A stretch of 64,000 nucleotides of DNA from an uncultured Cryomorphaceae bacterium. GTDB lineage: Bacteria; Bacteroidota; Bacteroidia; Flavobacteriales; UBA7430. The position numbers and the translations under genes were made by a program. Location: NCBI GenBank assembly GCA_902551855.1, contig CACDER010000002.1, forward strand, positions 2,916-66,915, given 5' to 3'. This document shows positions 1-64,000 of the stretch, in pieces. Numbering within the stretch: the first letter of the stretch is position 1; each line of letters opens with the position of its first letter. The notes beneath the pieces are model-generated. The model was not told the DNA's origin, did no database searches, and was given only the letters and a program-made list of their open reading frames with translations.

Positions 1-1
1 G

Positions 2-766
2 TTATTGCAATCTAAAATTATCTCTAAAAATATTAGAGAAAATATCAAATTTTCATTAATTCTAAAAGAAACTTCAGATAGTGAATTGAAATTATTGATA
101 AACAAACTAAAATTAAATAAAAATATTAAGTCAATTACATTCAACTCAAAAGATGATGCTGCAGCAAAACTAACTTCAGAAATTAATCAAGATTTTGTTG
201 AAACAATTGGATATAACCCTCTCCCTGATGTTATTGATATTAAATTTTTTAATACAATTTTAATTGAAAAAAATACTTTTGAAATAATTAATTATTTAAA
301 ATCTTTAAATTTTGTCGATGAAATCATATACAATGATATACTGATTAGTACCGTAAAAAATAATCTCAATAAAATTTCTTACTTATTATTATTTACAATA
401 ATTTTATCCACTTTAATATCAATTAGTTTAATTAATTCTTCCATACGATTATTAATATTTTCAAAAAGATTTTTAATTAAAACAATGCAACTTGTTGGAG
501 CAAAAACTAATTTTATCAGGAAGCCATTTATTTTAAATAATATTAAAAATGGTATCATTTCCTCCTTTTTTGCAATTATATTGATTAATATATTAATTGA
601 CTATATTTTAAAATATTTCTCAGAATTAAATATTTTTTTTGATATTAAAAATAAACTTACAATATTTACCATTATTATTTGTTTTGGAATTATTATTCCA
701 TGGGTTTGCACATTCTTAGCAGTAAGAAAATATTTAAAATTAAGTACTAATGATTTATATGAATAA
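2..766 (+). CDS. ftsX: FtsX-like cell-division permease-like membrane protein (5' end cut by window edge)
   Basis: The reading frame is open to the window start. A soluble N-terminal domain is followed by C-terminal TM helices. The FtsX-type motif 'IKTMQLVGAKTNFIRKPF' is present. It is followed by DUF3098 and uppP, as in Bacteroidota. Confidence 0.7.
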   Translation, partial: LLQSKIISKNIRENIKFSLILKETSDSELKLLINKLKLNKNIKSITFNSKDDAAAKLTSEINQDFVETIGYNPLPDVIDIKFFNTILIEKNTFEIINYLKSLNFVDEIIYNDILISTVKNNLNKISYLLLFTIILSTLISISLINSSIRLLIFSKRFLIKTMQLVGAKTNFIRKPFILNNIKNGIISSFFAIILINILIDYILKYFSELNIFFDIKNKLTIFTIIICFGIIIPWVCTFLAVRKYLKLSTNDLYE

Positions 767-768
767 AT

Positions 769-1005
769 ATGAAAAATAACTCTTTATTTAAGAAAGAAAA
801 TTATAAAGTAATGATAATAGGATTGATATTTATAGCTGTAGGTTTTATTCTTATGTCAGGCGGTGATACTAATGATGAAACCAGTTTTAACGAGGAAATA
901 TTCAATTTTAGAAGAATAACCGTAGCTCCAATAATAATTATAATAGGTTTTATTATTGAAGTTTTCGCTATTATGCTTAAAACTAATAGAAATCCGAATA
1001 AATGA
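769..1005 (+). CDS. DUF3098-like small two-TM membrane protein
   Basis: 78 aa with two hydrophobic helices (IIGLIFIAVGFILM; VAPIIIIIGFIIEVFAIML). It sits between ftsX and uppP and has an ATGA overlap with uppP. Confidence 0.6.
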   Translation: MKNNSLFKKENYKVMIIGLIFIAVGFILMSGGDTNDETSFNEEIFNFRRITVAPIIIIIGFIIEVFAIMLKTNRNPNK

Positions 1006-1787
1006 CAATAATTGATGCAATCATTCTTGGAATATTTCAAGGAATGACAGAATTTCTCCCAGTTAGTAGTAGCGGTCATAATGAAATTATTGAATCAATT
1101 CTCAAAATTAATTCTTACGAAAATAATTTATTAACCATTACTGTATTGCATGCTGCAACTGCATTGAGTACTGTTGTAATATTCAAAAAAGAATTCTATA
1201 AAACTTTCTCGGGATTTTTAATGTTTAATTGTAATAACGAATTTAAATTTTCCGTAAAAATAATTATATCAATGATTCCAGCGGTTATTATAGGTTTATT
1301 TTTTGAAAAAAACATTGATCTTTTATTTCAAAATAACTTACTCCTGGTTGGTTTAATGTTAATAGTAACAGGAATTCTATTATTTCTTTCTGATAAAAAA
1401 ATTAAGACGAATAAAGGAATAAGTTTTAAAAATGCTTTTATAATTGGTTTAGCACAATCGATTGCAATTCTCCCAGGTTTATCAAGATCTGGGAGTACTA
1501 TATCAACAGCAATTTTTCTTGGTATTGAGAAAAAATTAGCAGCAAAATTTTCTTTTATGATGGTTGTACCTCTAATTTTTGGAAAGATAATTAAAGACAT
1601 CTATGAACTAAAATTATATGACCTTAATGAAGAATTTACTCCTCTTTTTTTTGGTTTTTTATCGGCATTCTTCACTGGGTTGATTTCATGCTCTTTTATG
1701 ATAAAACTAGTTCAAAAAAGTAAATTACGGTATTTTTCAGTTTACTGTTTTATAATGGGATTTATCTGTTTTATTAAATTTTACTAG
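1002..1787 (+). CDS. uppP: undecaprenyl-diphosphate phosphatase
   Basis: Carries the BacA/UppP signatures 'GMTEFLPVSSSGH' and 'LPGLSRSGSTIS'. Polytopic membrane protein of 261 aa. Confidence 0.9.
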   Translation: MTIIDAIILGIFQGMTEFLPVSSSGHNEIIESILKINSYENNLLTITVLHAATALSTVVIFKKEFYKTFSGFLMFNCNNEFKFSVKIIISMIPAVIIGLFFEKNIDLLFQNNLLLVGLMLIVTGILLFLSDKKIKTNKGISFKNAFIIGLAQSIAILPGLSRSGSTISTAIFLGIEKKLAAKFSFMMVVPLIFGKIIKDIYELKLYDLNEEFTPLFFGFLSAFFTGLISCSFMIKLVQKSKLRYFSVYCFIMGFICFIKFY

Positions 1788-1792
1788 AATAA

Positions 1793-2968
1793 ATGCAGGA
1801 AGATATTATTATAAGTGGTTTTGGAAGTATTTCGTGTTTGGGCTCTGAATATAACGAAATATGGAATAATTATCTTGCTAAAAAGACTAGACTAAGTTTC
1901 AAAAAAATATTAAAATCTAAGATACCTATAGGAATATTAGATAAAATTGAGATAGAAAAAATAAATGAAATTCAACGTGAAAATAAATTTTATAAAAGAT
2001 TAGATAAATCTGTCTTAATGTCAATTTTTGCATCAAGAATAGCAATCAAAAGTTCAAATTGGAATAAAAGTTCAAAATTATCAATTAACATAGGGTCATC
2101 TAGAGGTGCAACTGAATTATTCGAAAAATACCATAAAGATTTTTTGAATAATAAATCGTCAAAATTATCGCCAATATCGTCTCCTAATACTAGTTTAGGT
2201 AATATTTCTACATGGGTTGCGTATGATATTGGATTCAAAGGATTTTCTTTTTCACATTCAATAACTTGCAGTACTGCACTTCATTCAATTTTAAATGGAA
2301 TTGCATGGTTAAAATCTGGAATGTCTAAAAGATTTATTGCAGGAGCATCTGAGGCTCCTATTACAAATTTTACGATTTCTCAAATGAAAAGTTTGAATAT
2401 ATATTCAAATAAACTGACAAAATATCCTTGTCAACCTTTTAATTTAAAAAATAATCAAAATACAATGGTTGTCTCTGAAGGGGCTTCGTCTTTTTGTCTT
2501 GAATTACAAAAAAAACAAAATAAAAAAAGAGTTGTAAAAATTGCTGGATATGGTTATTATAATGAAAAAATAAGCCATAATACCTCTATTAATAAAGAAG
2601 GTATTGGATTATATAATTCAATGAAAATAGCATTAAATATGACTAATTTAAATACTGTAGATTGCATTATAACCCATGCACCTGGAACTATTTTGGGAGA
2701 TAAAAGTGAATTTAATGCAATTAAAAAACTTTTTGGGAAATTTATCCCAAGAATTACATCTAATAAACACATTATGGGTCATTCCTTTTCAAATTCAGGA
2801 GGATCAAGTATTGAAATGGGAATTATGATGCTCAAAAATAATTACTTTATTGATTTACCTTTCGAAACAATTTTTGAAAATAAGAATTTGAATAGTGATC
2901 TGAATTCTATAATGATAAATTCTACAGGATTTGGAGGTAATTCTGTTAGCATTATATTAACTTTATAG
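1793..2968 (+). CDS. divergent beta-ketoacyl-ACP synthase I/II-like condensing enzyme
   Basis: Shows the KAS I/II Cys-His-His pattern: Cys in 'SHSITCSTALHS', His in 'IITHAPGT' and 'KHIMGHSFSNSG'. The C-terminal 'NSTGFGGNSVSIIL' is also typical. At 391 aa it is shorter and more divergent than canonical FabF. Confidence 0.75.
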   Translation: MQEDIIISGFGSISCLGSEYNEIWNNYLAKKTRLSFKKILKSKIPIGILDKIEIEKINEIQRENKFYKRLDKSVLMSIFASRIAIKSSNWNKSSKLSINIGSSRGATELFEKYHKDFLNNKSSKLSPISSPNTSLGNISTWVAYDIGFKGFSFSHSITCSTALHSILNGIAWLKSGMSKRFIAGASEAPITNFTISQMKSLNIYSNKLTKYPCQPFNLKNNQNTMVVSEGASSFCLELQKKQNKKRVVKIAGYGYYNEKISHNTSINKEGIGLYNSMKIALNMTNLNTVDCIITHAPGTILGDKSEFNAIKKLFGKFIPRITSNKHIMGHSFSNSGGSSIEMGIMMLKNNYFIDLPFETIFENKNLNSDLNSIMINSTGFGGNSVSIILTL

Positions 2969-3025
2969 AAAAATTATAAATAAACTTTATATTTGGATTA
3001 TTAAATCAAACCCACATAAAAATTC

Positions 3026-4132
3026 ATGAAGATACCTTACATAAAAAAATGGACACCTTGTAAAATAGAAAAATTATTTAAATTTCCTTTAATTGACTTA
3101 ATTTATGAAGCTTCTAAAATTCATAGGAAACATCATAAATCTAATGAAGTTCAAATTAGTACTTTAATTTCAATAAAAACTGGAGGTTGTCCTGAAGATT
3201 GTGGATATTGTCCTCAAGCCTCCAGATATAATACTAATATTGATAAAAATGAATTAATGAATATTAATAAAGTAAAAGCTCAAGCATTAAGAGCTAAGAG
3301 TTCTGGTTCTTCGAGGATTTGTATGGGGGCAGCATGGAGAAATATAAAAGATGGAGAAGAATTTGATAAAGTTTTAGAAATGATAAAATGTGTTACTGAA
3401 CTTAATATGGAAGTCTGCTGTACACTAGGTATGGTAAATAAAGATCAAGCAAGACGACTTTATGAAGCTGGACTTTATGCCTATAATCACAATGTTGACA
3501 CTTCAGAAGAATATTACAAAAAAATAATTTCTACTAGAGGTTATCAAGATAGAATAAAAACCATAAACAATGTCAGAAAAGCCGGTATTACTGTTTGCTC
3601 GGGTGGTATAATTGGAATGGGAGAGTCTGAAAAAGATAGAGCTTCCATGCTATATACCTTATATAAGCTTGATCCTTATCCAGAATCAGTCCCCATTAAT
3701 GCCTTAGTTCCAGTTAAAGGGACCCCAATGGAAAATAAAATAAAAATTGAAATATGGGACATAATTAAGATGATAGCAATTACCAGAATAGTACTACCAA
3801 AAACTAATGTGAGGCTCTCAGCTGGCAGAAAAGATTTTTCAGATGAGGGTCAAACCTTATGCTTTATATCTGGTGCTAATTCAATTTTTGCTGGAGATAA
3901 ACTTTTAACTACTCCAAATCCTAATATTAATGATGATTTAAAATTATTTAAAATACTAGGAATTAAATACAAAAAGGCATTCAAAAATATTTCTAGAACT
4001 CCAATTAATGAAAATTATAAATTATCTAAAAGAAAATATCCAAAAGAAAATTGGTCTAGACCTAATCATAAAATTCAAGCCAACATTGACTCTGCTAATA
4101 AAGCAAAAAAAATTAAATTTAATAAAGTTTGA
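3026..4132 (+). CDS. bioB: biotin synthase
   Basis: Radical-SAM CxxxCxxC in 'GGCPEDCGYCPQ', plus the 'YNHNVDTS' and 'CSGGIIGMGE' motifs. It has a Lys-rich C-terminal tail. Confidence 0.92.
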   Translation: MKIPYIKKWTPCKIEKLFKFPLIDLIYEASKIHRKHHKSNEVQISTLISIKTGGCPEDCGYCPQASRYNTNIDKNELMNINKVKAQALRAKSSGSSRICMGAAWRNIKDGEEFDKVLEMIKCVTELNMEVCCTLGMVNKDQARRLYEAGLYAYNHNVDTSEEYYKKIISTRGYQDRIKTINNVRKAGITVCSGGIIGMGESEKDRASMLYTLYKLDPYPESVPINALVPVKGTPMENKIKIEIWDIIKMIAITRIVLPKTNVRLSAGRKDFSDEGQTLCFISGANSIFAGDKLLTTPNPNINDDLKLFKILGIKYKKAFKNISRTPINENYKLSKRKYPKENWSRPNHKIQANIDSANKAKKIKFNKV

Positions 4133-4773
4133 TGAAAAAACTACTACTTATTTTAACCCTAATAAATTCAATTAATTGCTTTTCTCAAAATTTTTTTTGG
4201 GGGACAAAAATTGGAATTTCGTCTACTAATCTTAATTTATATAATATAGAAAATAATACAATAAAATTCAAAAATATTTCTGACGTTACAATTGGTTACG
4301 ATTTAGGAATATTCTCTAGAATATCATTTTTCGGTATTTTTGTTCAACCTGAAATTGTTTATTCACAAATAAATTCAAATTTTAATATTTCAAATAACTT
4401 TTCTGATAATTATGATATAGATATATCTTTAAGAAAAAGTAATAATGTTAAGGTTAACAAATTAGATATACCTATTTTATTTGGTAAGAATTTTTTCAAA
4501 ATTACTAGATTCAATGCTGGCCCGGTTTTTAGTTATGTAATAAACCAAAGAAATAAAACTAGTGAGAATAATCAAAATACTGAAATAAATTTTTTTAAAT
4601 CTAATATTAGAGGCCAAATTGGGACGGGGCTAAATCTCCCTTTTCTTATTATTGACATTAGATACGAATTTTCATTAAACCCAATTGGGAAGAAAGTAAA
4701 TATTGAAGAATTAACAATTCAATCTGACCAAAAAATAAATTCTTTTTTAATTTCGATTGGTATCAAACTATAA
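4132..4773 (+). CDS. outer-membrane beta-barrel (porin-family-like) protein
   Basis: Signal peptide MKKLLLILTLINSINCFSQ, an alternating beta-strand pattern, and the C-terminus 'FLISIGIKL'. I prefer the ATG at 4132 (TGATG overlap with the bioB stop) over the ORF-track start at TTG 4129. Confidence 0.6.
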   Translation: MKKLLLILTLINSINCFSQNFFWGTKIGISSTNLNLYNIENNTIKFKNISDVTIGYDLGIFSRISFFGIFVQPEIVYSQINSNFNISNNFSDNYDIDISLRKSNNVKVNKLDIPILFGKNFFKITRFNAGPVFSYVINQRNKTSENNQNTEINFFKSNIRGQIGTGLNLPFLIIDIRYEFSLNPIGKKVNIEELTIQSDQKINSFLISIGIKL

Positions 4774-5100
4774 CTATTTCAATTTAGCATTTTGTTTGTG
4801 TCTAAGAAAATCTCTTTTTGTTTTTTTAATAAAATTTTTTTTGACAGCTTCTTCTAAATCAATTCCTGTTTGATTTGAAATACATACCAAAACCCATAAT
4901 ATATCTGCAAGTTCATCCTCAAGATTATATACTTTATCTGATTCTTTTTGTGATTGATCTCCATATTTTCTAGCAAATATTCTGGCTAACTCTCCAACTT
5001 CTTCCATTAATATGGATAAATTTGTTAACTCACTAAAATATTTTACTCCATACTTTTTTATCCAAAGATCAACTTTTTTTTGAAGTTCTTTAAGTTTCAT
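4774..5100 (-). CDS. MazG-type nucleotide pyrophosphohydrolase domain protein
   Basis: 108 aa, all-helical. 'EEVGELARI' and 'LEDELADILWVLVCISNQTGIDLEEA' match the MazG metal-binding helices. Confidence 0.75.
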   Translation of the reverse strand: MKLKELQKKVDLWIKKYGVKYFSELTNLSILMEEVGELARIFARKYGDQSQKESDKVYNLEDELADILWVLVCISNQTGIDLEEAVKKNFIKKTKRDFLRHKQNAKLK

Positions 5101-5392
5101 TTATACATTATTTTGAAATTACTTTTAATTTAGTAAACATTCTTCTTAAATAAATATTTATAATAATATTAATAAAGATATGATTTTCAAATCACATAAA
5201 AGTTTAGTGTTGATTTAATTGACAATAGTTCTAATATATTAATAATTTTTAAGCATCCAATTTACTAATTTATCTCTAAACTACTTGGTATACTTTTTTA
5301 TTAAAAAAATGTAAATTGTGCATGTTTTAAAAAAATTTAATATAATATTTTTTACTTATTATAAATTCATAATTTTAAAAACTAAATAAAAA

Positions 5393-5422
5393 TTTACATA
5401 AGTATTATTTTACTTATGTAAA
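5393..5422. promoter_or_regulatory. perfect 12-bp inverted repeat (TTTACATAAGTA-N6-TACTTATGTAAA), candidate operator
   Basis: Read directly from the sequence. The arms are 5393-5404 and 5411-5422, and the repeat ends 23 nt upstream of the ATG at 5446. Related half-site-like copies are ATGTAAA at 5309-5315 and TACTTAT at 5353-5359. Confidence 0.3.
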
Positions 5423-5445
5423 ATTTATTCTATTAATTAAAGAAT

Positions 5446-6348
5446 ATGCTCAAAATTGCTCATGATGTTATATATAATCACCAATTAAAAGAGAATCATA
5501 GATTTCCAATGATTAAATATGAACTAATTCCTGAACAACTCATTATGGAAAATACATGTATTGAGAATAATTTTTTTAAGCCTGGGAAAATTAGTGACAA
5601 AATAATACTTTTAACTCATCATGAATTTTATTACAATAAATTAATTAATCAAACACTAAATGATAGAGAAATTAGAGCAATTGGTTTCCCAATGTCAAAT
5701 AAACTTATTAAAAGAGAAAAAATGATTGTTCAAGGCACAATAGAATGTGCTTTGAATTCAATTAAATACGGAATTTCAATGAATATAGCTGGTGGAACTC
5801 ATCATGCCTTCTCTAATCGTGCAGAGGCATTTTGTTTACTCAATGATCAAGCAATTGCTGCAAATTTTTTAATTAATAACGATTATTGTAAAAAAATATT
5901 AATTTTAGATTTGGATGTTCATCAAGGAAATGGAACAGCGGAAATATTTAGTAAAAATATAAATGTTTTTACGGTATCATTTCATGGAGAAAAAAATTAT
6001 CCATTTAGAAAAGAAAAAAGTGATTATGATCATGGTTTTAAGGATGGAACTTCTGATAGAGAATATTTAAATAAAATTAAGTATGATATACCAAGATTAG
6101 TAGAAAAGTTTGAACCAGACTTTATTTTTTACCTTTCAGGTGTAGATATTATTGAAAATGACAAGCTTGGTAGATTGTCTGTTTCAATAAATGGATGCAA
6201 AGAACGAGACAGATTTGTATTAGATTATTGCAAAGCTAATAATATTCCTATACAAGTAAGTATGGGGGGAGGATATTCTCCAAATCTAAAAGATATTATT
6301 GAAGCTCATGCTAACACCTTCAGGCTAGCTCAAGAAATTTACTTTTAA
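5446..6348 (+). CDS. histone deacetylase / acetoin-utilisation (arginase-fold deacetylase) family protein
   Basis: Carries the active-site motifs 'GGTHHAF...AEAFCLLND' and 'DLDVHQGNGT'. 300 aa. Confidence 0.85.
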   Translation: MLKIAHDVIYNHQLKENHRFPMIKYELIPEQLIMENTCIENNFFKPGKISDKIILLTHHEFYYNKLINQTLNDREIRAIGFPMSNKLIKREKMIVQGTIECALNSIKYGISMNIAGGTHHAFSNRAEAFCLLNDQAIAANFLINNDYCKKILILDLDVHQGNGTAEIFSKNINVFTVSFHGEKNYPFRKEKSDYDHGFKDGTSDREYLNKIKYDIPRLVEKFEPDFIFYLSGVDIIENDKLGRLSVSINGCKERDRFVLDYCKANNIPIQVSMGGGYSPNLKDIIEAHANTFRLAQEIYF

Positions 6349-6428
6349 TAGTAAATGGAATCTGACAATATATTTCTAATTAATATGATTAAGAAATTTT
6401 AATAATATTAATTACAATTAGTATGAAA

Positions 6429-6878
6429 TCATTTTTTTTTTGAATTTAATGTTATTGTAAATGGTCCATCATTTACAATATTGACTTTCATATTTTGACC
6501 AAAATAACCAAATTTAGTTTTTTTAAAATTATTGGATTTTATACCAAATTTGAACTTTTCATATAATTTTTCTGCTTTATCTGGTCTTTCAGCTCGAATA
6601 AATGATGGTCTGTTTCCTTTACTTGTATTTGCCAAAAGCGTAAATTGACTAACCAATAAAATTTCCCCATCAACGTCTCTAATTGATAAATTTAATTTAT
6701 CTTTTCCATCGGGAAATACTCTTAAATTTAAAAGCTTATTAACAAGCCAATTTATATCTTTCTCAGAATCTCCAATTTCAATCCCAATAAAAACTAAAAG
6801 CCCCCTATTAATCTTACTTATTAATTTATTTTTAACAAAAATACTTGCATTAGAAACTCTTTGAACAACTAATTTCAT
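6429..6878 (-). CDS. dtd: D-aminoacyl-tRNA deacylase
   Basis: Motifs 'MKLVVQRV', 'SQFTL' and 'NDGPFTI'. 149 aa. Confidence 0.9.
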   Translation of the reverse strand: MKLVVQRVSNASIFVKNKLISKINRGLLVFIGIEIGDSEKDINWLVNKLLNLRVFPDGKDKLNLSIRDVDGEILLVSQFTLLANTSKGNRPSFIRAERPDKAEKLYEKFKFGIKSNNFKKTKFGYFGQNMKVNIVNDGPFTITLNSKKK

Positions 6879-6883
6879 AAAAT

Positions 6884-7801
6884 TTATCTGTATTGGTTTG
6901 AATGGGCTTCTAACAAATTTAGATAACTATTATATCTCATAGATGAAATTTTATTTTCTTTTAAAGCTTTTTTAACACTACATTCTGGTTCATTTAAATG
7001 AATACAATTATTATATTTACATTTGTTTTTTATTTGTTTAAATTCTGGAAAATAATCTGCAAGCTCGGACTTATTAATTTCTACGAGACCCAGACCTTTA
7101 ATTCCTGGAGTATCAATAATTAAACTTTTTGAATTTAATTCATACATTTCTGCAAAAGTGGTAGTGTGAACACCTGTTTTATTTGCTTCAGAAATATTAT
7201 TTGTTTTTATATTTAGATCTGGTAAAATTGAATTTAAAAAAGTTGATTTCCCCACTCCAGAGTTTCCTGAAAGCAAAGTTATTTTATTTTCCATCTCATT
7301 AACTAAGGAGTCTGAGTTAGAAATTTTTAAAGCTGATATCTCAAAACATTTATATCCAATTTTCATAAATTTTGAACTTAATTCTTTTAACTCCTTAATT
7401 TCTTTTTTATTGTAAATATCAATTTTATTAAAAATTAAATATGTTGGTATTTGATAAGCTTCAGCCGTAACAAGAAATCTATTAATGAACATGATAGAAG
7501 TAATAGGAGATTTCATAGTGATAAATAACAAAGCTAAATCAATATTAGAGGCTACAATATGAGTTTGTTTAGACAACTTTACTGATTTTCTTATAATATA
7601 ATTTTTTCTTTCTAAGATATTGTTTATTAAATAATCTTCTCCTTCCTTTATCACATTTACATTATCTCCAACAGCAATTGGATTTGTACTTTTAATTCCC
7701 TTAATTCTAAATTTTCCCTTAATTCTACATTTAACCTTAATATTATTTTTTAACTTTACAAAGTACCAACTACCAGTTGATTTAAATACTGTACCATTCA
7801 T
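6884..7801 (-). CDS. rsgA: ribosome small-subunit-dependent GTPase A
   Basis: Circularly permuted GTPase with 'NKID', 'GNSGVGKSTFLN' and 'DTPG'. The C-terminal zinc knuckle 'CKYNNCIHLNEPEC' is present. Confidence 0.9.
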   Translation of the reverse strand: MNGTVFKSTGSWYFVKLKNNIKVKCRIKGKFRIKGIKSTNPIAVGDNVNVIKEGEDYLINNILERKNYIIRKSVKLSKQTHIVASNIDLALLFITMKSPITSIMFINRFLVTAEAYQIPTYLIFNKIDIYNKKEIKELKELSSKFMKIGYKCFEISALKISNSDSLVNEMENKITLLSGNSGVGKSTFLNSILPDLNIKTNNISEANKTGVHTTTFAEMYELNSKSLIIDTPGIKGLGLVEINKSELADYFPEFKQIKNKCKYNNCIHLNEPECSVKKALKENKISSMRYNSYLNLLEAHSNQYR

Positions 7802-7858
7802 TTAGATTTATTATTAATTTTCCCCTAATTTACAAACTTTAAAATATCAAAAAAAAAT

Positions 7859-8752
7859 ATGTCAGTAGTTATCAAGAAACTCTCAAAAAAATATCCTAAA
7901 AAAAATGCTTTAAGAGATATTTCTTTTGAAATTGACAGAGGAGAAATAATTGGATTATTGGGACCAAATGGGGCAGGTAAATCTACTCTATTCAAAATTT
8001 TATCTGGATTTATAAAAGATTTCGATGGAGAAATTAAAATTTATGACATTGATATTCATAAAAATTCAATTTCAGCAAAAAGTAAAATTGGATATTTACC
8101 TGAAAAAAATCCTTTGTACGATGAAATGTACGTCAAAGAATATCTTGAATTTATTTGTAAAATTCATAAAATAAAAGACTCATCAATAAATACTATAATT
8201 TCAAAAGTTGGTTTAAAAAATGAAAAAAATAAATTAATTAAAAATCTTTCCAAAGGTTATAAACAAAGAGTTGGTTTAGCTCAAGCACTTATCCACGACC
8301 CCGAAGTAATTATTCTTGATGAACCAATTTCTGGATTAGATCCTAATCAAATTATTGAAATAAAAAATTTAATAAAAAATATATCAATTAATAAAATTTT
8401 AATAATATCATCTCATATTATAAGTGAGATTGAAGATATTTGTAACAGAATAGTAATACTAAATAAAGGAAAATTAGTTTTTGATACTAAAGTGAATCAT
8501 CATATTGATAACCATTATAAAATTTTGATTGAATTTGACAAAGAAATTAATATATCAAGATTTAAAAAAATTAATGGAATTCATAAAATTCACAAATTAA
8601 ATAATTACAATTACGAAATATTTCAAAATTTGAATATTGATTCAAAATCTGAAATTATTCAATTTTCAAAAACAAATAAAATTAAAATTTTAAATATGAG
8701 TAAAGTAAAAACAAATATCAAAGATATTTTTAAATTACTTACTAATAATTAA
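7859..8752 (+). CDS. gldA: ABC transporter ATP-binding protein, gliding-motility GldA-like
   Basis: Walker A 'GPNGAGKST', signature 'LSKGYKQRVGLAQAL' and Walker B 'IILDEP'. The stretch 'IGYLPEKNPLYDEMYVKEYLEF' closely matches the GldA pattern as I recall it. No permease gene is adjacent. Confidence 0.65.
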   Translation: MSVVIKKLSKKYPKKNALRDISFEIDRGEIIGLLGPNGAGKSTLFKILSGFIKDFDGEIKIYDIDIHKNSISAKSKIGYLPEKNPLYDEMYVKEYLEFICKIHKIKDSSINTIISKVGLKNEKNKLIKNLSKGYKQRVGLAQALIHDPEVIILDEPISGLDPNQIIEIKNLIKNISINKILIISSHIISEIEDICNRIVILNKGKLVFDTKVNHHIDNHYKILIEFDKEINISRFKKINGIHKIHKLNNYNYEIFQNLNIDSKSEIIQFSKTNKIKILNMSKVKTNIKDIFKLLTNN

Positions 8753-8809
8753 TTTTAAAATTAATTTTTTAAATTCGTAGATAACTAGGATATAACTTAA
8801 AAATCATAA

Positions 8810-10060
8810 ATGTCTTATCTATTTACATCTGAATCAGTATCTGAGGGTCATCCTGATAAAATTGCTGACCAAATTTCAGATGCAATACTAGACTCTTTTC
8901 TTCTAAGAGACTCTGAAGCTAAAGTTGCTTGTGAAACTTTAGTTACTTCTGGATTAGTTATTGTAAGTGGTGAAATTACTTCAAAATCATGGGTTGATAT
9001 CCGTAAAGTAGTAAGAAATACAATAAAAAATATTGGATATAATAAATCTGAATATAAATTTGATGCTGAATCTTGCGCAATAATTTCGACAATTCACGAA
9101 CAATCACCTGATATTTTTCAAGGGGTTGCGAAAGGTAGAGGTCTTCATCAAGAACAAGGTGCGGGAGATCAGGGAATAATGTTTGGGTATGCATGTGATG
9201 AAACAGAGGAACTTATGCCTCTTCCAATTACATTATCTCACATGATCCTAAAAGATCTCTCAAAGATTAGAAAAAGTAAAAAATCTCAAATGAAATATTT
9301 GAGACCAGATTCAAAATGTCAAGTTACTGTTGAATATGATAAAACTAACAAACCTAAAAGAATTCATACAATTGTAATATCCACCCAACATGATGAAAAT
9401 ATCAATAGAGAAGATATCGAGAATGATATTAAAAATATTTTAATTAAAAATCTAATAAAAAAACTTCCCAATAAAATTAAACTTTTATTTGACAATAATA
9501 TTAAATATCATATAAATCCAACAGGTAAATTTGTCATTGGAGGACCTCATGGAGATACTGGTCTTACGGGAAGAAAAATTATAGTTGATACATATGGGGG
9601 GAGTTGTGCACATGGTGGAGGAGCTTTTTCAGGAAAAGATCCATCAAAAGTTGATAGATCAGCTGCATATGCTACAAGATATATTGCCAAAAATTTAGTT
9701 GCTGCAGGAATTTCAAAATCAATTCAAATTCAAGTTTCTTATGCAATTGGTTATCCTAATCCAGTAAATATTCATGTTGATACTTTTGGTACTTCAAAAA
9801 TTAAACACACTGATTCTGAAATTGCATCAATTATAAACAATTTATTCGATTTGAGGCCTGATAAAATTATTGAAAAATTTAAATTAAAAGATCCTATATA
9901 TTTTGATACCGCTGCATATGGTCACATGGGTAGAAAATCTTTTAAAAGGAAAATAGAGATTATGTCTAATTCTTCAGAAAGAAAAATAAAAGAAATCGAA
10001 CTTTTTCCATGGGAAAAAATTGATTCTGTTGATTTAATCAAAAGAAAATTTAAAATATAA
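8810..10060 (+). CDS. metK: S-adenosylmethionine synthetase
   Basis: Signatures '[21 protein letters not shown]', '[12 protein letters not shown]' and '[19 protein letters not shown]'. Confidence 0.95.
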
Positions 10061-10741
10061 ATGTTTATTCCAATTGGGAGTATTGTAAACTTTTTCACTG
10101 TTTTAATAGGAAGTTTGATCGGTTTAAATTTTGGAAAACTTATAAATAAGAGAATTCAAAAATTAATTTTTAAACTAATTGGTATTTTTACCCTTTACAT
10201 AGGTTTTAAAATGTTGTTAAACTTCGATAATTTACCTATAATATTAATTAGTTTAATTGTTGGATATTTGTTTGGTGAAATAATTGATTTAGATTCAATA
10301 ATTAAATTTTATCTAAATAAAATTAAAGTTAATAATAATGAAGATATATCTGATGGTCTAATAAAATCATTTATTTTATTCTGTATTGGTTCAATGACAT
10401 TTATTGGTACGATAGAGGAAGGATTAAATAATAATAAGACAATCATATATACAAAAAGTTTGATGGATGGTATATCTTCTATTATCTTATCTTCAAGTAT
10501 GGGAAAAGGGGTATTAATTTCTTGTTTTCCTTTGATAATTTTTCAATCAATATTAACATATTTAGCATATTTTTTTGGTCCTAATATTGATTTAAATTTA
10601 ATTAATGAAATTTCCTCACTTGGAGGCATAATTATATTAATAACGGGAATAAATATATTAGGTTTGGCAAACCTAAATATAATTAATTTTTTACCATCAA
10701 TGATTTTTATTATTCCACTATATTTAAGTTTTCATCTTTAG
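10061..10741 (+). CDS. DUF554-like polytopic membrane protein
   Basis: 226 aa with about 6 TM segments. The N-terminus 'GSIVNFFTVLIGSLIG' is typical of DUF554. It starts immediately after the metK stop. Confidence 0.6.
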   Translation: MFIPIGSIVNFFTVLIGSLIGLNFGKLINKRIQKLIFKLIGIFTLYIGFKMLLNFDNLPIILISLIVGYLFGEIIDLDSIIKFYLNKIKVNNNEDISDGLIKSFILFCIGSMTFIGTIEEGLNNNKTIIYTKSLMDGISSIILSSSMGKGVLISCFPLIIFQSILTYLAYFFGPNIDLNLINEISSLGGIIILITGINILGLANLNIINFLPSMIFIIPLYLSFHL

Positions 10742-11864
10742 AAATAAATAAATCAGAGATAACTTTATTACTGAATAATTTTCCTTGATCAGTCAAACAA
10801 TAATTAATATTTTTTTTAATAACGTAATTAGCTTTTTGATATTTTTCAATTTGGTGATAAAAATGTTTTATATATTGTTTGGGAAATAACTTTACTAATT
10901 TAGTAATATTACATCCCCATGAAGTTCTCAAAGAAGTTAAAATATATTCATTATATAAATCTATGTTATCTAATATCTCAAAATCATAAATCAATTTATT
11001 GTTACTTAAATTTATTATGTAATTCTTAATATTAGATTTATTCCATTTTCTTTTTATACCATCAAAAGAATGTGCAGCAACTCCAATTCCAAAATATTTT
11101 TCTCCATTCCAATATGAACAATTATGTTTACTATACATTTTGTTTATACAAAAACTTGAAATTTCATAGTTTTCATAATCATACTTTTTCATTTCTTTCA
11201 ATAATATTTTAAATTGGTTAATTACATTGTCTTCAATTTTTTTTTCCATATTCTTTTTCTTCACAAGATTAAATAATAATGTATTTTTTTCAACTGTTAA
11301 TGAATATGATGATAAATGGACAAGATTAAATTTTTTAAATATTTCTAAATTTTTTTCCCATATTTTTGAATTAGAAGTAGGTAACCCATATATTAAGTCA
11401 ATAGAAATATTATTAAATCCTTGATCTTGTGATAATTGAATAGATTTTTTTGCTTGTACACCATTATGTACTCGTTTCATAAATTTTAGATCTTCATCGT
11501 CAAATGACTGAACACCAATACTCAACCTATTAATATTTAAACTTTTATAACTTTTTAGTTTTAAAATTGAAATATCATCAGGATTACATTCAATAGTAAT
11601 TTCTAAATTATTATTTAAAGCAAAATTTTTTGATAAAGAATTTAATATATTGTATAGACTGTTTTCATTTAAAATTGATGGTGTCCCTCCACCAAAGTAT
11701 ATTGTATCAATTTTAATATCACTGAATTCTGATTTTCTTAAATCTATCTCCTTAGTTAACGACTTTATATAATCTGATTCATATTTTAATGAAGTTATAA
11801 AATAGAAATCACAGTAGTTACAAGCTTTTTTACAAAACGGTATATGTATATATATCCCAGCCAC
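10710..11864 (-). CDS. hemW: radical SAM heme chaperone HemW / coproporphyrinogen-III-oxidase-like protein
   Basis: Radical-SAM 'IHIPFCKKACNYCDF' with a HemN_C-like C-terminal domain. It has a GTG start, and its 3' end overlaps the convergent DUF554 gene by 32 nt. Confidence 0.85.
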   Translation of the reverse strand: MAGIYIHIPFCKKACNYCDFYFITSLKYESDYIKSLTKEIDLRKSEFSDIKIDTIYFGGGTPSILNENSLYNILNSLSKNFALNNNLEITIECNPDDISILKLKSYKSLNINRLSIGVQSFDDEDLKFMKRVHNGVQAKKSIQLSQDQGFNNISIDLIYGLPTSNSKIWEKNLEIFKKFNLVHLSSYSLTVEKNTLLFNLVKKKNMEKKIEDNVINQFKILLKEMKKYDYENYEISSFCINKMYSKHNCSYWNGEKYFGIGVAAHSFDGIKRKWNKSNIKNYIINLSNNKLIYDFEILDNIDLYNEYILTSLRTSWGCNITKLVKLFPKQYIKHFYHQIEKYQKANYVIKKNINYCLTDQGKLFSNKVISDLFISKDENLNIVE

Positions 11865-13015
11865 TATGAAATTGGTATTTTAATCCTAAAAGTTGATCCT
11901 CTATTAATTTCTGATTCTAAAACTCTAACATCACCATTATGATATTCTTTGATAATTCTTTTTACAAATGATAAGCCTATGCCCCAACCCCTATTTTTAG
12001 TTGTATATCCAGGATTAAATACTTTATTAAATTCTGATAATTTGATACCTTTTCCGTCATCAATTATATCTATAAAAATAAAACTATTTTTAAAAAATAA
12101 TTTTAAATAAATCTTACCATTTTTTTCAATGGCATCAATTGAATTAGTAATTATATTTTCAATTGCCCATGCAAATAACTCTGAATTTATATGACAGTAA
12201 ACCTCATCTGTTGGCAGAGAAATAGTAAAATTTATTTTTGATGAACATCTTGCTTTCATATAGTGAAAAGATTTTTCAGTAATCTTTGAAATATTTTGTT
12301 TTTTTAAATCTGGTTTTGATCCTATTTTTGAGAACCTTTCAGTTATAACTTTTAATCTTTCTATATCTTTATTAATTTCATTTAATAAATCAAAGTTACT
12401 TGATTCAGACTTTAAAAGAGTTAACCAACCCATTAAGGATGAAATTGGAGTACCAAGTTGATGAGCAGCCTCTCTTGACATACCAACCCAAACCTTATTT
12501 TGTTCTGACTTTTTAGAAATTGAAAATACTATATAACCGTATAATATTAATAAAGAAACTAATAATAGTATTACATATGGCAAGTATTTTAATTGGATTA
12601 ATAAAATTGATTCTCCATAATATATTTTATTACTCTTTCCAGTCTCATAATTATATACAATTGGATCTTGTTTTTGTTTCATCCGAGCTAATTGATTTTG
12701 AAGATATTTTTTATTTTTTATTTTTTTTTGATTCAAGTTTTTATGATAGAGAATATTATCATTTTCATCAGTTAAAATTACTGGAATAGTTCTATTATTA
12801 TTAATTACCTCGAAAATAAAACTCATATTATTTTCTAGATTTTCAATTTTAGTAGTTTCTCTGGTAGCTGAAGCCCATATCTTAACTTTAACTTCTTCTT
12901 CTTGTTTTAAATCTCTGACTAATGAGTTAGTAAAAAATAAGATAGATATTCCAATAAAAATTGCAGCAATTAATAAAACTATCTTATTTCTGTTTCTAAT
13001 TTGAGTTGTCTTCAT
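11864..13015 (-). CDS. sensor histidine kinase (no cognate response regulator in window)
   Basis: Two TM helices flank a roughly 115-aa external segment. H-box 'EAAHQLGTPISSLMGW'; ATPase boxes 'NSIDAI', 'DDGKGI' and 'GWGIGLSFV'. Confidence 0.8.
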   Translation of the reverse strand: MKTTQIRNRNKIVLLIAAIFIGISILFFTNSLVRDLKQEEEVKVKIWASATRETTKIENLENNMSFIFEVINNNRTIPVILTDENDNILYHKNLNQKKIKNKKYLQNQLARMKQKQDPIVYNYETGKSNKIYYGESILLIQLKYLPYVILLLVSLLILYGYIVFSISKKSEQNKVWVGMSREAAHQLGTPISSLMGWLTLLKSESSNFDLLNEINKDIERLKVITERFSKIGSKPDLKKQNISKITEKSFHYMKARCSSKINFTISLPTDEVYCHINSELFAWAIENIITNSIDAIEKNGKIYLKLFFKNSFIFIDIIDDGKGIKLSEFNKVFNPGYTTKNRGWGIGLSFVKRIIKEYHNGDVRVLESEINRGSTFRIKIPIS

Positions 13016-13028
13016 AGTAAGAATATTA

Positions 13029-13739
13029 TCAAATAATATGTAATATATCTATTTCTTTTTTTGTTAAAGGTCGCCATGTTCCTCGTTTTAATTTATTTTT
13101 CGTTAATCCAGCAAAAAAAACTCTATCTAATTTTAATACTTTGTAATTTAAATATTCAAAAATTCTTCTTACAATTCTATTTTTTCCACTATGAATTTCA
13201 ATTCCTATTTGATTTTTAGATAGTCCATCTACATAAGAAACTTTATCAACTTTAATAATCCCATCATTTAATTTTATGCCATTTTTAATCTTATTTAAGT
13301 CATTTAATTTTAAGTTATTATTTAAAATAATATGATATATTTTTTTGATATTGCTTTTGGGATGGAGCAATTTTTTTGCAATTTCTCCGTTATTTGTAAA
13401 TAAAAGAAGACCAGTGGTATCTTTATCTAATCTCCCCACAGGATATATTCTCTCATTGCAAGAATTTTTAACTAAACTCATAACTGTTTTTCTGTTTTTT
13501 TCGTCATTCATAGTGGTTATAAAATTTTTTGGTTTATTTAACAAAATATATTTTTTTGATTCAGATTTTAAAATCATACCATTAAGCTTGACAATATCTT
13601 GATCTGATACCATATATGATAAATCTTTAATAATTTTATCGTTGATCTCAATTTGACCAGAAGTTACATATTGTTCAGCATTTCTTCTTGAACATACTCC
13701 AGCCTCTGAAATAAATTTATTAATTCTTTTTTTTGTCAT
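13029..13739 (-). CDS. rRNA pseudouridine synthase, RsuA/RluB/RluF family
   Basis: S4 domain 'RINKFISEAGVCSRRNAEQYV' plus the catalytic-Asp motif 'PVGRLDKDTTGLLLFTNNGE'. Confidence 0.85.
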   Translation of the reverse strand: MTKKRINKFISEAGVCSRRNAEQYVTSGQIEINDKIIKDLSYMVSDQDIVKLNGMILKSESKKYILLNKPKNFITTMNDEKNRKTVMSLVKNSCNERIYPVGRLDKDTTGLLLFTNNGEIAKKLLHPKSNIKKIYHIILNNNLKLNDLNKIKNGIKLNDGIIKVDKVSYVDGLSKNQIGIEIHSGKNRIVRRIFEYLNYKVLKLDRVFFAGLTKNKLKRGTWRPLTKKEIDILHII

Positions 13740-13851
13740 ATGATTGTAATTCAGTAATTTAAATTTAGTTTATTAAATTTATTATAAATATAATAATTGA
13801 TAATTATTATATTATTAAATATTAATTTGAAATATTTTTAAAAAATAAATT

Positions 13852-14295
13852 ATGTTACATACTAATAATGAGACATATTATATGAAAATTGCGCTCGAAG
13901 AAGCAAAAAAGGCATTTAATATTGGTGAAATTCCAGTTGGCGCTGTGATTGAAACCAAAGGTAAAATAATTGCTAAAGCTTACAACCAGTGTGAAACTTT
14001 AAATGATGTTACTGCCCACGCAGAAATGATTGCTTTCTCAATTGCTTCAGAGTATTTAGGCTCAAAAAATTTAAAAGATTGTAACTTATATGTTACACTA
14101 GAACCTTGTTCAATGTGCGCAGGAGCATCGTATTGGTCTAAACTAAATAAAATCACATATGGTGTTGCTTGTAAAAAAACTGGATTTACAAAAATATCAA
14201 AATCTTTAACTCATCCTAAAACTAAAATCGTAGGAAATATTTTAGAGAAAGATTGTTTGAATTTACTTAAAAAATTTTTTAAATCTAAGAGATAA
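13852..14295 (+). CDS. tadA: tRNA-specific adenosine deaminase-like nucleoside deaminase
   Basis: Zinc motifs 'HAEMIA' and 'PCSMCAGA'. 147 aa. The true start may be the internal ATG at 13882. Confidence 0.8.
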   Translation: MLHTNNETYYMKIALEEAKKAFNIGEIPVGAVIETKGKIIAKAYNQCETLNDVTAHAEMIAFSIASEYLGSKNLKDCNLYVTLEPCSMCAGASYWSKLNKITYGVACKKTGFTKISKSLTHPKTKIVGNILEKDCLNLLKKFFKSKR

Positions 14296-14296
14296 A

Positions 14297-14584
14297 TTAT
14301 TTAATTACTTTTGGAATTCTAAAATAATCAGAATCTTTTTCAGGGGCATTACTCAGTGCTTCTTCTTGTTTAATTTGATTTTTTACTATATCACTTCTCA
14401 AAACATTTCTTTCATCACTTAAATAAACTAAAGGTTCAATTTTTTCAGTATCAACAGTTTCTAATTTTCTAACAAAATTGAGCATTTTAACTAAATCAGA
14501 TTTCATTTTCTTTTTTGATTGAGAATCGAAAGATAATCTAGATAAATTAGCTAAATGATCAATTAAAATATTATCTACTTTCAT
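14297..14584 (-). CDS. gatC: Asp/Glu-tRNA amidotransferase subunit C
   Basis: 95 aa. 'IDHLANLSRLSF...' and '...TVDTEKIEPLVYLSDERNVLRSD' fit the GatC pattern. Confidence 0.75.
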   Translation of the reverse strand: MKVDNILIDHLANLSRLSFDSQSKKKMKSDLVKMLNFVRKLETVDTEKIEPLVYLSDERNVLRSDIVKNQIKQEEALSNAPEKDSDYFRIPKVIK

Positions 14585-14656
14585 AAATTTTTAGAAATTT
14601 AAATAAATTTATAAAACTTTTTTTATTAATATCAAATTTAATACTATTTTTAAAGC

Positions 14657-15625
14657 ATGGCAAGAATTTTAACAGGAATACAAAGCTCTGGTGTACCTCA
14701 CTTAGGAAACTTACTAGGAGCAATAGTTCCTGCTATTAAATTATCAAATCAGCCAGATAATACTTCCTTATTCTTCATTGCTGACTTGCATTCCATTACT
14801 TCAATAGTTGATCCAAATGTTCTTAAATATAATACTTATGCTACAGCTGCTGCATGGCTTTCTTTTGGATTTAATACAAGTAAAAATATATTTTACAGGC
14901 AATCTGATATCCCAGAAGTTACAGAATTAATGTGGTATTTAAATTGTTCAACTCCATATCCAATGTTAAAAAATGCTCATTCTTTTAAAGATAAAAGTAG
15001 TCAAATTCATAACGTAAATGCTGGATTATTTACTTATCCTGTTTTAATGGCTGCTGATATTCTTTTATATAATGCCGATTTTGTACCAGTAGGAAAAGAC
15101 CAAAAACAACATCTTGAAATGACTAGAGATATTGCTAAAACATTTAATAATAAATATGGAGATTTATTAAAAGAGCCAACACCTATTATCAATGAAAAAT
15201 TCATGCTTATACCTGGAACTGATGGAAAAAAAATGAGTAAATCCTACAATAATTCCATAAATATTTTTTTACCAAAAAAAGAATTAAAAAAACAAATAAT
15301 GTCTATTAAAACTGACTCTAAGTCAATTGAAGAGTCTAAAAATCCAGATAATTGTAATGTTTTTAAAATATATGAATTAATTAGCCCTAAAACAGATTCA
15401 ATAAAAATGAGAAAGGATTATATAAATGGTAATTATGGTTACGGACATGCAAAAGAAAAACTATTTAATCTTATAATCAACAAATATTCAAATGAAAGAA
15501 AATTATTCAGTCAGCTCATGAATGATAAAATTTTGATTGAAAATCAGCTTAAATCTGGAGCAAAAAAAGCAAGAAAAATTGCGCAAAACTTATTGAAAAA
15601 AATTAGAATTAAAATTGGGTATTAA
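14657..15625 (+). CDS. trpS: tryptophan--tRNA ligase
   Basis: Class I motifs 'GIQSSGVPHLGNLLG' and 'KMSKS'. 322 aa. Confidence 0.93.
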   Translation: MARILTGIQSSGVPHLGNLLGAIVPAIKLSNQPDNTSLFFIADLHSITSIVDPNVLKYNTYATAAAWLSFGFNTSKNIFYRQSDIPEVTELMWYLNCSTPYPMLKNAHSFKDKSSQIHNVNAGLFTYPVLMAADILLYNADFVPVGKDQKQHLEMTRDIAKTFNNKYGDLLKEPTPIINEKFMLIPGTDGKKMSKSYNNSINIFLPKKELKKQIMSIKTDSKSIEESKNPDNCNVFKIYELISPKTDSIKMRKDYINGNYGYGHAKEKLFNLIINKYSNERKLFSQLMNDKILIENQLKSGAKKARKIAQNLLKKIRIKIGY

Positions 15626-16854
15626 GATAATGCTTGCATTAAAATTGCACAAAACCATGCAGCATAAGTTCCAACTGCATAGCCAAATACAGCCAATAAT
15701 ACACCAACGGGGGCCAAAGAAGGATGAAATGCCGATGCTACGATAGGCGCTGAAGCTGCACCACCAATATTTGCCTGAGAACCAACTGCGACAAAGAAAA
15801 ATGGTGCTTTAATAATTTTAGCCGTCAAAAGAATAATTAATACATGAATTAACATCCAAACAAAACCTAAAAAAAATAATTCTATATTATAAAAAATTGC
15901 AAATGCATCCATTTTCATCCCTATTGTTGAAACTAAAATATATAGAAACAATGATCCTATTTTTGATGCTCCTGCTCCTTCATATTTTTTTATGGAAGAA
16001 AATGAAAAAACTAAGCCAAGAGATGTTGAGATTAAAATCAACCAGAAAAATTTACTCGTGAGGCTAAATTTTGATAAAAAATAATAGTTTTCAACCAGAA
16101 AAGGCACAATAGAATCAGCGATAAAATGAGCAAACCCTGTTGATCCAAATGCTATTCCAAAGATAATTACATAATCACTTAAATCTGGGATTTTAGACAA
16201 TTTTGATTGATAATTTTTTAATTTAACCTTTAAATCTTCAATCATACTTGAATCAGAATTAAAAAATTTATCAATTCTTTTATAATTTCCAGCGCCATAC
16301 AATAAAAAACCCATCCATATATTTGCAACTATGACATCAACTGTTATCATTGAACTAAAAAGGTAGTCTGAACAACTAAACATTTCTTTCATTGCAGTTT
16401 GATTAGCCCCTCCTCCAATCCAAGAACCAGCAATTGTTGCCATACCTCTCCATGTTTCATTCGATGAAAATTCAAAATAAGTCTCTGGTAAAAAAAAATA
16501 ACAAACTAAAATTGTCAAAGGGCCTCCAATTACTATTCCAAGTGTGCCTGATAAAAACATAATTAAAGCTTTAGGTCCAAGACTCAATATTCCTTTTAGA
16601 TCTATACTCAATGTTAAAAGTACAAGAGAAGCTGGCAATAAATACCTTGAAGCAACAAAATATAATTTAGAATTTTCACCCGAAATAATTCCAAATGAGT
16701 TAAAAACTGAAGGTAAGAAATAACATAGCAATAAAGAAGGACAAAACTTATAAAAAGTTTTCCAAAATTTTGAATCTAATGAAGATGTATAAAAAATACC
16801 AGCTAATAAAACTATTAGTAAGCCTAGAACTGACGCATCGTTGTTTATTGACAT
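15622..16854 (-). CDS. DUF819-like polytopic membrane protein (putative transporter)
   Basis: 410 aa with about 11-12 TM segments and no soluble domain. The family assignment is from recollection only. Confidence 0.5.
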   Translation of the reverse strand: MSINNDASVLGLLIVLLAGIFYTSSLDSKFWKTFYKFCPSLLLCYFLPSVFNSFGIISGENSKLYFVASRYLLPASLVLLTLSIDLKGILSLGPKALIMFLSGTLGIVIGGPLTILVCYFFLPETYFEFSSNETWRGMATIAGSWIGGGANQTAMKEMFSCSDYLFSSMITVDVIVANIWMGFLLYGAGNYKRIDKFFNSDSSMIEDLKVKLKNYQSKLSKIPDLSDYVIIFGIAFGSTGFAHFIADSIVPFLVENYYFLSKFSLTSKFFWLILISTSLGLVFSFSSIKKYEGAGASKIGSLFLYILVSTIGMKMDAFAIFYNIELFFLGFVWMLIHVLIILLTAKIIKAPFFFVAVGSQANIGGAASAPIVASAFHPSLAPVGVLLAVFGYAVGTYAAWFCAILMQALS

Positions 16855-16862
16855 TTTTTAGT

Positions 16863-17633
16863 TTATTTATTTATTAAAAATGAATGAACTAAGAAATAAA
16901 ATTCTGAGGGATTTTCAAAATGTATCCAATGAGATGAATTATTGACTTCAATTATATTTGAATTTGGAAAATGAAATTTAATTAATTCTAAATCATTTTT
17001 TTTAATATAGTCAGAATTTGCCCCTTTTAAAAATAAAGTTTGTTTAAAAAACTTCTGATCATTTGGTAAATTTGATGATATGTATTTGATATTTTTACTA
17101 ATTGAATTGATATTTAACTTAAGTTTAAACTGTTCATTGTATCTGATTAAATTTTTTAGTAAAAATTGTCTAATTTTCGTCTCAATATTAAACTTTTTCA
17201 ATCTTTCATCTGCTTGAATTCGAGAGGTAATATTTATTTTTTTTAAATCTATCAATGCATTAACTATATTTTCGTGTTGAGAATGATAATACTTAGGTGA
17301 AATATCAACAATAACTAATTTGTTTACAAATTCAGAATAATTTGTTGCAAAAAACATAGCAACTTTTCCCCCCATCGAATGACCAATAATATTAACATTT
17401 TTAATACTATGAAAATTTAAGTAATTATATATGTCTTCAGACATTAAATTATAATTGTGATCTTTATGATGAAATGAATCGCCATGATTTCTCAAATCGA
17501 CCAAGTGAGTTTGAAAATGCTTTGAAATTTCTTTACCAAAAAATAACCAATTTTGATGCATCCCAAATAATCCATGTAATATTATTAAAGGTTTACCATT
17601 TCCTAATATTTTTGAACTTAAAATTTTAGACAT
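16863..17633 (-). CDS. alpha/beta-fold hydrolase
   Basis: 'LIILHGLFG', the nucleophile elbow 'GHSMGG' and the C-terminal 'SSHWIHFENP'. It overlaps the pdxJ stop by 8 nt. Confidence 0.75.
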   Translation of the reverse strand: MSKILSSKILGNGKPLIILHGLFGMHQNWLFFGKEISKHFQTHLVDLRNHGDSFHHKDHNYNLMSEDIYNYLNFHSIKNVNIIGHSMGGKVAMFFATNYSEFVNKLVIVDISPKYYHSQHENIVNALIDLKKINITSRIQADERLKKFNIETKIRQFLLKNLIRYNEQFKLKLNINSISKNIKYISSNLPNDQKFFKQTLFLKGANSDYIKKNDLELIKFHFPNSNIIEVNNSSHWIHFENPSEFYFLVHSFLINK

Positions 17634-18342
17634 TCAACTTTGATAAGTACATTTTTATTGTCTTCTCCATTCCATAGTCTAAAGCGTCACAAATAATTGC
17701 ATGACCAATAGACACCTCTAATAAGCCTGGTAAATGACTAGAAAAATACTCAAGATTTTTTAAATTTAAATCATGACCTGCATTAACTCCAATAGAAATT
17801 TGTTTTGCGAAATTTGCAGCTTGAATATATTGTTTAATAGATTCTCTTTTGTTAAATGGATAATAATCAGCAAATGATTTTGTATAAAATTCAACCCTAT
17901 CAAAACCAATTTTTTTTGCTTCTTCAATCATTTTTATAGTGGGATTAACAAATATAGATGATCTAATATTGTTAATTGATAATTCATCAGAAACTTCTTT
18001 AAGAAATATTCTGTTTTTAATGACATCCCATCCATCATTTGAGGTTAATAATTCAGGTGAATCTGGAACTAAAGTTACTTGATTTGGCTTTATCTTTAAA
18101 AGTAAATTTATTAATTTTTTACTAGGATATCCTTCAACATTCAATTCGATATTTAATTTATTTTTCAATAAATCAATATCAGAATATTTGATGTGCCTCT
18201 CATCTGGTCTTGGATGAATTGTTATTCCATTTGCACCATAGGACTCAATTTTTTTAGCAAATTTTACTACATCAGGGTTATTTTCTCCTCTTGAGTTCCT
18301 TAAAGTTCCTATTTTATTAATGTTTACACTTAATTTAACCAT
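17626..18342 (-). CDS. pdxJ: pyridoxine 5'-phosphate synthase
   Basis: Motifs 'LSVNINKIGTLRNSRG', 'TIHPRPDERHI' and 'NAGHDL'. Confidence 0.9.
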   Translation of the reverse strand: MVKLSVNINKIGTLRNSRGENNPDVVKFAKKIESYGANGITIHPRPDERHIKYSDIDLLKNKLNIELNVEGYPSKKLINLLLKIKPNQVTLVPDSPELLTSNDGWDVIKNRIFLKEVSDELSINNIRSSIFVNPTIKMIEEAKKIGFDRVEFYTKSFADYYPFNKRESIKQYIQAANFAKQISIGVNAGHDLNLKNLEYFSSHLPGLLEVSIGHAIICDALDYGMEKTIKMYLSKLNV

Positions 18343-18431
18343 AATTAAATTGCAAATGTATTATAGTCTGGTTCAAAAATAATTTTTTAATTAATATTTT
18401 TGAAAAAATTTAAAAAAAAAAATAAAAATAT

Positions 18432-18439
18432 TAAGTTTG
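18432..18439 (+). promoter_or_regulatory. match to the Bacteroidota sigma-A -7 box consensus TAnnTTTG (TAAGTTTG)
   Basis: An exact consensus match 92 nt upstream of the nadK ATG. I found no well-spaced -33 TTTG. Chance occurrence is plausible in AT-rich DNA. Confidence 0.25.
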
Positions 18440-18530
18440 AATTGATAGTTTAGCATTAATTTAACATCACTAAATTTAAACTAATTTCTTATTAATTATA
18501 ACTATGTTAAAGTTTTTCAAATTTTAAATT

Positions 18531-19409
18531 ATGAAAGTAGCTGTATTCGGAAAAACATTTAAACCAGAAGTCTCAAAGTATATTCTTAAACTATTTGAAA
18601 CTTTGGAAAGAAATAACTTAGAAGTTTTAATTTATGAACCTTTTTATAATTTTTTATCTAAATCTGTCAAATTGAACTTATTTTTTGGAACATATAATTC
18701 TTATGAAGATTTACAACTTAATTTTGACTTTTTCATCAGTATTGGTGGTGATGGAACAATATTAGATGCTACTACATTTATTAGAGATATAGGAATTCCT
18801 ATAATTGGAGTTAATACTGGAAGATTAGGATTTTTAGCTGATACAGCTAAAGAAGATATTGATAATACAATTAAACAAATTATTAATAATCAATATAGAT
18901 TAGACGAAAGAACATTATTAAATTTAAATACTGATTATAAAATTTTCGATGATATTAATTTTGCATTAAATGAAGTAACAATATCAAGGAAAGACACAAC
19001 TTCTATGATTACTATTACAACTTATATCAATAATCAACTTTTAAATTCATATTGGGCAGATGGATTAATTATTTCTACGCCTACAGGATCTACTGGTTAC
19101 TCTTTAAGCTGTGGAGGCCCCATAGTTATGCCGGGATCGAATAATTTTATAATAACTCCTATAGCTCCTCATAATTTAAACGTTAGACCACTAGTTATTA
19201 GTGATGAGTACGAAATTAAAATTAAAGTAGAGGGAAGGTCTAAAAATTTTTTAGTGGCATTAGATTCAAGAATAAGAACTTTTAAATCTAATACTGAATT
19301 AATAATAAAAAAAGAAAAATTTAAAATCAAAATGATAGAAACTTTTACACAAGATTTCTCAAGTACACTCAGAAATAAATTACTTTGGGGACTTGATAAA
19401 AGAAATTAA
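18531..19409 (+). CDS. nadK: NAD kinase
   Basis: Motifs 'GGDGT' and 'NTGRLGFL'. 292 aa. Confidence 0.9.
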   Translation: MKVAVFGKTFKPEVSKYILKLFETLERNNLEVLIYEPFYNFLSKSVKLNLFFGTYNSYEDLQLNFDFFISIGGDGTILDATTFIRDIGIPIIGVNTGRLGFLADTAKEDIDNTIKQIINNQYRLDERTLLNLNTDYKIFDDINFALNEVTISRKDTTSMITITTYINNQLLNSYWADGLIISTPTGSTGYSLSCGGPIVMPGSNNFIITPIAPHNLNVRPLVISDEYEIKIKVEGRSKNFLVALDSRIRTFKSNTELIIKKEKFKIKMIETFTQDFSSTLRNKLLWGLDKRN

Positions 19410-19429
19410 AATATTACCTTAAAATTGAT

Positions 19430-20248
19430 ATGATTAGACTTGAAATTATTTTACTAAATTTTGCTTTTTTTTTAATTTTTTTCCCAACTGTAACCATTGC
19501 TCAAAAAAATGAAATTGGATTTTTTATTGGATCTTCAGGATATAAAGGTGATATTGGAAATCAAAAAATTGGATATATTTTTAAAAACCAATCTTTTTCA
19601 TCCGGTATTGTCTATAAAAATAATATAAATGAATATTTAAGTTTAAGATCTTCATTTAAATATGGAAAATTAAGTGCTAATGATTCTGAATCAGAAAACC
19701 TATCTATTCAGGAAAGAAATTTAAATTTTAAATCATTTATATACGATTTAAATATTGGTTTTGAATTCAATTTTTTTAAATTTAAATTCAGTTCTAGAAG
19801 AAAAATATCAACACCTTACTTGTATGGAGGGATATCTATTTTTAAATTCAATCCTATGGGAAGAAATTTTAATGGCGAATGGTTATATTTACAAACAATT
19901 AGTACTGAAGGTCAAAGTATAAATGAACAATATAAATTAATAAGTTGGTCATTACCTTTTGGCTTTGGATATAAAACTCAACTTAAAAATAAATTATCAA
20001 TGGCAATTGAATGGATTTGGCATAAAACTTATACAGATTACTTAGATGATGTAAGCTCATATTATCCAGAAGCTGAATTATTATCTCCAGAAGCCTATGA
20101 AATTAATTATCAAAATAATCAAATAATCACACCTGGAAAGAGTAGAGGTAATCCAAATAATAATGATTGGTTTAATTTTTTTGGAATTACATTTACCTAT
20201 AAAATCAAAAATAGGAGTATTAAATGTCCTAAAGAACTTTTATATTAA
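19430..20248 (+). CDS. DUF6089-like outer-membrane beta-barrel protein
   Basis: Has a signal peptide, an alternating aromatic/polar strand pattern and the terminal strand 'FFGITFTYKI'. It holds a conserved position between nadK and uppS. Confidence 0.5.
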   Translation: MIRLEIILLNFAFFLIFFPTVTIAQKNEIGFFIGSSGYKGDIGNQKIGYIFKNQSFSSGIVYKNNINEYLSLRSSFKYGKLSANDSESENLSIQERNLNFKSFIYDLNIGFEFNFFKFKFSSRRKISTPYLYGGISIFKFNPMGRNFNGEWLYLQTISTEGQSINEQYKLISWSLPFGFGYKTQLKNKLSMAIEWIWHKTYTDYLDDVSSYYPEAELLSPEAYEINYQNNQIITPGKSRGNPNNNDWFNFFGITFTYKIKNRSIKCPKELLY

Positions 20249-20995
20249 ATGAATTTTTTTAAAGAAAAAATAATTAAAGAAAAACTACCTAATCACATTG
20301 CAATTATAATGGATGGTAATGGAAGATGGGCAAAAAAAAATGGATTATTGCGAATAAATGGACATAAAAATGGAGTAAATACTGTGAGAAAAGTAGTTGA
20401 AGTATGTATAGAAATAGAATTAAATTTTCTTACTTTGTACGCTTTTTCAAATGAAAATTGGAAAAGACCTAAAACTGAAGTTAAAGAATTAATGAAAATA
20501 TTAGTTAAATCATTAAGAAAAGAATTACCAAATTTTAAAAAAAATAACATTAAATTTTCTGTTATTGGAGAATTAGAGAATCTTGGCTCAAAAATCAATG
20601 AGACTCTTTCTTTTGTTATTTCTGAAACAAAAAATCACACTGGGCTAAATTTAATTTTAGCATTAAGTTACAGCTCAAAAAATGAGATAGTCAATGCAAT
20701 AAAATGTATTGGTAAAGAGTTAATTCAAAATAAAATTGATATTAAAAATATAAATGAGAATTTAGTTTCAGAAAATCTATACACGGCAAATATTCCAAAC
20801 CCTGATCTACTAATAAGAACTAGTGGTGAGTTTAGAATAAGTAATTTTTTATTATGGCAAATTGCTTACACAGAATTTTACTTTAGTGAAAAACTTTGGC
20901 CAGATTTTGATAAAATTGATTTTTATGAAGCTTTATATAACTATCAAAAAAGAGAAAGAAGGTATGGAAAAACAACTGATCAGTTAAATAAATAA
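20249..20995 (+). CDS. uppS: undecaprenyl diphosphate synthase
   Basis: Motifs 'HIAIIMDGNGRWA' and 'LLIRTSGEFRISNFLLWQ'. Confidence 0.93.
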   Translation: MNFFKEKIIKEKLPNHIAIIMDGNGRWAKKNGLLRINGHKNGVNTVRKVVEVCIEIELNFLTLYAFSNENWKRPKTEVKELMKILVKSLRKELPNFKKNNIKFSVIGELENLGSKINETLSFVISETKNHTGLNLILALSYSSKNEIVNAIKCIGKELIQNKIDIKNINENLVSENLYTANIPNPDLLIRTSGEFRISNFLLWQIAYTEFYFSEKLWPDFDKIDFYEALYNYQKRERRYGKTTDQLNK

Positions 20996-23460
20996 TGAAA
21001 AAAATTTTAATTGTATTTATTTTTTTATCGATACGTGTTATTGGACAAGTAAGTCTGAATAACGATATAAGTAATTTATCTTATGAAAATCCAATTGAGT
21101 ACGAAATAGGGGGAGTTATAGTCACTGGAATTGATAACTTGGATAAGAACGCTATTATTACTATATCAGATCTCAAAGTTGGGGAAAAAATCTTAATCCC
21201 TGGGGAAAAAATTTCTAAAGCAATAAAAAACCTTTGGAATCAAAATTTATTTGAATTTATTGATATAAATATTGTTAAAATAGTTAATAACAATATATTT
21301 CTTGAAATTAATCTAAAACAACTTCCAAAACTTTCTAAATATAGTTTAAATGGATTAAAAAAAGGCGAAAAATCTAAAATTAATGATAAAATTAACTTAA
21401 CAAAAGGGCAAGTTGTAAACGAAAATTTAATTACTACTACTAAACAAATAATTAAAAATTATTATATAGAAAAAGGGTTTCCAAAAATAGCAGTTTCAAT
21501 AAACTCAAAATTCGATTCTATAGATAATAAAAATATTACTTTAGAAATCTATATTGATAAGGGAGAAAAAATAAAAATAAATGAAATTATTTTTTCAGGT
21601 AATTTTTCATTTGATGATAAAAAATTAAAGAGAAAGTTAAAAGATACTAAAGAAAAAAAATTCTTTAGATTATTTAAAACCTCTAAATTATTAAAAGAAA
21701 AATTTAATGACGATTTAAATAATTTGATTCAATTCTACAATGAACAAGGTTATAGAGATGCTAGAATTAAAAATCAAAACATAAATTATAATTCAAATAA
21801 TTTAATGAATATTGAGATTAATATTCATGAGGGTAATAAATTTTACTACAGAAATATAAACTTCCTAGGAAACAGTAAACATAGTTCATCTTTTTTAAAT
21901 TCTATTTTGGGGATCTCAAAAGGGGATTTATACGATGAAAAACTGCTAAATGAGAGAATTAATGCAAATGCACTTGGGAATGATATTAGTTCACTTTATA
22001 TGGACGATGGTTACCTTTTCTTTAATATTGAGGCAGTAGAAGTTTTAGTTGAAAATGATTCAATTGACCTTGAAATAATAATATATGAGGGGAAACAAGC
22101 AAAAATAAACAAAATAGAAGTTAGTGGAAATACAAAAACTAATGATCATGTAATAATGAGAGAAATTAGAACTAATCCAGGAGAATTATTTAGTAGATCG
22201 AATATATCTAGATCTATTGAACAATTGACCAGATTAAACTATTTTGATCCACAAAACATTGGGGTTTTACCTAAACCTGATCCTATAAGCGGTAATGTTG
22301 ATATAGAATATACTCTGGAAGAAAAATCAAGTGATCAACTTTCTTTATCTGGTTCTTGGGGAGCGGGAAGGCTATTTGGAACATTTGGTGTATCATTCAA
22401 TAATTTTTCTTTGAAAAATATTTTAACTAAAACTAATGGGAATAGATTACCCTCAGGAGATGGGCAAAGTATAAGTTTAAATGCCACATCAAATGGTTCA
22501 TTTTATCAAGGATATTCTTTTTCATTTAATGAACCTTGGTTAGGTGGTAAAAAACCAAATTCCTTAAATTTTACTATTTACAGATCAATTCAGGACTACA
22601 GCACTGACGAAATAGAAAACAAAATGGACTTGATTGGAATTAATTTAGGTTTGGGAAAAAGATTAAAATGGCCTGATGATTATTTTACTATCAATAATTC
22701 AATAAATTTTCAAAAATATACTTTAAGCAATAGACAGCTTGTTCCAGGATTCAGTAATGGTATATCAAAAAATTTAAGCTATAGAGCTACTTTATCTAGA
22801 AGTTCAATTTTTGATCCTATATATCCAAAAACAGGTTCTCAATTTACAATAAATGGAAATTTTACACCTCCTTATTCATTGATTTTTAACAGAGATGGAA
22901 ATTTAATGACCTTAGCTGAAAAATATGAATGGTTAGAGTATATTAAAGTAAAATTAAATGGAACTTGGTATACAAATCCACTAGGCAATTTAGTATTTAA
23001 GACTCATAGTGAATTTGGAGTTATTAGACCATATAATAATAGTATTGGTATTCCACCCTTTGAAAGATTTTATGTTGGTGGAGACGGATTAAATGTTTTT
23101 ATGCTTGATGGAAGGGAAGTCATAGGTTTAAGAGGTTATGCTAATCAATCTGTTTCATCTCATCTTACTGGGGGCGGAAGTATCTATTCCAAATATACCT
23201 TAGAACTAAGATATCCTCTTTCACTGAATCCAACTTCAACAATTTATGCAACTATTTTTGCAGAAGGAGGTAACGCATGGGAATCGCCAACAAGTTTTAA
23301 TCCATTTGAAATCAAAAGATCAATTGGAACTGGAATTAGGATCTTTATGCCTATGATTGGAATACTTGGTGTTGATTTTGGTTATGGTTTTGATTCTCTT
23401 CCAGGTAGCGTTGAAAAAAGTGGTTGGCAAACTCACTTTTCAATTGGACAACAATTTTAA
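20995..23460 (+). CDS. bamA: outer membrane protein assembly factor BamA
   Basis: Signal peptide, repeated POTRA-like modules and an Omp85 barrel ending 'HFSIGQQF'. It has a TAATG overlap with uppS. Confidence 0.9.
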   Translation: MKKILIVFIFLSIRVIGQVSLNNDISNLSYENPIEYEIGGVIVTGIDNLDKNAIITISDLKVGEKILIPGEKISKAIKNLWNQNLFEFIDINIVKIVNNNIFLEINLKQLPKLSKYSLNGLKKGEKSKINDKINLTKGQVVNENLITTTKQIIKNYYIEKGFPKIAVSINSKFDSIDNKNITLEIYIDKGEKIKINEIIFSGNFSFDDKKLKRKLKDTKEKKFFRLFKTSKLLKEKFNDDLNNLIQFYNEQGYRDARIKNQNINYNSNNLMNIEINIHEGNKFYYRNINFLGNSKHSSSFLNSILGISKGDLYDEKLLNERINANALGNDISSLYMDDGYLFFNIEAVEVLVENDSIDLEIIIYEGKQAKINKIEVSGNTKTNDHVIMREIRTNPGELFSRSNISRSIEQLTRLNYFDPQNIGVLPKPDPISGNVDIEYTLEEKSSDQLSLSGSWGAGRLFGTFGVSFNNFSLKNILTKTNGNRLPSGDGQSISLNATSNGSFYQGYSFSFNEPWLGGKKPNSLNFTIYRSIQDYSTDEIENKMDLIGINLGLGKRLKWPDDYFTINNSINFQKYTLSNRQLVPGFSNGISKNLSYRATLSRSSIFDPIYPKTGSQFTINGNFTPPYSLIFNRDGNLMTLAEKYEWLEYIKVKLNGTWYTNPLGNLVFKTHSEFGVIRPYNNSIGIPPFERFYVGGDGLNVFMLDGREVIGLRGYANQSVSSHLTGGGSIYSKYTLELRYPLSLNPTSTIYATIFAEGGNAWESPTSFNPFEIKRSIGTGIRIFMPMIGILGVDFGYGFDSLPGSVEKSGWQTHFSIGQQF

Positions 23461-23478
23461 TTTACATAAATTTACAAA

Positions 23479-23991
23479 ATGAAAAAAAATTTACTTCTAA
23501 TATTATTATTCTTAAATGTTAAAATTTGCTTAGCACAAAAATTTGCCTACGTTGATTCAAAATATATTTTAGAAAAAATTCCTGCTTACATTGAAGCTAA
23601 GGAGGAATTAGATAACTTATCTTTTAAATGGGCAGAGGAAATTGAAGTTTTATATGAAAATATTGATCAAATGTATAAAAAATACCAAATTGATAAATTA
23701 TTATTGACGCAAAAAATGAAACAGACAAGAGAAGACGAAATAATTAAAGCTGAAGAAGATGTAAAACAAATTCAACAAACAAAATTTGGACCAGAGGGTG
23801 AACTCTACAAAAAACAAGAAGAATTAATTAGACCAATTCAAAACCAAATCTATGACGCTATTAACCAATATGCTAAAGATGGAAGATATTCAATAATTTT
23901 TGATAAATCCAGTGAATTGTTGATGCTTTATGCTGATAAAAATTTAGATAAAAGTGATCAAATTTTAGAAATACTTGGATACAATTACTAA
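23479..23991 (+). CDS. OmpH/Skp-family periplasmic chaperone
   Basis: 170 aa with a signal peptide and a long K/E/Q-rich helical arm. It lies immediately downstream of bamA. Confidence 0.75.
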   Translation: MKKNLLLILLFLNVKICLAQKFAYVDSKYILEKIPAYIEAKEELDNLSFKWAEEIEVLYENIDQMYKKYQIDKLLLTQKMKQTREDEIIKAEEDVKQIQQTKFGPEGELYKKQEELIRPIQNQIYDAINQYAKDGRYSIIFDKSSELLMLYADKNLDKSDQILEILGYNY

Positions 23992-24003
23992 ACAAATTTA
24001 AAT

Positions 24004-24510
24004 ATGAAAAAAACAATTTTAATACTGTCGATTTTTAGTTTCATTTTCTCAACAAATTTATTTTGCCAAAATAAGTTTGGACATATTCATTCTGAAAAAC
24101 TACTAATGCTTATGCCTGAAACTGTTGAGGCTGAAAAAAAAATTCAAGAATTTAACAAAATGCTTGAGGAACAACTTCAAACTATGTTTAACGAATACCA
24201 AAATAAAGCTGGAGAATTTCAGGCTAACGAAAGTTTAATGACTAATGTTGTTAGAGAAACTAAGTTAAAAGAAATTCAAGATTTAGAAGTTAGAATCCAG
24301 GAATTTCAACAAACAAGTCAACAAAGTAGCCAAGATAAACGAACAGAAATTTTAGCTCCAATCCTAGAAAAGGCTCAAAATGCAATTGATCAAGTAGCAT
24401 TAGAAAATAATTATACATATATATTTGATATAGCTATTGGTTCTATTGTATACGGTAAAGACTCAAACGATATTACAGAATTAGTTAAATCAAAAATGGG
24501 AATTCAATAA
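24004..24510 (+). CDS. OmpH/Skp-family periplasmic chaperone (second paralogue)
   Basis: 168 aa with the same architecture as the preceding gene. Confidence 0.75.
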   Translation: MKKTILILSIFSFIFSTNLFCQNKFGHIHSEKLLMLMPETVEAEKKIQEFNKMLEEQLQTMFNEYQNKAGEFQANESLMTNVVRETKLKEIQDLEVRIQEFQQTSQQSSQDKRTEILAPILEKAQNAIDQVALENNYTYIFDIAIGSIVYGKDSNDITELVKSKMGIQ

Positions 24511-24530
24511 CTTATTTTTAGATTTTTTCA

Positions 24531-25331
24531 ATGAATTCAAAAGAATCTATAGGTGTATTTGATTCTGGAATAGGAGGATTAAATGTAGTTTATTCTCTTA
24601 AAAAGATTTTACCTAATGAAAAAATCATTTACTTTGGTGATACTAAAAACTTACCCTATGGTAATAAACCTCCAATTAAAATCAAAGAATTTAGTACAAA
24701 AATTTCTCAGTTTTTTATTAATAAAAATTGTAAATTAATAGTATTAGCCTGTAACACTGCTTCAGCATTAGCTTATGATTCCATAAAAAAACAATTTAAC
24801 ACACAATGCCTTTTAATAAATATTATTGACCCAGTAGTTAGTTATGTATCAAAGTTTGACAAAAAAAAAATAACAGTTATTGGCACAAAAAATACAATAC
24901 ATTCAGATACTTATCGAAAAAAAATAATTAAACTAAATAATTCTATTAAAATAAGATCTTACTCAACTCCTGAATTAGTAACAATTATTGAAAATGGATT
25001 TTTTAGTAACTCTATTGATAAAATTACTTTGAACAAATCTTTAAACGAAATTCAAAATATAGATTATGATTATTTATTGCTCGGATGTACTCATTACCCA
25101 TTAATTGAAAATAAAATTAAACTTTTAATTAATAAAAAAATAAAAATAATAAATTCAAATAAAATTATTTCAAAATATATTCATAACAAATTGTTTGAAA
25201 ATAGATTATTAAATAATAAAATAAAAAAACACATAATTGAAATCTTTTACTCAAAACATGACGAATCTTTTATAAATTCTGCAAAATTTTTTTTTGGAAA
25301 TAATATCAAATTAACTAAACATGAAATTTAA
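24531..25331 (+). CDS. murI: glutamate racemase
   Basis: Motifs 'VFDSGIGGL', 'ACNTAS' and 'GCTHYP'. Confidence 0.9.
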   Translation: MNSKESIGVFDSGIGGLNVVYSLKKILPNEKIIYFGDTKNLPYGNKPPIKIKEFSTKISQFFINKNCKLIVLACNTASALAYDSIKKQFNTQCLLINIIDPVVSYVSKFDKKKITVIGTKNTIHSDTYRKKIIKLNNSIKIRSYSTPELVTIIENGFFSNSIDKITLNKSLNEIQNIDYDYLLLGCTHYPLIENKIKLLINKKIKIINSNKIISKYIHNKLFENRLLNNKIKKHIIEIFYSKHDESFINSAKFFFGNNIKLTKHEI

Positions 25332-26260
25332 TCTAATAATTGCATTAAAATATCAATATTTGGGGTCAATATAATTTCTGTTCTTCTATTTCTTGCTCTA
25401 TTCTCTTTAGAATCATTTTTCACTAAAGGATTGAATGAACTTCTTCCTGATGCTACAATTCTTTCTGGCTTTATACCTTTATTATTTAATATTACTCTAA
25501 CGATTGATGTTGCACGTAAAACACTCAAATCCCAATTATCTTTGATGATACCTGATCCATTGTATGGTATACTATCAGTATGGCCTTCAACGGTAATATT
25601 AATAGTTGATTGTTGAGCTAAAATATTTGATAATTTTGTCAAAGCTTTCTTACCACTACTATTAATCTTCCAACTTCCTGATGAAAAGAGAAGACTATTT
25701 TCTAATGAAATATATAGTTTACTATTTCTAACTTCAACATTTAAACCTTCACCTTTATAGTTTAAGAGGGCGTCACTAATCTTACTTTTCAATTCACTTA
25801 GAGTTCTATCTTTACTCTCTAAATTTTTCCTTAATTCATATAGTTCACCTTCTCTTTCCTTAATATCTTGTTCTCTTTCATTTAAACTAATTTCCATCTG
25901 GCTAAGTTTTTCAATTAATTCTTTATTTTCTCTTGACTGATTTGCCATAGTATTAGAATTATTTTTAATTAATAATTCGTATGAAAGGTTTAAATTGTCG
26001 TATAATTTCTCTTTTTTTCTTAATTTTCTTGCTAAGGTCAAAGTATCGTTCTCTAATTTTTTTGTTCTTGATGATATTCTTATTAAATTATCATTTAATT
26101 CAATATTTAATATCTCTAAATCTTGATTTATTTCTTTTATTTTATCATTTTCTTTAATTAAATTAGCGAAATTTGTGTCTAATTCTTTGTATTTTTCAAT
26201 TGAAACACAAGAGTTAAAGATTAATAATATTGTAAATAAAAAATAAACTAACTTAATCAT
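25328..26260 (-). CDS. OmpA/MotB-family peptidoglycan-binding lipoprotein with long coiled coil
   Basis: Lipobox-like 'LLIFNSC' is followed by a roughly 170-aa E/K/L/N-rich heptad segment. The C-terminal OmpA_C-like domain carries 'EGHTDSIP', 'NWDLSVLRATSV' and 'NRRTEI'. Confidence 0.75.
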   Translation of the reverse strand: MIKLVYFLFTILLIFNSCVSIEKYKELDTNFANLIKENDKIKEINQDLEILNIELNDNLIRISSRTKKLENDTLTLARKLRKKEKLYDNLNLSYELLIKNNSNTMANQSRENKELIEKLSQMEISLNEREQDIKEREGELYELRKNLESKDRTLSELKSKISDALLNYKGEGLNVEVRNSKLYISLENSLLFSSGSWKINSSGKKALTKLSNILAQQSTINITVEGHTDSIPYNGSGIIKDNWDLSVLRATSIVRVILNNKGIKPERIVASGRSSFNPLVKNDSKENRARNRRTEIILTPNIDILMQLLD

Positions 26261-26313
26261 AACTTATAAAAACTTAGTTGTAATTTTACAAAAAATAGTA
26301 CAAAAGCGAAAGT

Positions 26314-28395
26314 ATGAAGCTAAAAATATTATCATTATTTTTTTTTATTTTACAAAATTTATTGAGTCAAGATATTCTTCCTTGTGGTAAAAATATAATG
26401 TCTAATGTAGCAATTTCTAATGAACCTAATCTAAAAAAAAATTTAGATAGTTTAAGAAATCAACAAAACTCAATTTTAAATAAAATTTCTTTTAAGAATA
26501 ATTATATAATTCCAACTGTTATTCATATAATTCACGATGGAGGTAGTTCTAATATTTCAAATGATCAAATATATGATGCTATTAGAATTATTAATGAGGA
26601 TTTTAATAAGTTGAATGATGATACGATATATGTCAATGAGGAATTTACCAATATTATAGCTGACATAGGAGTGGAGTTTAAACTAGCTCAAATTGACGAA
26701 TTTGGAAATTGTACAAAAGGAATTACAAGAACTTTCTCGAGTTTAACTAATAACGCATATGAAAATGTGAAAAATCTAGTCAAGTGGGACCCTAGTAGGT
26801 ATCTAAACATTTGGGTAGCACAATCATTAGCAATTGAGGCTGGAGGATATTCCTATTTTCCAGGAAGTGCACCTAATAATGATGCAAATGCTGGAATAGT
26901 TATTTTAGCATCTCAGTTTGGTAGCATTGGTCAATCTTACTCATCTAACGCAGCTGCAAGAAGTTTAACTCACGAAATAGGTCACTACTTAAATTTAGAA
27001 CATACATGGGGCTCTGGTGAACAAGGAGAAAATTCTAATTGCTTTGATGATGATGGTATTAATGACACCCCTAATACGATTGGATCTCAGTCTTGCAATT
27101 TGAATCAAATATCATGCAATAGCATTGATAATGTTCAAAATTATATGGATTATTCTACTTGTGGATATATGTTTACTCAAGGGCAAAAAAATAGGATGAT
27201 TCTGGCTTTAGAATCAGGAAATCCGTGGCAAAATGCACCTAGAAACAATCTTCATACTGAAGAAAATCTAATAGCAACTGGTGTCCACACATCCTCTGAA
27301 TATTCAGAATGCGTTGCAATTATTGATTTTCGACCAGAAAAAAGAATTTCTTGCGTTGGAGATTCTGTTAAATGGGAAAATTACTCTTATAATTTTGATT
27401 CTCTATTATCCTATGAATGGTTTTTTGAGGGTGGAAGTCCAAATTATTCTAATGAAAAAAATCCAAATATTGCATATTTTGAAAGCGGAGAATATTATGT
27501 ATCATTGACTGTTACTACACCTGCAGGTAGCGCCTCCAGAACTATTTCAAACTCAATTATAATTCAAAGTAACTCCCCAATTTTAAGCCCAAATATTATA
27601 GATTTTAACTCAAATAATTTTCCTTACACCAACAGTAATCAATGGTTATCTGAAACTAATTTTTCTAATTCAACTTGGCATTGGAATCAATATGGAAGTA
27701 ATAGTTCTTTAGGTTCAATTAGAATCAGAAGTTTTAATTTTGAAGATAATGATCCAAAAAAAATTTACTCTCCAAAGTTTAATCTCGAAAATTTAACTTC
27801 TCCGTCATATTTATATTATGATTATGCTTACGCTAAAAAAAGTGATGAAAGTAATGATATTTTAAAAATTAAAGTTTCAAATGATTGTGGATTAAACTGG
27901 ATAACAAGATTATCAAAAAATACTGATAATCTTACTACTGTTAATAATAATTATTTCTTCTCATTTATACCTACAAATAATCACTGGGAAGAAGAAAAAA
28001 TTAGTTTAACACCATGGATAGGTGATTCATTAGTTCAATTTTTATTTGAATTTAGTGGTGATGAAGGAAATTATTTATATATAGATAATGTAAGAATAGG
28101 TAATATTGATTTAAGTGTTAATGAATTTGATTACAATGAACAAAAATTTAGAGTGTTTCCTAATCCAGTGAATAAAAATTCAATAATTCAATTTGAACTT
28201 AATTACAATTCAATAATTCAATTTGAATTATTTGACCCTATAGGAAATTCTTTTGGAAAATATTCAAATCTATTTAAAAAAGGTAACCATTCTCTAAAAT
28301 TCTTCGATTATTTTTCTCCCCTATCTCCTAGTATTTATTTTTTAAAAATTAATTCCTCTAATAATATTCATACAATTAAAGTTATTCTAAATTAG
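26314..28395 (+). CDS. secreted M43 (pappalysin/cytophagalysin-like) zinc metalloprotease with PKD-like domain and T9SS C-terminal sorting domain
   Basis: Signal peptide, zinc site 'HEIGHYLNLEH' and Met-turn region 'NYMDYS'. A PKD-like segment reads 'YEWFFEGGSPNYSNEKNPNIAYFESGEYYVSLTVTT'. The CTD runs 'FRVFPNPV...SIYFLKINSSNNIHTIKVILN'. Confidence 0.8.
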   Translation: MKLKILSLFFFILQNLLSQDILPCGKNIMSNVAISNEPNLKKNLDSLRNQQNSILNKISFKNNYIIPTVIHIIHDGGSSNISNDQIYDAIRIINEDFNKLNDDTIYVNEEFTNIIADIGVEFKLAQIDEFGNCTKGITRTFSSLTNNAYENVKNLVKWDPSRYLNIWVAQSLAIEAGGYSYFPGSAPNNDANAGIVILASQFGSIGQSYSSNAAARSLTHEIGHYLNLEHTWGSGEQGENSNCFDDDGINDTPNTIGSQSCNLNQISCNSIDNVQNYMDYSTCGYMFTQGQKNRMILALESGNPWQNAPRNNLHTEENLIATGVHTSSEYSECVAIIDFRPEKRISCVGDSVKWENYSYNFDSLLSYEWFFEGGSPNYSNEKNPNIAYFESGEYYVSLTVTTPAGSASRTISNSIIIQSNSPILSPNIIDFNSNNFPYTNSNQWLSETNFSNSTWHWNQYGSNSSLGSIRIRSFNFEDNDPKKIYSPKFNLENLTSPSYLYYDYAYAKKSDESNDILKIKVSNDCGLNWITRLSKNTDNLTTVNNNYFFSFIPTNNHWEEEKISLTPWIGDSLVQFLFEFSGDEGNYLYIDNVRIGNIDLSVNEFDYNEQKFRVFPNPVNKNSIIQFELNYNSIIQFELFDPIGNSFGKYSNLFKKGNHSLKFFDYFSPLSPSIYFLKINSSNNIHTIKVILN
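28177..28236 (+). repeat. in-frame 30-bp tandem duplication (2 copies) inside the protease sorting domain
   Basis: The copy at 28177-28206 and the copy at 28207-28236 share a perfect 21-nt core, aattcaataattcaatttgaa. They encode NSIIQFELNY and NSIIQFELFD. Confidence 0.85.
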
Positions 28396-29156
28396 TGATC
28401 AAATTCAAGTAAAACTGGACAATGATCTGAATGAATTACATCCTTTAATAAAATAACATTTTGGATTTTACTTTTCAATGATTTACTGACTATATGATAA
28501 TCTATTCTCCATCCTTTATTTCTTTTTCTTGAATTTGCTCTGTAACTCCACCAAGAATAATTATTTGGTTGCTTGTTAATAAATCTGAAGGAATCAATAT
28601 ATCCACAATCTAGAAAATTAGTAATCCATTGTCTCTCTTCGGGAAGAAATCCAGACGAATTTTTATTAACTTCTGGATTATGAATATCAATTGGTTTGTG
28701 ACAAATATTAAAATCCCCTGAAATGATTAAATTTTGTTTTTTTTTACTCAATTTTAAAATATATTGTTTAAAGTCTTTCAAAAATTTAAATTTATATATT
28801 TGCCTTTCTTCACCAGATGTTCCAGAAGGGAAATAAACAGATAATACTGAAAAGTCATTAAAGTCAAGTCTAATTACTCTTCCTTCAATATCATGTACTT
28901 CTTTTTCCATTCCATAATTTACATTTAAAGGCTTTAATTTAGATAAAATTGAAACACCACTATATCCTTTTTTTTTGGAAGAGAACCAATAATTATGATA
29001 TCCAAGTTTTTGAAAAATTTTGTAATCAAATTGATCAAGATTAGCCTTAATTTCTTGTAAACATATAATATCAGGATTAACAATTTCTAGCCAATTTTGA
29101 AACCCTTTTTTTAACACAGACCTTATACCATTAATATTGTAAGTTATTATTTTCAT
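28392..29156 (-). CDS. xth: exodeoxyribonuclease III
   Basis: Motifs 'ITYNINGIRS', 'CLQEIK' and 'SDHCPV'. I prefer the ATG at 29156 to the TTG at 29189, which would overlap lysC. Confidence 0.9.
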   Translation of the reverse strand: MKIITYNINGIRSVLKKGFQNWLEIVNPDIICLQEIKANLDQFDYKIFQKLGYHNYWFSSKKKGYSGVSILSKLKPLNVNYGMEKEVHDIEGRVIRLDFNDFSVLSVYFPSGTSGEERQIYKFKFLKDFKQYILKLSKKKQNLIISGDFNICHKPIDIHNPEVNKNSSGFLPEERQWITNFLDCGYIDSFRFINKQPNNYSWWSYRANSRKRNKGWRIDYHIVSKSLKSKIQNVILLKDVIHSDHCPVLLEFDH

Positions 29157-29161
29157 TTTTC

Positions 29162-30397
29162 TTAATCTCTGTATATAATTTGATAGCAATCAAGAGTAAT
29201 TTGGCTGAAAATTTGATTTTTTTTTGAATATTTTTGGATATCTTTTTTATCAAAATTCTTAATAGTTAATATACTCAAGTTTTTATTTATGATGATACTA
29301 AATTTTAAATTTAAAATACTTAATAATTTATCCATTTTAAAAATATCATTTTCTGTAAAGCAAATTAAAGATTTTGGTACTATTTTGATTTGATTCAATT
29401 GGATATTTAACTTAGACAAAATAGAAAAAAAATATTTTATATCTAAATCATTTAAAATGTCCTCAGATTTTTTTTTAAACAAAATTGAAATTTGATTTTT
29501 TTTTATATTGTGAAATTTGATTTTTTTTTGATTCTTATAATTACAAATTACAGTTCCTTTTTCTCCTGGATTATTAAAAGACTTTACTTCTAATTTAATA
29601 TTTTTTTTTTCCAAAGGGATTATTGTTTTCTGATGAATGATTGATGATCCGTAAAATGCAATCTCAAAAGCATCTTTATATGATAAAAAGTCTATTTTAT
29701 TAAATTTTTCAAAATATTTTGGATCAGCTGTAAGAACACCAGGAACATCCTTCCATATAGTTAATTTTTTAACGTTCAATGAACTAGCAATTATTGATGC
29801 AGTATAATCTGAACCCTCTCTCCCCAAAGTTGTAGTAAAATTATTTTCACTACATCCTATAAATCCCTGTGTAATAATTGAAGTATTCTTATCAATGTTT
29901 TTTTTAATAGATTCTTCAGATAAACTATTTAAGACTGAAGCTGACTGAAAATTTGAATTTGTTTTTATCAGTTTTTTTGCACTTATCCAATTAATTTTAA
30001 AATTATTGTTCTTTAAAAATTCATAAATAATGATAGAGGAAATAATTTCACCTTTAGATACTATTTGATCATAATCAAAAGAATAATTTTTAAATTTTAA
30101 ATTTTTAAATAATTGATTTAATTCCATAAAATGATAATTGATTTTATCATGCACGTAAATAGGCTCCTCAAAAAGCTCATTTATAATTTTATAATGAAAA
30201 TCTATAATTTTTTTTAAGTCATATTTTTTGTTTGCATAAACATTCCTAAGAACATCCTCCAGATAGTTAGTTGTTTTACCTAGTGCTGAAACAACTAAAA
30301 CAAATTTTTCATTTTTATAATTCAAAAGAATATTTAACATCTGACAAATACCTTTAGAATTTTTCAAGGAAGAACCACCAAACTTAAATACTTTCAT
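29162..30397 (-). CDS. lysC: aspartate kinase (monofunctional)
   Basis: 'KFGGSSL', 'GREGSDYTASIIA' and a C-terminal ACT-like regulatory region. Confidence 0.88.
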   Translation of the reverse strand: MKVFKFGGSSLKNSKGICQMLNILLNYKNEKFVLVVSALGKTTNYLEDVLRNVYANKKYDLKKIIDFHYKIINELFEEPIYVHDKINYHFMELNQLFKNLKFKNYSFDYDQIVSKGEIISSIIIYEFLKNNNFKINWISAKKLIKTNSNFQSASVLNSLSEESIKKNIDKNTSIITQGFIGCSENNFTTTLGREGSDYTASIIASSLNVKKLTIWKDVPGVLTADPKYFEKFNKIDFLSYKDAFEIAFYGSSIIHQKTIIPLEKKNIKLEVKSFNNPGEKGTVICNYKNQKKIKFHNIKKNQISILFKKKSEDILNDLDIKYFFSILSKLNIQLNQIKIVPKSLICFTENDIFKMDKLLSILNLKFSIIINKNLSILTIKNFDKKDIQKYSKKNQIFSQITLDCYQIIYRD

Positions 30398-30456
30398 CTA
30401 TAAATTAGGAAAAGGAGTTATAAAATTTAGAAAATTTCATGATAGAAAAACTTTAG

Positions 30457-30538
30457 TGCGGATAGAGGGAGTCGAACCCACACACCTTTCGGCACTAGAT
30501 CCTAAGTCTAGCGTGTCTACCAATTCCACCATATCCGC
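30457..30538 (-). tRNA. tRNA-Leu (anticodon UAG)
   Basis: I folded the reverse complement GCGGATATGGTGGAATTGGTAGACACGCTAGACTTAGGATCTAGTGCCGAAAGGTGTGTGGGTTCGACTCCCTCTATCCGCA by hand. The 7-bp acceptor stem is perfect, and the D-arm GGTGGAATTGGTAGACAC is typical of Leu. The anticodon stem is CTAGA/TCTAG with loop CTTAGGA. It has a long variable arm and a T-loop TTCGACT with one U-U mismatch in the T-stem. No CCA is encoded. Confidence 0.9.
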
Positions 30539-30559
30539 TTTAACTAAAATTTTATTTTA

Positions 30560-30567
30560 CAAATTTA
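30560..30567 (-). promoter_or_regulatory. match to Bacteroidota -7 box TAnnTTTG (TAAATTTG) upstream of tRNA-Leu
   Basis: The minus strand reads TAAATTTG, ending 21 nt upstream of the mature tRNA 5' end. There is no well-spaced -33 element. Confidence 0.3.
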
Positions 30568-30643
30568 TCAATATTTTCAAAAATTCTAATTTAATAAATA
30601 AATTAATTAATTTTAAAATTTTAAAACAATAAAATAATAATTA

Positions 30644-31555
30644 ATGAAGTTAACAATTAAGCCTGAAAATATACGTCCCCAAGAATTGCATAAACTTTTA
30701 TTAAATTTCATTGGACCAAGACCAATTGCTCTGGTAAGTTCAATTAATAATAAACAGGAAGAAAACCTGAGTCCTTTCTCATATTTTAATATTTTTAGTA
30801 TTAATCCCCCAATTTTGATTTTTTCTCCACTGAAAAGACTTAGAAATAATTCGGAAAAAGATACTTTAAGAAATGTTAAAGAAGTTAAAGAGGTAGTAAT
30901 TAACATAGTTAATTATAAAATTGTGGAACAAACATCATTTTCAAGTACAGAATTTGATGCAAATATCAATGAGTTCATTAAATCAGGACTTACTCCAATA
31001 AAGTCTGATATTGTAAAACCTTCCAGAGTTAAAGAATCCCCCGTACAAATTGAATGTTTAGTTAACGATATCGTTTCACTTGGAGATGAGGGTGGAGCAG
31101 GTAATCTTGTAATTTGTAAAATTTTAAAAATACATTTCGATGAAAATTTAACCATTAATTCTGATAAAAAAAAAATCAATCTATCTAAAATTGACTTAGT
31201 TGGAAGAATGGGAGGAAATTGGTATTCTAGAAATACAAGAGAATCTTTATTTGAAATTCAAAAACCAAATAAAAAAATTGGAATTGGATTTGATAATATC
31301 CCGCAAAGAATTTTAATGAGCTACATACTTTCTGGCAACGATTTAGCAAAATTAGCTAATATTGAAAAACTTCCTCATGCAAATTCTATTGAAAAATTTA
31401 AAACTAATTCAAAAATTATTGATATATTGAATTCATCATCTAATGATGAAGAAATAAGAGAAAAACTTCACTATTATGCAAAGGAATTATTAAATGAAAA
31501 TGAAACTTTTGATGCATGGTGTACATTACTAATTGATAAACTAAATAGAATATAA
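30644..31555 (+). CDS. flavin reductase-like (FMN-binding split-barrel) domain protein with C-terminal extension
   Basis: The N-terminal roughly 200 aa carry 'RPIALVSS...NLSPFSYFN', typical of flavin-reductase-like domains. An extra helical C-terminal region of about 100 aa follows. Confidence 0.65.
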   Translation: MKLTIKPENIRPQELHKLLLNFIGPRPIALVSSINNKQEENLSPFSYFNIFSINPPILIFSPLKRLRNNSEKDTLRNVKEVKEVVINIVNYKIVEQTSFSSTEFDANINEFIKSGLTPIKSDIVKPSRVKESPVQIECLVNDIVSLGDEGGAGNLVICKILKIHFDENLTINSDKKKINLSKIDLVGRMGGNWYSRNTRESLFEIQKPNKKIGIGFDNIPQRILMSYILSGNDLAKLANIEKLPHANSIEKFKTNSKIIDILNSSSNDEEIREKLHYYAKELLNENETFDAWCTLLIDKLNRI

Positions 31556-31556
31556 A

Positions 31557-31946
31557 ATGAGTAACTTATCTACAGAAGGGAAATTAAAAAGAATCCATGA
31601 AGAACAAATAATTAATGAAAGGTTTAAAAAAAGAGAATTTGTGATTGAAACTGAAGAGCAATATTCTCAAACTTTGATTTTTCAATTAGTTCAAGACAAA
31701 ACTAATATAATTGATAATTTTAAAATAGGGGATAAAATTGAAGTATACTTTAATTTAAGGGGGAGAGAATGGCAACGAGATACAGATTCTGAAATCAGAG
31801 TTTTTAATACTTTAGATGCATGGAGAATTGAAAAGTTAACTGAAAATGATTCAATTACTTCTGAAGTCAATGATCAAAATATTGATGCAGCTACTAAAAG
31901 TGAAAATATTTTAAAAGATGAAGATGAAGATGATTTACCTTTTTAA
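31557..31946 (+). CDS. DUF3127-family protein with SSB-like acidic C-terminal tip
   Basis: The core 'FKKREFVIETEEQYSQTLIFQLVQDK...GDKIEVYFNLRGREW...FNTLDAWRIEK' fits the DUF3127 pattern. A low-complexity linker follows, and the C-terminus is 'KDEDEDDLPF'. Confidence 0.75.
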   Translation: MSNLSTEGKLKRIHEEQIINERFKKREFVIETEEQYSQTLIFQLVQDKTNIIDNFKIGDKIEVYFNLRGREWQRDTDSEIRVFNTLDAWRIEKLTENDSITSEVNDQNIDAATKSENILKDEDEDDLPF

Positions 31947-31965
31947 TTAGTACTTTCAAAAAAAA

Positions 31966-33351
31966 ATGAAAATTATTAATTTTATTGAAAAACTTTTTAA
32001 TAAAATACTACCAAGTCCTTTTTCAATTGGAATTTTTTTAACTGTTATATCGATAATTTTATCTACATTTTTCTACAACGGAAATTCTTCTTTAAAAACT
32101 AATTTTAAATTAACAATTAAAAATTGGGAAAACGGAATGTGGGATCCACCTCTGCTAGTTTTTTGTTTTCAAATGATGTTAATGCTAATCTTAGGATACT
32201 CTTTAGCAAAATGTAAATTAATAGAAAAATTAATTTCTAAAATTTCAATTATTTGTTATAACAACTCATCATCTTGTTTTTATGTTTGTTTTTTTTCCAT
32301 ACTCATAAGCTACTTAAATTGGGGACTTGGATTAATATTTGGAGCAATTTTTGTAAAAAAAATTGGAGAATCTGCATCAAAAAATAATATTTTAATTAAT
32401 TACCCACTAATTGGGGCGTGTGGGTACTCTGGTTTATTAGTTTGGCATGGAGGGTTATCAGGTTCTGCACCAATAAAGGCAGCTGAAAATAATCACTTGG
32501 TAGATATAATGAGTGGTGTTCGAGATAATTATCAAATTATGAATTTGCCCAGTAAAATTCCGTTAGAAGACACAATATTTTCTTCTATGAATATATTTGT
32601 TTCAATATTAACATTAACCATAATTCCTTTTTCGGTATTGATTTTAAGTAAATATGTAAAATTAAAAAAATATAATTTTAAAAATATTAATGAAATTGAA
32701 AAAAAAATTAATATATCTAATATTCACGGATTTGATAAATCTAGATTAATTTCCAAAATAATGGGTTTTTTAATTATCTCTGTTTCAACCTATAATTCAA
32801 TAGATTACCTTAAGATTAATTCATTAGATTTTATCAAACCTAATTTTATAAACTTTACACTTTTAGGATTATGTATATTTTTTCATAATAACTTTTACTG
32901 TTTTTTAAAATCTATTGAAAGTGGTATAAAAAGCTGTTCTGGTATAATTATTCAATTTCCCTTATACTTTGGGATTATGGGTATAATGAAGTTTTCAGGA
33001 CTAATTTCATTATTTTCAAATTTTTTTGTATCAGTTTCATCTGCTTTTACTTTCCCTTTTTATACTTTTCTTAGTGCTGCCATTATTAATATTTTCATAC
33101 CTAGTGGAGGAGGGCAATGGGCGATTCAAGGACCAATAATTATTGAAACTGCAAATCAATTAAATATTAGTATGTCAAAGTGTATTATGGCTCTTGCCTA
33201 TGGAGATCAAGTTTCTAACATGCTACAACCATTCTGGGCTTTACCTTTATTGGGTATTACAGGTTTAAAAGCAAAAGAGATTCTTCCTTACAGTCTATTT
33301 TTAATGATAATAGGCTCAATTATTTTTTTATTTGGCTTAATGATTTATTAA
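31966..33351 (+). CDS. atoE: short-chain fatty acid transporter (AtoE family)
   Basis: Strong similarity to E. coli AtoE blocks as I recall them: 'INWGLGLIFGAIF', 'IIQFPLYFGIMG', 'IPSGGGQWAIQGP' and 'ALAYGDQVSNMLQPFWALPLLGI'. Confidence 0.8.
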   Translation: MKIINFIEKLFNKILPSPFSIGIFLTVISIILSTFFYNGNSSLKTNFKLTIKNWENGMWDPPLLVFCFQMMLMLILGYSLAKCKLIEKLISKISIICYNNSSSCFYVCFFSILISYLNWGLGLIFGAIFVKKIGESASKNNILINYPLIGACGYSGLLVWHGGLSGSAPIKAAENNHLVDIMSGVRDNYQIMNLPSKIPLEDTIFSSMNIFVSILTLTIIPFSVLILSKYVKLKKYNFKNINEIEKKINISNIHGFDKSRLISKIMGFLIISVSTYNSIDYLKINSLDFIKPNFINFTLLGLCIFFHNNFYCFLKSIESGIKSCSGIIIQFPLYFGIMGIMKFSGLISLFSNFFVSVSSAFTFPFYTFLSAAIINIFIPSGGGQWAIQGPIIIETANQLNISMSKCIMALAYGDQVSNMLQPFWALPLLGITGLKAKEILPYSLFLMIIGSIIFLFGLMIY

Positions 33352-33359
33352 GTTATATT

Positions 33360-34388
33360 TTAATTTTCAGATCTATCTATTATATTTCCCAAATTCATAA
33401 ATGCAAATACTAGTATAATAATTAAAATTCCTGGGAACAGAGCTAGGTAGAATTTATCTAAAATAATATATGTATAATGATCTTTCACTATCCCACCCCA
33501 TGAAGGTGTTGGGGGTTGAACTCCAATACCCAAAAAACTCAGTCCTGATTCAAGTAGTATTGCTGATGCGAAATTTGAAGCTGAGATAATATAGATAGGA
33601 TTTATAATATTTGGCAAAATATGTTTGAACATTATCCTCAAATCATTAAATCCTATTACTCTAGCAGACTTAATATATTCAACTTCTGTTATACTAATTG
33701 CTTGACCTCTTACAACTCTGGCTATCTCTACCCACATTGTAAGTCCAACAGCTATAAAAACTTGCCAGTAACCTTTTCCTAATGCTAAGGTAATAGCAAT
33801 GACCATTAAAAGGGTTGGTATGGACCAAATAATATTTATAAACCAAAGAATAATTTTATCAATTATACCCCCGTAATAGCCTGAAAGTAACCCTAATGGG
33901 ACTCCTATTATTAAAGAAATGAAAACAGAGATAAATCCAACTGAAAATGAAATTCTAGTAGCTAAAATAAGTCTACTTAAAAGATCTCTGCCATATTTAT
34001 CTGTTCCTAAGTAAAAAAATTTTTTGAAAATATAGCCAGAATGATTTGAATATAAACTTTTCAAACTTAATTTTTTATAAAATCCAGAATCATAAGTCAA
34101 GAAGCTAATAGTGTCATTTTGAATACTAAAATCTTTTATAGGAATTGAATAATATTTTTTTTCCTCACCAAATAATATTATTTTAAAAAAGGAGTTTTCA
34201 ATACTTTTATTTTTTTTTACACGAAGAAAATCTATTTTAGTATTTGGATAAAGTGTGGATAATTCTAAATGCATTTCATTAGCATTTTTTGAATTGTCTG
34301 GAGCAATTAAATAGCCAAATATTGAAAAAAAAATTGCACAAAAAATTATAAATAAAGTTAAACAAAAAGTTGTGTTGATTTTTATCAA
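33360..34388 (-). CDS. ABC transporter permease, OppC/DppC-like (orphan in this window)
   Basis: 'LGTDKYGRDLLSRL' and the EAA-loop region 'ESGLSFLGIGVQPPTPSWG'. A long loop follows TM1. The start is TTG. Confidence 0.8.
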   Translation of the reverse strand: MIKINTTFCLTLFIIFCAIFFSIFGYLIAPDNSKNANEMHLELSTLYPNTKIDFLRVKKNKSIENSFFKIILFGEEKKYYSIPIKDFSIQNDTISFLTYDSGFYKKLSLKSLYSNHSGYIFKKFFYLGTDKYGRDLLSRLILATRISFSVGFISVFISLIIGVPLGLLSGYYGGIIDKIILWFINIIWSIPTLLMVIAITLALGKGYWQVFIAVGLTMWVEIARVVRGQAISITEVEYIKSARVIGFNDLRIMFKHILPNIINPIYIISASNFASAILLESGLSFLGIGVQPPTPSWGGIVKDHYTYIILDKFYLALFPGILIIILVFAFMNLGNIIDRSEN

Positions 34389-34446
34389 AACAATGAAATT
34401 AAATTTATAATATTTATTTAAAATTTTATAAAACTACTAATTATTA

Positions 34447-35001
34447 ATGATTGAAAAAAAAAATAAAACAATCTTAGGTATTGATCCAGGAAGCAATTTT
34501 ATGGGATTTGGAATAATTGAATATAACAAACAAAATTTAAAATTGATTTTCTATGATGTCCTAATAATAAATAAAAACAACAATCAATTTAAAAAATTAA
34601 AAGTTATTTTTGATTATTGTATTAATATTATTGAAAAATATAATCCTGATGAAATTTCTTTAGAATCTACTTTCTTCGGTAAAAATGTTCAATCGATGAT
34701 TAAATTAGGTAGAGCTCAAGGAATTGCTATTTCTGCAGGGATTTATAAAAATATTCCTATTTTTGAATATGCACCTTTAAAAATAAAAAAAGCTCTAACA
34801 GGAAGAGGGTCATCGAGTAAAGAACAAGTTGCAAAAATGGTCATGAGATTTTTAAATACTGAAATTAAATATAAATATATAGATTGTATGGATGCTCTGG
34901 CTGTTGCAATATGTCATAGTATGCAAAATAATTTATTGTTAGAAAGAAGTTATTCGTCATGGAAAGACTTTTTGAATAAAAAAAATATAAATACGAAGTA
35001 A
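34447..35001 (+). CDS. ruvC: crossover junction endodeoxyribonuclease RuvC
   Basis: 'ILGIDPGSNFMGFGII' carries the catalytic Asp. 'MDALAVAICH' is also present. 184 aa. Confidence 0.9.
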   Translation: MIEKKNKTILGIDPGSNFMGFGIIEYNKQNLKLIFYDVLIINKNNNQFKKLKVIFDYCINIIEKYNPDEISLESTFFGKNVQSMIKLGRAQGIAISAGIYKNIPIFEYAPLKIKKALTGRGSSSKEQVAKMVMRFLNTEIKYKYIDCMDALAVAICHSMQNNLLLERSYSSWKDFLNKKNINTK

Positions 35002-35004
35002 TTG

Positions 35005-35397
35005 TTATAATTTTGATTTAATTAATTGTCTAATTTTTTCTAATTCAAGGTTGTCAATTTTTAGACGTTTTTTTGAGAAATTAATATCACTTATTTTGTT
35101 TAAAGGTACAAGGTGGACGTGTGCGTGAGGGACTTCTAAACCCACAACTGCAATTCCAATTCTTTTACATTTAACTGCTTTTTTAATACCAAAGGAAATT
35201 TTTTTTGCAAATAAAAATAAATTTGAATAACTAGGCTCATTTAAATCAAAAATTAAATCAACTTCTTTTTTTGGAACAACTAAAGTATGACCATACGATA
35301 TTGGGGAAATATCAAGAAATGCTATATTGAAATCATCTTCATGAATTATGAATCCGGGTAAATCTTTATTAATAATTTTACTAAATATGGTTGACAT
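35005..35397 (-). CDS. HIT-family (histidine triad) nucleotide hydrolase
   Basis: 'HAHVHLVP' triad. 130 aa. It has a TAATG overlap with the greA stop. Confidence 0.88.
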   Translation of the reverse strand: MSTIFSKIINKDLPGFIIHEDDFNIAFLDISPISYGHTLVVPKKEVDLIFDLNEPSYSNLFLFAKKISFGIKKAVKCKRIGIAVVGLEVPHAHVHLVPLNKISDINFSKKRLKIDNLELEKIRQLIKSKL

Positions 35398-35870
35398 TAT
35401 CTTGAAATATTTAATATTTTAAATTTAATCTTACCAGCAGGGACTATTATTTCACAAGTTTCTCCAACTTTTTTACCAAGTAACCCTTTACCAATTGGTG
35501 AATTAATTGAAATCTTGCCTTTTTTAAAATCTGCTTCAGTTTCTGCAACCAAGGTATAGGTAATTATATTATTGTTATTTAAATTCTTGATTTTGACTTT
35601 ACTAAGAACTAGAACTTTATCTGAATCAAGTTGTGACTGGTCTATGACTCTAGCTCCAGAATACATTTCCTCTAGCTTAGCAATTTTCATTTCTAATAAA
35701 CCTTGTGCTTCTTTTGCAGCATCATATTCAGCATTTTCTGATAAATCACCTTTATCCCTTGCATCAGAAATTTGCTGAGATATATTTGGTCTTTCAACAA
35801 ATTTTAAGTGATCTAATTCTTTTTTAAGTTTTTTTAGACCTTCTTCTGTATAGTAAGATATTTTAGACAT
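35397..35870 (-). CDS. greA: transcription elongation factor GreA
   Basis: 'ARDKGDLSENAEYDAAKEAQ' coiled-coil finger plus a C-terminal FKBP-like domain. 157 aa. Confidence 0.92.
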   Translation of the reverse strand: MSKISYYTEEGLKKLKKELDHLKFVERPNISQQISDARDKGDLSENAEYDAAKEAQGLLEMKIAKLEEMYSGARVIDQSQLDSDKVLVLSKVKIKNLNNNNIITYTLVAETEADFKKGKISINSPIGKGLLGKKVGETCEIIVPAGKIKFKILNISR

Positions 35871-35939
35871 AATAATAATTTTAACTTATAAAATTCAAAA
35901 AATTAATAAAAATTACTAATAAATTTAAAAAAAGCTTGT

Positions 35940-37013
35940 TTACAAAGCTAATCTTACACCGATTGAATTGGGAGAAGATAATGGATTTGCCATTCTATAT
36001 GAATAATCTAATCCAAAAGAAGAATCATCACTTAAAGGAATTTCAAATGATAATCCGAAATTTAATCCGGTAAATGCAGTTGCCCTACCTCTATTAAATT
36101 CTTTATTAATTCCTTCTTCATAAACATAACCTGATCTTAACATAAATAAAGATTTATAATTATATTCAAATCCTAGTCCAAATTGATCTTTTGAAAAAGA
36201 GTTAGATGTAAAACTTGAAGCTAATGTAACTGAATGTTCAGAGTCTAGTGTAAAATCATATGAAGCTCCAATATTTAGAGATGAAGGAATTTCAAAGGAT
36301 TCTACTCTTAAATCATAAGTCATGGCATAATTTTGACCGTGAGAAGTAGTATTTTCGTTTCTTACATCATTTCCATCACCAGAATATTGCATTTTTGGGC
36401 CAACGTTCTTAAGAACAATACCAAATTTAATTTGTCTTTTGTCTCCAGTAACATATTGAACCCCAGCATCAATTGCAACTCCAGATGCCTTCAGATCTGA
36501 TATACTCTCTGATATCATTCTTACTGTTGAACCACATGAAATATTATCGGTAAACTTTTTTGCATATGAGAAACCTATATTTATGTAGGATGGTGAATAA
36601 AATGCTCCGGTTCCTTCTGGTTGTTCTGTTGTAGTTATCTCAATTTCTCCAAATGCCATTGACATAACTGATAATCCAATTACAGTTTGATTATCAAGTG
36701 ATTTAGCAAATCCAAAAGCGTTAATGTTTATATCAGAAAACCAATTAGTTGAGGAGAAGATTAGTTCAGTATTTGATGTACCTGTTAAACCGGCTACATT
36801 CAGATATGTGGACTCCAAACCACTTACATTAGCAATATTTATGCTACCCCAACCTGATGACCTAGCCCATGGATTAATTAATAGTTCTGTTGCTCCAGCT
36901 TGTCCTGATCTTTGTTCATTTCCTGCTAAAACATTTGAAGAATAATTTAAGACTATAAACAATATAGAAAAAATTATATAGGTTTTATTTTTATTGATAA
37001 TATTTTTATTCAT
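35940..37013 (-). CDS. PorV/PorQ/FadL-superfamily outer-membrane beta-barrel protein (PorV paralogue-like)
   Basis: After a signal peptide, the N-terminal hallmark 'QAGATELLINPWARSSGWGSINIANVSGLESTYLNVAGL' follows the pattern G.A..L.I.p.AR..g.G...A...g.....N.AGL. The rest is amphipathic strands throughout. It lies 27 nt downstream of the 1340-aa gene. Confidence 0.6.
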   Translation of the reverse strand: MNKNIINKNKTYIIFSILFIVLNYSSNVLAGNEQRSGQAGATELLINPWARSSGWGSINIANVSGLESTYLNVAGLTGTSNTELIFSSTNWFSDININAFGFAKSLDNQTVIGLSVMSMAFGEIEITTTEQPEGTGAFYSPSYINIGFSYAKKFTDNISCGSTVRMISESISDLKASGVAIDAGVQYVTGDKRQIKFGIVLKNVGPKMQYSGDGNDVRNENTTSHGQNYAMTYDLRVESFEIPSSLNIGASYDFTLDSEHSVTLASSFTSNSFSKDQFGLGFEYNYKSLFMLRSGYVYEEGINKEFNRGRATAFTGLNFGLSFEIPLSDDSSFGLDYSYRMANPLSSPNSIGVRLAL

Positions 37014-37040
37014 ATGAAAGTTAAACTAAATATGTTAATA

Positions 37041-40000
37041 TTAAAATGAATCTAAGTCAATAGGACGTAAAGCTCCAAACCACTTTAAAACCTTTTGACC
37101 TAAATCACCAGCATCAATGTGAACTATATATACTCCTGAAGCTATAGCCACATTGTCATTATTTTTTAAATCCCAGTCCCACCCAGTAACATTTATATCA
37201 CTATCTAAACTTACTTGTCTAATTAAGGTTCCTGATACATTGTAAATAGAAATATTGCATTTTGTGGGCAAATTAGTTATTCTAACTCTTTGATCTACTT
37301 GATCCTTTTCATAATTATTTGAACCATAGTATGGATTTGGTACTATTTTTATAAGATCTAAAGCATTCTTTGCTACTTTATTGTTATTGGTGATAGTTTG
37401 TATATCATTCGTATTAAACTTTAAATGAATATTACCAGAATTTTCAGAAACAACAGATGATTCACATTGTGAGTCATCCATCTGATATTGGTCATATTCA
37501 GTAGAAACTCTAATTTTAACCTCTATTTCTCCATCCGAAATAGTTGCATTTGTTGATGATAACATTGGTATTGAAACCCATCTTGCATCCCTAAAAACTC
37601 TTTTTTTGGAGATAGCTGATGTCATATTTGTTAAGTCATTATAAAATGGGTGATTTTGAGGACTATCACCAGCATATGGACTTCCCATTATGTAGGTGTA
37701 GTGCCTACCACCAAAAATAACATCATATTCAGCATCAGAGCCACTGAATTCACTAAAAAAAGCACCAAACTGATCACCTGAATCAACTCTTGAAGATGGA
37801 TTCCATAACATGTCATCTCCATTATCATTTGGATGATCTGAAGACTCTCCAAACATTATATTTAACCTAATCCCTTTATCTAAATCTATAGCATATCCAG
37901 GAAACCAGGAGAATCCATTTGTACCACTATTATCAGGATTACCAAATTTATCGACTGACGGATTTGACTTCAAACTTAATCTATCATCAACAGTCGCAGT
38001 TTCAATAACCGGACATCTTGTCCACAAAGATTTATCCTCCGTAAAGACTATATCTACTGAAGTTAGATAATCTAATCTACTTTGGAACTGAGCACCTGGA
38101 GCATTATATACAGGTGAGTGAGCAAACGGCTTTTCTTCAGAGTCAGCTCCTACCAAACGATAGGGAGCCCAAACTCCATTTAATATTTTTTCAAATGACT
38201 GACTGTCATCAATTCCAATAAAATCTGTTGAATCAGTTCCTGATCTTATCCAGTTTTCAGGGTAAATAAACCAATCACCAGTTTGGGTTTGAAAAAAATC
38301 TTCGCTATCGTTAATATAATCTAACCAAGATGTTGAATTATCTTTTATTTCTACTGCACTTAAAAAACCATTATTTGAAGATACATCTGTACCATCATCT
38401 CCGGGATTAATTCCGTCTAGTAAAGTTACTGAAAGCCCCCATTCTGGGATTAACTGTTCATTTTTTACTGAAATTACTTGTTCAGAAAATACTGTATCAG
38501 ATAAGGTATTATTAACAAGGATCCATTCTGCATTGCTTCCACTTCCAATTAATTTAAATGTAAATTCTGTATTTTGAGGTACTCCTAGGGGGTCCACAAC
38601 TTTAATATTTACTGGGGCTCCATCAACTGCATATCCTGTTTCAGGTGCACAAAACTGAGTAATTAGTAAATTTTTTGTTTCATCAGAAAGTTCAAGTTCC
38701 AAACCTCCATTTCCAATCCCCTCGATTCTCTTCATATTTGGTATTGTACCATAATCAGAATTTTGAATAGTTCCACCAAATTCAGCATTAGGCTTATGCG
38801 GAATTCCTGTATATTGTTTGATATTTTTTCTTCCTGCTAGAAATGGTTTTTTTTGACCTAATAAACTTGGAGCATAAGGATCATTTGGATCAGGTACTTG
38901 GTCTGGTGAATATTCTAAAAACTCGTTGTAAGCATAGGCTATTGGTAAATAGTAATATGTTTTATTATTTATTAGAGAATTATTCCCTGAAGCAAATAAA
39001 TCTTGTAATATTGAAACACTATGGGATATACCAGAATTTGAAGCTTCAATTGTCATATTTTGGGGAACACTTGCTTGAAGTTCTTGATCAAAATAAAAAT
39101 TAGTCAACTGAGCTATTGGATCATTTCCATCTTCATCTAATGTTACTAAACCATTTGAGTTTTTAAAATTCCTTATATCACATTGAAAAATTAATCTTGC
39201 CTTTTCAACATCATAAACATCTGAAGCAGTTACTGTCTCATCTTTAAGTTGAAATATTTGGTATCCCTCAAAAGAATATTCATTACGAAATGTGTCTGTT
39301 TGAGCTTCATCATAAAAACCTAAAATATTAACTTCATCTGCTTCTAAATATGCTTCCTGATAATTATTAGAAGTGTTAGAATTCGTCAAAGTAATTATTA
39401 GTTCCTTATCTAATTCTTGAATTGTCAAATTAGGAGCATCTGGTCCATCTAAAACTTCAAAACAAACATCGAATAACTTTTGAGCCTTGTCATCAGCAAG
39501 CCTCATAAGTTCAACAGATGCAAATGCCCCTCCTTCATTTGCTCTTGCCCAAACAACTCCTGTGGTAATTGTATTTAATGCGCCTGGTTCAAGAGTAAAG
39601 GGTCCAGCAGATTGAATGAATCTTCTGTCTGCAGGGGGGTTACCTGCAGTTTGTTCAGTCCAAACATCTGAAAACTGAGGATCGGTATCCCCTGGAAACA
39701 TGTAACTACAAGGGATTCCTGATGGATCTCTACCATCTGCCCCATAGGTCATTGGTTGATTATCTAACCAAATTCCTCTTAAATAATTATAATAATCAGT
39801 AGCCACATCTGGATTACCATCAACAGTCCCATTTATATTATTATAATAAACAAATTTTGACATAATTATTTGTTCACCTGGCTCATCAATTTCACCGTCC
39901 CCATCATTATCTAATCCATCATCTTCGTCAGCCAAAGGCCCTCTAAAAAAATCAACCCCTATTGCTGGGGGATTAGAGCCATATCCAACAGCTGTTCCAT

Positions 40001-41063
40001 CATCTTCATCTCCATTGTAACAATAACCCAAACCTCTTTGTACATCACAACCAACATAATCGTCTTGATAATCTCCAAGATCTGGATCTACCCAAACACC
40101 AAACCAGGTTTCATTTAATGGTTGATGTGATCTATTTATAATTTTATAATTATAAAATGTCATATTGTTAATCTCATCGTTAGTTGAGAAAGCAAAAGCT
40201 TGGGCTTGAATTTCAATTCCAATTGATGTTTCAGATTGAGACTCCGTGTGTATGTTCCCGTTATCATTATAGACCCACCAAAGGGTTTGATCACCAAATA
40301 ACATATCAGCTTCTTTACAATTAAGATTTCCATCAATATTATATTCAGGATAATCTCCAGCTAAAGGATCATAGAATCCATCCCCGTTGGCGTCATAAAA
40401 TGGAGCTAAAGACTCTTGAGCATAATAAGGAGCTGTTGAAACTTCAGCGTCATACCCTGAAAACCCACCTTGTAGATTGTCAGTATTTCTATTTCCAGGA
40501 TATTCTAAAATTGATTTAGGAATAGAGTAATCTGGAAAGTCAACAGATGGTTCATCAGAATTTAAATACCCAATAAACTCCTCAACCTCAGTTCTGTATA
40601 TTACATGATGATTATCGTATTGAGCACAAATAGATGCATCAGTAGATCCATAGTTAGGGTTGGGAAATTGATCCTCAGTTAATCTAACATTATCTAGCGG
40701 TCCGGGCCAAAAATCATTACCTGACTGTCTATATGTTTGACCTGCAACTTTTAAATTTCCTTGATCATCTAAACCACCAATCCACAAAGCACCCGCAAAC
40801 ATTGAATGTTTTCCAGAACCTTGAGGAATTTCATATCTTCCATTATTTAAATCCCACCACATGTCACCTCCATTTAAAATTGTGGTCTTAACATTATTAA
40901 TATCCAATAAAGTTTGAGCTGTACCTGCTGCACAATTGAAGGCTAAAGTTTGCAAGGGATTATTAAAATTAGAATTATTTACATTATCATTTTCCTTAGC
41001 TGTTATTATTGTCGAGACTAGAAATAAAAATGTACATAAAAATTTATAATTTAATTTTATCAT
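37041..41063 (-). CDS. 1340-aa secreted acidic protein of unknown function with T9SS-type C-terminal domain
   Basis: Signal peptide without a lipobox. The protein is D/G/N/P-rich and Lys-poor. Conserved-looking blocks are 'GGDMWWDL..GRYEIPQGSGKHSMFAGALWIGG' and 'ADRRFIQSAGPFTLEPG'. A Ca-loop-like run reads 'DEDDGLDNDGDGEIDEPGE'. The C-terminal domain runs 'IVPNPYYG...ISIYNVSGTLI...ASGVYIVHIDAG...KVLKWFGALRPIDLDSF'. I found no HExxH, GxSxG or C25 motifs. Confidence 0.6.
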   Translation of the reverse strand: MIKLNYKFLCTFLFLVSTIITAKENDNVNNSNFNNPLQTLAFNCAAGTAQTLLDINNVKTTILNGGDMWWDLNNGRYEIPQGSGKHSMFAGALWIGGLDDQGNLKVAGQTYRQSGNDFWPGPLDNVRLTEDQFPNPNYGSTDASICAQYDNHHVIYRTEVEEFIGYLNSDEPSVDFPDYSIPKSILEYPGNRNTDNLQGGFSGYDAEVSTAPYYAQESLAPFYDANGDGFYDPLAGDYPEYNIDGNLNCKEADMLFGDQTLWWVYNDNGNIHTESQSETSIGIEIQAQAFAFSTNDEINNMTFYNYKIINRSHQPLNETWFGVWVDPDLGDYQDDYVGCDVQRGLGYCYNGDEDDGTAVGYGSNPPAIGVDFFRGPLADEDDGLDNDGDGEIDEPGEQIIMSKFVYYNNINGTVDGNPDVATDYYNYLRGIWLDNQPMTYGADGRDPSGIPCSYMFPGDTDPQFSDVWTEQTAGNPPADRRFIQSAGPFTLEPGALNTITTGVVWARANEGGAFASVELMRLADDKAQKLFDVCFEVLDGPDAPNLTIQELDKELIITLTNSNTSNNYQEAYLEADEVNILGFYDEAQTDTFRNEYSFEGYQIFQLKDETVTASDVYDVEKARLIFQCDIRNFKNSNGLVTLDEDGNDPIAQLTNFYFDQELQASVPQNMTIEASNSGISHSVSILQDLFASGNNSLINNKTYYYLPIAYAYNEFLEYSPDQVPDPNDPYAPSLLGQKKPFLAGRKNIKQYTGIPHKPNAEFGGTIQNSDYGTIPNMKRIEGIGNGGLELELSDETKNLLITQFCAPETGYAVDGAPVNIKVVDPLGVPQNTEFTFKLIGSGSNAEWILVNNTLSDTVFSEQVISVKNEQLIPEWGLSVTLLDGINPGDDGTDVSSNNGFLSAVEIKDNSTSWLDYINDSEDFFQTQTGDWFIYPENWIRSGTDSTDFIGIDDSQSFEKILNGVWAPYRLVGADSEEKPFAHSPVYNAPGAQFQSRLDYLTSVDIVFTEDKSLWTRCPVIETATVDDRLSLKSNPSVDKFGNPDNSGTNGFSWFPGYAIDLDKGIRLNIMFGESSDHPNDNGDDMLWNPSSRVDSGDQFGAFFSEFSGSDAEYDVIFGGRHYTYIMGSPYAGDSPQNHPFYNDLTNMTSAISKKRVFRDARWVSIPMLSSTNATISDGEIEVKIRVSTEYDQYQMDDSQCESSVVSENSGNIHLKFNTNDIQTITNNNKVAKNALDLIKIVPNPYYGSNNYEKDQVDQRVRITNLPTKCNISIYNVSGTLIRQVSLDSDINVTGWDWDLKNNDNVAIASGVYIVHIDAGDLGQKVLKWFGALRPIDLDSF

Positions 41064-41087
41064 AATTTAAAAGAGTTTTTTTTAAAA

Positions 41088-44000
41088 TTAAAAGTCAAAC
41101 ATTAGACCAAGCCTTATTGTTCTTGGTCTTGTAAAATTACTAGGATTATTTAGCTTCACGTTATATAAGTCAGCAAATGAAGCAGGGCTTAATTGGTCTT
41201 GAATATCATTCACACCAACTGCAGTAGATAAATATCCATCATCATCAGGATTACCAGTAAACTGGTAAACGTTCACAATATTCGCGGTATTTAGTATATT
41301 TTGAACTTGTAGATAAATATTCATTAAACCTGAATTTTTGCTGTCTTCATTACCCCAATAAATATTGAAGCTTTTATTTAGTCTTAAATCTAACCTGTAA
41401 GTCCAAGGCAATCTTGAACCATTAATTGTCCCTTCTAAGTAAGCTCTATTATTAATTCCAAACATTGCTTCTCTGGTTGCATTTAATTGCCTACTGTAAG
41501 GAGTTCCTGATCCTGCAGTAGCTATCAAATTTACTCCCATGTTTGCTAATATTTCTCTACCATTAACAACAGGTCCATTGTATGATCTTCCAGATCCATA
41601 TCTAAAATCTAAAACTGTAGTAATATTGTGTCTTTGATCATAATCAAGTGGTAATGTAGTTCTTAGATTCGGTTGTTCAGAAGTAACAATATTTGCCCCT
41701 GAGGTTGCATTTGAACCTGATCCATCTGCAAATTGCATAGTATAATTTGCATTTATAGTTACATTTTTTGTTCTTCTTAATTCATAAGCAAGTGAAAGCC
41801 CTTTCACAGTTCCAAAATCGATATTTCCATATGTAAAATATTCTATAGGAAATGCATAAGGAATTCTCGTATATTGAATCATATCTCTCATTTCTCTATA
41901 AAAAGCATTTATTGTTAGGGCTGAACTAGATGATAGTGCTTGTTTAAATCCGATTTCATAATTAGTAGTTTTTTGAGGTTTTAAATTTGGATTGAATACT
42001 GAACTAGTAGTTTTGTAAGCTAAAAATAAGTAATCCAGTGGATTCATTCTATTTCCTGAAGGTCTTTGTGTTAAAACATCGTAATAAGCGTAAAACATAG
42101 CTTGATCTGATATAGGAAAATTAAAAGAAATCCTAGGCATAATTGTTACTTGAGGAATATAATCTTCAAATGCATCAGCTGACAAACCCTTGTTAAGTGC
42201 ATCATCCCCATCAAGTAATGCTTCGGGATTAGCTAGCATTGGTAAAACTCCTTTGGAAACATTTAAAATGTTAGGATCATTAATTGGTAACCCCTCTGCA
42301 TCATACCAGTTTTCACCATTTCTATATCCAGTAATTGAACTTGGATTTGAATTATCATTTACATATACTACATAATCGGAACCAATATTAGATGGATGAG
42401 TTCCAAATTGAGAAACTTCACCAGCTGTCAAAACATTATATATTGAATATGGATCTTTTAAAACTTCTTGATTTGCATCATACCTATCTACCCTAACACC
42501 GATATTAAAAATTAAATCTTTAAATGCAAATTTATCTTGAATATATCCAGCAACATAAATTGGTTGAAAGGCACCTATTTCTCTTTTATAATTTCCATTT
42601 TCGTCTTTATCAGTTAAAAATTCATTCATTCCTGGTTGGACACCATCAATTAAATTTCCTTGATAATCATACCCATACCACGAAGCATAATTTGAACCAT
42701 TATTTAGAAGTCCGTCAGGGCTAAACATTCCAATATCTAATGAATTAGGATTGAAAGTATGAATATCAACATACTGATTGAAACTAATACCTTGAGAATT
42801 TCTAAAATTTTGGGCAAAACTCGACATTTCATCATAATTATACAGATTTTGTCTTCCCAATAAATATCCAGAAGGATCTTGATCAAGTAAAAACTCGTAT
42901 GCACCCGAGTTGAGTTGAATATAATTATTTACTTTTTGTTCAGCCAGAGTCCATAGTCCAATTGGACTTACCCCATAAAATCTATCATCCCTTTGCTCAT
43001 ATTCAAATCCAAACTGAATAGCATGATCATTAATATCTGCTGAAGCAGATCCAGTAAATCTGAACTGAGAGTTATTATTTTTTGAATAACCATTATATTC
43101 TCTACCTGTATTAAACCATATGGAGTAAACATCATCAGTTCTATCTCCATTCACTGCGGCACCAATTGAAGTGATTTGATCCAAGGTACTTATCGATAAA
43201 TCATTATAGTTCATAAAATCAAAGTATGATTGTGTATAGTTTTCAGTAAATGGATTAACTCCACCAGACTGAAACTCATAATTTGTTATAACCTCAGTAC
43301 CAAGCTCAAAATCTGAGTCTACAAATCCATTTTCGTTAAAGTAACCCATCACAACGTCATACATTGTATCACCTGAAGAAGGATTATATATATTTAAAGT
43401 ATATGTTAAATTTCCTAATGAATCTACTTCATTTGTCTCCCAATCTGAAGGAGTCTCTTTTACTAGTTCTCTAATTGGTGAAAATCTACCAACATAACCA
43501 TAATTAAAAAGTTTATCTTTATGATCAGCGTCTTGCTCTAAATAAGTATCTTTGGAGTAATCAGCTTGCAGTGTAAAATATGCATTTTTAATTGCTGAAG
43601 CAGATTGTTCACCATCAGTTGATCCAAAACTTTGTTGAAATCTTGCGTAAACTCTCCAATCTTCATCAATAAATTCAGGATTATTTTGAGGATTAAATAA
43701 TGAATACGTATATACACTTCCTCTACCTTTATTACTGGTTAAATTACCACCGATTGTAACATTGGTATTCAAACTTGGTTTAAAATCAATTTTACCCTGA
43801 ATTCTTGCATTTCTACTTTCTACATTTTGTCTAACATCAATTTTTTCTAAATCATTTAAGGTTATGAATTCTGAGGCTCTTTTTGATTGAGGTAAACCAT
43901 TTTGAATTGAGAATATTAATGGATTTTCTTGTAATTCAGTTAATACATTATCTTTAACTTTATAAATATCAGCTGCGGAAGGATCACCATCATCTTGAGA

Positions 44001-44831
44001 TTGGTACTCACCAGATAAAAAGAAACCTAAAATTGAATTCCCATCTTCTTTTTTTAGAAGGGGTCCAGAAAGATTAAACCCTAATAAATTATATCCATAA
44101 GGATCCAACAATTTCGAGGTTACAGCTTCTACTCCACCAAAAAACTCATTTGAGGGGCCTCTTGTAGTGATACTTATTATTCCACCTGTAGCATCTCCAT
44201 ATGCAGCAGGTAACCCACCAGTAATAACAGTCATTTGTTCTATAGCAGATTGTGGTAAAGAGTTTGATCCCCTAACTTTAATTCCATCTATGTAGTAAAA
44301 TGTTGCATCAGACCTTGCTCCTCTAACATTTAGTGAAGACCCTTCATCCTCTTGATATATTCCAGCAGTTTGTGCAGCTACTGACTGAACATTTCTTGTT
44401 GGTAAAGCAGTTATTTCTTCTTTTGTCTTTGTAGTACCTGATTTATCTGGATCAATCAAAGGAACTACATACTCAACAAGCTCGACTTCACCTAGAACTT
44501 CACTTTCAGTTTTTAAACCAGCATTAACAAAAGTAATTTTATTGGATGTTACAATAACATCTCTTATTTCTTTAGAGGCAAATCCAATAAATGAAACTTT
44601 AACTGTATAACTACCTGGATCTATTGGTTTTATAGTATATTCTCCATCAAAGTCCGCGACAGCTCCTCCAACAATAACCCCATTTAACTCAATAACTATA
44701 TTTGCCATAGGAATAGGTTCTGAGGAATCATTTTCAGTAACTTTACCTTTTAAAGTTCCAGATTGAGACTGGGAAAAACTTGAATATGAAAAACCAAACA
44801 GTAATATTGTGGTGAGTAATTTTCTAAACAT
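41088..44831 (-). CDS. TonB-dependent receptor with N-terminal carboxypeptidase-regulatory-like domain (1247 aa)
   Basis: Signal peptide, then the CarboxypepD_reg-like segment 'TLKGKVTE...DGEYTIKPIDPGSYTVKVSFIGF'. The plug carries 'LNVRGARS..YYIDGIKV' and 'GGLPAAYGDATGGIISITTRG'. The long barrel ends 'TIRLGLMFDF'. Confidence 0.85.
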   Translation of the reverse strand: MFRKLLTTILLFGFSYSSFSQSQSGTLKGKVTENDSSEPIPMANIVIELNGVIVGGAVADFDGEYTIKPIDPGSYTVKVSFIGFASKEIRDVIVTSNKITFVNAGLKTESEVLGEVELVEYVVPLIDPDKSGTTKTKEEITALPTRNVQSVAAQTAGIYQEDEGSSLNVRGARSDATFYYIDGIKVRGSNSLPQSAIEQMTVITGGLPAAYGDATGGIISITTRGPSNEFFGGVEAVTSKLLDPYGYNLLGFNLSGPLLKKEDGNSILGFFLSGEYQSQDDGDPSAADIYKVKDNVLTELQENPLIFSIQNGLPQSKRASEFITLNDLEKIDVRQNVESRNARIQGKIDFKPSLNTNVTIGGNLTSNKGRGSVYTYSLFNPQNNPEFIDEDWRVYARFQQSFGSTDGEQSASAIKNAYFTLQADYSKDTYLEQDADHKDKLFNYGYVGRFSPIRELVKETPSDWETNEVDSLGNLTYTLNIYNPSSGDTMYDVVMGYFNENGFVDSDFELGTEVITNYEFQSGGVNPFTENYTQSYFDFMNYNDLSISTLDQITSIGAAVNGDRTDDVYSIWFNTGREYNGYSKNNNSQFRFTGSASADINDHAIQFGFEYEQRDDRFYGVSPIGLWTLAEQKVNNYIQLNSGAYEFLLDQDPSGYLLGRQNLYNYDEMSSFAQNFRNSQGISFNQYVDIHTFNPNSLDIGMFSPDGLLNNGSNYASWYGYDYQGNLIDGVQPGMNEFLTDKDENGNYKREIGAFQPIYVAGYIQDKFAFKDLIFNIGVRVDRYDANQEVLKDPYSIYNVLTAGEVSQFGTHPSNIGSDYVVYVNDNSNPSSITGYRNGENWYDAEGLPINDPNILNVSKGVLPMLANPEALLDGDDALNKGLSADAFEDYIPQVTIMPRISFNFPISDQAMFYAYYDVLTQRPSGNRMNPLDYLFLAYKTTSSVFNPNLKPQKTTNYEIGFKQALSSSSALTINAFYREMRDMIQYTRIPYAFPIEYFTYGNIDFGTVKGLSLAYELRRTKNVTINANYTMQFADGSGSNATSGANIVTSEQPNLRTTLPLDYDQRHNITTVLDFRYGSGRSYNGPVVNGREILANMGVNLIATAGSGTPYSRQLNATREAMFGINNRAYLEGTINGSRLPWTYRLDLRLNKSFNIYWGNEDSKNSGLMNIYLQVQNILNTANIVNVYQFTGNPDDDGYLSTAVGVNDIQDQLSPASFADLYNVKLNNPSNFTRPRTIRLGLMFDF

Positions 44832-44993
44832 AAACTTAATTATTGTTCTATTAGTTTAAAAAAACCAATATTAATTTATTAATATAATTTGCGAATATAA
44901 ACCATATATTTCGAATTCAAAAATTTGTTTTGTAAAGAGTAGTTTTTGTTTTTGTAATTTTTAATACATAATTTAATGACAAATTAGTTTAAG

Positions 44994-45413
44994 TTGATTA
45001 AAAGTAATCATTTAATATTATTTATAATATTGTTGAATCTTTGTTGTAACAAAGATGAATTCAATTTTCCTGATACAAATGTTAATTTTTTTGTTTATCC
45101 CAATAACCCATCCAGTGAGGGATTACACTTTCCAGGTGGAACATTAAATATTGAGGGGGGGGTAAATGGAATAATAATTTTTCATGATTACCTTGACAAC
45201 TATATTGCATACGACAGGGCTTGTACAAATAATCCTCTTTTAAGCTGCGAACAAGTAGATCTAGATGCTGAAAGTATTAATATACTAAAATGTAATTGTT
45301 GCCCATCGAATTATTTAATATTTGATGGGTCTGTAGTAAATGGTCCAGCTCAAAATTCGTTGAAGAGATATAACACATCATTTGATGGGATAGTATTGAG
45401 AATTTTCAACTAA
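44994..45413 (+). CDS. small lipoprotein with degenerate Rieske-like fold (metal ligand His residues absent)
   Basis: TTG start, with signal/lipobox-like 'ILLNLCC'. 'GIIIFHDYLDNYIAYDRACTNNP' and 'LKCNCCPSNYLIFDGSVVNGPAQNSLKRY...GIVLRIFN' align to the Rieske boxes C-x-H and C-x-x-H. Asn replaces His in both boxes. Confidence 0.45.
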   Translation: MIKSNHLILFIILLNLCCNKDEFNFPDTNVNFFVYPNNPSSEGLHFPGGTLNIEGGVNGIIIFHDYLDNYIAYDRACTNNPLLSCEQVDLDAESINILKCNCCPSNYLIFDGSVVNGPAQNSLKRYNTSFDGIVLRIFN

Positions 45414-45419
45414 ATATCA

Positions 45420-46736
45420 CTAATATCTGTATTCGTCTCCTTTGTATGGACCACTTACATTTACTCCAATGTACTTTGCTTGTTCTTTTGATAAAATATC
45501 TAGTTCAATTCCTAACTTTTGTAAATGAAGTCTAGCTACTTTTTCGTCTAAATGTTTTGGTAAAGTGTACAATTTATTATCATATTTACTGAAATTATTC
45601 CAAAGCTCAATTTGTGCTAAAACTTGGTTAGAAAAAGAAGTAGACATAACGAAAGAAGGGTGCCCAGTTGCACAACCAAGATTCACCAGTCTTCCTTCAG
45701 CAAGCAAAATTATATTTTTACCCTCAACAACATACTTGTCAACTTGAGGTTTAATTTCAATTTTGGAAGATCCGAAATTTTTGTTTAACCAACTAACATC
45801 AATTTCATTATCAAAATGACCAATATTACAAACAATAGTATTATCTTTCATTTTAATAAAATGATTTGCAACTACAATATCTTTATTTCCTGTTGCAGTA
45901 ACAACAATATCAGCTTCAGAGACAGCATTAATCATTTTTTTAACTTCAAAGCCGTCCATACACGCTTGTAAAGCACATATTGGATCAATCTCTGATATTA
46001 TTACTCTTGCTCCAGCACCCCTTAATGATTCTGCAGAACCTTTTCCAACATCACCATATCCAGCAACTACTGCAACTTTACCTGCTATCATAGAATCAGT
46101 TGCCCTTCTTATGCCATCAACTAAAGATTCTCTACAACCATATTTGTTATCAAACTTAGATTTTGTAACCGAGTCATTAACGTTGAATGCTGGAATTAAT
46201 AAATTTCCATTTTTTTGCATCTCATTTAGTCTCAAAACTCCAGTTGTGGTCTCCTCAGAAAGACCTTTAATATTTTGGATTAACTCTGGATATTTGTTAA
46301 ATACCATACTAGTTAAGTCTCCACCATCGTCAAGAATAAGGTTCAATGGTTTTTTTTCCTCACCAAAAAACAAAGTCTGTTCGATACACCAATCAAATTC
46401 TTCGTCATTCATTTCTTTCCATGCAAATACTGAGATTCCTTCTTTAGCAATCGCAGCAGCAGCATGATCTTGTGTAGAAAATATATTACATGAAGACCAC
46501 TGAACTTCAGCCCCAAGCTCAACTAAAGTTTCAATTAATACTGCTGTCTGAATTGTCATATGAAGACAACCAGCAATTCTAGCACCTTTAAGAGGTTTTT
46601 TTGATGAATATTCTTTTCTCAATGACATTAAACCAGGCATCTCTGTTTCAGCCAATTTGATTTCTTTTCTTCCCCATTCAGCAAGGGAAATGTCTTTTAC
46701 TTTGAAATTTATTTTTTTTGTAGGGATATCACTCAT
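45420..46736 (-). CDS. ahcY: adenosylhomocysteinase
   Basis: '[15 protein letters not shown]', the NAD-binding 'AGYGDVGKG' and the C-terminal '[10 protein letters not shown]'. I prefer the ATG at 46736 (438 aa) to the TTG at 46763. Confidence 0.95.
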
Positions 46737-46796
46737 AATTATTACATTAGCATTATTTTGCAAATTTATTTCTTTTTTACTTTGATTTTGAATTTT

Positions 46797-47411
46797 ATGA
46801 GAGAAATTTTAAATAAAAAATTAAATATTTACAATATAATTTCGATTTGGGAATACTTTCCTGAAGAAATCGACATTAAAAAATTAGAACTATCAAAATC
46901 AGTTAAATATAGAATACAATTGATTAGTTCAGAAAAAAAACAAAAAGAGCATGCTGTTACTTCAATTATTTTAAATAAAATATTTAAATCTAAAGTTGAT
47001 TTATGGCATAACTCTTCTGGTAAGCCCTTTATTAATAAATCTAAAAATATATCTATCTCTCATTCAAATAATTATGTAGCTATTGCTTATGGAAAAAAAA
47101 ATATTGGCATAGATATAGAAAGACCTCAAACTAGAATTATAAATATTTGCAAAAAAATTTTATCAAAAAAAGAAATTGATATATTAGGTCACTTCCCAAA
47201 TAAAATAAATGCTTGTAAATTTTGGTCAGCAAAAGAAGCAATATTTAAGTTTTTTGGCGAAAAGAATATAAATTTCAAAAATGATATTGACTGTTCAGAT
47301 TTTAATTCTTCTAGATGCAATAAAAAAGAATTTAAAATTTTTTTTGAATACATAAATGATTATATTGTAACGTATTGTCTAAGAAAAACACCTTTAAATA
47401 AACTTAAATGA
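46797..47411 (+). CDS. 4'-phosphopantetheinyl transferase (Sfp-type)
   Basis: Motifs 'SGKPF', '[11 protein letters not shown]', 'IGIDIE' and '[10 protein letters not shown]'. I prefer the ATG at 46797 to the TTG at 46758. Confidence 0.8.
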
Positions 47412-48634
47412 AATTCAATAAATTTTCTATTTTATTTCTAATAATTACTCTAAATTATTCTTTTTCTTTTTCACAAATACATTCAATTGAAAAGATTCAT
47501 AGTTTGTCTAAATCTGACCTAAAGAAAATTTGGAAAAAAAATAATATACCCTCTCTTATATGTCCTATCAACAATCCTTTAGAAGTATATAAAATTAAAT
47601 ATTATACAAGTTGGATTGACAATTCTAAAATTATTGCCTCAGGATTATATTATAAACCTAAAACAAATTACCCTGTTTCTACAGTAATTTATCACCATGG
47701 AACTAAAATTATAAAAAAGTCTTCTAATGAGATTAATGGTGAAAATATAGCGTCTTTAATTTTTGGAGTAGATGGCTACGCAGTTATATCTCCCGATTAT
47801 ATTGGACTTGGTGAAGGTGAAAAAACACATTTATATTGTAACAAAGAATCTGAAGCAAGAGCTTGTATTGATTTTTTGAATGTTACAGATGAGATAAATA
47901 ATTTAATCAATTTGAAAATAAATGACGATATATTTATAACAGGTTATTCTCAAGGAGGTCATGCTGCAATGTCGACACATATGATTTTAGAAAGAGATTA
48001 TATTGATAAATATAACATCAAAGGGTCATCACCCATGTCAGGCCCATATGATTTAGCTGGTATTCAAAGTGAAATTGCTTATAAAGATTATTCTAGGCCA
48101 TTTTATTTACCTTATCTTCTTCTTGGATTTAATATTGAATATAAAATATGGACAACTGAAGACTTTTTTGGAATATTCAAAGAGGAGTATCAAGCTAATG
48201 TTAGAAAGTTATTTGATAATTCTAATAATATCAATAAAATCAATAATCTTCTCCCAAAAATTCCTATACTAATGTTAAAAGATTCTTTTGTTAATGAATT
48301 TAAATCTAATGAGAATTTTCCCCTACACAAATATCTTAAGGATAATAGTGTTTATGATTGGAAGCCTATTGCCCCAACTCAGTTATGTTTTTGTGAAAGC
48401 GATGAAAAAGTATTATATGAAAATTCAATTTTAGCATACAATACATTTAAAAAAAATGGTAGCAAATTTTTGAAATTAAAATCAGCTGGCAGAAACTACA
48501 ACCACAACTCCTGCGCAGGGCCTGCATTAGTTTATTCAAAAGTTTTTTTTGATAAAAAAAGATCAAATAAAAAAAAGTTTATTAGTCCAACTTTGCAAAA
48601 GATTTTTTTGCGAGTATATTCTTTACTTAATTAA
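47408..48634 (+). CDS. secreted alpha/beta hydrolase (lipase/esterase-like)
   Basis: Signal peptide and the nucleophile elbow 'GYSQGGHAA' (GxSxG). It has an ATGA overlap with the PPTase stop. Confidence 0.6.
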   Translation: MKFNKFSILFLIITLNYSFSFSQIHSIEKIHSLSKSDLKKIWKKNNIPSLICPINNPLEVYKIKYYTSWIDNSKIIASGLYYKPKTNYPVSTVIYHHGTKIIKKSSNEINGENIASLIFGVDGYAVISPDYIGLGEGEKTHLYCNKESEARACIDFLNVTDEINNLINLKINDDIFITGYSQGGHAAMSTHMILERDYIDKYNIKGSSPMSGPYDLAGIQSEIAYKDYSRPFYLPYLLLGFNIEYKIWTTEDFFGIFKEEYQANVRKLFDNSNNINKINNLLPKIPILMLKDSFVNEFKSNENFPLHKYLKDNSVYDWKPIAPTQLCFCESDEKVLYENSILAYNTFKKNGSKFLKLKSAGRNYNHNSCAGPALVYSKVFFDKKRSNKKKFISPTLQKIFLRVYSLLN

Positions 48635-49548
48635 ATTTTCTTTATTAATTTTAAATCAATCTCTAACTGTTTTTTCAATTCTATCAAATCATTAAATTTT
48701 TTCTCTGATCTTATCCATTTTTTAAATGTTATTTTTATAATTTTATCATATAAATCTCTATCTAAGTCAATTATATGAACTTCTATTTTTTTCATACCCT
48801 TACCAACAGTGGGACTAAATCCAATATTCAACATACCTTTATGTTGTTTTTTATCTATTTCGACGGTAACATAATAAACACCATCTTTTGGAATAAGTTT
48901 ATCATCATTCATTAACTCTAAATTAGCGGTAGGAAAATTTATAGTTCTACCTAACCTATCTCCTTTTCTAACTAGTCCAAGAAAATTATATTCATAATTT
49001 AAATATTTTCCAGCAATTTTAAAATCTCCATTAGATATTGCATCTCTTATTTTAGTTGAACTAACTGAGATATTATCTACCTCTTCAACAGAAATTTTTT
49101 GTACTTTAAAATCAAAAATATTTGAATATTCGAATAAATCATTAAAGGATCCCTCTCTGTTACGACCAAATTGGTGATTATAGCCAATTATTAAAATTTT
49201 TGTTCCAATTTTATTTATTAAAATATCTCTGACAAATTCAACGGAAGAAATTCTTGAAAATTCTTTTGTAAAAGGATGTATTATTAAATTATCAATTCCT
49301 ATATTTTTTAATAAAAAAATTTTCTCTTCATCAGTATTTAGTAGCTTCAGATTATTGTCCTTAAATATTACTTTTCTTGGATGTGGAGAAAAGGTTACAA
49401 CAACTGATTCTCCATTTATCTCTTTTGATTTTTGAATTAATTTTTTGAGAATTTTAACATGACCTACATGAACTCCATCGAATGTTCCAATAGTTACAAC
49501 AGCTTTTTTTATTTTTACAAAATCTTTTATATTCTCAAATACCTTCAA
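48631..49548 (-). CDS. ribF: bifunctional riboflavin kinase / FAD synthetase
   Basis: 'IGTFDGVHVGH' nucleotidyltransferase motif. The C-terminal riboflavin-kinase domain carries 'FPTANL' and 'MLNIGFSPT'. The start is TTG. Confidence 0.9.
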   Translation of the reverse strand: MKVFENIKDFVKIKKAVVTIGTFDGVHVGHVKILKKLIQKSKEINGESVVVTFSPHPRKVIFKDNNLKLLNTDEEKIFLLKNIGIDNLIIHPFTKEFSRISSVEFVRDILINKIGTKILIIGYNHQFGRNREGSFNDLFEYSNIFDFKVQKISVEEVDNISVSSTKIRDAISNGDFKIAGKYLNYEYNFLGLVRKGDRLGRTINFPTANLELMNDDKLIPKDGVYYVTVEIDKKQHKGMLNIGFSPTVGKGMKKIEVHIIDLDRDLYDKIIKITFKKWIRSEKKFNDLIELKKQLEIDLKLIKKI

Positions 49549-49665
49549 TCTCCAAAAGTTTAAATATTAATTAAAAAAATTATAATTTAATACAAAATAA
49601 AAAAATAAAATTGCGAAATTTGAATTTATTTTAAATAAATTTAAATTTTGAATTTAATAATATAA

Positions 49666-51183
<1,518 letters not shown>

Positions 51184-51185
51184 AT

Positions 51186-51422
51186 ATGTTTTTAGAAATA
51201 TTAAGTCCAGAAAAATCAATATTTAGTGGTGAAATTCTTTCTGTCAAAGTACCTGGTGAATCCGGAGAATTTGAAATTTTAAAAAATCATGCTCCTATTA
51301 TCTCAAGTTTAAAAGCAGGTTTTGTCTTTATTACCAATACAGATATGAACAAGCAAAAACAAGAAATTAGAGGTGGAGTCATTGAAGCTATATCAAATAA
51401 AATAATTATACTAGTTAGTTAA
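51186..51422 (+). CDS. atpC: F1 ATP synthase subunit epsilon (short form, beta-sandwich only)
   Basis: It lies immediately after atpD. 'LEILSPEKSIFSGEILSVKVPGESGEFEILKNHAPIIS' matches the epsilon N-domain. The protein is only 78 aa. Confidence 0.8.
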   Translation: MFLEILSPEKSIFSGEILSVKVPGESGEFEILKNHAPIISSLKAGFVFITNTDMNKQKQEIRGGVIEAISNKIIILVS

Positions 51423-51439
51423 TATAACTTAATTAAATT

Positions 51440-52543
51440 ATGTCAATTAGCTCAACTCTGGAGGAAAAAATTAAATTAAAATTAGAGGAAAAAGTAAAAC
51501 AAAATTCATTAAGAACTCTTAATTTAAATATAAAAGGCATAGACTTCTCCTCCAATGATTATCTTGGTTTTGCAAAAAAAAAAATTTTTCTCAATGAACA
51601 AATTGGATCTACTGGATCAAGATTAATATCAGGAAACTCAAACTACCATTTAAAATTAGAAAAAAAAATTGCAAAATTTCATAATTCTGAGAGCTGCTTA
51701 ATATTTAATTCTGGATACTTAGCAAACCTAGGTATAATTTCATGTATACTGAATAGAAATGACACAATAATATATGATCAATTTATTCATGCTAGTTCAA
51801 GAGACGGAATTAGATTATCAAATTCGAAGTCATTTTCTTTCAAACACAATGACATTGACTCACTAAATAATAAATTGAAAAAAGCAAAAGGAAATATTAT
51901 AATCCTGGTAGAATCAGTTTATTCAATGAATGGAAGTATTTGTGATCTTGAAAAAATTGTAGAATTATCAAAAAAATTTGATGCAAATATAATATTAGAC
52001 GAAGCACACGCAACTGGAGTTATAGGAGAAAAGGGTAAAGGTTTGGCTGTGAAATTAAATCTTGAATCTGAAATTTTTGCGAGAATTCATACATTTGGGA
52101 AATCCTTAGGTTGTTGTGGTGCAGCAATTCTTGGGTCCAAAAGTTTAATTTCATATTTAATTAATTTTGCTTATTCATTCATATATACTACTTCTCTTCC
52201 TAAAGTTTCAATTAAAATGATAGATAATGCTTACACACTTTTAAAAAACTCCAAAAATGAAATATCAAAATTAAACTCCAATATTGAATTATTTAAAGAA
52301 ACTGCTATGAATTATAATGTAAATTTTATACCAAGCAATACTCCAATTCAGTCTATTATCATTCCTGACATTGATTTACTTAAATTAATCTCGAAAAAAA
52401 TGAATAAATTAGGATTTAAATTATACCCTATACTTCATCCTACTGTTGAGAGAGGAAAAGAGAGAATAAGAATTTGTTTACACAGTTATAATACTCACGA
52501 AGAAATAAAAAGTTTAATCATGGAACTTAAAAAGTTATTATGA
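51440..52543 (+). CDS. bioF: 8-amino-7-oxononanoate synthase
   Basis: 'SSNDYLG', 'DEAHATG' and the PLP-lysine motif 'TFGKSLG'. Confidence 0.85.
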   Translation: MSISSTLEEKIKLKLEEKVKQNSLRTLNLNIKGIDFSSNDYLGFAKKKIFLNEQIGSTGSRLISGNSNYHLKLEKKIAKFHNSESCLIFNSGYLANLGIISCILNRNDTIIYDQFIHASSRDGIRLSNSKSFSFKHNDIDSLNNKLKKAKGNIIILVESVYSMNGSICDLEKIVELSKKFDANIILDEAHATGVIGEKGKGLAVKLNLESEIFARIHTFGKSLGCCGAAILGSKSLISYLINFAYSFIYTTSLPKVSIKMIDNAYTLLKNSKNEISKLNSNIELFKETAMNYNVNFIPSNTPIQSIIIPDIDLLKLISKKMNKLGFKLYPILHPTVERGKERIRICLHSYNTHEEIKSLIMELKKLL

Positions 52544-53148
52544 AAACTTATTTTATTACTGGAATTGGTACTGAAATTGGAAAAACTTTAGTTTCTTCTA
52601 TTTTAGTCGAAAGTTTAAAAGCTGATTATTGGAAACCTATTCAATCTGGAGACCTTGACAATTCTGATTCTTATAAAGTTAAAAAACTTATAACTAATAA
52701 AATTTCTAAAATTCATCCTGAATTTCATAGATTATCTGCACCTATATCTCCTCATGCAGCTGCCAAATTAGATAAAATCAAAATAAACATTTCAAATATA
52801 AATGTACCTATCACTAAAAATCATTTAATTATTGAAGGGGCTGGAGGTATTTTCGTACCATTAAATGATAAAGAAATCATTTTAGACTTAATTCTCAAAA
52901 TTAATTGTGAAGTTATAATTGTTTCTAAAAATTATTTAGGAAGTATTAATCACACTTTATTGACAATAAATGCTTTGAAAGAAAAAAAAATTAAAATTAA
53001 AGGTCTTTATTTTACAGGGGAAAAAAACTTAGAATCTGAAACAATAATTAAAAAGATGGGCAAAATAAAAATTTTAGGAAAGATTCCATACATTGATAAG
53101 ATAAATTCAATAAAAATAAATGAAATTGCAAAAAAAATAAATCTTTAA
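52540..53148 (+). CDS. bioD: dethiobiotin synthase
   Basis: P-loop 'ITGIGTEIGKT' and 'IEGAGG'. It has an ATGA overlap with bioF. Confidence 0.88.
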   Translation: MKTYFITGIGTEIGKTLVSSILVESLKADYWKPIQSGDLDNSDSYKVKKLITNKISKIHPEFHRLSAPISPHAAAKLDKIKINISNINVPITKNHLIIEGAGGIFVPLNDKEIILDLILKINCEVIIVSKNYLGSINHTLLTINALKEKKIKIKGLYFTGEKNLESETIIKKMGKIKILGKIPYIDKINSIKINEIAKKINL

Positions 53149-53153
53149 ACATC

Positions 53154-54416
53154 GTGAATATTAAAAAAAAAGATAAGAATTATATTTGGCATCCATTTAC
53201 CCAAATGAAAAATAGTCCCCCTCCAACATTTATTAAAACAGGTAAAGGAACATTATTATTTGATGAAAATAAAAAATCATACATTGACGCGATTTCCTCT
53301 TGGTGGGTAAATATTCATGGACATACTAATCCATATATTTCAAGTAAAATTATCGAACAAAGTAAAAAACTTGATCAGATTATTTTTGCAAATTTCACTC
53401 ATGAACCTGCAGTATTATTATGTGAAAAATTAACTAAAATTTTACCTGAAAATCAAAAAAAATTTTTTTTCTCTGGTGACGGTTCTTCTGCAATAGAAAT
53501 AGCATTAAAGATGTGTATACAATTTTGGATAAATAAAGGAGAAAAAAAAACAAAATTTATTGCAATTGAAGGTGGCTATCATGGAGAAACATTTGGAGCA
53601 ATGTCAACAGGGGGGAGATCAATTTTTAATCAACCTTACTCTGATTTTCTATTTGAAACAGAATATATACCTCTTCCAAAAAATGAGAATAAAACTATAG
53701 ATAGGTTAAAAAAAATTATATTAAAAAATAAAATTGCTGGATTTATATTTGAACCCTTAATTCAAGGAGCATCTGGAATGAGGTGTTATTCGAATTCAAT
53801 TTTAGATAAAATAATTGAGATTTGCAAAAATAATGATATTATTTGTGTAGCAGACGAGGTTATGACTGGTTTTGGAAGAACTGGGAGTAATTTTGCAGTT
53901 GATCAAATAAATAATACCCCAGATATTATTTGCCTTTCTAAATCGTTGTCAGGAGGTACCATCCCAATTTCATTGACAACTTGTACACAGAAAATATATA
54001 ATACTTTTTTGGATGATAAAATTGAAAAAGCATTTTTACATGGTCACTCTTATACTGCAAATCCTTTAGGATGTGCAGCTTCTATTGCTAGTATCGAATT
54101 GTTACTAAGTAAAAAATGCAAAACAAATATTAAAAAAATTAATAATTGTCACATTGACTTTATAAATAGCATTAATAATTCTAAAAAAATTAAAAATATT
54201 AAATCTGTTGGAACTATTTTAAGATTTCAAATAGATAATATCTCTAAAAATTACTCCAGTAAAAAAAATATTGAAATTCAAAAATTTTTTTTGGATAAAG
54301 GAATTTTACTCAGACCAATAAGAGATGTAATGTATTTAATGCCTCCATATTGCATAACTAAAAAAGAATTATATCAGGTTTATAAAGCATTTGAAGCTTT
54401 TATTGAAATACAATAA
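53154..54416 (+). CDS. bioA: adenosylmethionine-8-amino-7-oxononanoate aminotransferase
   Basis: 'IWHPFTQM', 'DEVMTGFGRTG' and the PLP-lysine motif 'LSKSLSGG'. The start is GTG. Confidence 0.9.
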   Translation: MNIKKKDKNYIWHPFTQMKNSPPPTFIKTGKGTLLFDENKKSYIDAISSWWVNIHGHTNPYISSKIIEQSKKLDQIIFANFTHEPAVLLCEKLTKILPENQKKFFFSGDGSSAIEIALKMCIQFWINKGEKKTKFIAIEGGYHGETFGAMSTGGRSIFNQPYSDFLFETEYIPLPKNENKTIDRLKKIILKNKIAGFIFEPLIQGASGMRCYSNSILDKIIEICKNNDIICVADEVMTGFGRTGSNFAVDQINNTPDIICLSKSLSGGTIPISLTTCTQKIYNTFLDDKIEKAFLHGHSYTANPLGCAASIASIELLLSKKCKTNIKKINNCHIDFINSINNSKKIKNIKSVGTILRFQIDNISKNYSSKKNIEIQKFFLDKGILLRPIRDVMYLMPPYCITKKELYQVYKAFEAFIEIQ

Positions 54417-54422
54417 TCAAAC

Positions 54423-55664
54423 TTACTTAGATCTTATAGCATCTACAGGATTAAGTTTAGAAGCAAAAATTGCAGGAAGTATTCCAGAAATTACACCTAT
54501 TAAAAATGATATTAATACAGCTGATACAATGTTTTTAAATGATAAAATAAAGTTTAAATCAAAATAAATATTAAATACCATGACACAAAGTACAATCATT
54601 GATAACCCAATTAATCCCCCAATTAAGCATAATAAAACAGATTCAAAAAGGAACTGAATTAATATAAAATAATTTTTAGCACCGAGCGATTTTTGAATTC
54701 CAATCAAATTAGTTCTTTCTTTTACAGATACATACATAATGTTGGCTATACCAAATCCACCCACCAAAAGAGAAAATCCTCCTATTATAATGCCAGCAAA
54801 ATTTATTACATAAAAAAGTATATCTAAACCTCTAGAAATTAAACTAATCTCATTTAATGAAAAATTATTCTCTGTTCTTGGAGATAATCTTCTTATTGAT
54901 CTCATAACTCGAATTATATCTATTTTTAACAAATTTTTATTTATATCTTCATTTGACTTAACTAATAATTGTGATGAGTCTTTACTAATTTTAGCAAACT
55001 TTCTAGCAAATTTTAATGGAATTAAAATTTTGTCATCTTCATTTTCACCTACAAAACTCTCCCCAACTTTTTCTAAAACTCCTATAACCGTAGCAGTTTG
55101 TCCCATAAATTTAATTTCTTTTCCAATTGGATTATCTAAATTAAATAATTCTTTATAAATATTGTAACCAATTATAACCACAGAATTTCCAATATCAGAA
55201 TCTTGAGTTGAAAAAAATCTTCCTTTTATAATATCAAACTGGATTATTGATCTATAATCATGAGAAATAGCTTGAACTTTAACTTCCTCGATGTCATTAT
55301 TGAAATATTTAATTTTTTTAGAATTAAAAAATGAAATAAAAGCTACTTTGGCAGATATACTCAATTGATCTTGTAAAAGTTTTAATTCCTGAAATTTCGC
55401 AGAAGGCCTCTGATAGTATTTCCACCATGGATAACCTTCACTGAAAGACCATGGCCATTTGGATATATATATTACATCCTTGCCTAATTTATCAATATTA
55501 CTTCTTATATTATTTTCAAGAGAGTCAATGACTGTAAAAATTGATATAATGGCAAAAATACCAATAGAAATTCCAAAAAGAGACAAGATCGACCTTAATC
55601 TATTTGAAGATAAAGCGTTTAATGCAAACTTTAAAGTCTCAAAAAAAATTTTAAATACTGACAT
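54423..55664 (-). CDS. ABC transporter permease, MacB/FtsX-type
   Basis: N-terminal TM, a MacB-like periplasmic domain and a C-terminal FtsX 3-TM bundle ('VKERTNLIGIQKSLGAK'). Confidence 0.8.
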   Translation of the reverse strand: MSVFKIFFETLKFALNALSSNRLRSILSLFGISIGIFAIISIFTVIDSLENNIRSNIDKLGKDVIYISKWPWSFSEGYPWWKYYQRPSAKFQELKLLQDQLSISAKVAFISFFNSKKIKYFNNDIEEVKVQAISHDYRSIIQFDIIKGRFFSTQDSDIGNSVVIIGYNIYKELFNLDNPIGKEIKFMGQTATVIGVLEKVGESFVGENEDDKILIPLKFARKFAKISKDSSQLLVKSNEDINKNLLKIDIIRVMRSIRRLSPRTENNFSLNEISLISRGLDILFYVINFAGIIIGGFSLLVGGFGIANIMYVSVKERTNLIGIQKSLGAKNYFILIQFLFESVLLCLIGGLIGLSMIVLCVMVFNIYFDLNFILSFKNIVSAVLISFLIGVISGILPAIFASKLNPVDAIRSK

Positions 55665-55765
55665 TAGATATTTTTTTAAATATAATTTTTATTTTTATTT
55701 TTTAAGCAAAAAAAAATAGTTTTTAATTACTCTAATTTTTACATTTACAAGAAAGAAAAATTTGA

Positions 55766-57277
55766 ATGAAAAAAATTAAATCTGCACTAATTTCCGTTTT
55801 TGATAAAAAACTCCTAAAAGAGATTTTACCAAAACTAAAAAAACATAATATTCAAATTTATTCTACAGGGGGAACTCAAAAACATTTAACGGATAATGGA
55901 ATCAAAAGTATTTCTGTTGAAAATATAACATCCTATCCTTCTATACTTAATGGTCGAGTTAAAACTTTACATCCTAAAATTTTTGGAGGTATTCTAGCTC
56001 AAAGAGAATTAATTTCTGACATAAATGAATTAAAAAAATACGATATCCCTGAATTAGATCTTGTAATTGTTGATTTATATCCTTTTGAACAAGCATTAAA
56101 AAATAATGAGTCTGAAAGTAATATAATTGAGAATATTGATATTGGAGGAATATCTTTAATAAGAGCTGCTGCTAAAAACTTCAAACATACTGTTGTTATC
56201 TCATCTTATAAAAACCTAAATAAATTAAATTCGATTTTTGACAATCAAAATGGATTCTCAAGTATAGAAGATAGAAAAATTCTAGCTAAAGAGGCCTTTA
56301 AAATTTCATACACTTATGATAATCTGATATTTAATTATTTTTCAAATGATTTAGATAAAATTCATAAAGAAAATAGTGAAATTAAAAAACTCAGATATGG
56401 AGAAAATCCCCATCAAGATGCTATTTTTTACGGATCTCTGGATAAAACAATTAAGCAATTATCAGGGAAAAAACTTTCATACAATAATCTTTTAGATATT
56501 GATTCAGCTATCAATTTAATTAAAGAATTCAAAGATCCTACTTTTGCTATAATTAAACATAATAATGTTTGTGGATTATCTAGTAGAAAAAAATTAAAAA
56601 ATGCTTGGAAAGATGCATTACAAGCAGACCCGATTTCAGCATTTGGAGGTATTTTAATTACAAATACTGAATTAGATATTGATACTGCTAATGAAATTGA
56701 TAAACTTTTTTTTGAGGTAATAATTGCTCCATCATATAATCAAAAAGCCCTTAATATAATTAGTTCAAAAAAAAATAGAATAATTCTGATAAATAAACTC
56801 TTCCCTAATCAGAACAGAATTAGAAGAACAATTCTTAACGGAATTGTTGAACAAAGTTTTGATAGTAAAACTGACGAAGAATCTGACTTAAAAAATGTAA
56901 CAATAAAAAAAATAACTAATGAACAAAAAACTGATTTACTATTTGCATCTAAAATTTGTAAACACAGTAAATCCAATGCTATAGTTATAGTTAAAAACAA
57001 ACAACTAATCTCTAGTGGGGTTGGACAATCATCTAGAGTTGATGCCTTAAGACATGCAATTTACAAAGCTAAGAGTTTTAACTTTAACCTTAAAGAAACA
57101 GTAATGGCTTCAGATGCCTTTTTCCCATTTCCAGACTGTGTGGAAATTGGATCAAATGTTGGAATCTCTGCTATTATTCAACCTGGTGGATCAATAAATG
57201 ATAAACTATCCATAGAATCATGCGATAAACATGAAATTGCAATGGTTTTTACCGGATTCAGGCACTTTAAACATTAA
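55766..57277 (+). CDS. purH: bifunctional AICAR transformylase / IMP cyclohydrolase
   Basis: MGS-like N-domain ('ALISVFDK', 'STGGT') plus 'LRYGENPHQ' and 'IKHNNVCG'. Confidence 0.95.
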   Translation: MKKIKSALISVFDKKLLKEILPKLKKHNIQIYSTGGTQKHLTDNGIKSISVENITSYPSILNGRVKTLHPKIFGGILAQRELISDINELKKYDIPELDLVIVDLYPFEQALKNNESESNIIENIDIGGISLIRAAAKNFKHTVVISSYKNLNKLNSIFDNQNGFSSIEDRKILAKEAFKISYTYDNLIFNYFSNDLDKIHKENSEIKKLRYGENPHQDAIFYGSLDKTIKQLSGKKLSYNNLLDIDSAINLIKEFKDPTFAIIKHNNVCGLSSRKKLKNAWKDALQADPISAFGGILITNTELDIDTANEIDKLFFEVIIAPSYNQKALNIISSKKNRIILINKLFPNQNRIRRTILNGIVEQSFDSKTDEESDLKNVTIKKITNEQKTDLLFASKICKHSKSNAIVIVKNKQLISSGVGQSSRVDALRHAIYKAKSFNFNLKETVMASDAFFPFPDCVEIGSNVGISAIIQPGGSINDKLSIESCDKHEIAMVFTGFRHFKH

Positions 57278-57294
57278 TTTTAATTTTTTAAAAG

Positions 57295-58320
57295 ATGGGA
57301 ATTTTAAATTTTATGACTCAAGATATTGCAATTGACTTAGGTACTGCAAATACTTTAATAATTCATAATGACAAAGTAGTTGTTGATCAACCTTCCATAG
57401 TTGCTGTCGATAGAAAAACTGAAAAAGTGATTGCTGTTGGAAAAAGAGCTCAACAAATGCATGGAAAATCTCATGAAGGCATTAAAACCATAAGACCTCT
57501 TAAAGACGGAGTAATTGCTGATTTTGGTGCTTCAGAACAAATGATTAGAGAATTAGTTAAGACTATCCCTGAATTAAGATATAAATTTTTTTCACCGTCT
57601 TTAAGAATGGTCATTTGTATCCCATCTGGGATTACACAAGTTGAAGAGCGGGCTGTTAAAGATTCAGCTGAACAAATTGGTGCAAAAGAAGTTTATTTAA
57701 TTCATGAACCAATGGCTGCGGCAATTGGAATCGGTATTGATGTTCTTGAACCGAAGGGTAATATGATTATTGATATTGGAGGAGGTACAACAGAAATTGC
57801 AGTTTTAGCTCTTGGAGGAATTGTTTGTGATAAATCCATAAAAGTTGCTGGAGATGTTTTTACTAGTGATATTGTATACTATATGAGGACTCAACACAAC
57901 CTATATGTTGGAGAAAGGACTGCAGAAAATATAAAAATTCATGTAGGTTCAGCAACTGAAGAATTAGAAAATCCGCCAGAAAGTTATCCAGTTCAGGGTA
58001 GAGATTTAATGACAGGTAAACCGAAACAAATTACAGTTTCAAGTGATGAAATTGCAAAAGCATTAAATAAATCTATCATTCAAGTTGAGGATGCAGTTAT
58101 GCAAGCACTTGCATTAACACCCCCTGAATTAGCTGCAGATATCTACAATACTGGAATATACTTAGCTGGTGGAGGATCAATGTTAAGAGGATTAGATACT
58201 AGAATTTCGAATAAAACTGAATTACCTGTATATGTTGCAGAGGACCCCCTAAGAGCTGTTGTAAGAGGAACTGGTATTGCATTAAAAAATATTGAATCAT
58301 TTAGCTTTTTAATGAAGTAA
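57295..58320 (+). CDS. mreB: rod shape-determining protein MreB
   Basis: Actin-fold motifs 'IAIDLGTANTLI', 'DIGGGTTEIAV' and 'LAGGGSMLRGL'. Confidence 0.95.
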   Translation: MGILNFMTQDIAIDLGTANTLIIHNDKVVVDQPSIVAVDRKTEKVIAVGKRAQQMHGKSHEGIKTIRPLKDGVIADFGASEQMIRELVKTIPELRYKFFSPSLRMVICIPSGITQVEERAVKDSAEQIGAKEVYLIHEPMAAAIGIGIDVLEPKGNMIIDIGGGTTEIAVLALGGIVCDKSIKVAGDVFTSDIVYYMRTQHNLYVGERTAENIKIHVGSATEELENPPESYPVQGRDLMTGKPKQITVSSDEIAKALNKSIIQVEDAVMQALALTPPELAADIYNTGIYLAGGGSMLRGLDTRISNKTELPVYVAEDPLRAVVRGTGIALKNIESFSFLMK

Positions 58321-58327
58321 AAATTCT

Positions 58328-59128
58328 ATGCGAAACATATTTATTTTTATTTTAAGATATCATGTTTTAATTACTTTCATTATATTTGAGATACTGACAT
58401 TTAGTATGTTAATTCATTCAAATTTTTATAATTCATCAAGATTTTTATCAAGCTCAAATTTTTTCATTGGTAAGTCAGTTAACTATTTTAATAATTTTCA
58501 ACAATATTTTTTTTTAAAAGATATTAATGAAATATTAATTGAAGAAAATTCATCATTAAAAAATAAACTAAACCTAAAACTTAAAAAAAATAATTTGAAT
58601 CAAAAAACTGAATACATCGAAGCTAATGTAATTAAAAACTCTACAAGTCTTAAAAGAAACTACATAACAATTAATAAAGGTTCAATTCATGGCATTGAAC
58701 CTGGTATGGGAGTTTGTAATCATAAGGGTGTTGTAGGAATAATAAGAGATATAAGTTCAAATTTTTCAACAATAATTAGCATTTTGAATACCAAATCATT
58801 AATTAGTACACGAATAAATAATACAAATCACTTTGGTGAACTAGTTTGGAATGGTATTTCAAGAGAGTTTGCTCAACTTAATTCTATTGAAAAATATGTT
58901 GATATTGCAATAGGTGACAGTCTATTTACAAATAGCTATTCCAATATATTTCCTGAAGATATTTTAATAGGAACAATAAATAGATTTAGTATTTCAAATG
59001 AAGACAATTTTTATGATATAGAAGTTAATCTATGTGTTGATTTTAGTAATATTTATAATGTTTATGTAATAAAAAATAATTTAAAAAATGAAAGAGAAAA
59101 ACTAGAGTCAGGTACATATGAAAAATAG
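58328..59128 (+). CDS. mreC: rod shape-determining protein MreC
   Basis: N-terminal TM, a coiled coil and a beta-rich domain ('GVVGIIRDIS'). It sits between mreB and mreD. Confidence 0.8.
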   Translation: MRNIFIFILRYHVLITFIIFEILTFSMLIHSNFYNSSRFLSSSNFFIGKSVNYFNNFQQYFFLKDINEILIEENSSLKNKLNLKLKKNNLNQKTEYIEANVIKNSTSLKRNYITINKGSIHGIEPGMGVCNHKGVVGIIRDISSNFSTIISILNTKSLISTRINNTNHFGELVWNGISREFAQLNSIEKYVDIAIGDSLFTNSYSNIFPEDILIGTINRFSISNEDNFYDIEVNLCVDFSNIYNVYVIKNNLKNEREKLESGTYEK

Positions 59129-59627
59129 TTTAGAACATATTTTACGTTTTATATCTTTAGTTTTGATTCAGATATTTGTCTTAAACTCCATCCAAATATC
59201 AGGATACCTTTATCCAAATATATATATACTTTTTATAATGTTATTACCTGCAAAATTTCCCAAATTTCTGGTTTTATGTTTGGGACTTTTATTAGGAATT
59301 ATTATTGATGCTTTTACAGATTCATATGGAACTCATTCATCTGCAACTGTCCTTATTTCATATCTAAGACCTAAAATTTTATCATTAGTTTCAATTAAAG
59401 GTGGAGAAGATCTAGAAAATATAAGTATGAAACATTTAAAATATGAGAGATTTTTTACATACTCTGGGATAATATGTTTTATTCATCATTTTACTTTATT
59501 TTATTTGGAAGCATTTAGGGTAAGTGAATTATTTGAGTCACTCTGGAGAGCGCTGATGAGTTCTATTTTGACATTAATTTTAATTTTTATATTGGAATTA
59601 AGCAGATCTAAATATATTAAAATATGA
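59118..59627 (+). CDS. mreD: rod shape-determining protein MreD
   Basis: 169 aa with about 5 TM segments. It overlaps mreC by 11 nt and mrdA by 4 nt. Confidence 0.65.
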   Translation: MKNSLEHILRFISLVLIQIFVLNSIQISGYLYPNIYILFIMLLPAKFPKFLVLCLGLLLGIIIDAFTDSYGTHSSATVLISYLRPKILSLVSIKGGEDLENISMKHLKYERFFTYSGIICFIHHFTLFYLEAFRVSELFESLWRALMSSILTLILIFILELSRSKYIKI

Positions 59628-61453
59628 ATAGAAATAAATTTACTAATAGGCGGATTTTTTTTTATTTTTTAATATTATCTAGTTCATTGATTTTATTAAT
59701 TAAATTATTTTTTTTGCAAATAATTGATAATTCATACAAACTATCAGCAGAAAAAAATGTTGTAAAACAAGAAATTATTTATCCTAAAAGAGGATACATA
59801 TATGATAGAAATAAGATTTTGTTAGCAGGTAATCAAAGAGCATACGATCTAATGGTAATACCGAGAGAAATAGGTAATATCGATACACTAAAGTTTTGTA
59901 AAATAATTGACCTAAAACTTGAAAGCTTTATAAAAAAAATTCAGAAGTCCAAAAATTATTCTTCCTTTAAAGAGTCTATATTTTTAAAAGAAATATCTAA
60001 AAGAAAAGCTGCAAAATTTCAAGAATACTTATATGAATTTTCAGGTTTTTTTTTAAAAGAAAGGACAATGAGAAAGTATACTGAAAATTCCTGTAGTCAT
60101 ATTTTAGGTTATGTTAGTCAGGTCCCTGACTATATTATAAAATCAAATAAATATTATAATTACAATGATAATTTTGGAATAACTGGTGTAGAAAGATCAT
60201 ATGAAAAAGACTTAAGGGGTAATAAAGGAATAGAATTTTTTTTTAGAGATGTATGGAATAGGAAAATGGGTAGTTATAAAAATGGGAAATATGATAGTCT
60301 AGCTATTAATGGTAAAAACTTAGATCTAACTATTGATATTTACTTGCAAAAATATGGAGAATTATTAATGCAAAATAAAAAAGGAAGTATTGTTGCAATT
60401 GAACCCTCTACGGGAGAAATACTAACACTGATTAGCAGTCCAAATTATGATCCTAACTTATTAGTAGGTCAAAATAGATCTGAAAATTATATAAAACTTT
60501 ATAAAAATAAAAATAAACCTCTATTTGATAGAAGCTTATTAGCAGAATATCCTCCTGGATCAACTTTTAAGCTTATTAACGCTTTGATTGGATTACAGGA
60601 AGGAGTGATTTCGCCAGGCACAAAATTTCCTTGTGATAATGGTTGGGAATATAATAAAGACCTCAAAGTAGGTTGCCATAAACATAGATCTAATTTAAAT
60701 TTAAAAGAAGCGATTGCTCAATCTTGTAATTCATACTTTTGTCACACTTTTGGTAAAATAATTTCTAAATATAAAAACACAAATATAGGTTATAACAAAT
60801 GGAGAGATCATGTATTAAGTTTTGGATTAGGTAATTATCTAAATAATGACTTGTATACTGGGAAACCCGGAAAAATTCCAACTCAATCATTTTATGACAT
60901 TCAATATGGCAAAAATAGATGGAAATATCCAACTATAATTTCAATTTCAATTGGACAAGATGCTCTACTTTTATCTCCCATTCAATTAGCTAATATGACT
61001 TCAGTAATTGCCAATAGAGGGTATTTCTATACTCCTCACATAGTTAAAAAAATAAATGATAAAGAAATAAATAACGAATTTCTGATTGCAAAATTTTGTT
61101 CAATAGATAAAAAATATTTTCAACCTGTAATAAATGGTATGGAAAATGTTATTTCTAGTAAGTTTGGGACTGCTAATAATGCTAAAATTAAAGGAATGCA
61201 AATTTGTGGTAAAACTGGAACCGCTCAAAATCCTCATGGAAAAGATCACTCAATTTTTATTGCTTTTTCTCCAAAAGATGATCCTAAAATTGCTGTAGCT
61301 GTAATAGTCGAAAATAGTGGATGGGGTTCAACATGGGCTGCTCCTATTGGGACATTAATGATTGAGAAGTATTTAACTGGAGAAATTTCAAATTCTAAAT
61401 TAGAAAACTTTATTAAAAATGCAACAATAATTGACGATAGTTATGAGAAGTAA
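59624..61453 (+). CDS. mrdA: penicillin-binding protein 2 (elongasome transpeptidase)
   Basis: N-terminal TM and dimerisation domain. Transpeptidase motifs 'STFK', 'SCN' and 'KTGT'. Confidence 0.9.
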   Translation: MNRNKFTNRRIFFYFLILSSSLILLIKLFFLQIIDNSYKLSAEKNVVKQEIIYPKRGYIYDRNKILLAGNQRAYDLMVIPREIGNIDTLKFCKIIDLKLESFIKKIQKSKNYSSFKESIFLKEISKRKAAKFQEYLYEFSGFFLKERTMRKYTENSCSHILGYVSQVPDYIIKSNKYYNYNDNFGITGVERSYEKDLRGNKGIEFFFRDVWNRKMGSYKNGKYDSLAINGKNLDLTIDIYLQKYGELLMQNKKGSIVAIEPSTGEILTLISSPNYDPNLLVGQNRSENYIKLYKNKNKPLFDRSLLAEYPPGSTFKLINALIGLQEGVISPGTKFPCDNGWEYNKDLKVGCHKHRSNLNLKEAIAQSCNSYFCHTFGKIISKYKNTNIGYNKWRDHVLSFGLGNYLNNDLYTGKPGKIPTQSFYDIQYGKNRWKYPTIISISIGQDALLLSPIQLANMTSVIANRGYFYTPHIVKKINDKEINNEFLIAKFCSIDKKYFQPVINGMENVISSKFGTANNAKIKGMQICGKTGTAQNPHGKDHSIFIAFSPKDDPKIAVAVIVENSGWGSTWAAPIGTLMIEKYLTGEISNSKLENFIKNATIIDDSYEK

Positions 61454-62717
61454 TAAAGTCTTATTCAGAAATATTGATACTCAAATATTATTAATTTATA
61501 TAATTATGATATTATATGGATTATTGAATATTTTTGCTGCTAATTATGATAATGATATCATGATTTTATTTAATTTCAAGTCCGAACCTTTCAAGCAATC
61601 TATATGGATTCTATCCTCTTTTTCATTAATATTTTTTATTTTGTTACTTGATGGTAAAATATTTGCTTCATTATCTTATTTTATATACTTTTTATCAATT
61701 TTATCACTAATAATTGTTTTATTTATTGGCAAAGAAATTGGTGGTGCAAGATCATGGTTCAATATTTCAACCATGCTTAGCATTCAACCATCTGAATTTG
61801 CAAAAATTGGAACATTACTCGCATTAAGTAAATATTTAAGTCAAATTAATATTAACATTTCTAAATTATCAGTTCAGATATTCTCATTAACTATTATTTT
61901 TATTCCAATTTTATTAATATTACTTCAACCTGATGCTGGGTCATCTATTATTTTTTTTTCATTTTTACTTATATTATTCAGGGAAGGAATTTCAAAATAT
62001 TATTTAATTTTAGCAGGTATTGCATTTTCACTTTTAATTTTTTCTTTAAAAAGTTCAACAAAATTTTTGATAATTTCACTTATCATAATTTTAATATTTT
62101 TATTAATTTATATGATAAATAAAAAAAAATTAAAAAGTAATTTAAAATTACTTTTAACTGTATCCATAATTTTATTTAGCTACATTAAAACTATAAATTT
62201 TATTTATAATGACGTATTAAAACCTCATCAAAAAAATAGAATTGACTTAATAATGGGAAAGGTTGTAGATATTCATGGTATAGGATATAACTTAAATCAA
62301 TCAAAAATTGCTATTGGTTCTGGAGGTTTATTTGGTAAAGGATTTTTGAAAGGGACACAAACAAAATTTAATTTTGTTCCTGAACAAAGTACTGATTTTA
62401 TTTTCTGTACAATTGGTGAAGAATGGGGATTTATTGGTTCATTTTTTACAATTTTAATATTTATTTTATTTCTTATCAAAATAATTACAATGGCAGAAAG
62501 ACAAAGGTCCACTTTTAGTAGGATTTATGGATATGGAATATTCTGTATATTTTTTTCTCATTATTTTATAAATATAGGAATGTCGATTGGTATTGTCCCT
62601 ACAATTGGGATTCCTCTTCCATTTTTCAGCTATGGAGGGTCATCTTTTTGGAGTTTTAGTATTTTACTATTTATCTTTATAAAACTAGACTCATATAGAA
62701 TGGATATTTTAAGATAA
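61443..62717 (+). CDS. rodA: peptidoglycan glycosyltransferase RodA (SEDS family)
   Basis: About 10 TM segments, with 'QPSEFAKI', 'PDAGS', 'EQSTDFIF' and 'IPLPFFSYGGSS'. I prefer the ATG at 61443 to the TTG at 61431. Confidence 0.9.
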   Translation: MRSNKVLFRNIDTQILLIYIIMILYGLLNIFAANYDNDIMILFNFKSEPFKQSIWILSSFSLIFFILLLDGKIFASLSYFIYFLSILSLIIVLFIGKEIGGARSWFNISTMLSIQPSEFAKIGTLLALSKYLSQININISKLSVQIFSLTIIFIPILLILLQPDAGSSIIFFSFLLILFREGISKYYLILAGIAFSLLIFSLKSSTKFLIISLIIILIFLLIYMINKKKLKSNLKLLLTVSIILFSYIKTINFIYNDVLKPHQKNRIDLIMGKVVDIHGIGYNLNQSKIAIGSGGLFGKGFLKGTQTKFNFVPEQSTDFIFCTIGEEWGFIGSFFTILIFILFLIKIITMAERQRSTFSRIYGYGIFCIFFSHYFINIGMSIGIVPTIGIPLPFFSYGGSSFWSFSILLFIFIKLDSYRMDILR

Positions 62718-62733
62718 AACTTATATTTATAAA

Positions 62734-63489
62734 ATGGAAATAACAATAAAATACTTTGGAAGTAATTGGAAAGCAAATTTAAAAGAACCAATTGATATTT
62801 CAATTCCATTAAATGATAATAAACCTTTGATAAATGCATGGGGGTCTGAGAAACCTGAAATTAAACCTGTTGAAAGAGAAAATTGGATTGGATCTGTAAA
62901 ATCAGGAAGTAGTGTTAATTTCAATAATATTTTTTTTAATCCCCATAGTCATGTTACACATACAGAATGTGTCGGTCACATCAGTGTGAAGAAAAAAAGT
63001 GTAAATCAATTACTCAAAAAATTTGTTTTTTTTTCAAATTTGATTTCAATCCGTCCAAAGATCAGGCAAAATGGAGATAAAGTCATAACCCTAGATCAAG
63101 TTACTAAAAAATTTGTTGCACCTTACAATGAAGCACTAATAATAAGAACTTTACCTAATACAAATAAAAAACTTGATTTTGATTACTCAAATACAAATCC
63201 AACTTATATGGATTACCGTTGTGCAAAATGGCTCAGTGAAAAAGGTGTTAAACATATTTTAATTGATGTTCCATCTATTGACAAGGAAAAAGATGATGGA
63301 AATCTTTCTGCCCATAAAGCTTATTGGAATTATCCACAAAATCCAAAACTAGACTTTTTCATAACAGAATTTATTTATGTACCAAATACTGTTAATGACG
63401 GAATTTATTTATTATTTTTAAATTTTGCTCCCATAGAAAACGATGCGTCTCCTAGTAGACCAATTATATTCAAACTAAAAAAATTATGA
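62734..63489 (+). CDS. cyclase / kynurenine-formamidase-like family protein (divergent metal motif)
   Basis: 'HSHVTHTECVGH' stands in place of the family motif HxGTHxDxPxH. 'AKWLSEKGVKHILIDVPSID', 'SAHKAYW' and the C-terminal 'ENDASPSRPIIFKL' follow the cyclase-family layout. Confidence 0.6.
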   Translation: MEITIKYFGSNWKANLKEPIDISIPLNDNKPLINAWGSEKPEIKPVERENWIGSVKSGSSVNFNNIFFNPHSHVTHTECVGHISVKKKSVNQLLKKFVFFSNLISIRPKIRQNGDKVITLDQVTKKFVAPYNEALIIRTLPNTNKKLDFDYSNTNPTYMDYRCAKWLSEKGVKHILIDVPSIDKEKDDGNLSAHKAYWNYPQNPKLDFFITEFIYVPNTVNDGIYLLFLNFAPIENDASPSRPIIFKLKKL

Positions 63490-64000
63490 TGAAAATAGCT
63501 TCTAAAATGTTTTATTGTCATAGTATAGTTAAATATCAAAGATTTAAAAGTCACGAGGTAAAAGTTGGAAATATAGGTATTGGAGGAAACAATCCAGTTA
63601 GAATCCAATCAATGACAACAACTGATACCCTAAATACTTCTGAAACAGTTAATCAATGTATTGGACTTATAAAAGCTGGATGTGAAATTATAAGGATCAC
63701 AGCACCCAGTAGAAAAGAGTCTGAAAATTTATTTAATATTAAAAATGAACTTAATCAACTTGGATATTATACTCCACTTGTCGCAGACATTCATTTTACA
63801 CCCAATGCAGCTGAAATTGCTGCATCTATTGTTGAAAAAGTAAGAATTAATCCTGGGAATTACGCAGATAAAAAAAAATTTAAAAAAATAGATTATTCTA
63901 GAAAAAGTTATGATGAAGAATTAAAAAGAATTAATGAAAGATTTTTACCATTATTAAAAATTTGTAAAAAACACAAAACTGCTATTAGGATTGGAACTAA
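63486..64000 (+). CDS. ispG: 4-hydroxy-3-methylbut-2-enyl diphosphate synthase (3' end cut by window edge)
   Basis: This frame is not in the ORF track because it runs off the window. It translates as 'VKVGNIGIGGNNPVRIQSMTTTDT...AGCEIIRITAP...LVADIHF...EKVRINPGNY'. It has an ATGA overlap with the upstream gene. Confidence 0.88.
   Translation, partial: MMKIASKMFYCHSIVKYQRFKSHEVKVGNIGIGGNNPVRIQSMTTTDTLNTSETVNQCIGLIKAGCEIIRITAPSRKESENLFNIKNELNQLGYYTPLVADIHFTPNAAEIAASIVEKVRINPGNYADKKKFKKIDYSRKSYDEELKRINERFLPLLKICKKHKTAIRIGT

What the first reader, a model, noticed from the sequence alone, without database searches (positions are those of the whole stretch)
35940..44831. Tight three-gene outer-membrane operon: oversized TonB-dependent receptor, 1340-aa T9SS-tailed protein and PorV/FadL-like barrel, a candidate undescribed surface/uptake system
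Three co-oriented minus-strand genes are separated by only 24 nt (41064-41087) and 27 nt (37014-37040).
- Gene 1 is a 1247-aa TonB-dependent receptor with a CarboxypepD_reg-like N-domain, a plug and a barrel ending ...LMFDF.
- Gene 2 is a 1340-aa acidic, non-lipoprotein secreted protein with a T9SS-type C-terminal domain and no catalytic motif I can recognise.
- Gene 3 is a 357-aa barrel with the PorV/PorQ/FadL N-terminal hallmark.

This layout is none of the described Bacteroidota arrangements. It is not SusC/SusD, because no SusD-like lipoprotein follows the receptor. It is not porU-porV, because the large protein lacks C25 peptidase motifs. It is not the type-B-CTD cargo plus PorP/SprF pairing, because the barrel lacks the PorP/SprF N-terminus.

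It is the only accessory-looking block in an otherwise housekeeping window. My hypothesis is that the big protein is exported by the T9SS and held at the surface by its own PorV-like partner. There it could act as the extracellular binding or lid component of the receptor, a SusD-independent capture-and-import machine.
Basis: partly seen in the sequence, partly recalled or inferred. Interest (0 to 1): 0.8.

Follow-up and report, generated by a model that had tools for sequence, protein, structure and literature searches.

The report
Conserved receptor, secreted protein, anchor operon
Three tightly packed outer-membrane genes (an oversized TonB-dependent transporter, a 1340-residue protein exported by the type IX secretion system and a PorV/PorQ-like barrel) are a real, ancient gene trio kept together across many orders of Bacteroidota; no paper I could search describes it, and it probably forms a surface capture-and-import unit whose cargo is unknown.

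Summary

- **Gene 1** is a true 22-strand TonB-dependent transporter with about 450 extra loop residues. It is not SusC-type.
- **Gene 2** has only a borderline type-A T9SS C-terminal domain (CTD) and no other Pfam or NCBIfam domain. Its confident AlphaFold model finds only a weak beta-supersandwich match. The family is huge (7630 clusters at 50% identity).
- **Gene 3** is a PorV/PorQ-family barrel that fails the PorV, PorQ, PorV2 and PorP ortholog cut-offs.

The decisive test, synteny, passes. In about 68 of 80 related genomes from several orders the three genes keep the same order, strand and short gaps.

The block is not accessory: ahcY, greA, a HIT gene and ruvC are syntenic with it too.

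The CTD of gene 2, with an extra nearly invariant tail (KWFGxxRPxDLxxF), is as conserved as its core. This suggests it is retained and bound by gene 3, as PorZ is by PorQ.

A physical link to the transporter, and the ligand, remain inferred. No description of the trio was found in the literature searched. I rate it a new variant of known kinds, with moderately high interest.

The parts
44891..44923 (-). Promoter-like element upstream of gene 1. It has a -33-like TTTG (44921-44918), an 18-nt spacer and a -7-like TATATTCGC (44899-44891), which starts 68 nt before the start codon.
   Evidence: Sequence. The same arrangement (TTTG, then TATATTTAC[G/C]) lies mostly 40-68 nt upstream of the gene 1 start in 19 of 59 loci. 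The 8-mer ATATTTAC occurs in 19 loci against 1.2 expected from shuffles. The match to the Bacteroidota TTTG / TAnnTTTG promoter type rests on my own knowledge. Function was not tested.
41088..44831 (-). Gene 1: a 1247-aa TonB-dependent transporter. Its parts are a signal peptide, a CarboxypepD_reg-like N-terminal domain (residues 26-116, 44484-44756), a conserved VE(V/L)xEY segment (a possible TonB box), a plug (residues 130-218, 44178-44444), and a 22-strand barrel with about 450 residues of extra loops.
   Evidence: Pfam hits. The AlphaFold model of residues 111-1247 has pLDDT 77.8 and pTM 0.79. Foldseek against the PDB matches PirA, PfeA, PhuR, FhuA, XusA and others at E 1e-24 to 1e-20, with target TM 0.55-0.77 and query TM about 0.4. 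There is no SusC/RagA NCBIfam hit. The family keeps a length of 1194-1267 aa in nearly all of the 120 best full-length homologues.
41064..41087 (.). 24-nt junction between gene 1 and gene 2.
   Evidence: In 65 related trios the measured gaps are mostly under 70 nt, with a median of about 24 nt. No terminator-like site lies in the junction.
37041..41063 (-). Gene 2: a 1340-aa acidic secreted protein of an unannotated family. It has a signal peptide (residues 1-22, 40998-41063) and a mostly beta body that includes a DNDGDGxIDEPGE acidic loop.
   Evidence: Translation. There is no Pfam or NCBIfam domain outside the C-terminus in 20 family members. The AlphaFold model of residues 23-1222 has pLDDT 85 and pTM 0.69. 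Foldseek against the PDB gives only partial hits (query TM 0.08-0.16), mostly glycoside hydrolases and phosphorylases of the GH94/GH65/GH116/GH63 type. More than 6790 90%-identity clusters were found, and 7630 50%-identity clusters.
37044..37373 (-). C-terminal domain of gene 2 (residues 1231-1340). It is a type-A-like T9SS sorting domain followed by a roughly 10-residue extension. The tail KWFGALRPIDLDSF covers residues 1327-1340 (37044-37085).
   Evidence: TIGR04183 scores 23.0 bits at its cut-off of 23, over residues 1261-1321. Por_Secre_tail is found in 9 of 20 relatives. Mean conservation is 0.70 here against 0.67 for the best core segment and 0.39-0.53 elsewhere. The tail is nearly invariant in the syntenic copies. 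The only PDB match is the CTD of PorZ (5m11), at E 0.023.
37014..37040 (.). 27-nt junction between gene 2 and gene 3.
   Evidence: In related trios the gaps have a median of about 20 nt.
35940..37013 (-). Gene 3: a 357-aa PorV/PorQ-family outer-membrane barrel. It belongs to a subfamily distinct from PorV, PorQ, PorV2 and PorP/SprF.
   Evidence: NF033709 scores 163 bits (cut-off 90). PorV NF033710 scores 85 against 250, PorQ NF033711 85 against 220, PorV2 55 against 325, and PorP 16 against 90.6. The family profile matches F. johnsoniae PorV (6h3i_F) at E 9e-19, with weak hits to TodX and TbuX. It is present directly after gene 2 in 68-69 of 80 loci.
35005..35870 (-). Context only: greA (35397-35870) and a HIT-family gene (35005-35397) directly downstream on the same strand. 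They are conserved neighbours of the trio and not proposed parts of the system.
   Evidence: NCBIfam. greA follows gene 3 in 64 of 80 loci and the HIT gene in 62 of 80. The median gap between gene 3 and greA is about 80 nt.

Best explanation
This is an ancient, vertically inherited outer-membrane operon of the Bacteroidota that encodes three parts of one surface module.

**Shown here**
- Gene 1 is a genuine TonB-dependent transporter of the classical 22-strand fold, with very large extra loops.
- Gene 2 is a Sec-exported, non-lipoprotein, 1340-aa protein with a type-A-like T9SS sorting domain.
- Gene 3 is a PorV/PorQ-family barrel that is not the PorV or PorQ orthologue.
- The three genes are kept in this order, with gaps of a few tens of bases, across several orders.

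**Inferred**
1. Gene 2 crosses the outer membrane through the type IX secretion system.
2. Its unusually conserved C-terminal domain and extra tail (RPxDLxxF) are not cut off. They stay bound to the gene 3 barrel, which holds the protein on the cell surface, as PorQ holds PorZ and PorV holds PorU.
3. There the large beta-rich protein captures, and perhaps processes, an external ligand. The weak supersandwich resemblance hints at a glycan or another polymer.
4. It hands the ligand to the neighbouring transporter for TonB-powered import. It thus takes the place that a SusD, BtuG or XusB lipoprotein takes in other Bacteroidota transporters.

The ligand is unknown.
For: **Synteny**
- The same order and strand of the three genes is seen in about 68-70 of 80 loci. 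By submitters' labels these come from Cryomorphaceae, Crocinitomicaceae, Schleiferiaceae, Parvicellaceae, other Flavobacteriales, Bacteroidales, Lentimicrobiaceae and Chitinophaga-labelled genomes. Amino-acid identity is 38-73%.
- Median gaps are about 24 and 20 nt.
- The trio recurs in independent long contigs.

**Promoter**
- A promoter-like element is conserved upstream of gene 1, and the two junctions are too short to hold one.

**Location**
- All three products are outer-membrane or surface proteins.

**CTD of gene 2**
- It is as conserved as the core of the protein (0.70 against 0.67) and carries an extra near-invariant tail.
- Its only PDB match is the retained CTD of PorZ.

**Gene 3**
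- It aligns over its full length to the PorQ model and over its N-terminal half to PorV, yet it is neither.
- A review states that the PorZ and PorU CTDs are retained and bound to PorQ and PorV, and it suggests that cognate PorV-like barrels protect CTDs from cleavage (PMC10202324).

**Duplications keep gene 2 next to a partner**
- Tandem second copies sit inside the cluster in L004, L052, L056 and L077.
- One contig carries gene 1 with gene 2a at one site and gene 2b with gene 3 and greA at another (L062 and L065).
- The one clade of partner-less copies (L049, L053, L069) has a diverged tail.
Against: - No physical interaction was tested. AlphaFold-Multimer is not available here.
- greA, the HIT gene, ruvC and ahcY, which are functionally unrelated, are almost as syntenic. 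Conserved adjacency may therefore partly reflect a generally frozen gene order.
- There is no clue to the ligand. No riboswitch lies upstream in the window or in 7 loci, no binding or catalytic domain was recognised, and the fold matches are weak (query TM 0.08-0.16).
- The CTD call sits exactly at the model's cut-off.
- The high conservation of gene 2 (45-50% identity across orders) is more typical of an enzyme or a machine part than of a SusD-like binding protein.
- Some gene 2 paralogues live without either partner.
- CTD retention is an analogy, not an observation.
Confidence: 0.45

Rival explanations
1. Only genes 2 and 3 work together. Gene 2 would be a T9SS-exported surface protein (adhesin, coat protein or enzyme) held by its own PorQ-like anchor. 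The transporter next door would import something unrelated and be adjacent only through old gene order.
For: - The link between gene 2 and gene 3 has a mechanistic precedent in the CTD-binding PorV family.
- The link between gene 1 and gene 2 rests on adjacency alone.
- Unrelated genes (greA, HIT, ruvC, ahcY) are also syntenic.
- In L065, gene 2b, gene 3 and greA occur without gene 1.
Against: - The gap between gene 1 and gene 2 is as short (median about 24 nt) and as conserved as the gap between gene 2 and gene 3.
- In the split case, gene 1 kept its own copy of gene 2 (L062).
- The promoter-like element lies upstream of gene 1 only.
- The size of gene 1 and its long loops are conserved along with the trio.
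Confidence: 0.25
2. Genes 2 and 3 are lineage-specific parts of the type IX secretion machinery itself: an alternative PorZ/PorQ-like or PorU/PorV-like attachment or sorting module, rather than cargo plus anchor.
For: - Gene 3 is about the length of PorQ and aligns end to end with the PorQ model.
- The CTD of gene 2 resembles only the CTD of PorZ among solved structures.
- The trio is retained in a very A+T-rich, apparently streamlined genome in a housekeeping neighbourhood.
- Gene 2 is strongly conserved.
Against: - Gene 2 has no C25 peptidase or PorU model hit, and no match to the PorZ body.
- Several genomes carry two or three gene 2 paralogues, which is unusual for a core machine part.
- The conserved transporter would be left unexplained.
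- Gene 3 scores far below the PorQ cut-off (85 against 220).
- Whether these genomes also carry canonical porQ, porZ, porU and porV could not be checked.
Confidence: 0.1
3. The transporter-like protein works outward, as reported for the Myxococcus Oar protein (my own knowledge), or serves as an assembly platform. On this view gene 1 helps to export or mount gene 2 protein rather than import a ligand.
For: Gene 1 is large and has a CarboxypepD_reg N-terminal domain, as Oar-type receptors do (the comparison is from memory). No nutrient-type regulation or riboswitch was found.
Against: - Gene 2 carries its own T9SS export signal.
- Gene 1 has a normal plug and classical transporter fold, closest to siderophore, haem and cofactor importers.
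- No Oar-type Pfam model was hit.
Confidence: 0.05
4. This is the ordinary case the first reader feared: gene 3 is simply the housekeeping PorV, or gene 2 is PorU, sitting beside unrelated genes.
For: porU and porV are adjacent in known Bacteroidota, and PorU is of similar length (my own knowledge). Gene 3 does belong to the PorV family.
Against: - The PorV equivalog model scores 85 bits against a cut-off of 250 and covers only the N-terminal half.
- Gene 2 has no Peptidase_C25 or PorU hit even at E 0.01-0.1, in the window protein and in 19 relatives.
- The trio, including the transporter, is conserved as a unit.
Confidence: 0.03

Closest known systems
PorZ-PorQ and PorU-PorV pairs of the T9SS attachment complex (P. 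gingivalis, F. johnsoniae)
   Same: A T9SS-exported protein with a type-A CTD that is not cleaved is held at the surface by a PorV-family 14-strand barrel (PMC10202324). Gene 3 is a PorV/PorQ-family member. The CTD of gene 2 is conserved like a binding module, and its only PDB match is the CTD of PorZ.
   Different: - The body of gene 2 is unrelated to PorZ (beta-propellers) and to PorU (C25 peptidase).
- Gene 3 fails both ortholog models.
- The pair is encoded together and with a TonB-dependent transporter.
- The CTD carries an extra conserved tail.
- Retention of the CTD has not been shown here.
Type-B CTD cargo with an adjacent PorP/SprF-like barrel (for example sprB-sprF)
   Same: A large T9SS cargo gene is followed immediately by the gene for its own dedicated PorV-like barrel, which is needed for secretion or anchorage (PMC10202324).
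   Different: The CTD here is type-A-like, not type B. The barrel is of the PorV/PorQ family, with a PorP/SprF score of 16 bits against a cut-off of 90.6. A transporter gene is part of the unit.
TonB-dependent transporters with a surface partner in Bacteroidota (SusC-SusD, RagA-RagB, BtuB-BtuG, XusA-XusB)
   Same: A transporter gene is followed directly by the gene for a surface-exposed partner that captures ligand. The gene 1 model matches XusA and classical transporters, and gene 1 has the N-terminal CarboxypepD_reg-like domain common in Bacteroidota transporters.
   Different: - The partner is not a lipoprotein and not SusD-like.
- It would reach the surface through the T9SS and need a third protein as anchor.
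- Gene 1 is not in the SusC/RagA family and is about 450 residues larger than the solved classical transporters it matches.
Cytophaga hutchinsonii chu_1276-chu_1280 atypical polysaccharide utilisation locus
   Same: It is an outer-membrane uptake cluster in a Bacteroidota member that lacks the SusC/SusD pair and uses other surface binding proteins (PMC12016534).
   Different: - It has five genes, including SGBP-B-like binding proteins and an endoglucanase.
- The paper mentions neither the T9SS nor a PorV-like barrel.
- It is reported only in Cytophaga and Sporocytophaga.
BamG-BamH of the Bacteroidota BAM complex
   Same: A FadL/PorV-like barrel holds a large extracellular protein through its loops (PMC12578637; PMC12611786).
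   Different: The trio proteins show no sequence or fold match to any BAM complex chain among the PDB hits returned. bamG and bamH are not adjacent in F. johnsoniae (Fjoh_1412, Fjoh_0823) and are part of BAM.

Membership tests
TonB-dependent transporter (gene 1) | Plug domain (PF07715) and TonB-dependent beta-barrel (PF00593) above the Pfam cut-offs | tested here: met
   Plug scores 41.4 bits (cut-off 23.9) and the barrel 54.5 bits (cut-off 27). The family profile hits the plug of the colicin I receptor Cir at E 2.9e-12.
TonB-dependent transporter (gene 1) | 22-strand barrel enclosing the plug (fold) | tested here: met
   The AlphaFold model has pTM 0.79. Foldseek against the PDB gives 206 hits at E <= 1e-3, and all 50 listed are TonB-dependent transporters, with target TM 0.55-0.77.
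TonB-dependent transporter (gene 1) | TonB box and energy dependence | tested here: inconclusive
   A conserved VE(V/L)xEY segment lies between the N-terminal domain and the plug. Function is not testable here.
SusC/SusD-type polysaccharide utilisation locus | SusC/RagA-family transporter followed by a SusD-like lipoprotein | tested here: not met
   No SusC/RagA NCBIfam model is hit at E <= 0.01. The PDB profile hit to a SusC homologue covers only the N-terminal domain. The next gene has no SusD domain and no lipoprotein signal.
T9SS type-A cargo (gene 2) | N-terminal Sec signal plus a C-terminal type-A sorting domain (TIGR04183 / PF18962) | tested here: met
   The signal sequence is visible. 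TIGR04183 scores 23.0 bits against a cut-off of 23, which is borderline. PF18962 is found in 9 of 20 relatives at E down to 2.8e-4.
T9SS type-A cargo (gene 2) | Dependence on the T9SS for export, and the fate of the CTD (cleaved or retained) | not testable with these tools
   This needs proteomics or genetics. Retention is inferred from conservation.
PorU (T9SS sortase) | Peptidase C25 domain / PorU NCBIfam model | tested here: not met
   No such hit at E <= 0.01 in the window protein or at E <= 0.1 in 20 family members. No such fold match appears in the top Foldseek list.
PorV/PorQ superfamily (gene 3) | NF033709 / PF19572 above cut-off | tested here: met
   163.1 bits against 90, and 40.6 bits against 27. 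The profile matches F. johnsoniae PorV at E 9e-19.
PorV orthologue (housekeeping shuttle) | Equivalog model NF033710 above 250 bits over the full length | tested here: not met
   85.1 bits, and the best stretch covers residues 23-215 only. Whether a canonical porV exists elsewhere in the genome could not be checked.
PorQ orthologue | Equivalog model NF033711 above 220 bits | tested here: not met
   85 bits, although the alignment runs over the full length (residues 18-357).
PorP/SprF family | TIGR03519 above 90.55 bits | tested here: not met
   16.3 bits, E 0.005.
BamG/BamH | Sequence or fold similarity to the BAM subunits, whose structures I take to be in the PDB copy searched | tested here: not met
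   Profiles of gene 2 and gene 3 give no BAM chain among PDB hits. None appears in the top 50 Foldseek hits for gene 2.

The most novel reading that the evidence does not exclude
A Bacteroidota-wide, three-protein outer-membrane import machine. Its TonB-dependent transporter would get its extracellular capture or lid component not from a lipoprotein but from a large protein delivered by the type IX secretion system. That protein would be docked through its uncleaved C-terminal domain on a dedicated PorQ-like barrel. This would be both a third kind of CTD-barrel pairing and a new way of equipping a transporter.
Probability: 0.35. Interest if true: 0.8.

Novelty: new variant of a known kind. Interest (0 to 1): 0.62.

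Why it matters
- **A large unknown family.** Gene 2 stands for a very large protein family (7630 clusters at 50% identity, about 1200-1700 residues) with no domain annotation and no fold relative. Its partners are conserved at 40-50% identity across orders. The trio survives even in this very A+T-rich, apparently streamlined genome. A system this widespread and this conserved is likely to matter for how aquatic, soil and gut Bacteroidota feed or build their surface.
- **A link between two research fields.** If the model is right, it connects type IX secretion with TonB-dependent uptake. It would also show that PorV-family barrels serve as dedicated anchors beyond the secretion machinery itself.
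- **A defined target.** It gives a concrete three-gene unit for cryo-EM, genetics and metaproteomics.

Tried and rejected
- **PorU-PorV reading.** Rejected: gene 2 has no C25 or PorU hit, and gene 3 scores far below the PorV cut-off.
- **SusC/SusD locus.** Rejected: no SusC-family or SusD hits.
- **PorP/SprF pairing.** Rejected.
- **BamG/BamH.** Considered because a FadL-like barrel holds a big extracellular protein there. Rejected for lack of any sequence or fold match.
- **Horizontally acquired island.** The block has higher G+C (0.31-0.35 against about 0.22-0.29 in most of the rest of the window). Rejected, because the whole neighbourhood is syntenic across orders. The G+C excess more likely reflects protein constraint.
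- **Gene 2 as a glycoside hydrolase or phosphorylase.** Only a partial match to such enzymes was found (query TM 0.08-0.16), and the model is almost all beta, so no alpha-helical catalytic domain is evident. Not supported.
- **Riboswitch as a clue to the ligand.** None found in the window or in 7 loci. The weak 'greA leader' hit (E 0.55) is chance level.
- **Sigma-70 promoter and terminator scan.** Counts were equal to those from shuffles, so it was uninformative.
- **C. hutchinsonii chu_1276-1280.** A different system.
- **Literature searches.** The searches on the trio's components found no description of it. One of them was spoiled because 'greA' matched 'great'.
- **Named cultured carriers.** Cluster look-up and contig look-ups returned only metagenome-derived records.

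Full report
**1. The observation**

They are separated by 24 and 27 nt. The window has about 25% G+C. The block itself is the most G+C-rich part, at 0.31-0.35.

HMM scans confirm every domain call.
- **Gene 1** has a CarboxypepD_reg-like N-terminal domain, a Plug and a TonB-dependent barrel.
- **Gene 2** has nothing except a C-terminal T9SS type-A sorting domain, which scores exactly at the model's cut-off (TIGR04183, 23.0 bits against 23). It also has a related weak FlgD_ig hit.
- **Gene 3** is a PorV/PorQ-family protein (NF033709, 163 bits against a cut-off of 90). It fails the ortholog-level models for PorV (85 against 250), PorQ (85 against 220) and PorV2 (55 against 325), and the PorP/SprF family model (16 against 90.6).
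- Gene 2 is acidic (pI 4.14). Its family has no conserved cysteine in the signal region.

**2. The genes one by one**

*Gene 1.* An AlphaFold model of residues 111-1247 (pLDDT 77.8, pTM 0.79) matches classical 22-strand transporters such as PirA, PfeA, PhuR, FptA, FhuA, BtuB and XusA. E values are 1e-24 to 1e-20, and TM is 0.55-0.77 when normalised to the targets but only about 0.4 when normalised to the query. The protein is therefore a normal plug-and-barrel with roughly 450 extra residues, placed in long structured loops. A family profile hits only plugs and N-terminal domains in the PDB, not SusC barrels. No SusC/RagA model is hit. Nearly all of the 120 best full-length homologues are 1194-1267 aa long.

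*Gene 2.* It has more than 6790 homologous 90%-identity clusters. An exhaustive search finds 7630 50%-identity clusters at E <= 1e-3, most of them 1200-1700 aa long. Twenty diverse members carry no Pfam domain outside the C-terminus. A confident model of residues 23-1222 (pLDDT 85) is almost all beta. In the PDB it finds only partial, low-TM matches (query TM 0.08-0.16), mostly to glycoside hydrolases and phosphorylases of the GH94/GH65/GH116/GH63 type. From my own knowledge of those enzymes, the shared part is probably their N-terminal beta-supersandwich. It finds no PorU, PorZ or BAM subunit. A profile search of PDB sequences gives only the CTD of PorZ, at E 0.18 with the whole profile and 0.023 with a CTD-only profile.

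*Gene 3.* As a family profile it matches F. johnsoniae PorV at E 9e-19, and FadL-type TodX and TbuX weakly.

**3. The decisive test: synteny**

One scan of species-representative genomes with a gene 2 profile gave at least 594 confirmed loci, of which 80 were kept.

- tblastn and ORF clustering show gene 1, gene 2 and gene 3 in the same order and on the same strand in about 68-70 of the 80 loci. Identities to the window proteins are 38-73%.
- By the submitters' labels these loci come from Cryomorphaceae, Crocinitomicaceae, Schleiferiaceae, Parvicellaceae, other Flavobacteriales, Bacteroidales (including rumen genomes), Lentimicrobiaceae and Chitinophaga-labelled genomes. Some labels are plainly unreliable; one is labelled Bifidobacterium.
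- Gaps stay short, with medians of about 24 and 20 nt.
- Two independent long contigs repeat the arrangement, with Pfam-annotated neighbours.
- The closest genomes are marine Cryomorphaceae-like assemblies: CM1_5m.P23, MED-G21 and binchicken_co317_24.

**4.

The block is not accessory.
- greA follows gene 3 on the same strand in 64 of 80 loci and a HIT gene in 62 of 80. ruvC follows on the other strand in 39 of 80.
- In the two long contigs checked, ahcY lies upstream of the trio as in the window. A phosphopantetheinyl transferase lies beside it in one and ribF a few genes away in the other.
- The whole region is thus an old, vertically inherited gene order. Conserved adjacency alone is weaker evidence of a shared function than it first seems.

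Several points nevertheless argue for a real unit:
- The much tighter spacing inside the trio, compared with a median of about 80 nt before greA.
- The shared outer-membrane location of the three products.
- A promoter-like element (TTTG, about 18-21 nt, then TATATTTAC) mostly 40-68 nt upstream of gene 1 in 19 of 59 loci, including the window.
- The behaviour of duplicates. Extra gene 2 copies arise inside the cluster (L004, L052, L056, L077). On one contig the unit has split into gene 1 with gene 2a at one site and gene 2b with gene 3, greA and HIT at another. Gene 2 has thus stayed beside each partner.

**5. The C-terminal domain**

Across 82 sequences the CTD of gene 2 (residues 1231-1340) is as conserved as the best core segment: 0.70 against 0.67, with 0.39-0.53 elsewhere. 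It extends about 10 residues beyond the end of the type-A model, with the nearly invariant tail KWFGxxRPxDLxx(F/Y).

From my own knowledge, sorting signals that are simply cut off are usually the least conserved part of T9SS cargo. A conserved CTD fits a domain that is kept and bound.

The published precedent is PorZ-PorQ and PorU-PorV, where an uncleaved CTD stays bound to a PorV-family barrel. The same review speculates that cognate PorV-like barrels protect CTDs (PMC10202324).

Partner-less gene 2 copies are of two kinds:
- recent paralogues of trio copies, which keep the tail;
- one separate clade (L049, L053, L069), whose tail has diverged.

This is consistent with the tail being tied to the partners. 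It amounts to a single evolutionary event, however.

**6. Most likely mechanism**

*Shown:* a classical transporter, a T9SS-signalled large protein and a non-orthologous PorV/PorQ-family barrel, encoded as a conserved and probably co-transcribed unit.

*Inferred:*
1. Gene 2 protein is exported by the T9SS.
2. It keeps its CTD and is docked on gene 3 protein.
3. It works at the surface with the gene 1 transporter to capture, and possibly process, a ligand for TonB-dependent import.

The ligand is unknown. The weak supersandwich resemblance and an acidic DNDGDGxIDEPGE loop hint at a glycan or another polymer and at calcium binding, but this is speculation. No riboswitch gives a clue. I put about 0.65 on the cargo-anchor pairing and about 0.4-0.45 on the full three-part import unit.

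**7. Rivals**

- **Genes 2 and 3 pair up and the transporter is independent (0.25).** This is the main alternative because of the frozen gene order.
- **A lineage-specific part of the secretion machinery (0.1).** This fits the PorQ-like length and the PorZ-like CTD. It does not explain the transporter or the multiple paralogues.
- **An outward-acting or scaffold role for the transporter (0.05).** Nothing specific supports it.
- **Housekeeping PorV/PorU (0.03).** The model scores contradict it.

**8. Comparison with the known**

The trio combines two known principles:
- a T9SS protein held by a dedicated PorV-family barrel;
- a Bacteroidota transporter with an adjacent surface partner.

I could not find this combination described. 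The full-text searches on its components returned nothing on it. The nearest atypical systems, the C. hutchinsonii chu_1276-1280 locus and BamG-BamH, are different. The library lacks most subscription-journal papers, so 'undescribed' is provisional. All homologues seen carry only generic names such as hypothetical protein, 'T9SS C-terminal target domain-containing protein' or 'carboxypeptidase regulatory-like domain-containing protein'.

**9. Verdict**

- Novelty: a new variant of known kinds.
- Interest: 0.62. This is a very widespread, strongly conserved, wholly unannotated outer-membrane unit that gives a clear experimental target. Its mechanism is still inferred from gene order and analogy.

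Noticed in passing
window 35005-35870 and 45420-47411; L081, L084: The order ahcY, small ORF, trio, greA, HIT, ruvC is kept between the window and relatives of gene 2 that are only 48-52% identical. A phosphopantetheinyl transferase lies beside ahcY in the window and in L084, and ribF lies nearby in the window and L081. This is an unusually deep conservation of gene order around functionally unrelated genes.
   Followed up: partly
L004 13445-17491; L052 13243-17310; L056 2848-6138 and 7992-12170; L077 1714-5934 and 7836-12041: Some genomes carry a second gene 2 copy in or next to the cluster, 61-75% identical to the first. The second copy in L052 ends early (…KWFGALSE) and lacks the RPxDLxxF tail.
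   Followed up: partly
L062 and L065 (same contig, PACT01000037.1): The unit is split. Gene 1 and gene 2a are followed by an RND efflux pair at one site. At a second site on the same contig a UvrD-like helicase gene is followed by gene 2b, gene 3, greA and HIT. The two gene 2 copies are 83% identical.
   Followed up: yes
L049, L053, L069 (gene 2 homologue at about 7900-11940 in each): This is a separate clade of partner-less gene 2 homologues, two of them from Crocinitomicaceae-labelled genomes. Their C-terminal tail has diverged (…RQIDLNNI, …RLVDTNNL, …RTSDLENI). The neighbouring genes are unrelated (an M28 peptidase, a Kelch-repeat T9SS protein, a MORN-repeat protein).
   Followed up: partly
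window 36001-46000: The trio is the most G+C-rich stretch of the window (0.31-0.35 against about 0.22-0.29 in most of the rest). It even exceeds the atpD region (0.305). The minus-strand coding also gives it a strong negative GC skew.
   Followed up: no
window 20995-23460, and ORFs 23479-23991 and 24004-24510: bamA (TIGR03303, 328 bits) is followed by two ORFs of about 170 aa that were not identified. The Nature 2025 BAM paper notes that two essential T9SS components are encoded at the bamA locus in Bacteroidota.
   Followed up: no
window 44994-45413 (+), 47408-48634 (+), 26314-28395 (+), 15622-16854 (-): The first two ORFs (139 and 408 aa) have no NCBIfam hit at E <= 1e-5. The other two (693 and 410 aa) were scanned only at E <= 1e-40 and had no hit. 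An ORF of about 148 aa on the strand opposite the trio lies upstream of gene 1 in 28 of 80 loci.
   Followed up: no
window 30457-30538 (-): This tRNA gene is the only Rfam match above the gathering score in the whole window.
   Followed up: no
L082 10835-11503; L083 3904-4572: In one lineage a partner-less gene 2 homologue is followed by a small 222-aa protein that also carries a T9SS sorting domain.
   Followed up: no
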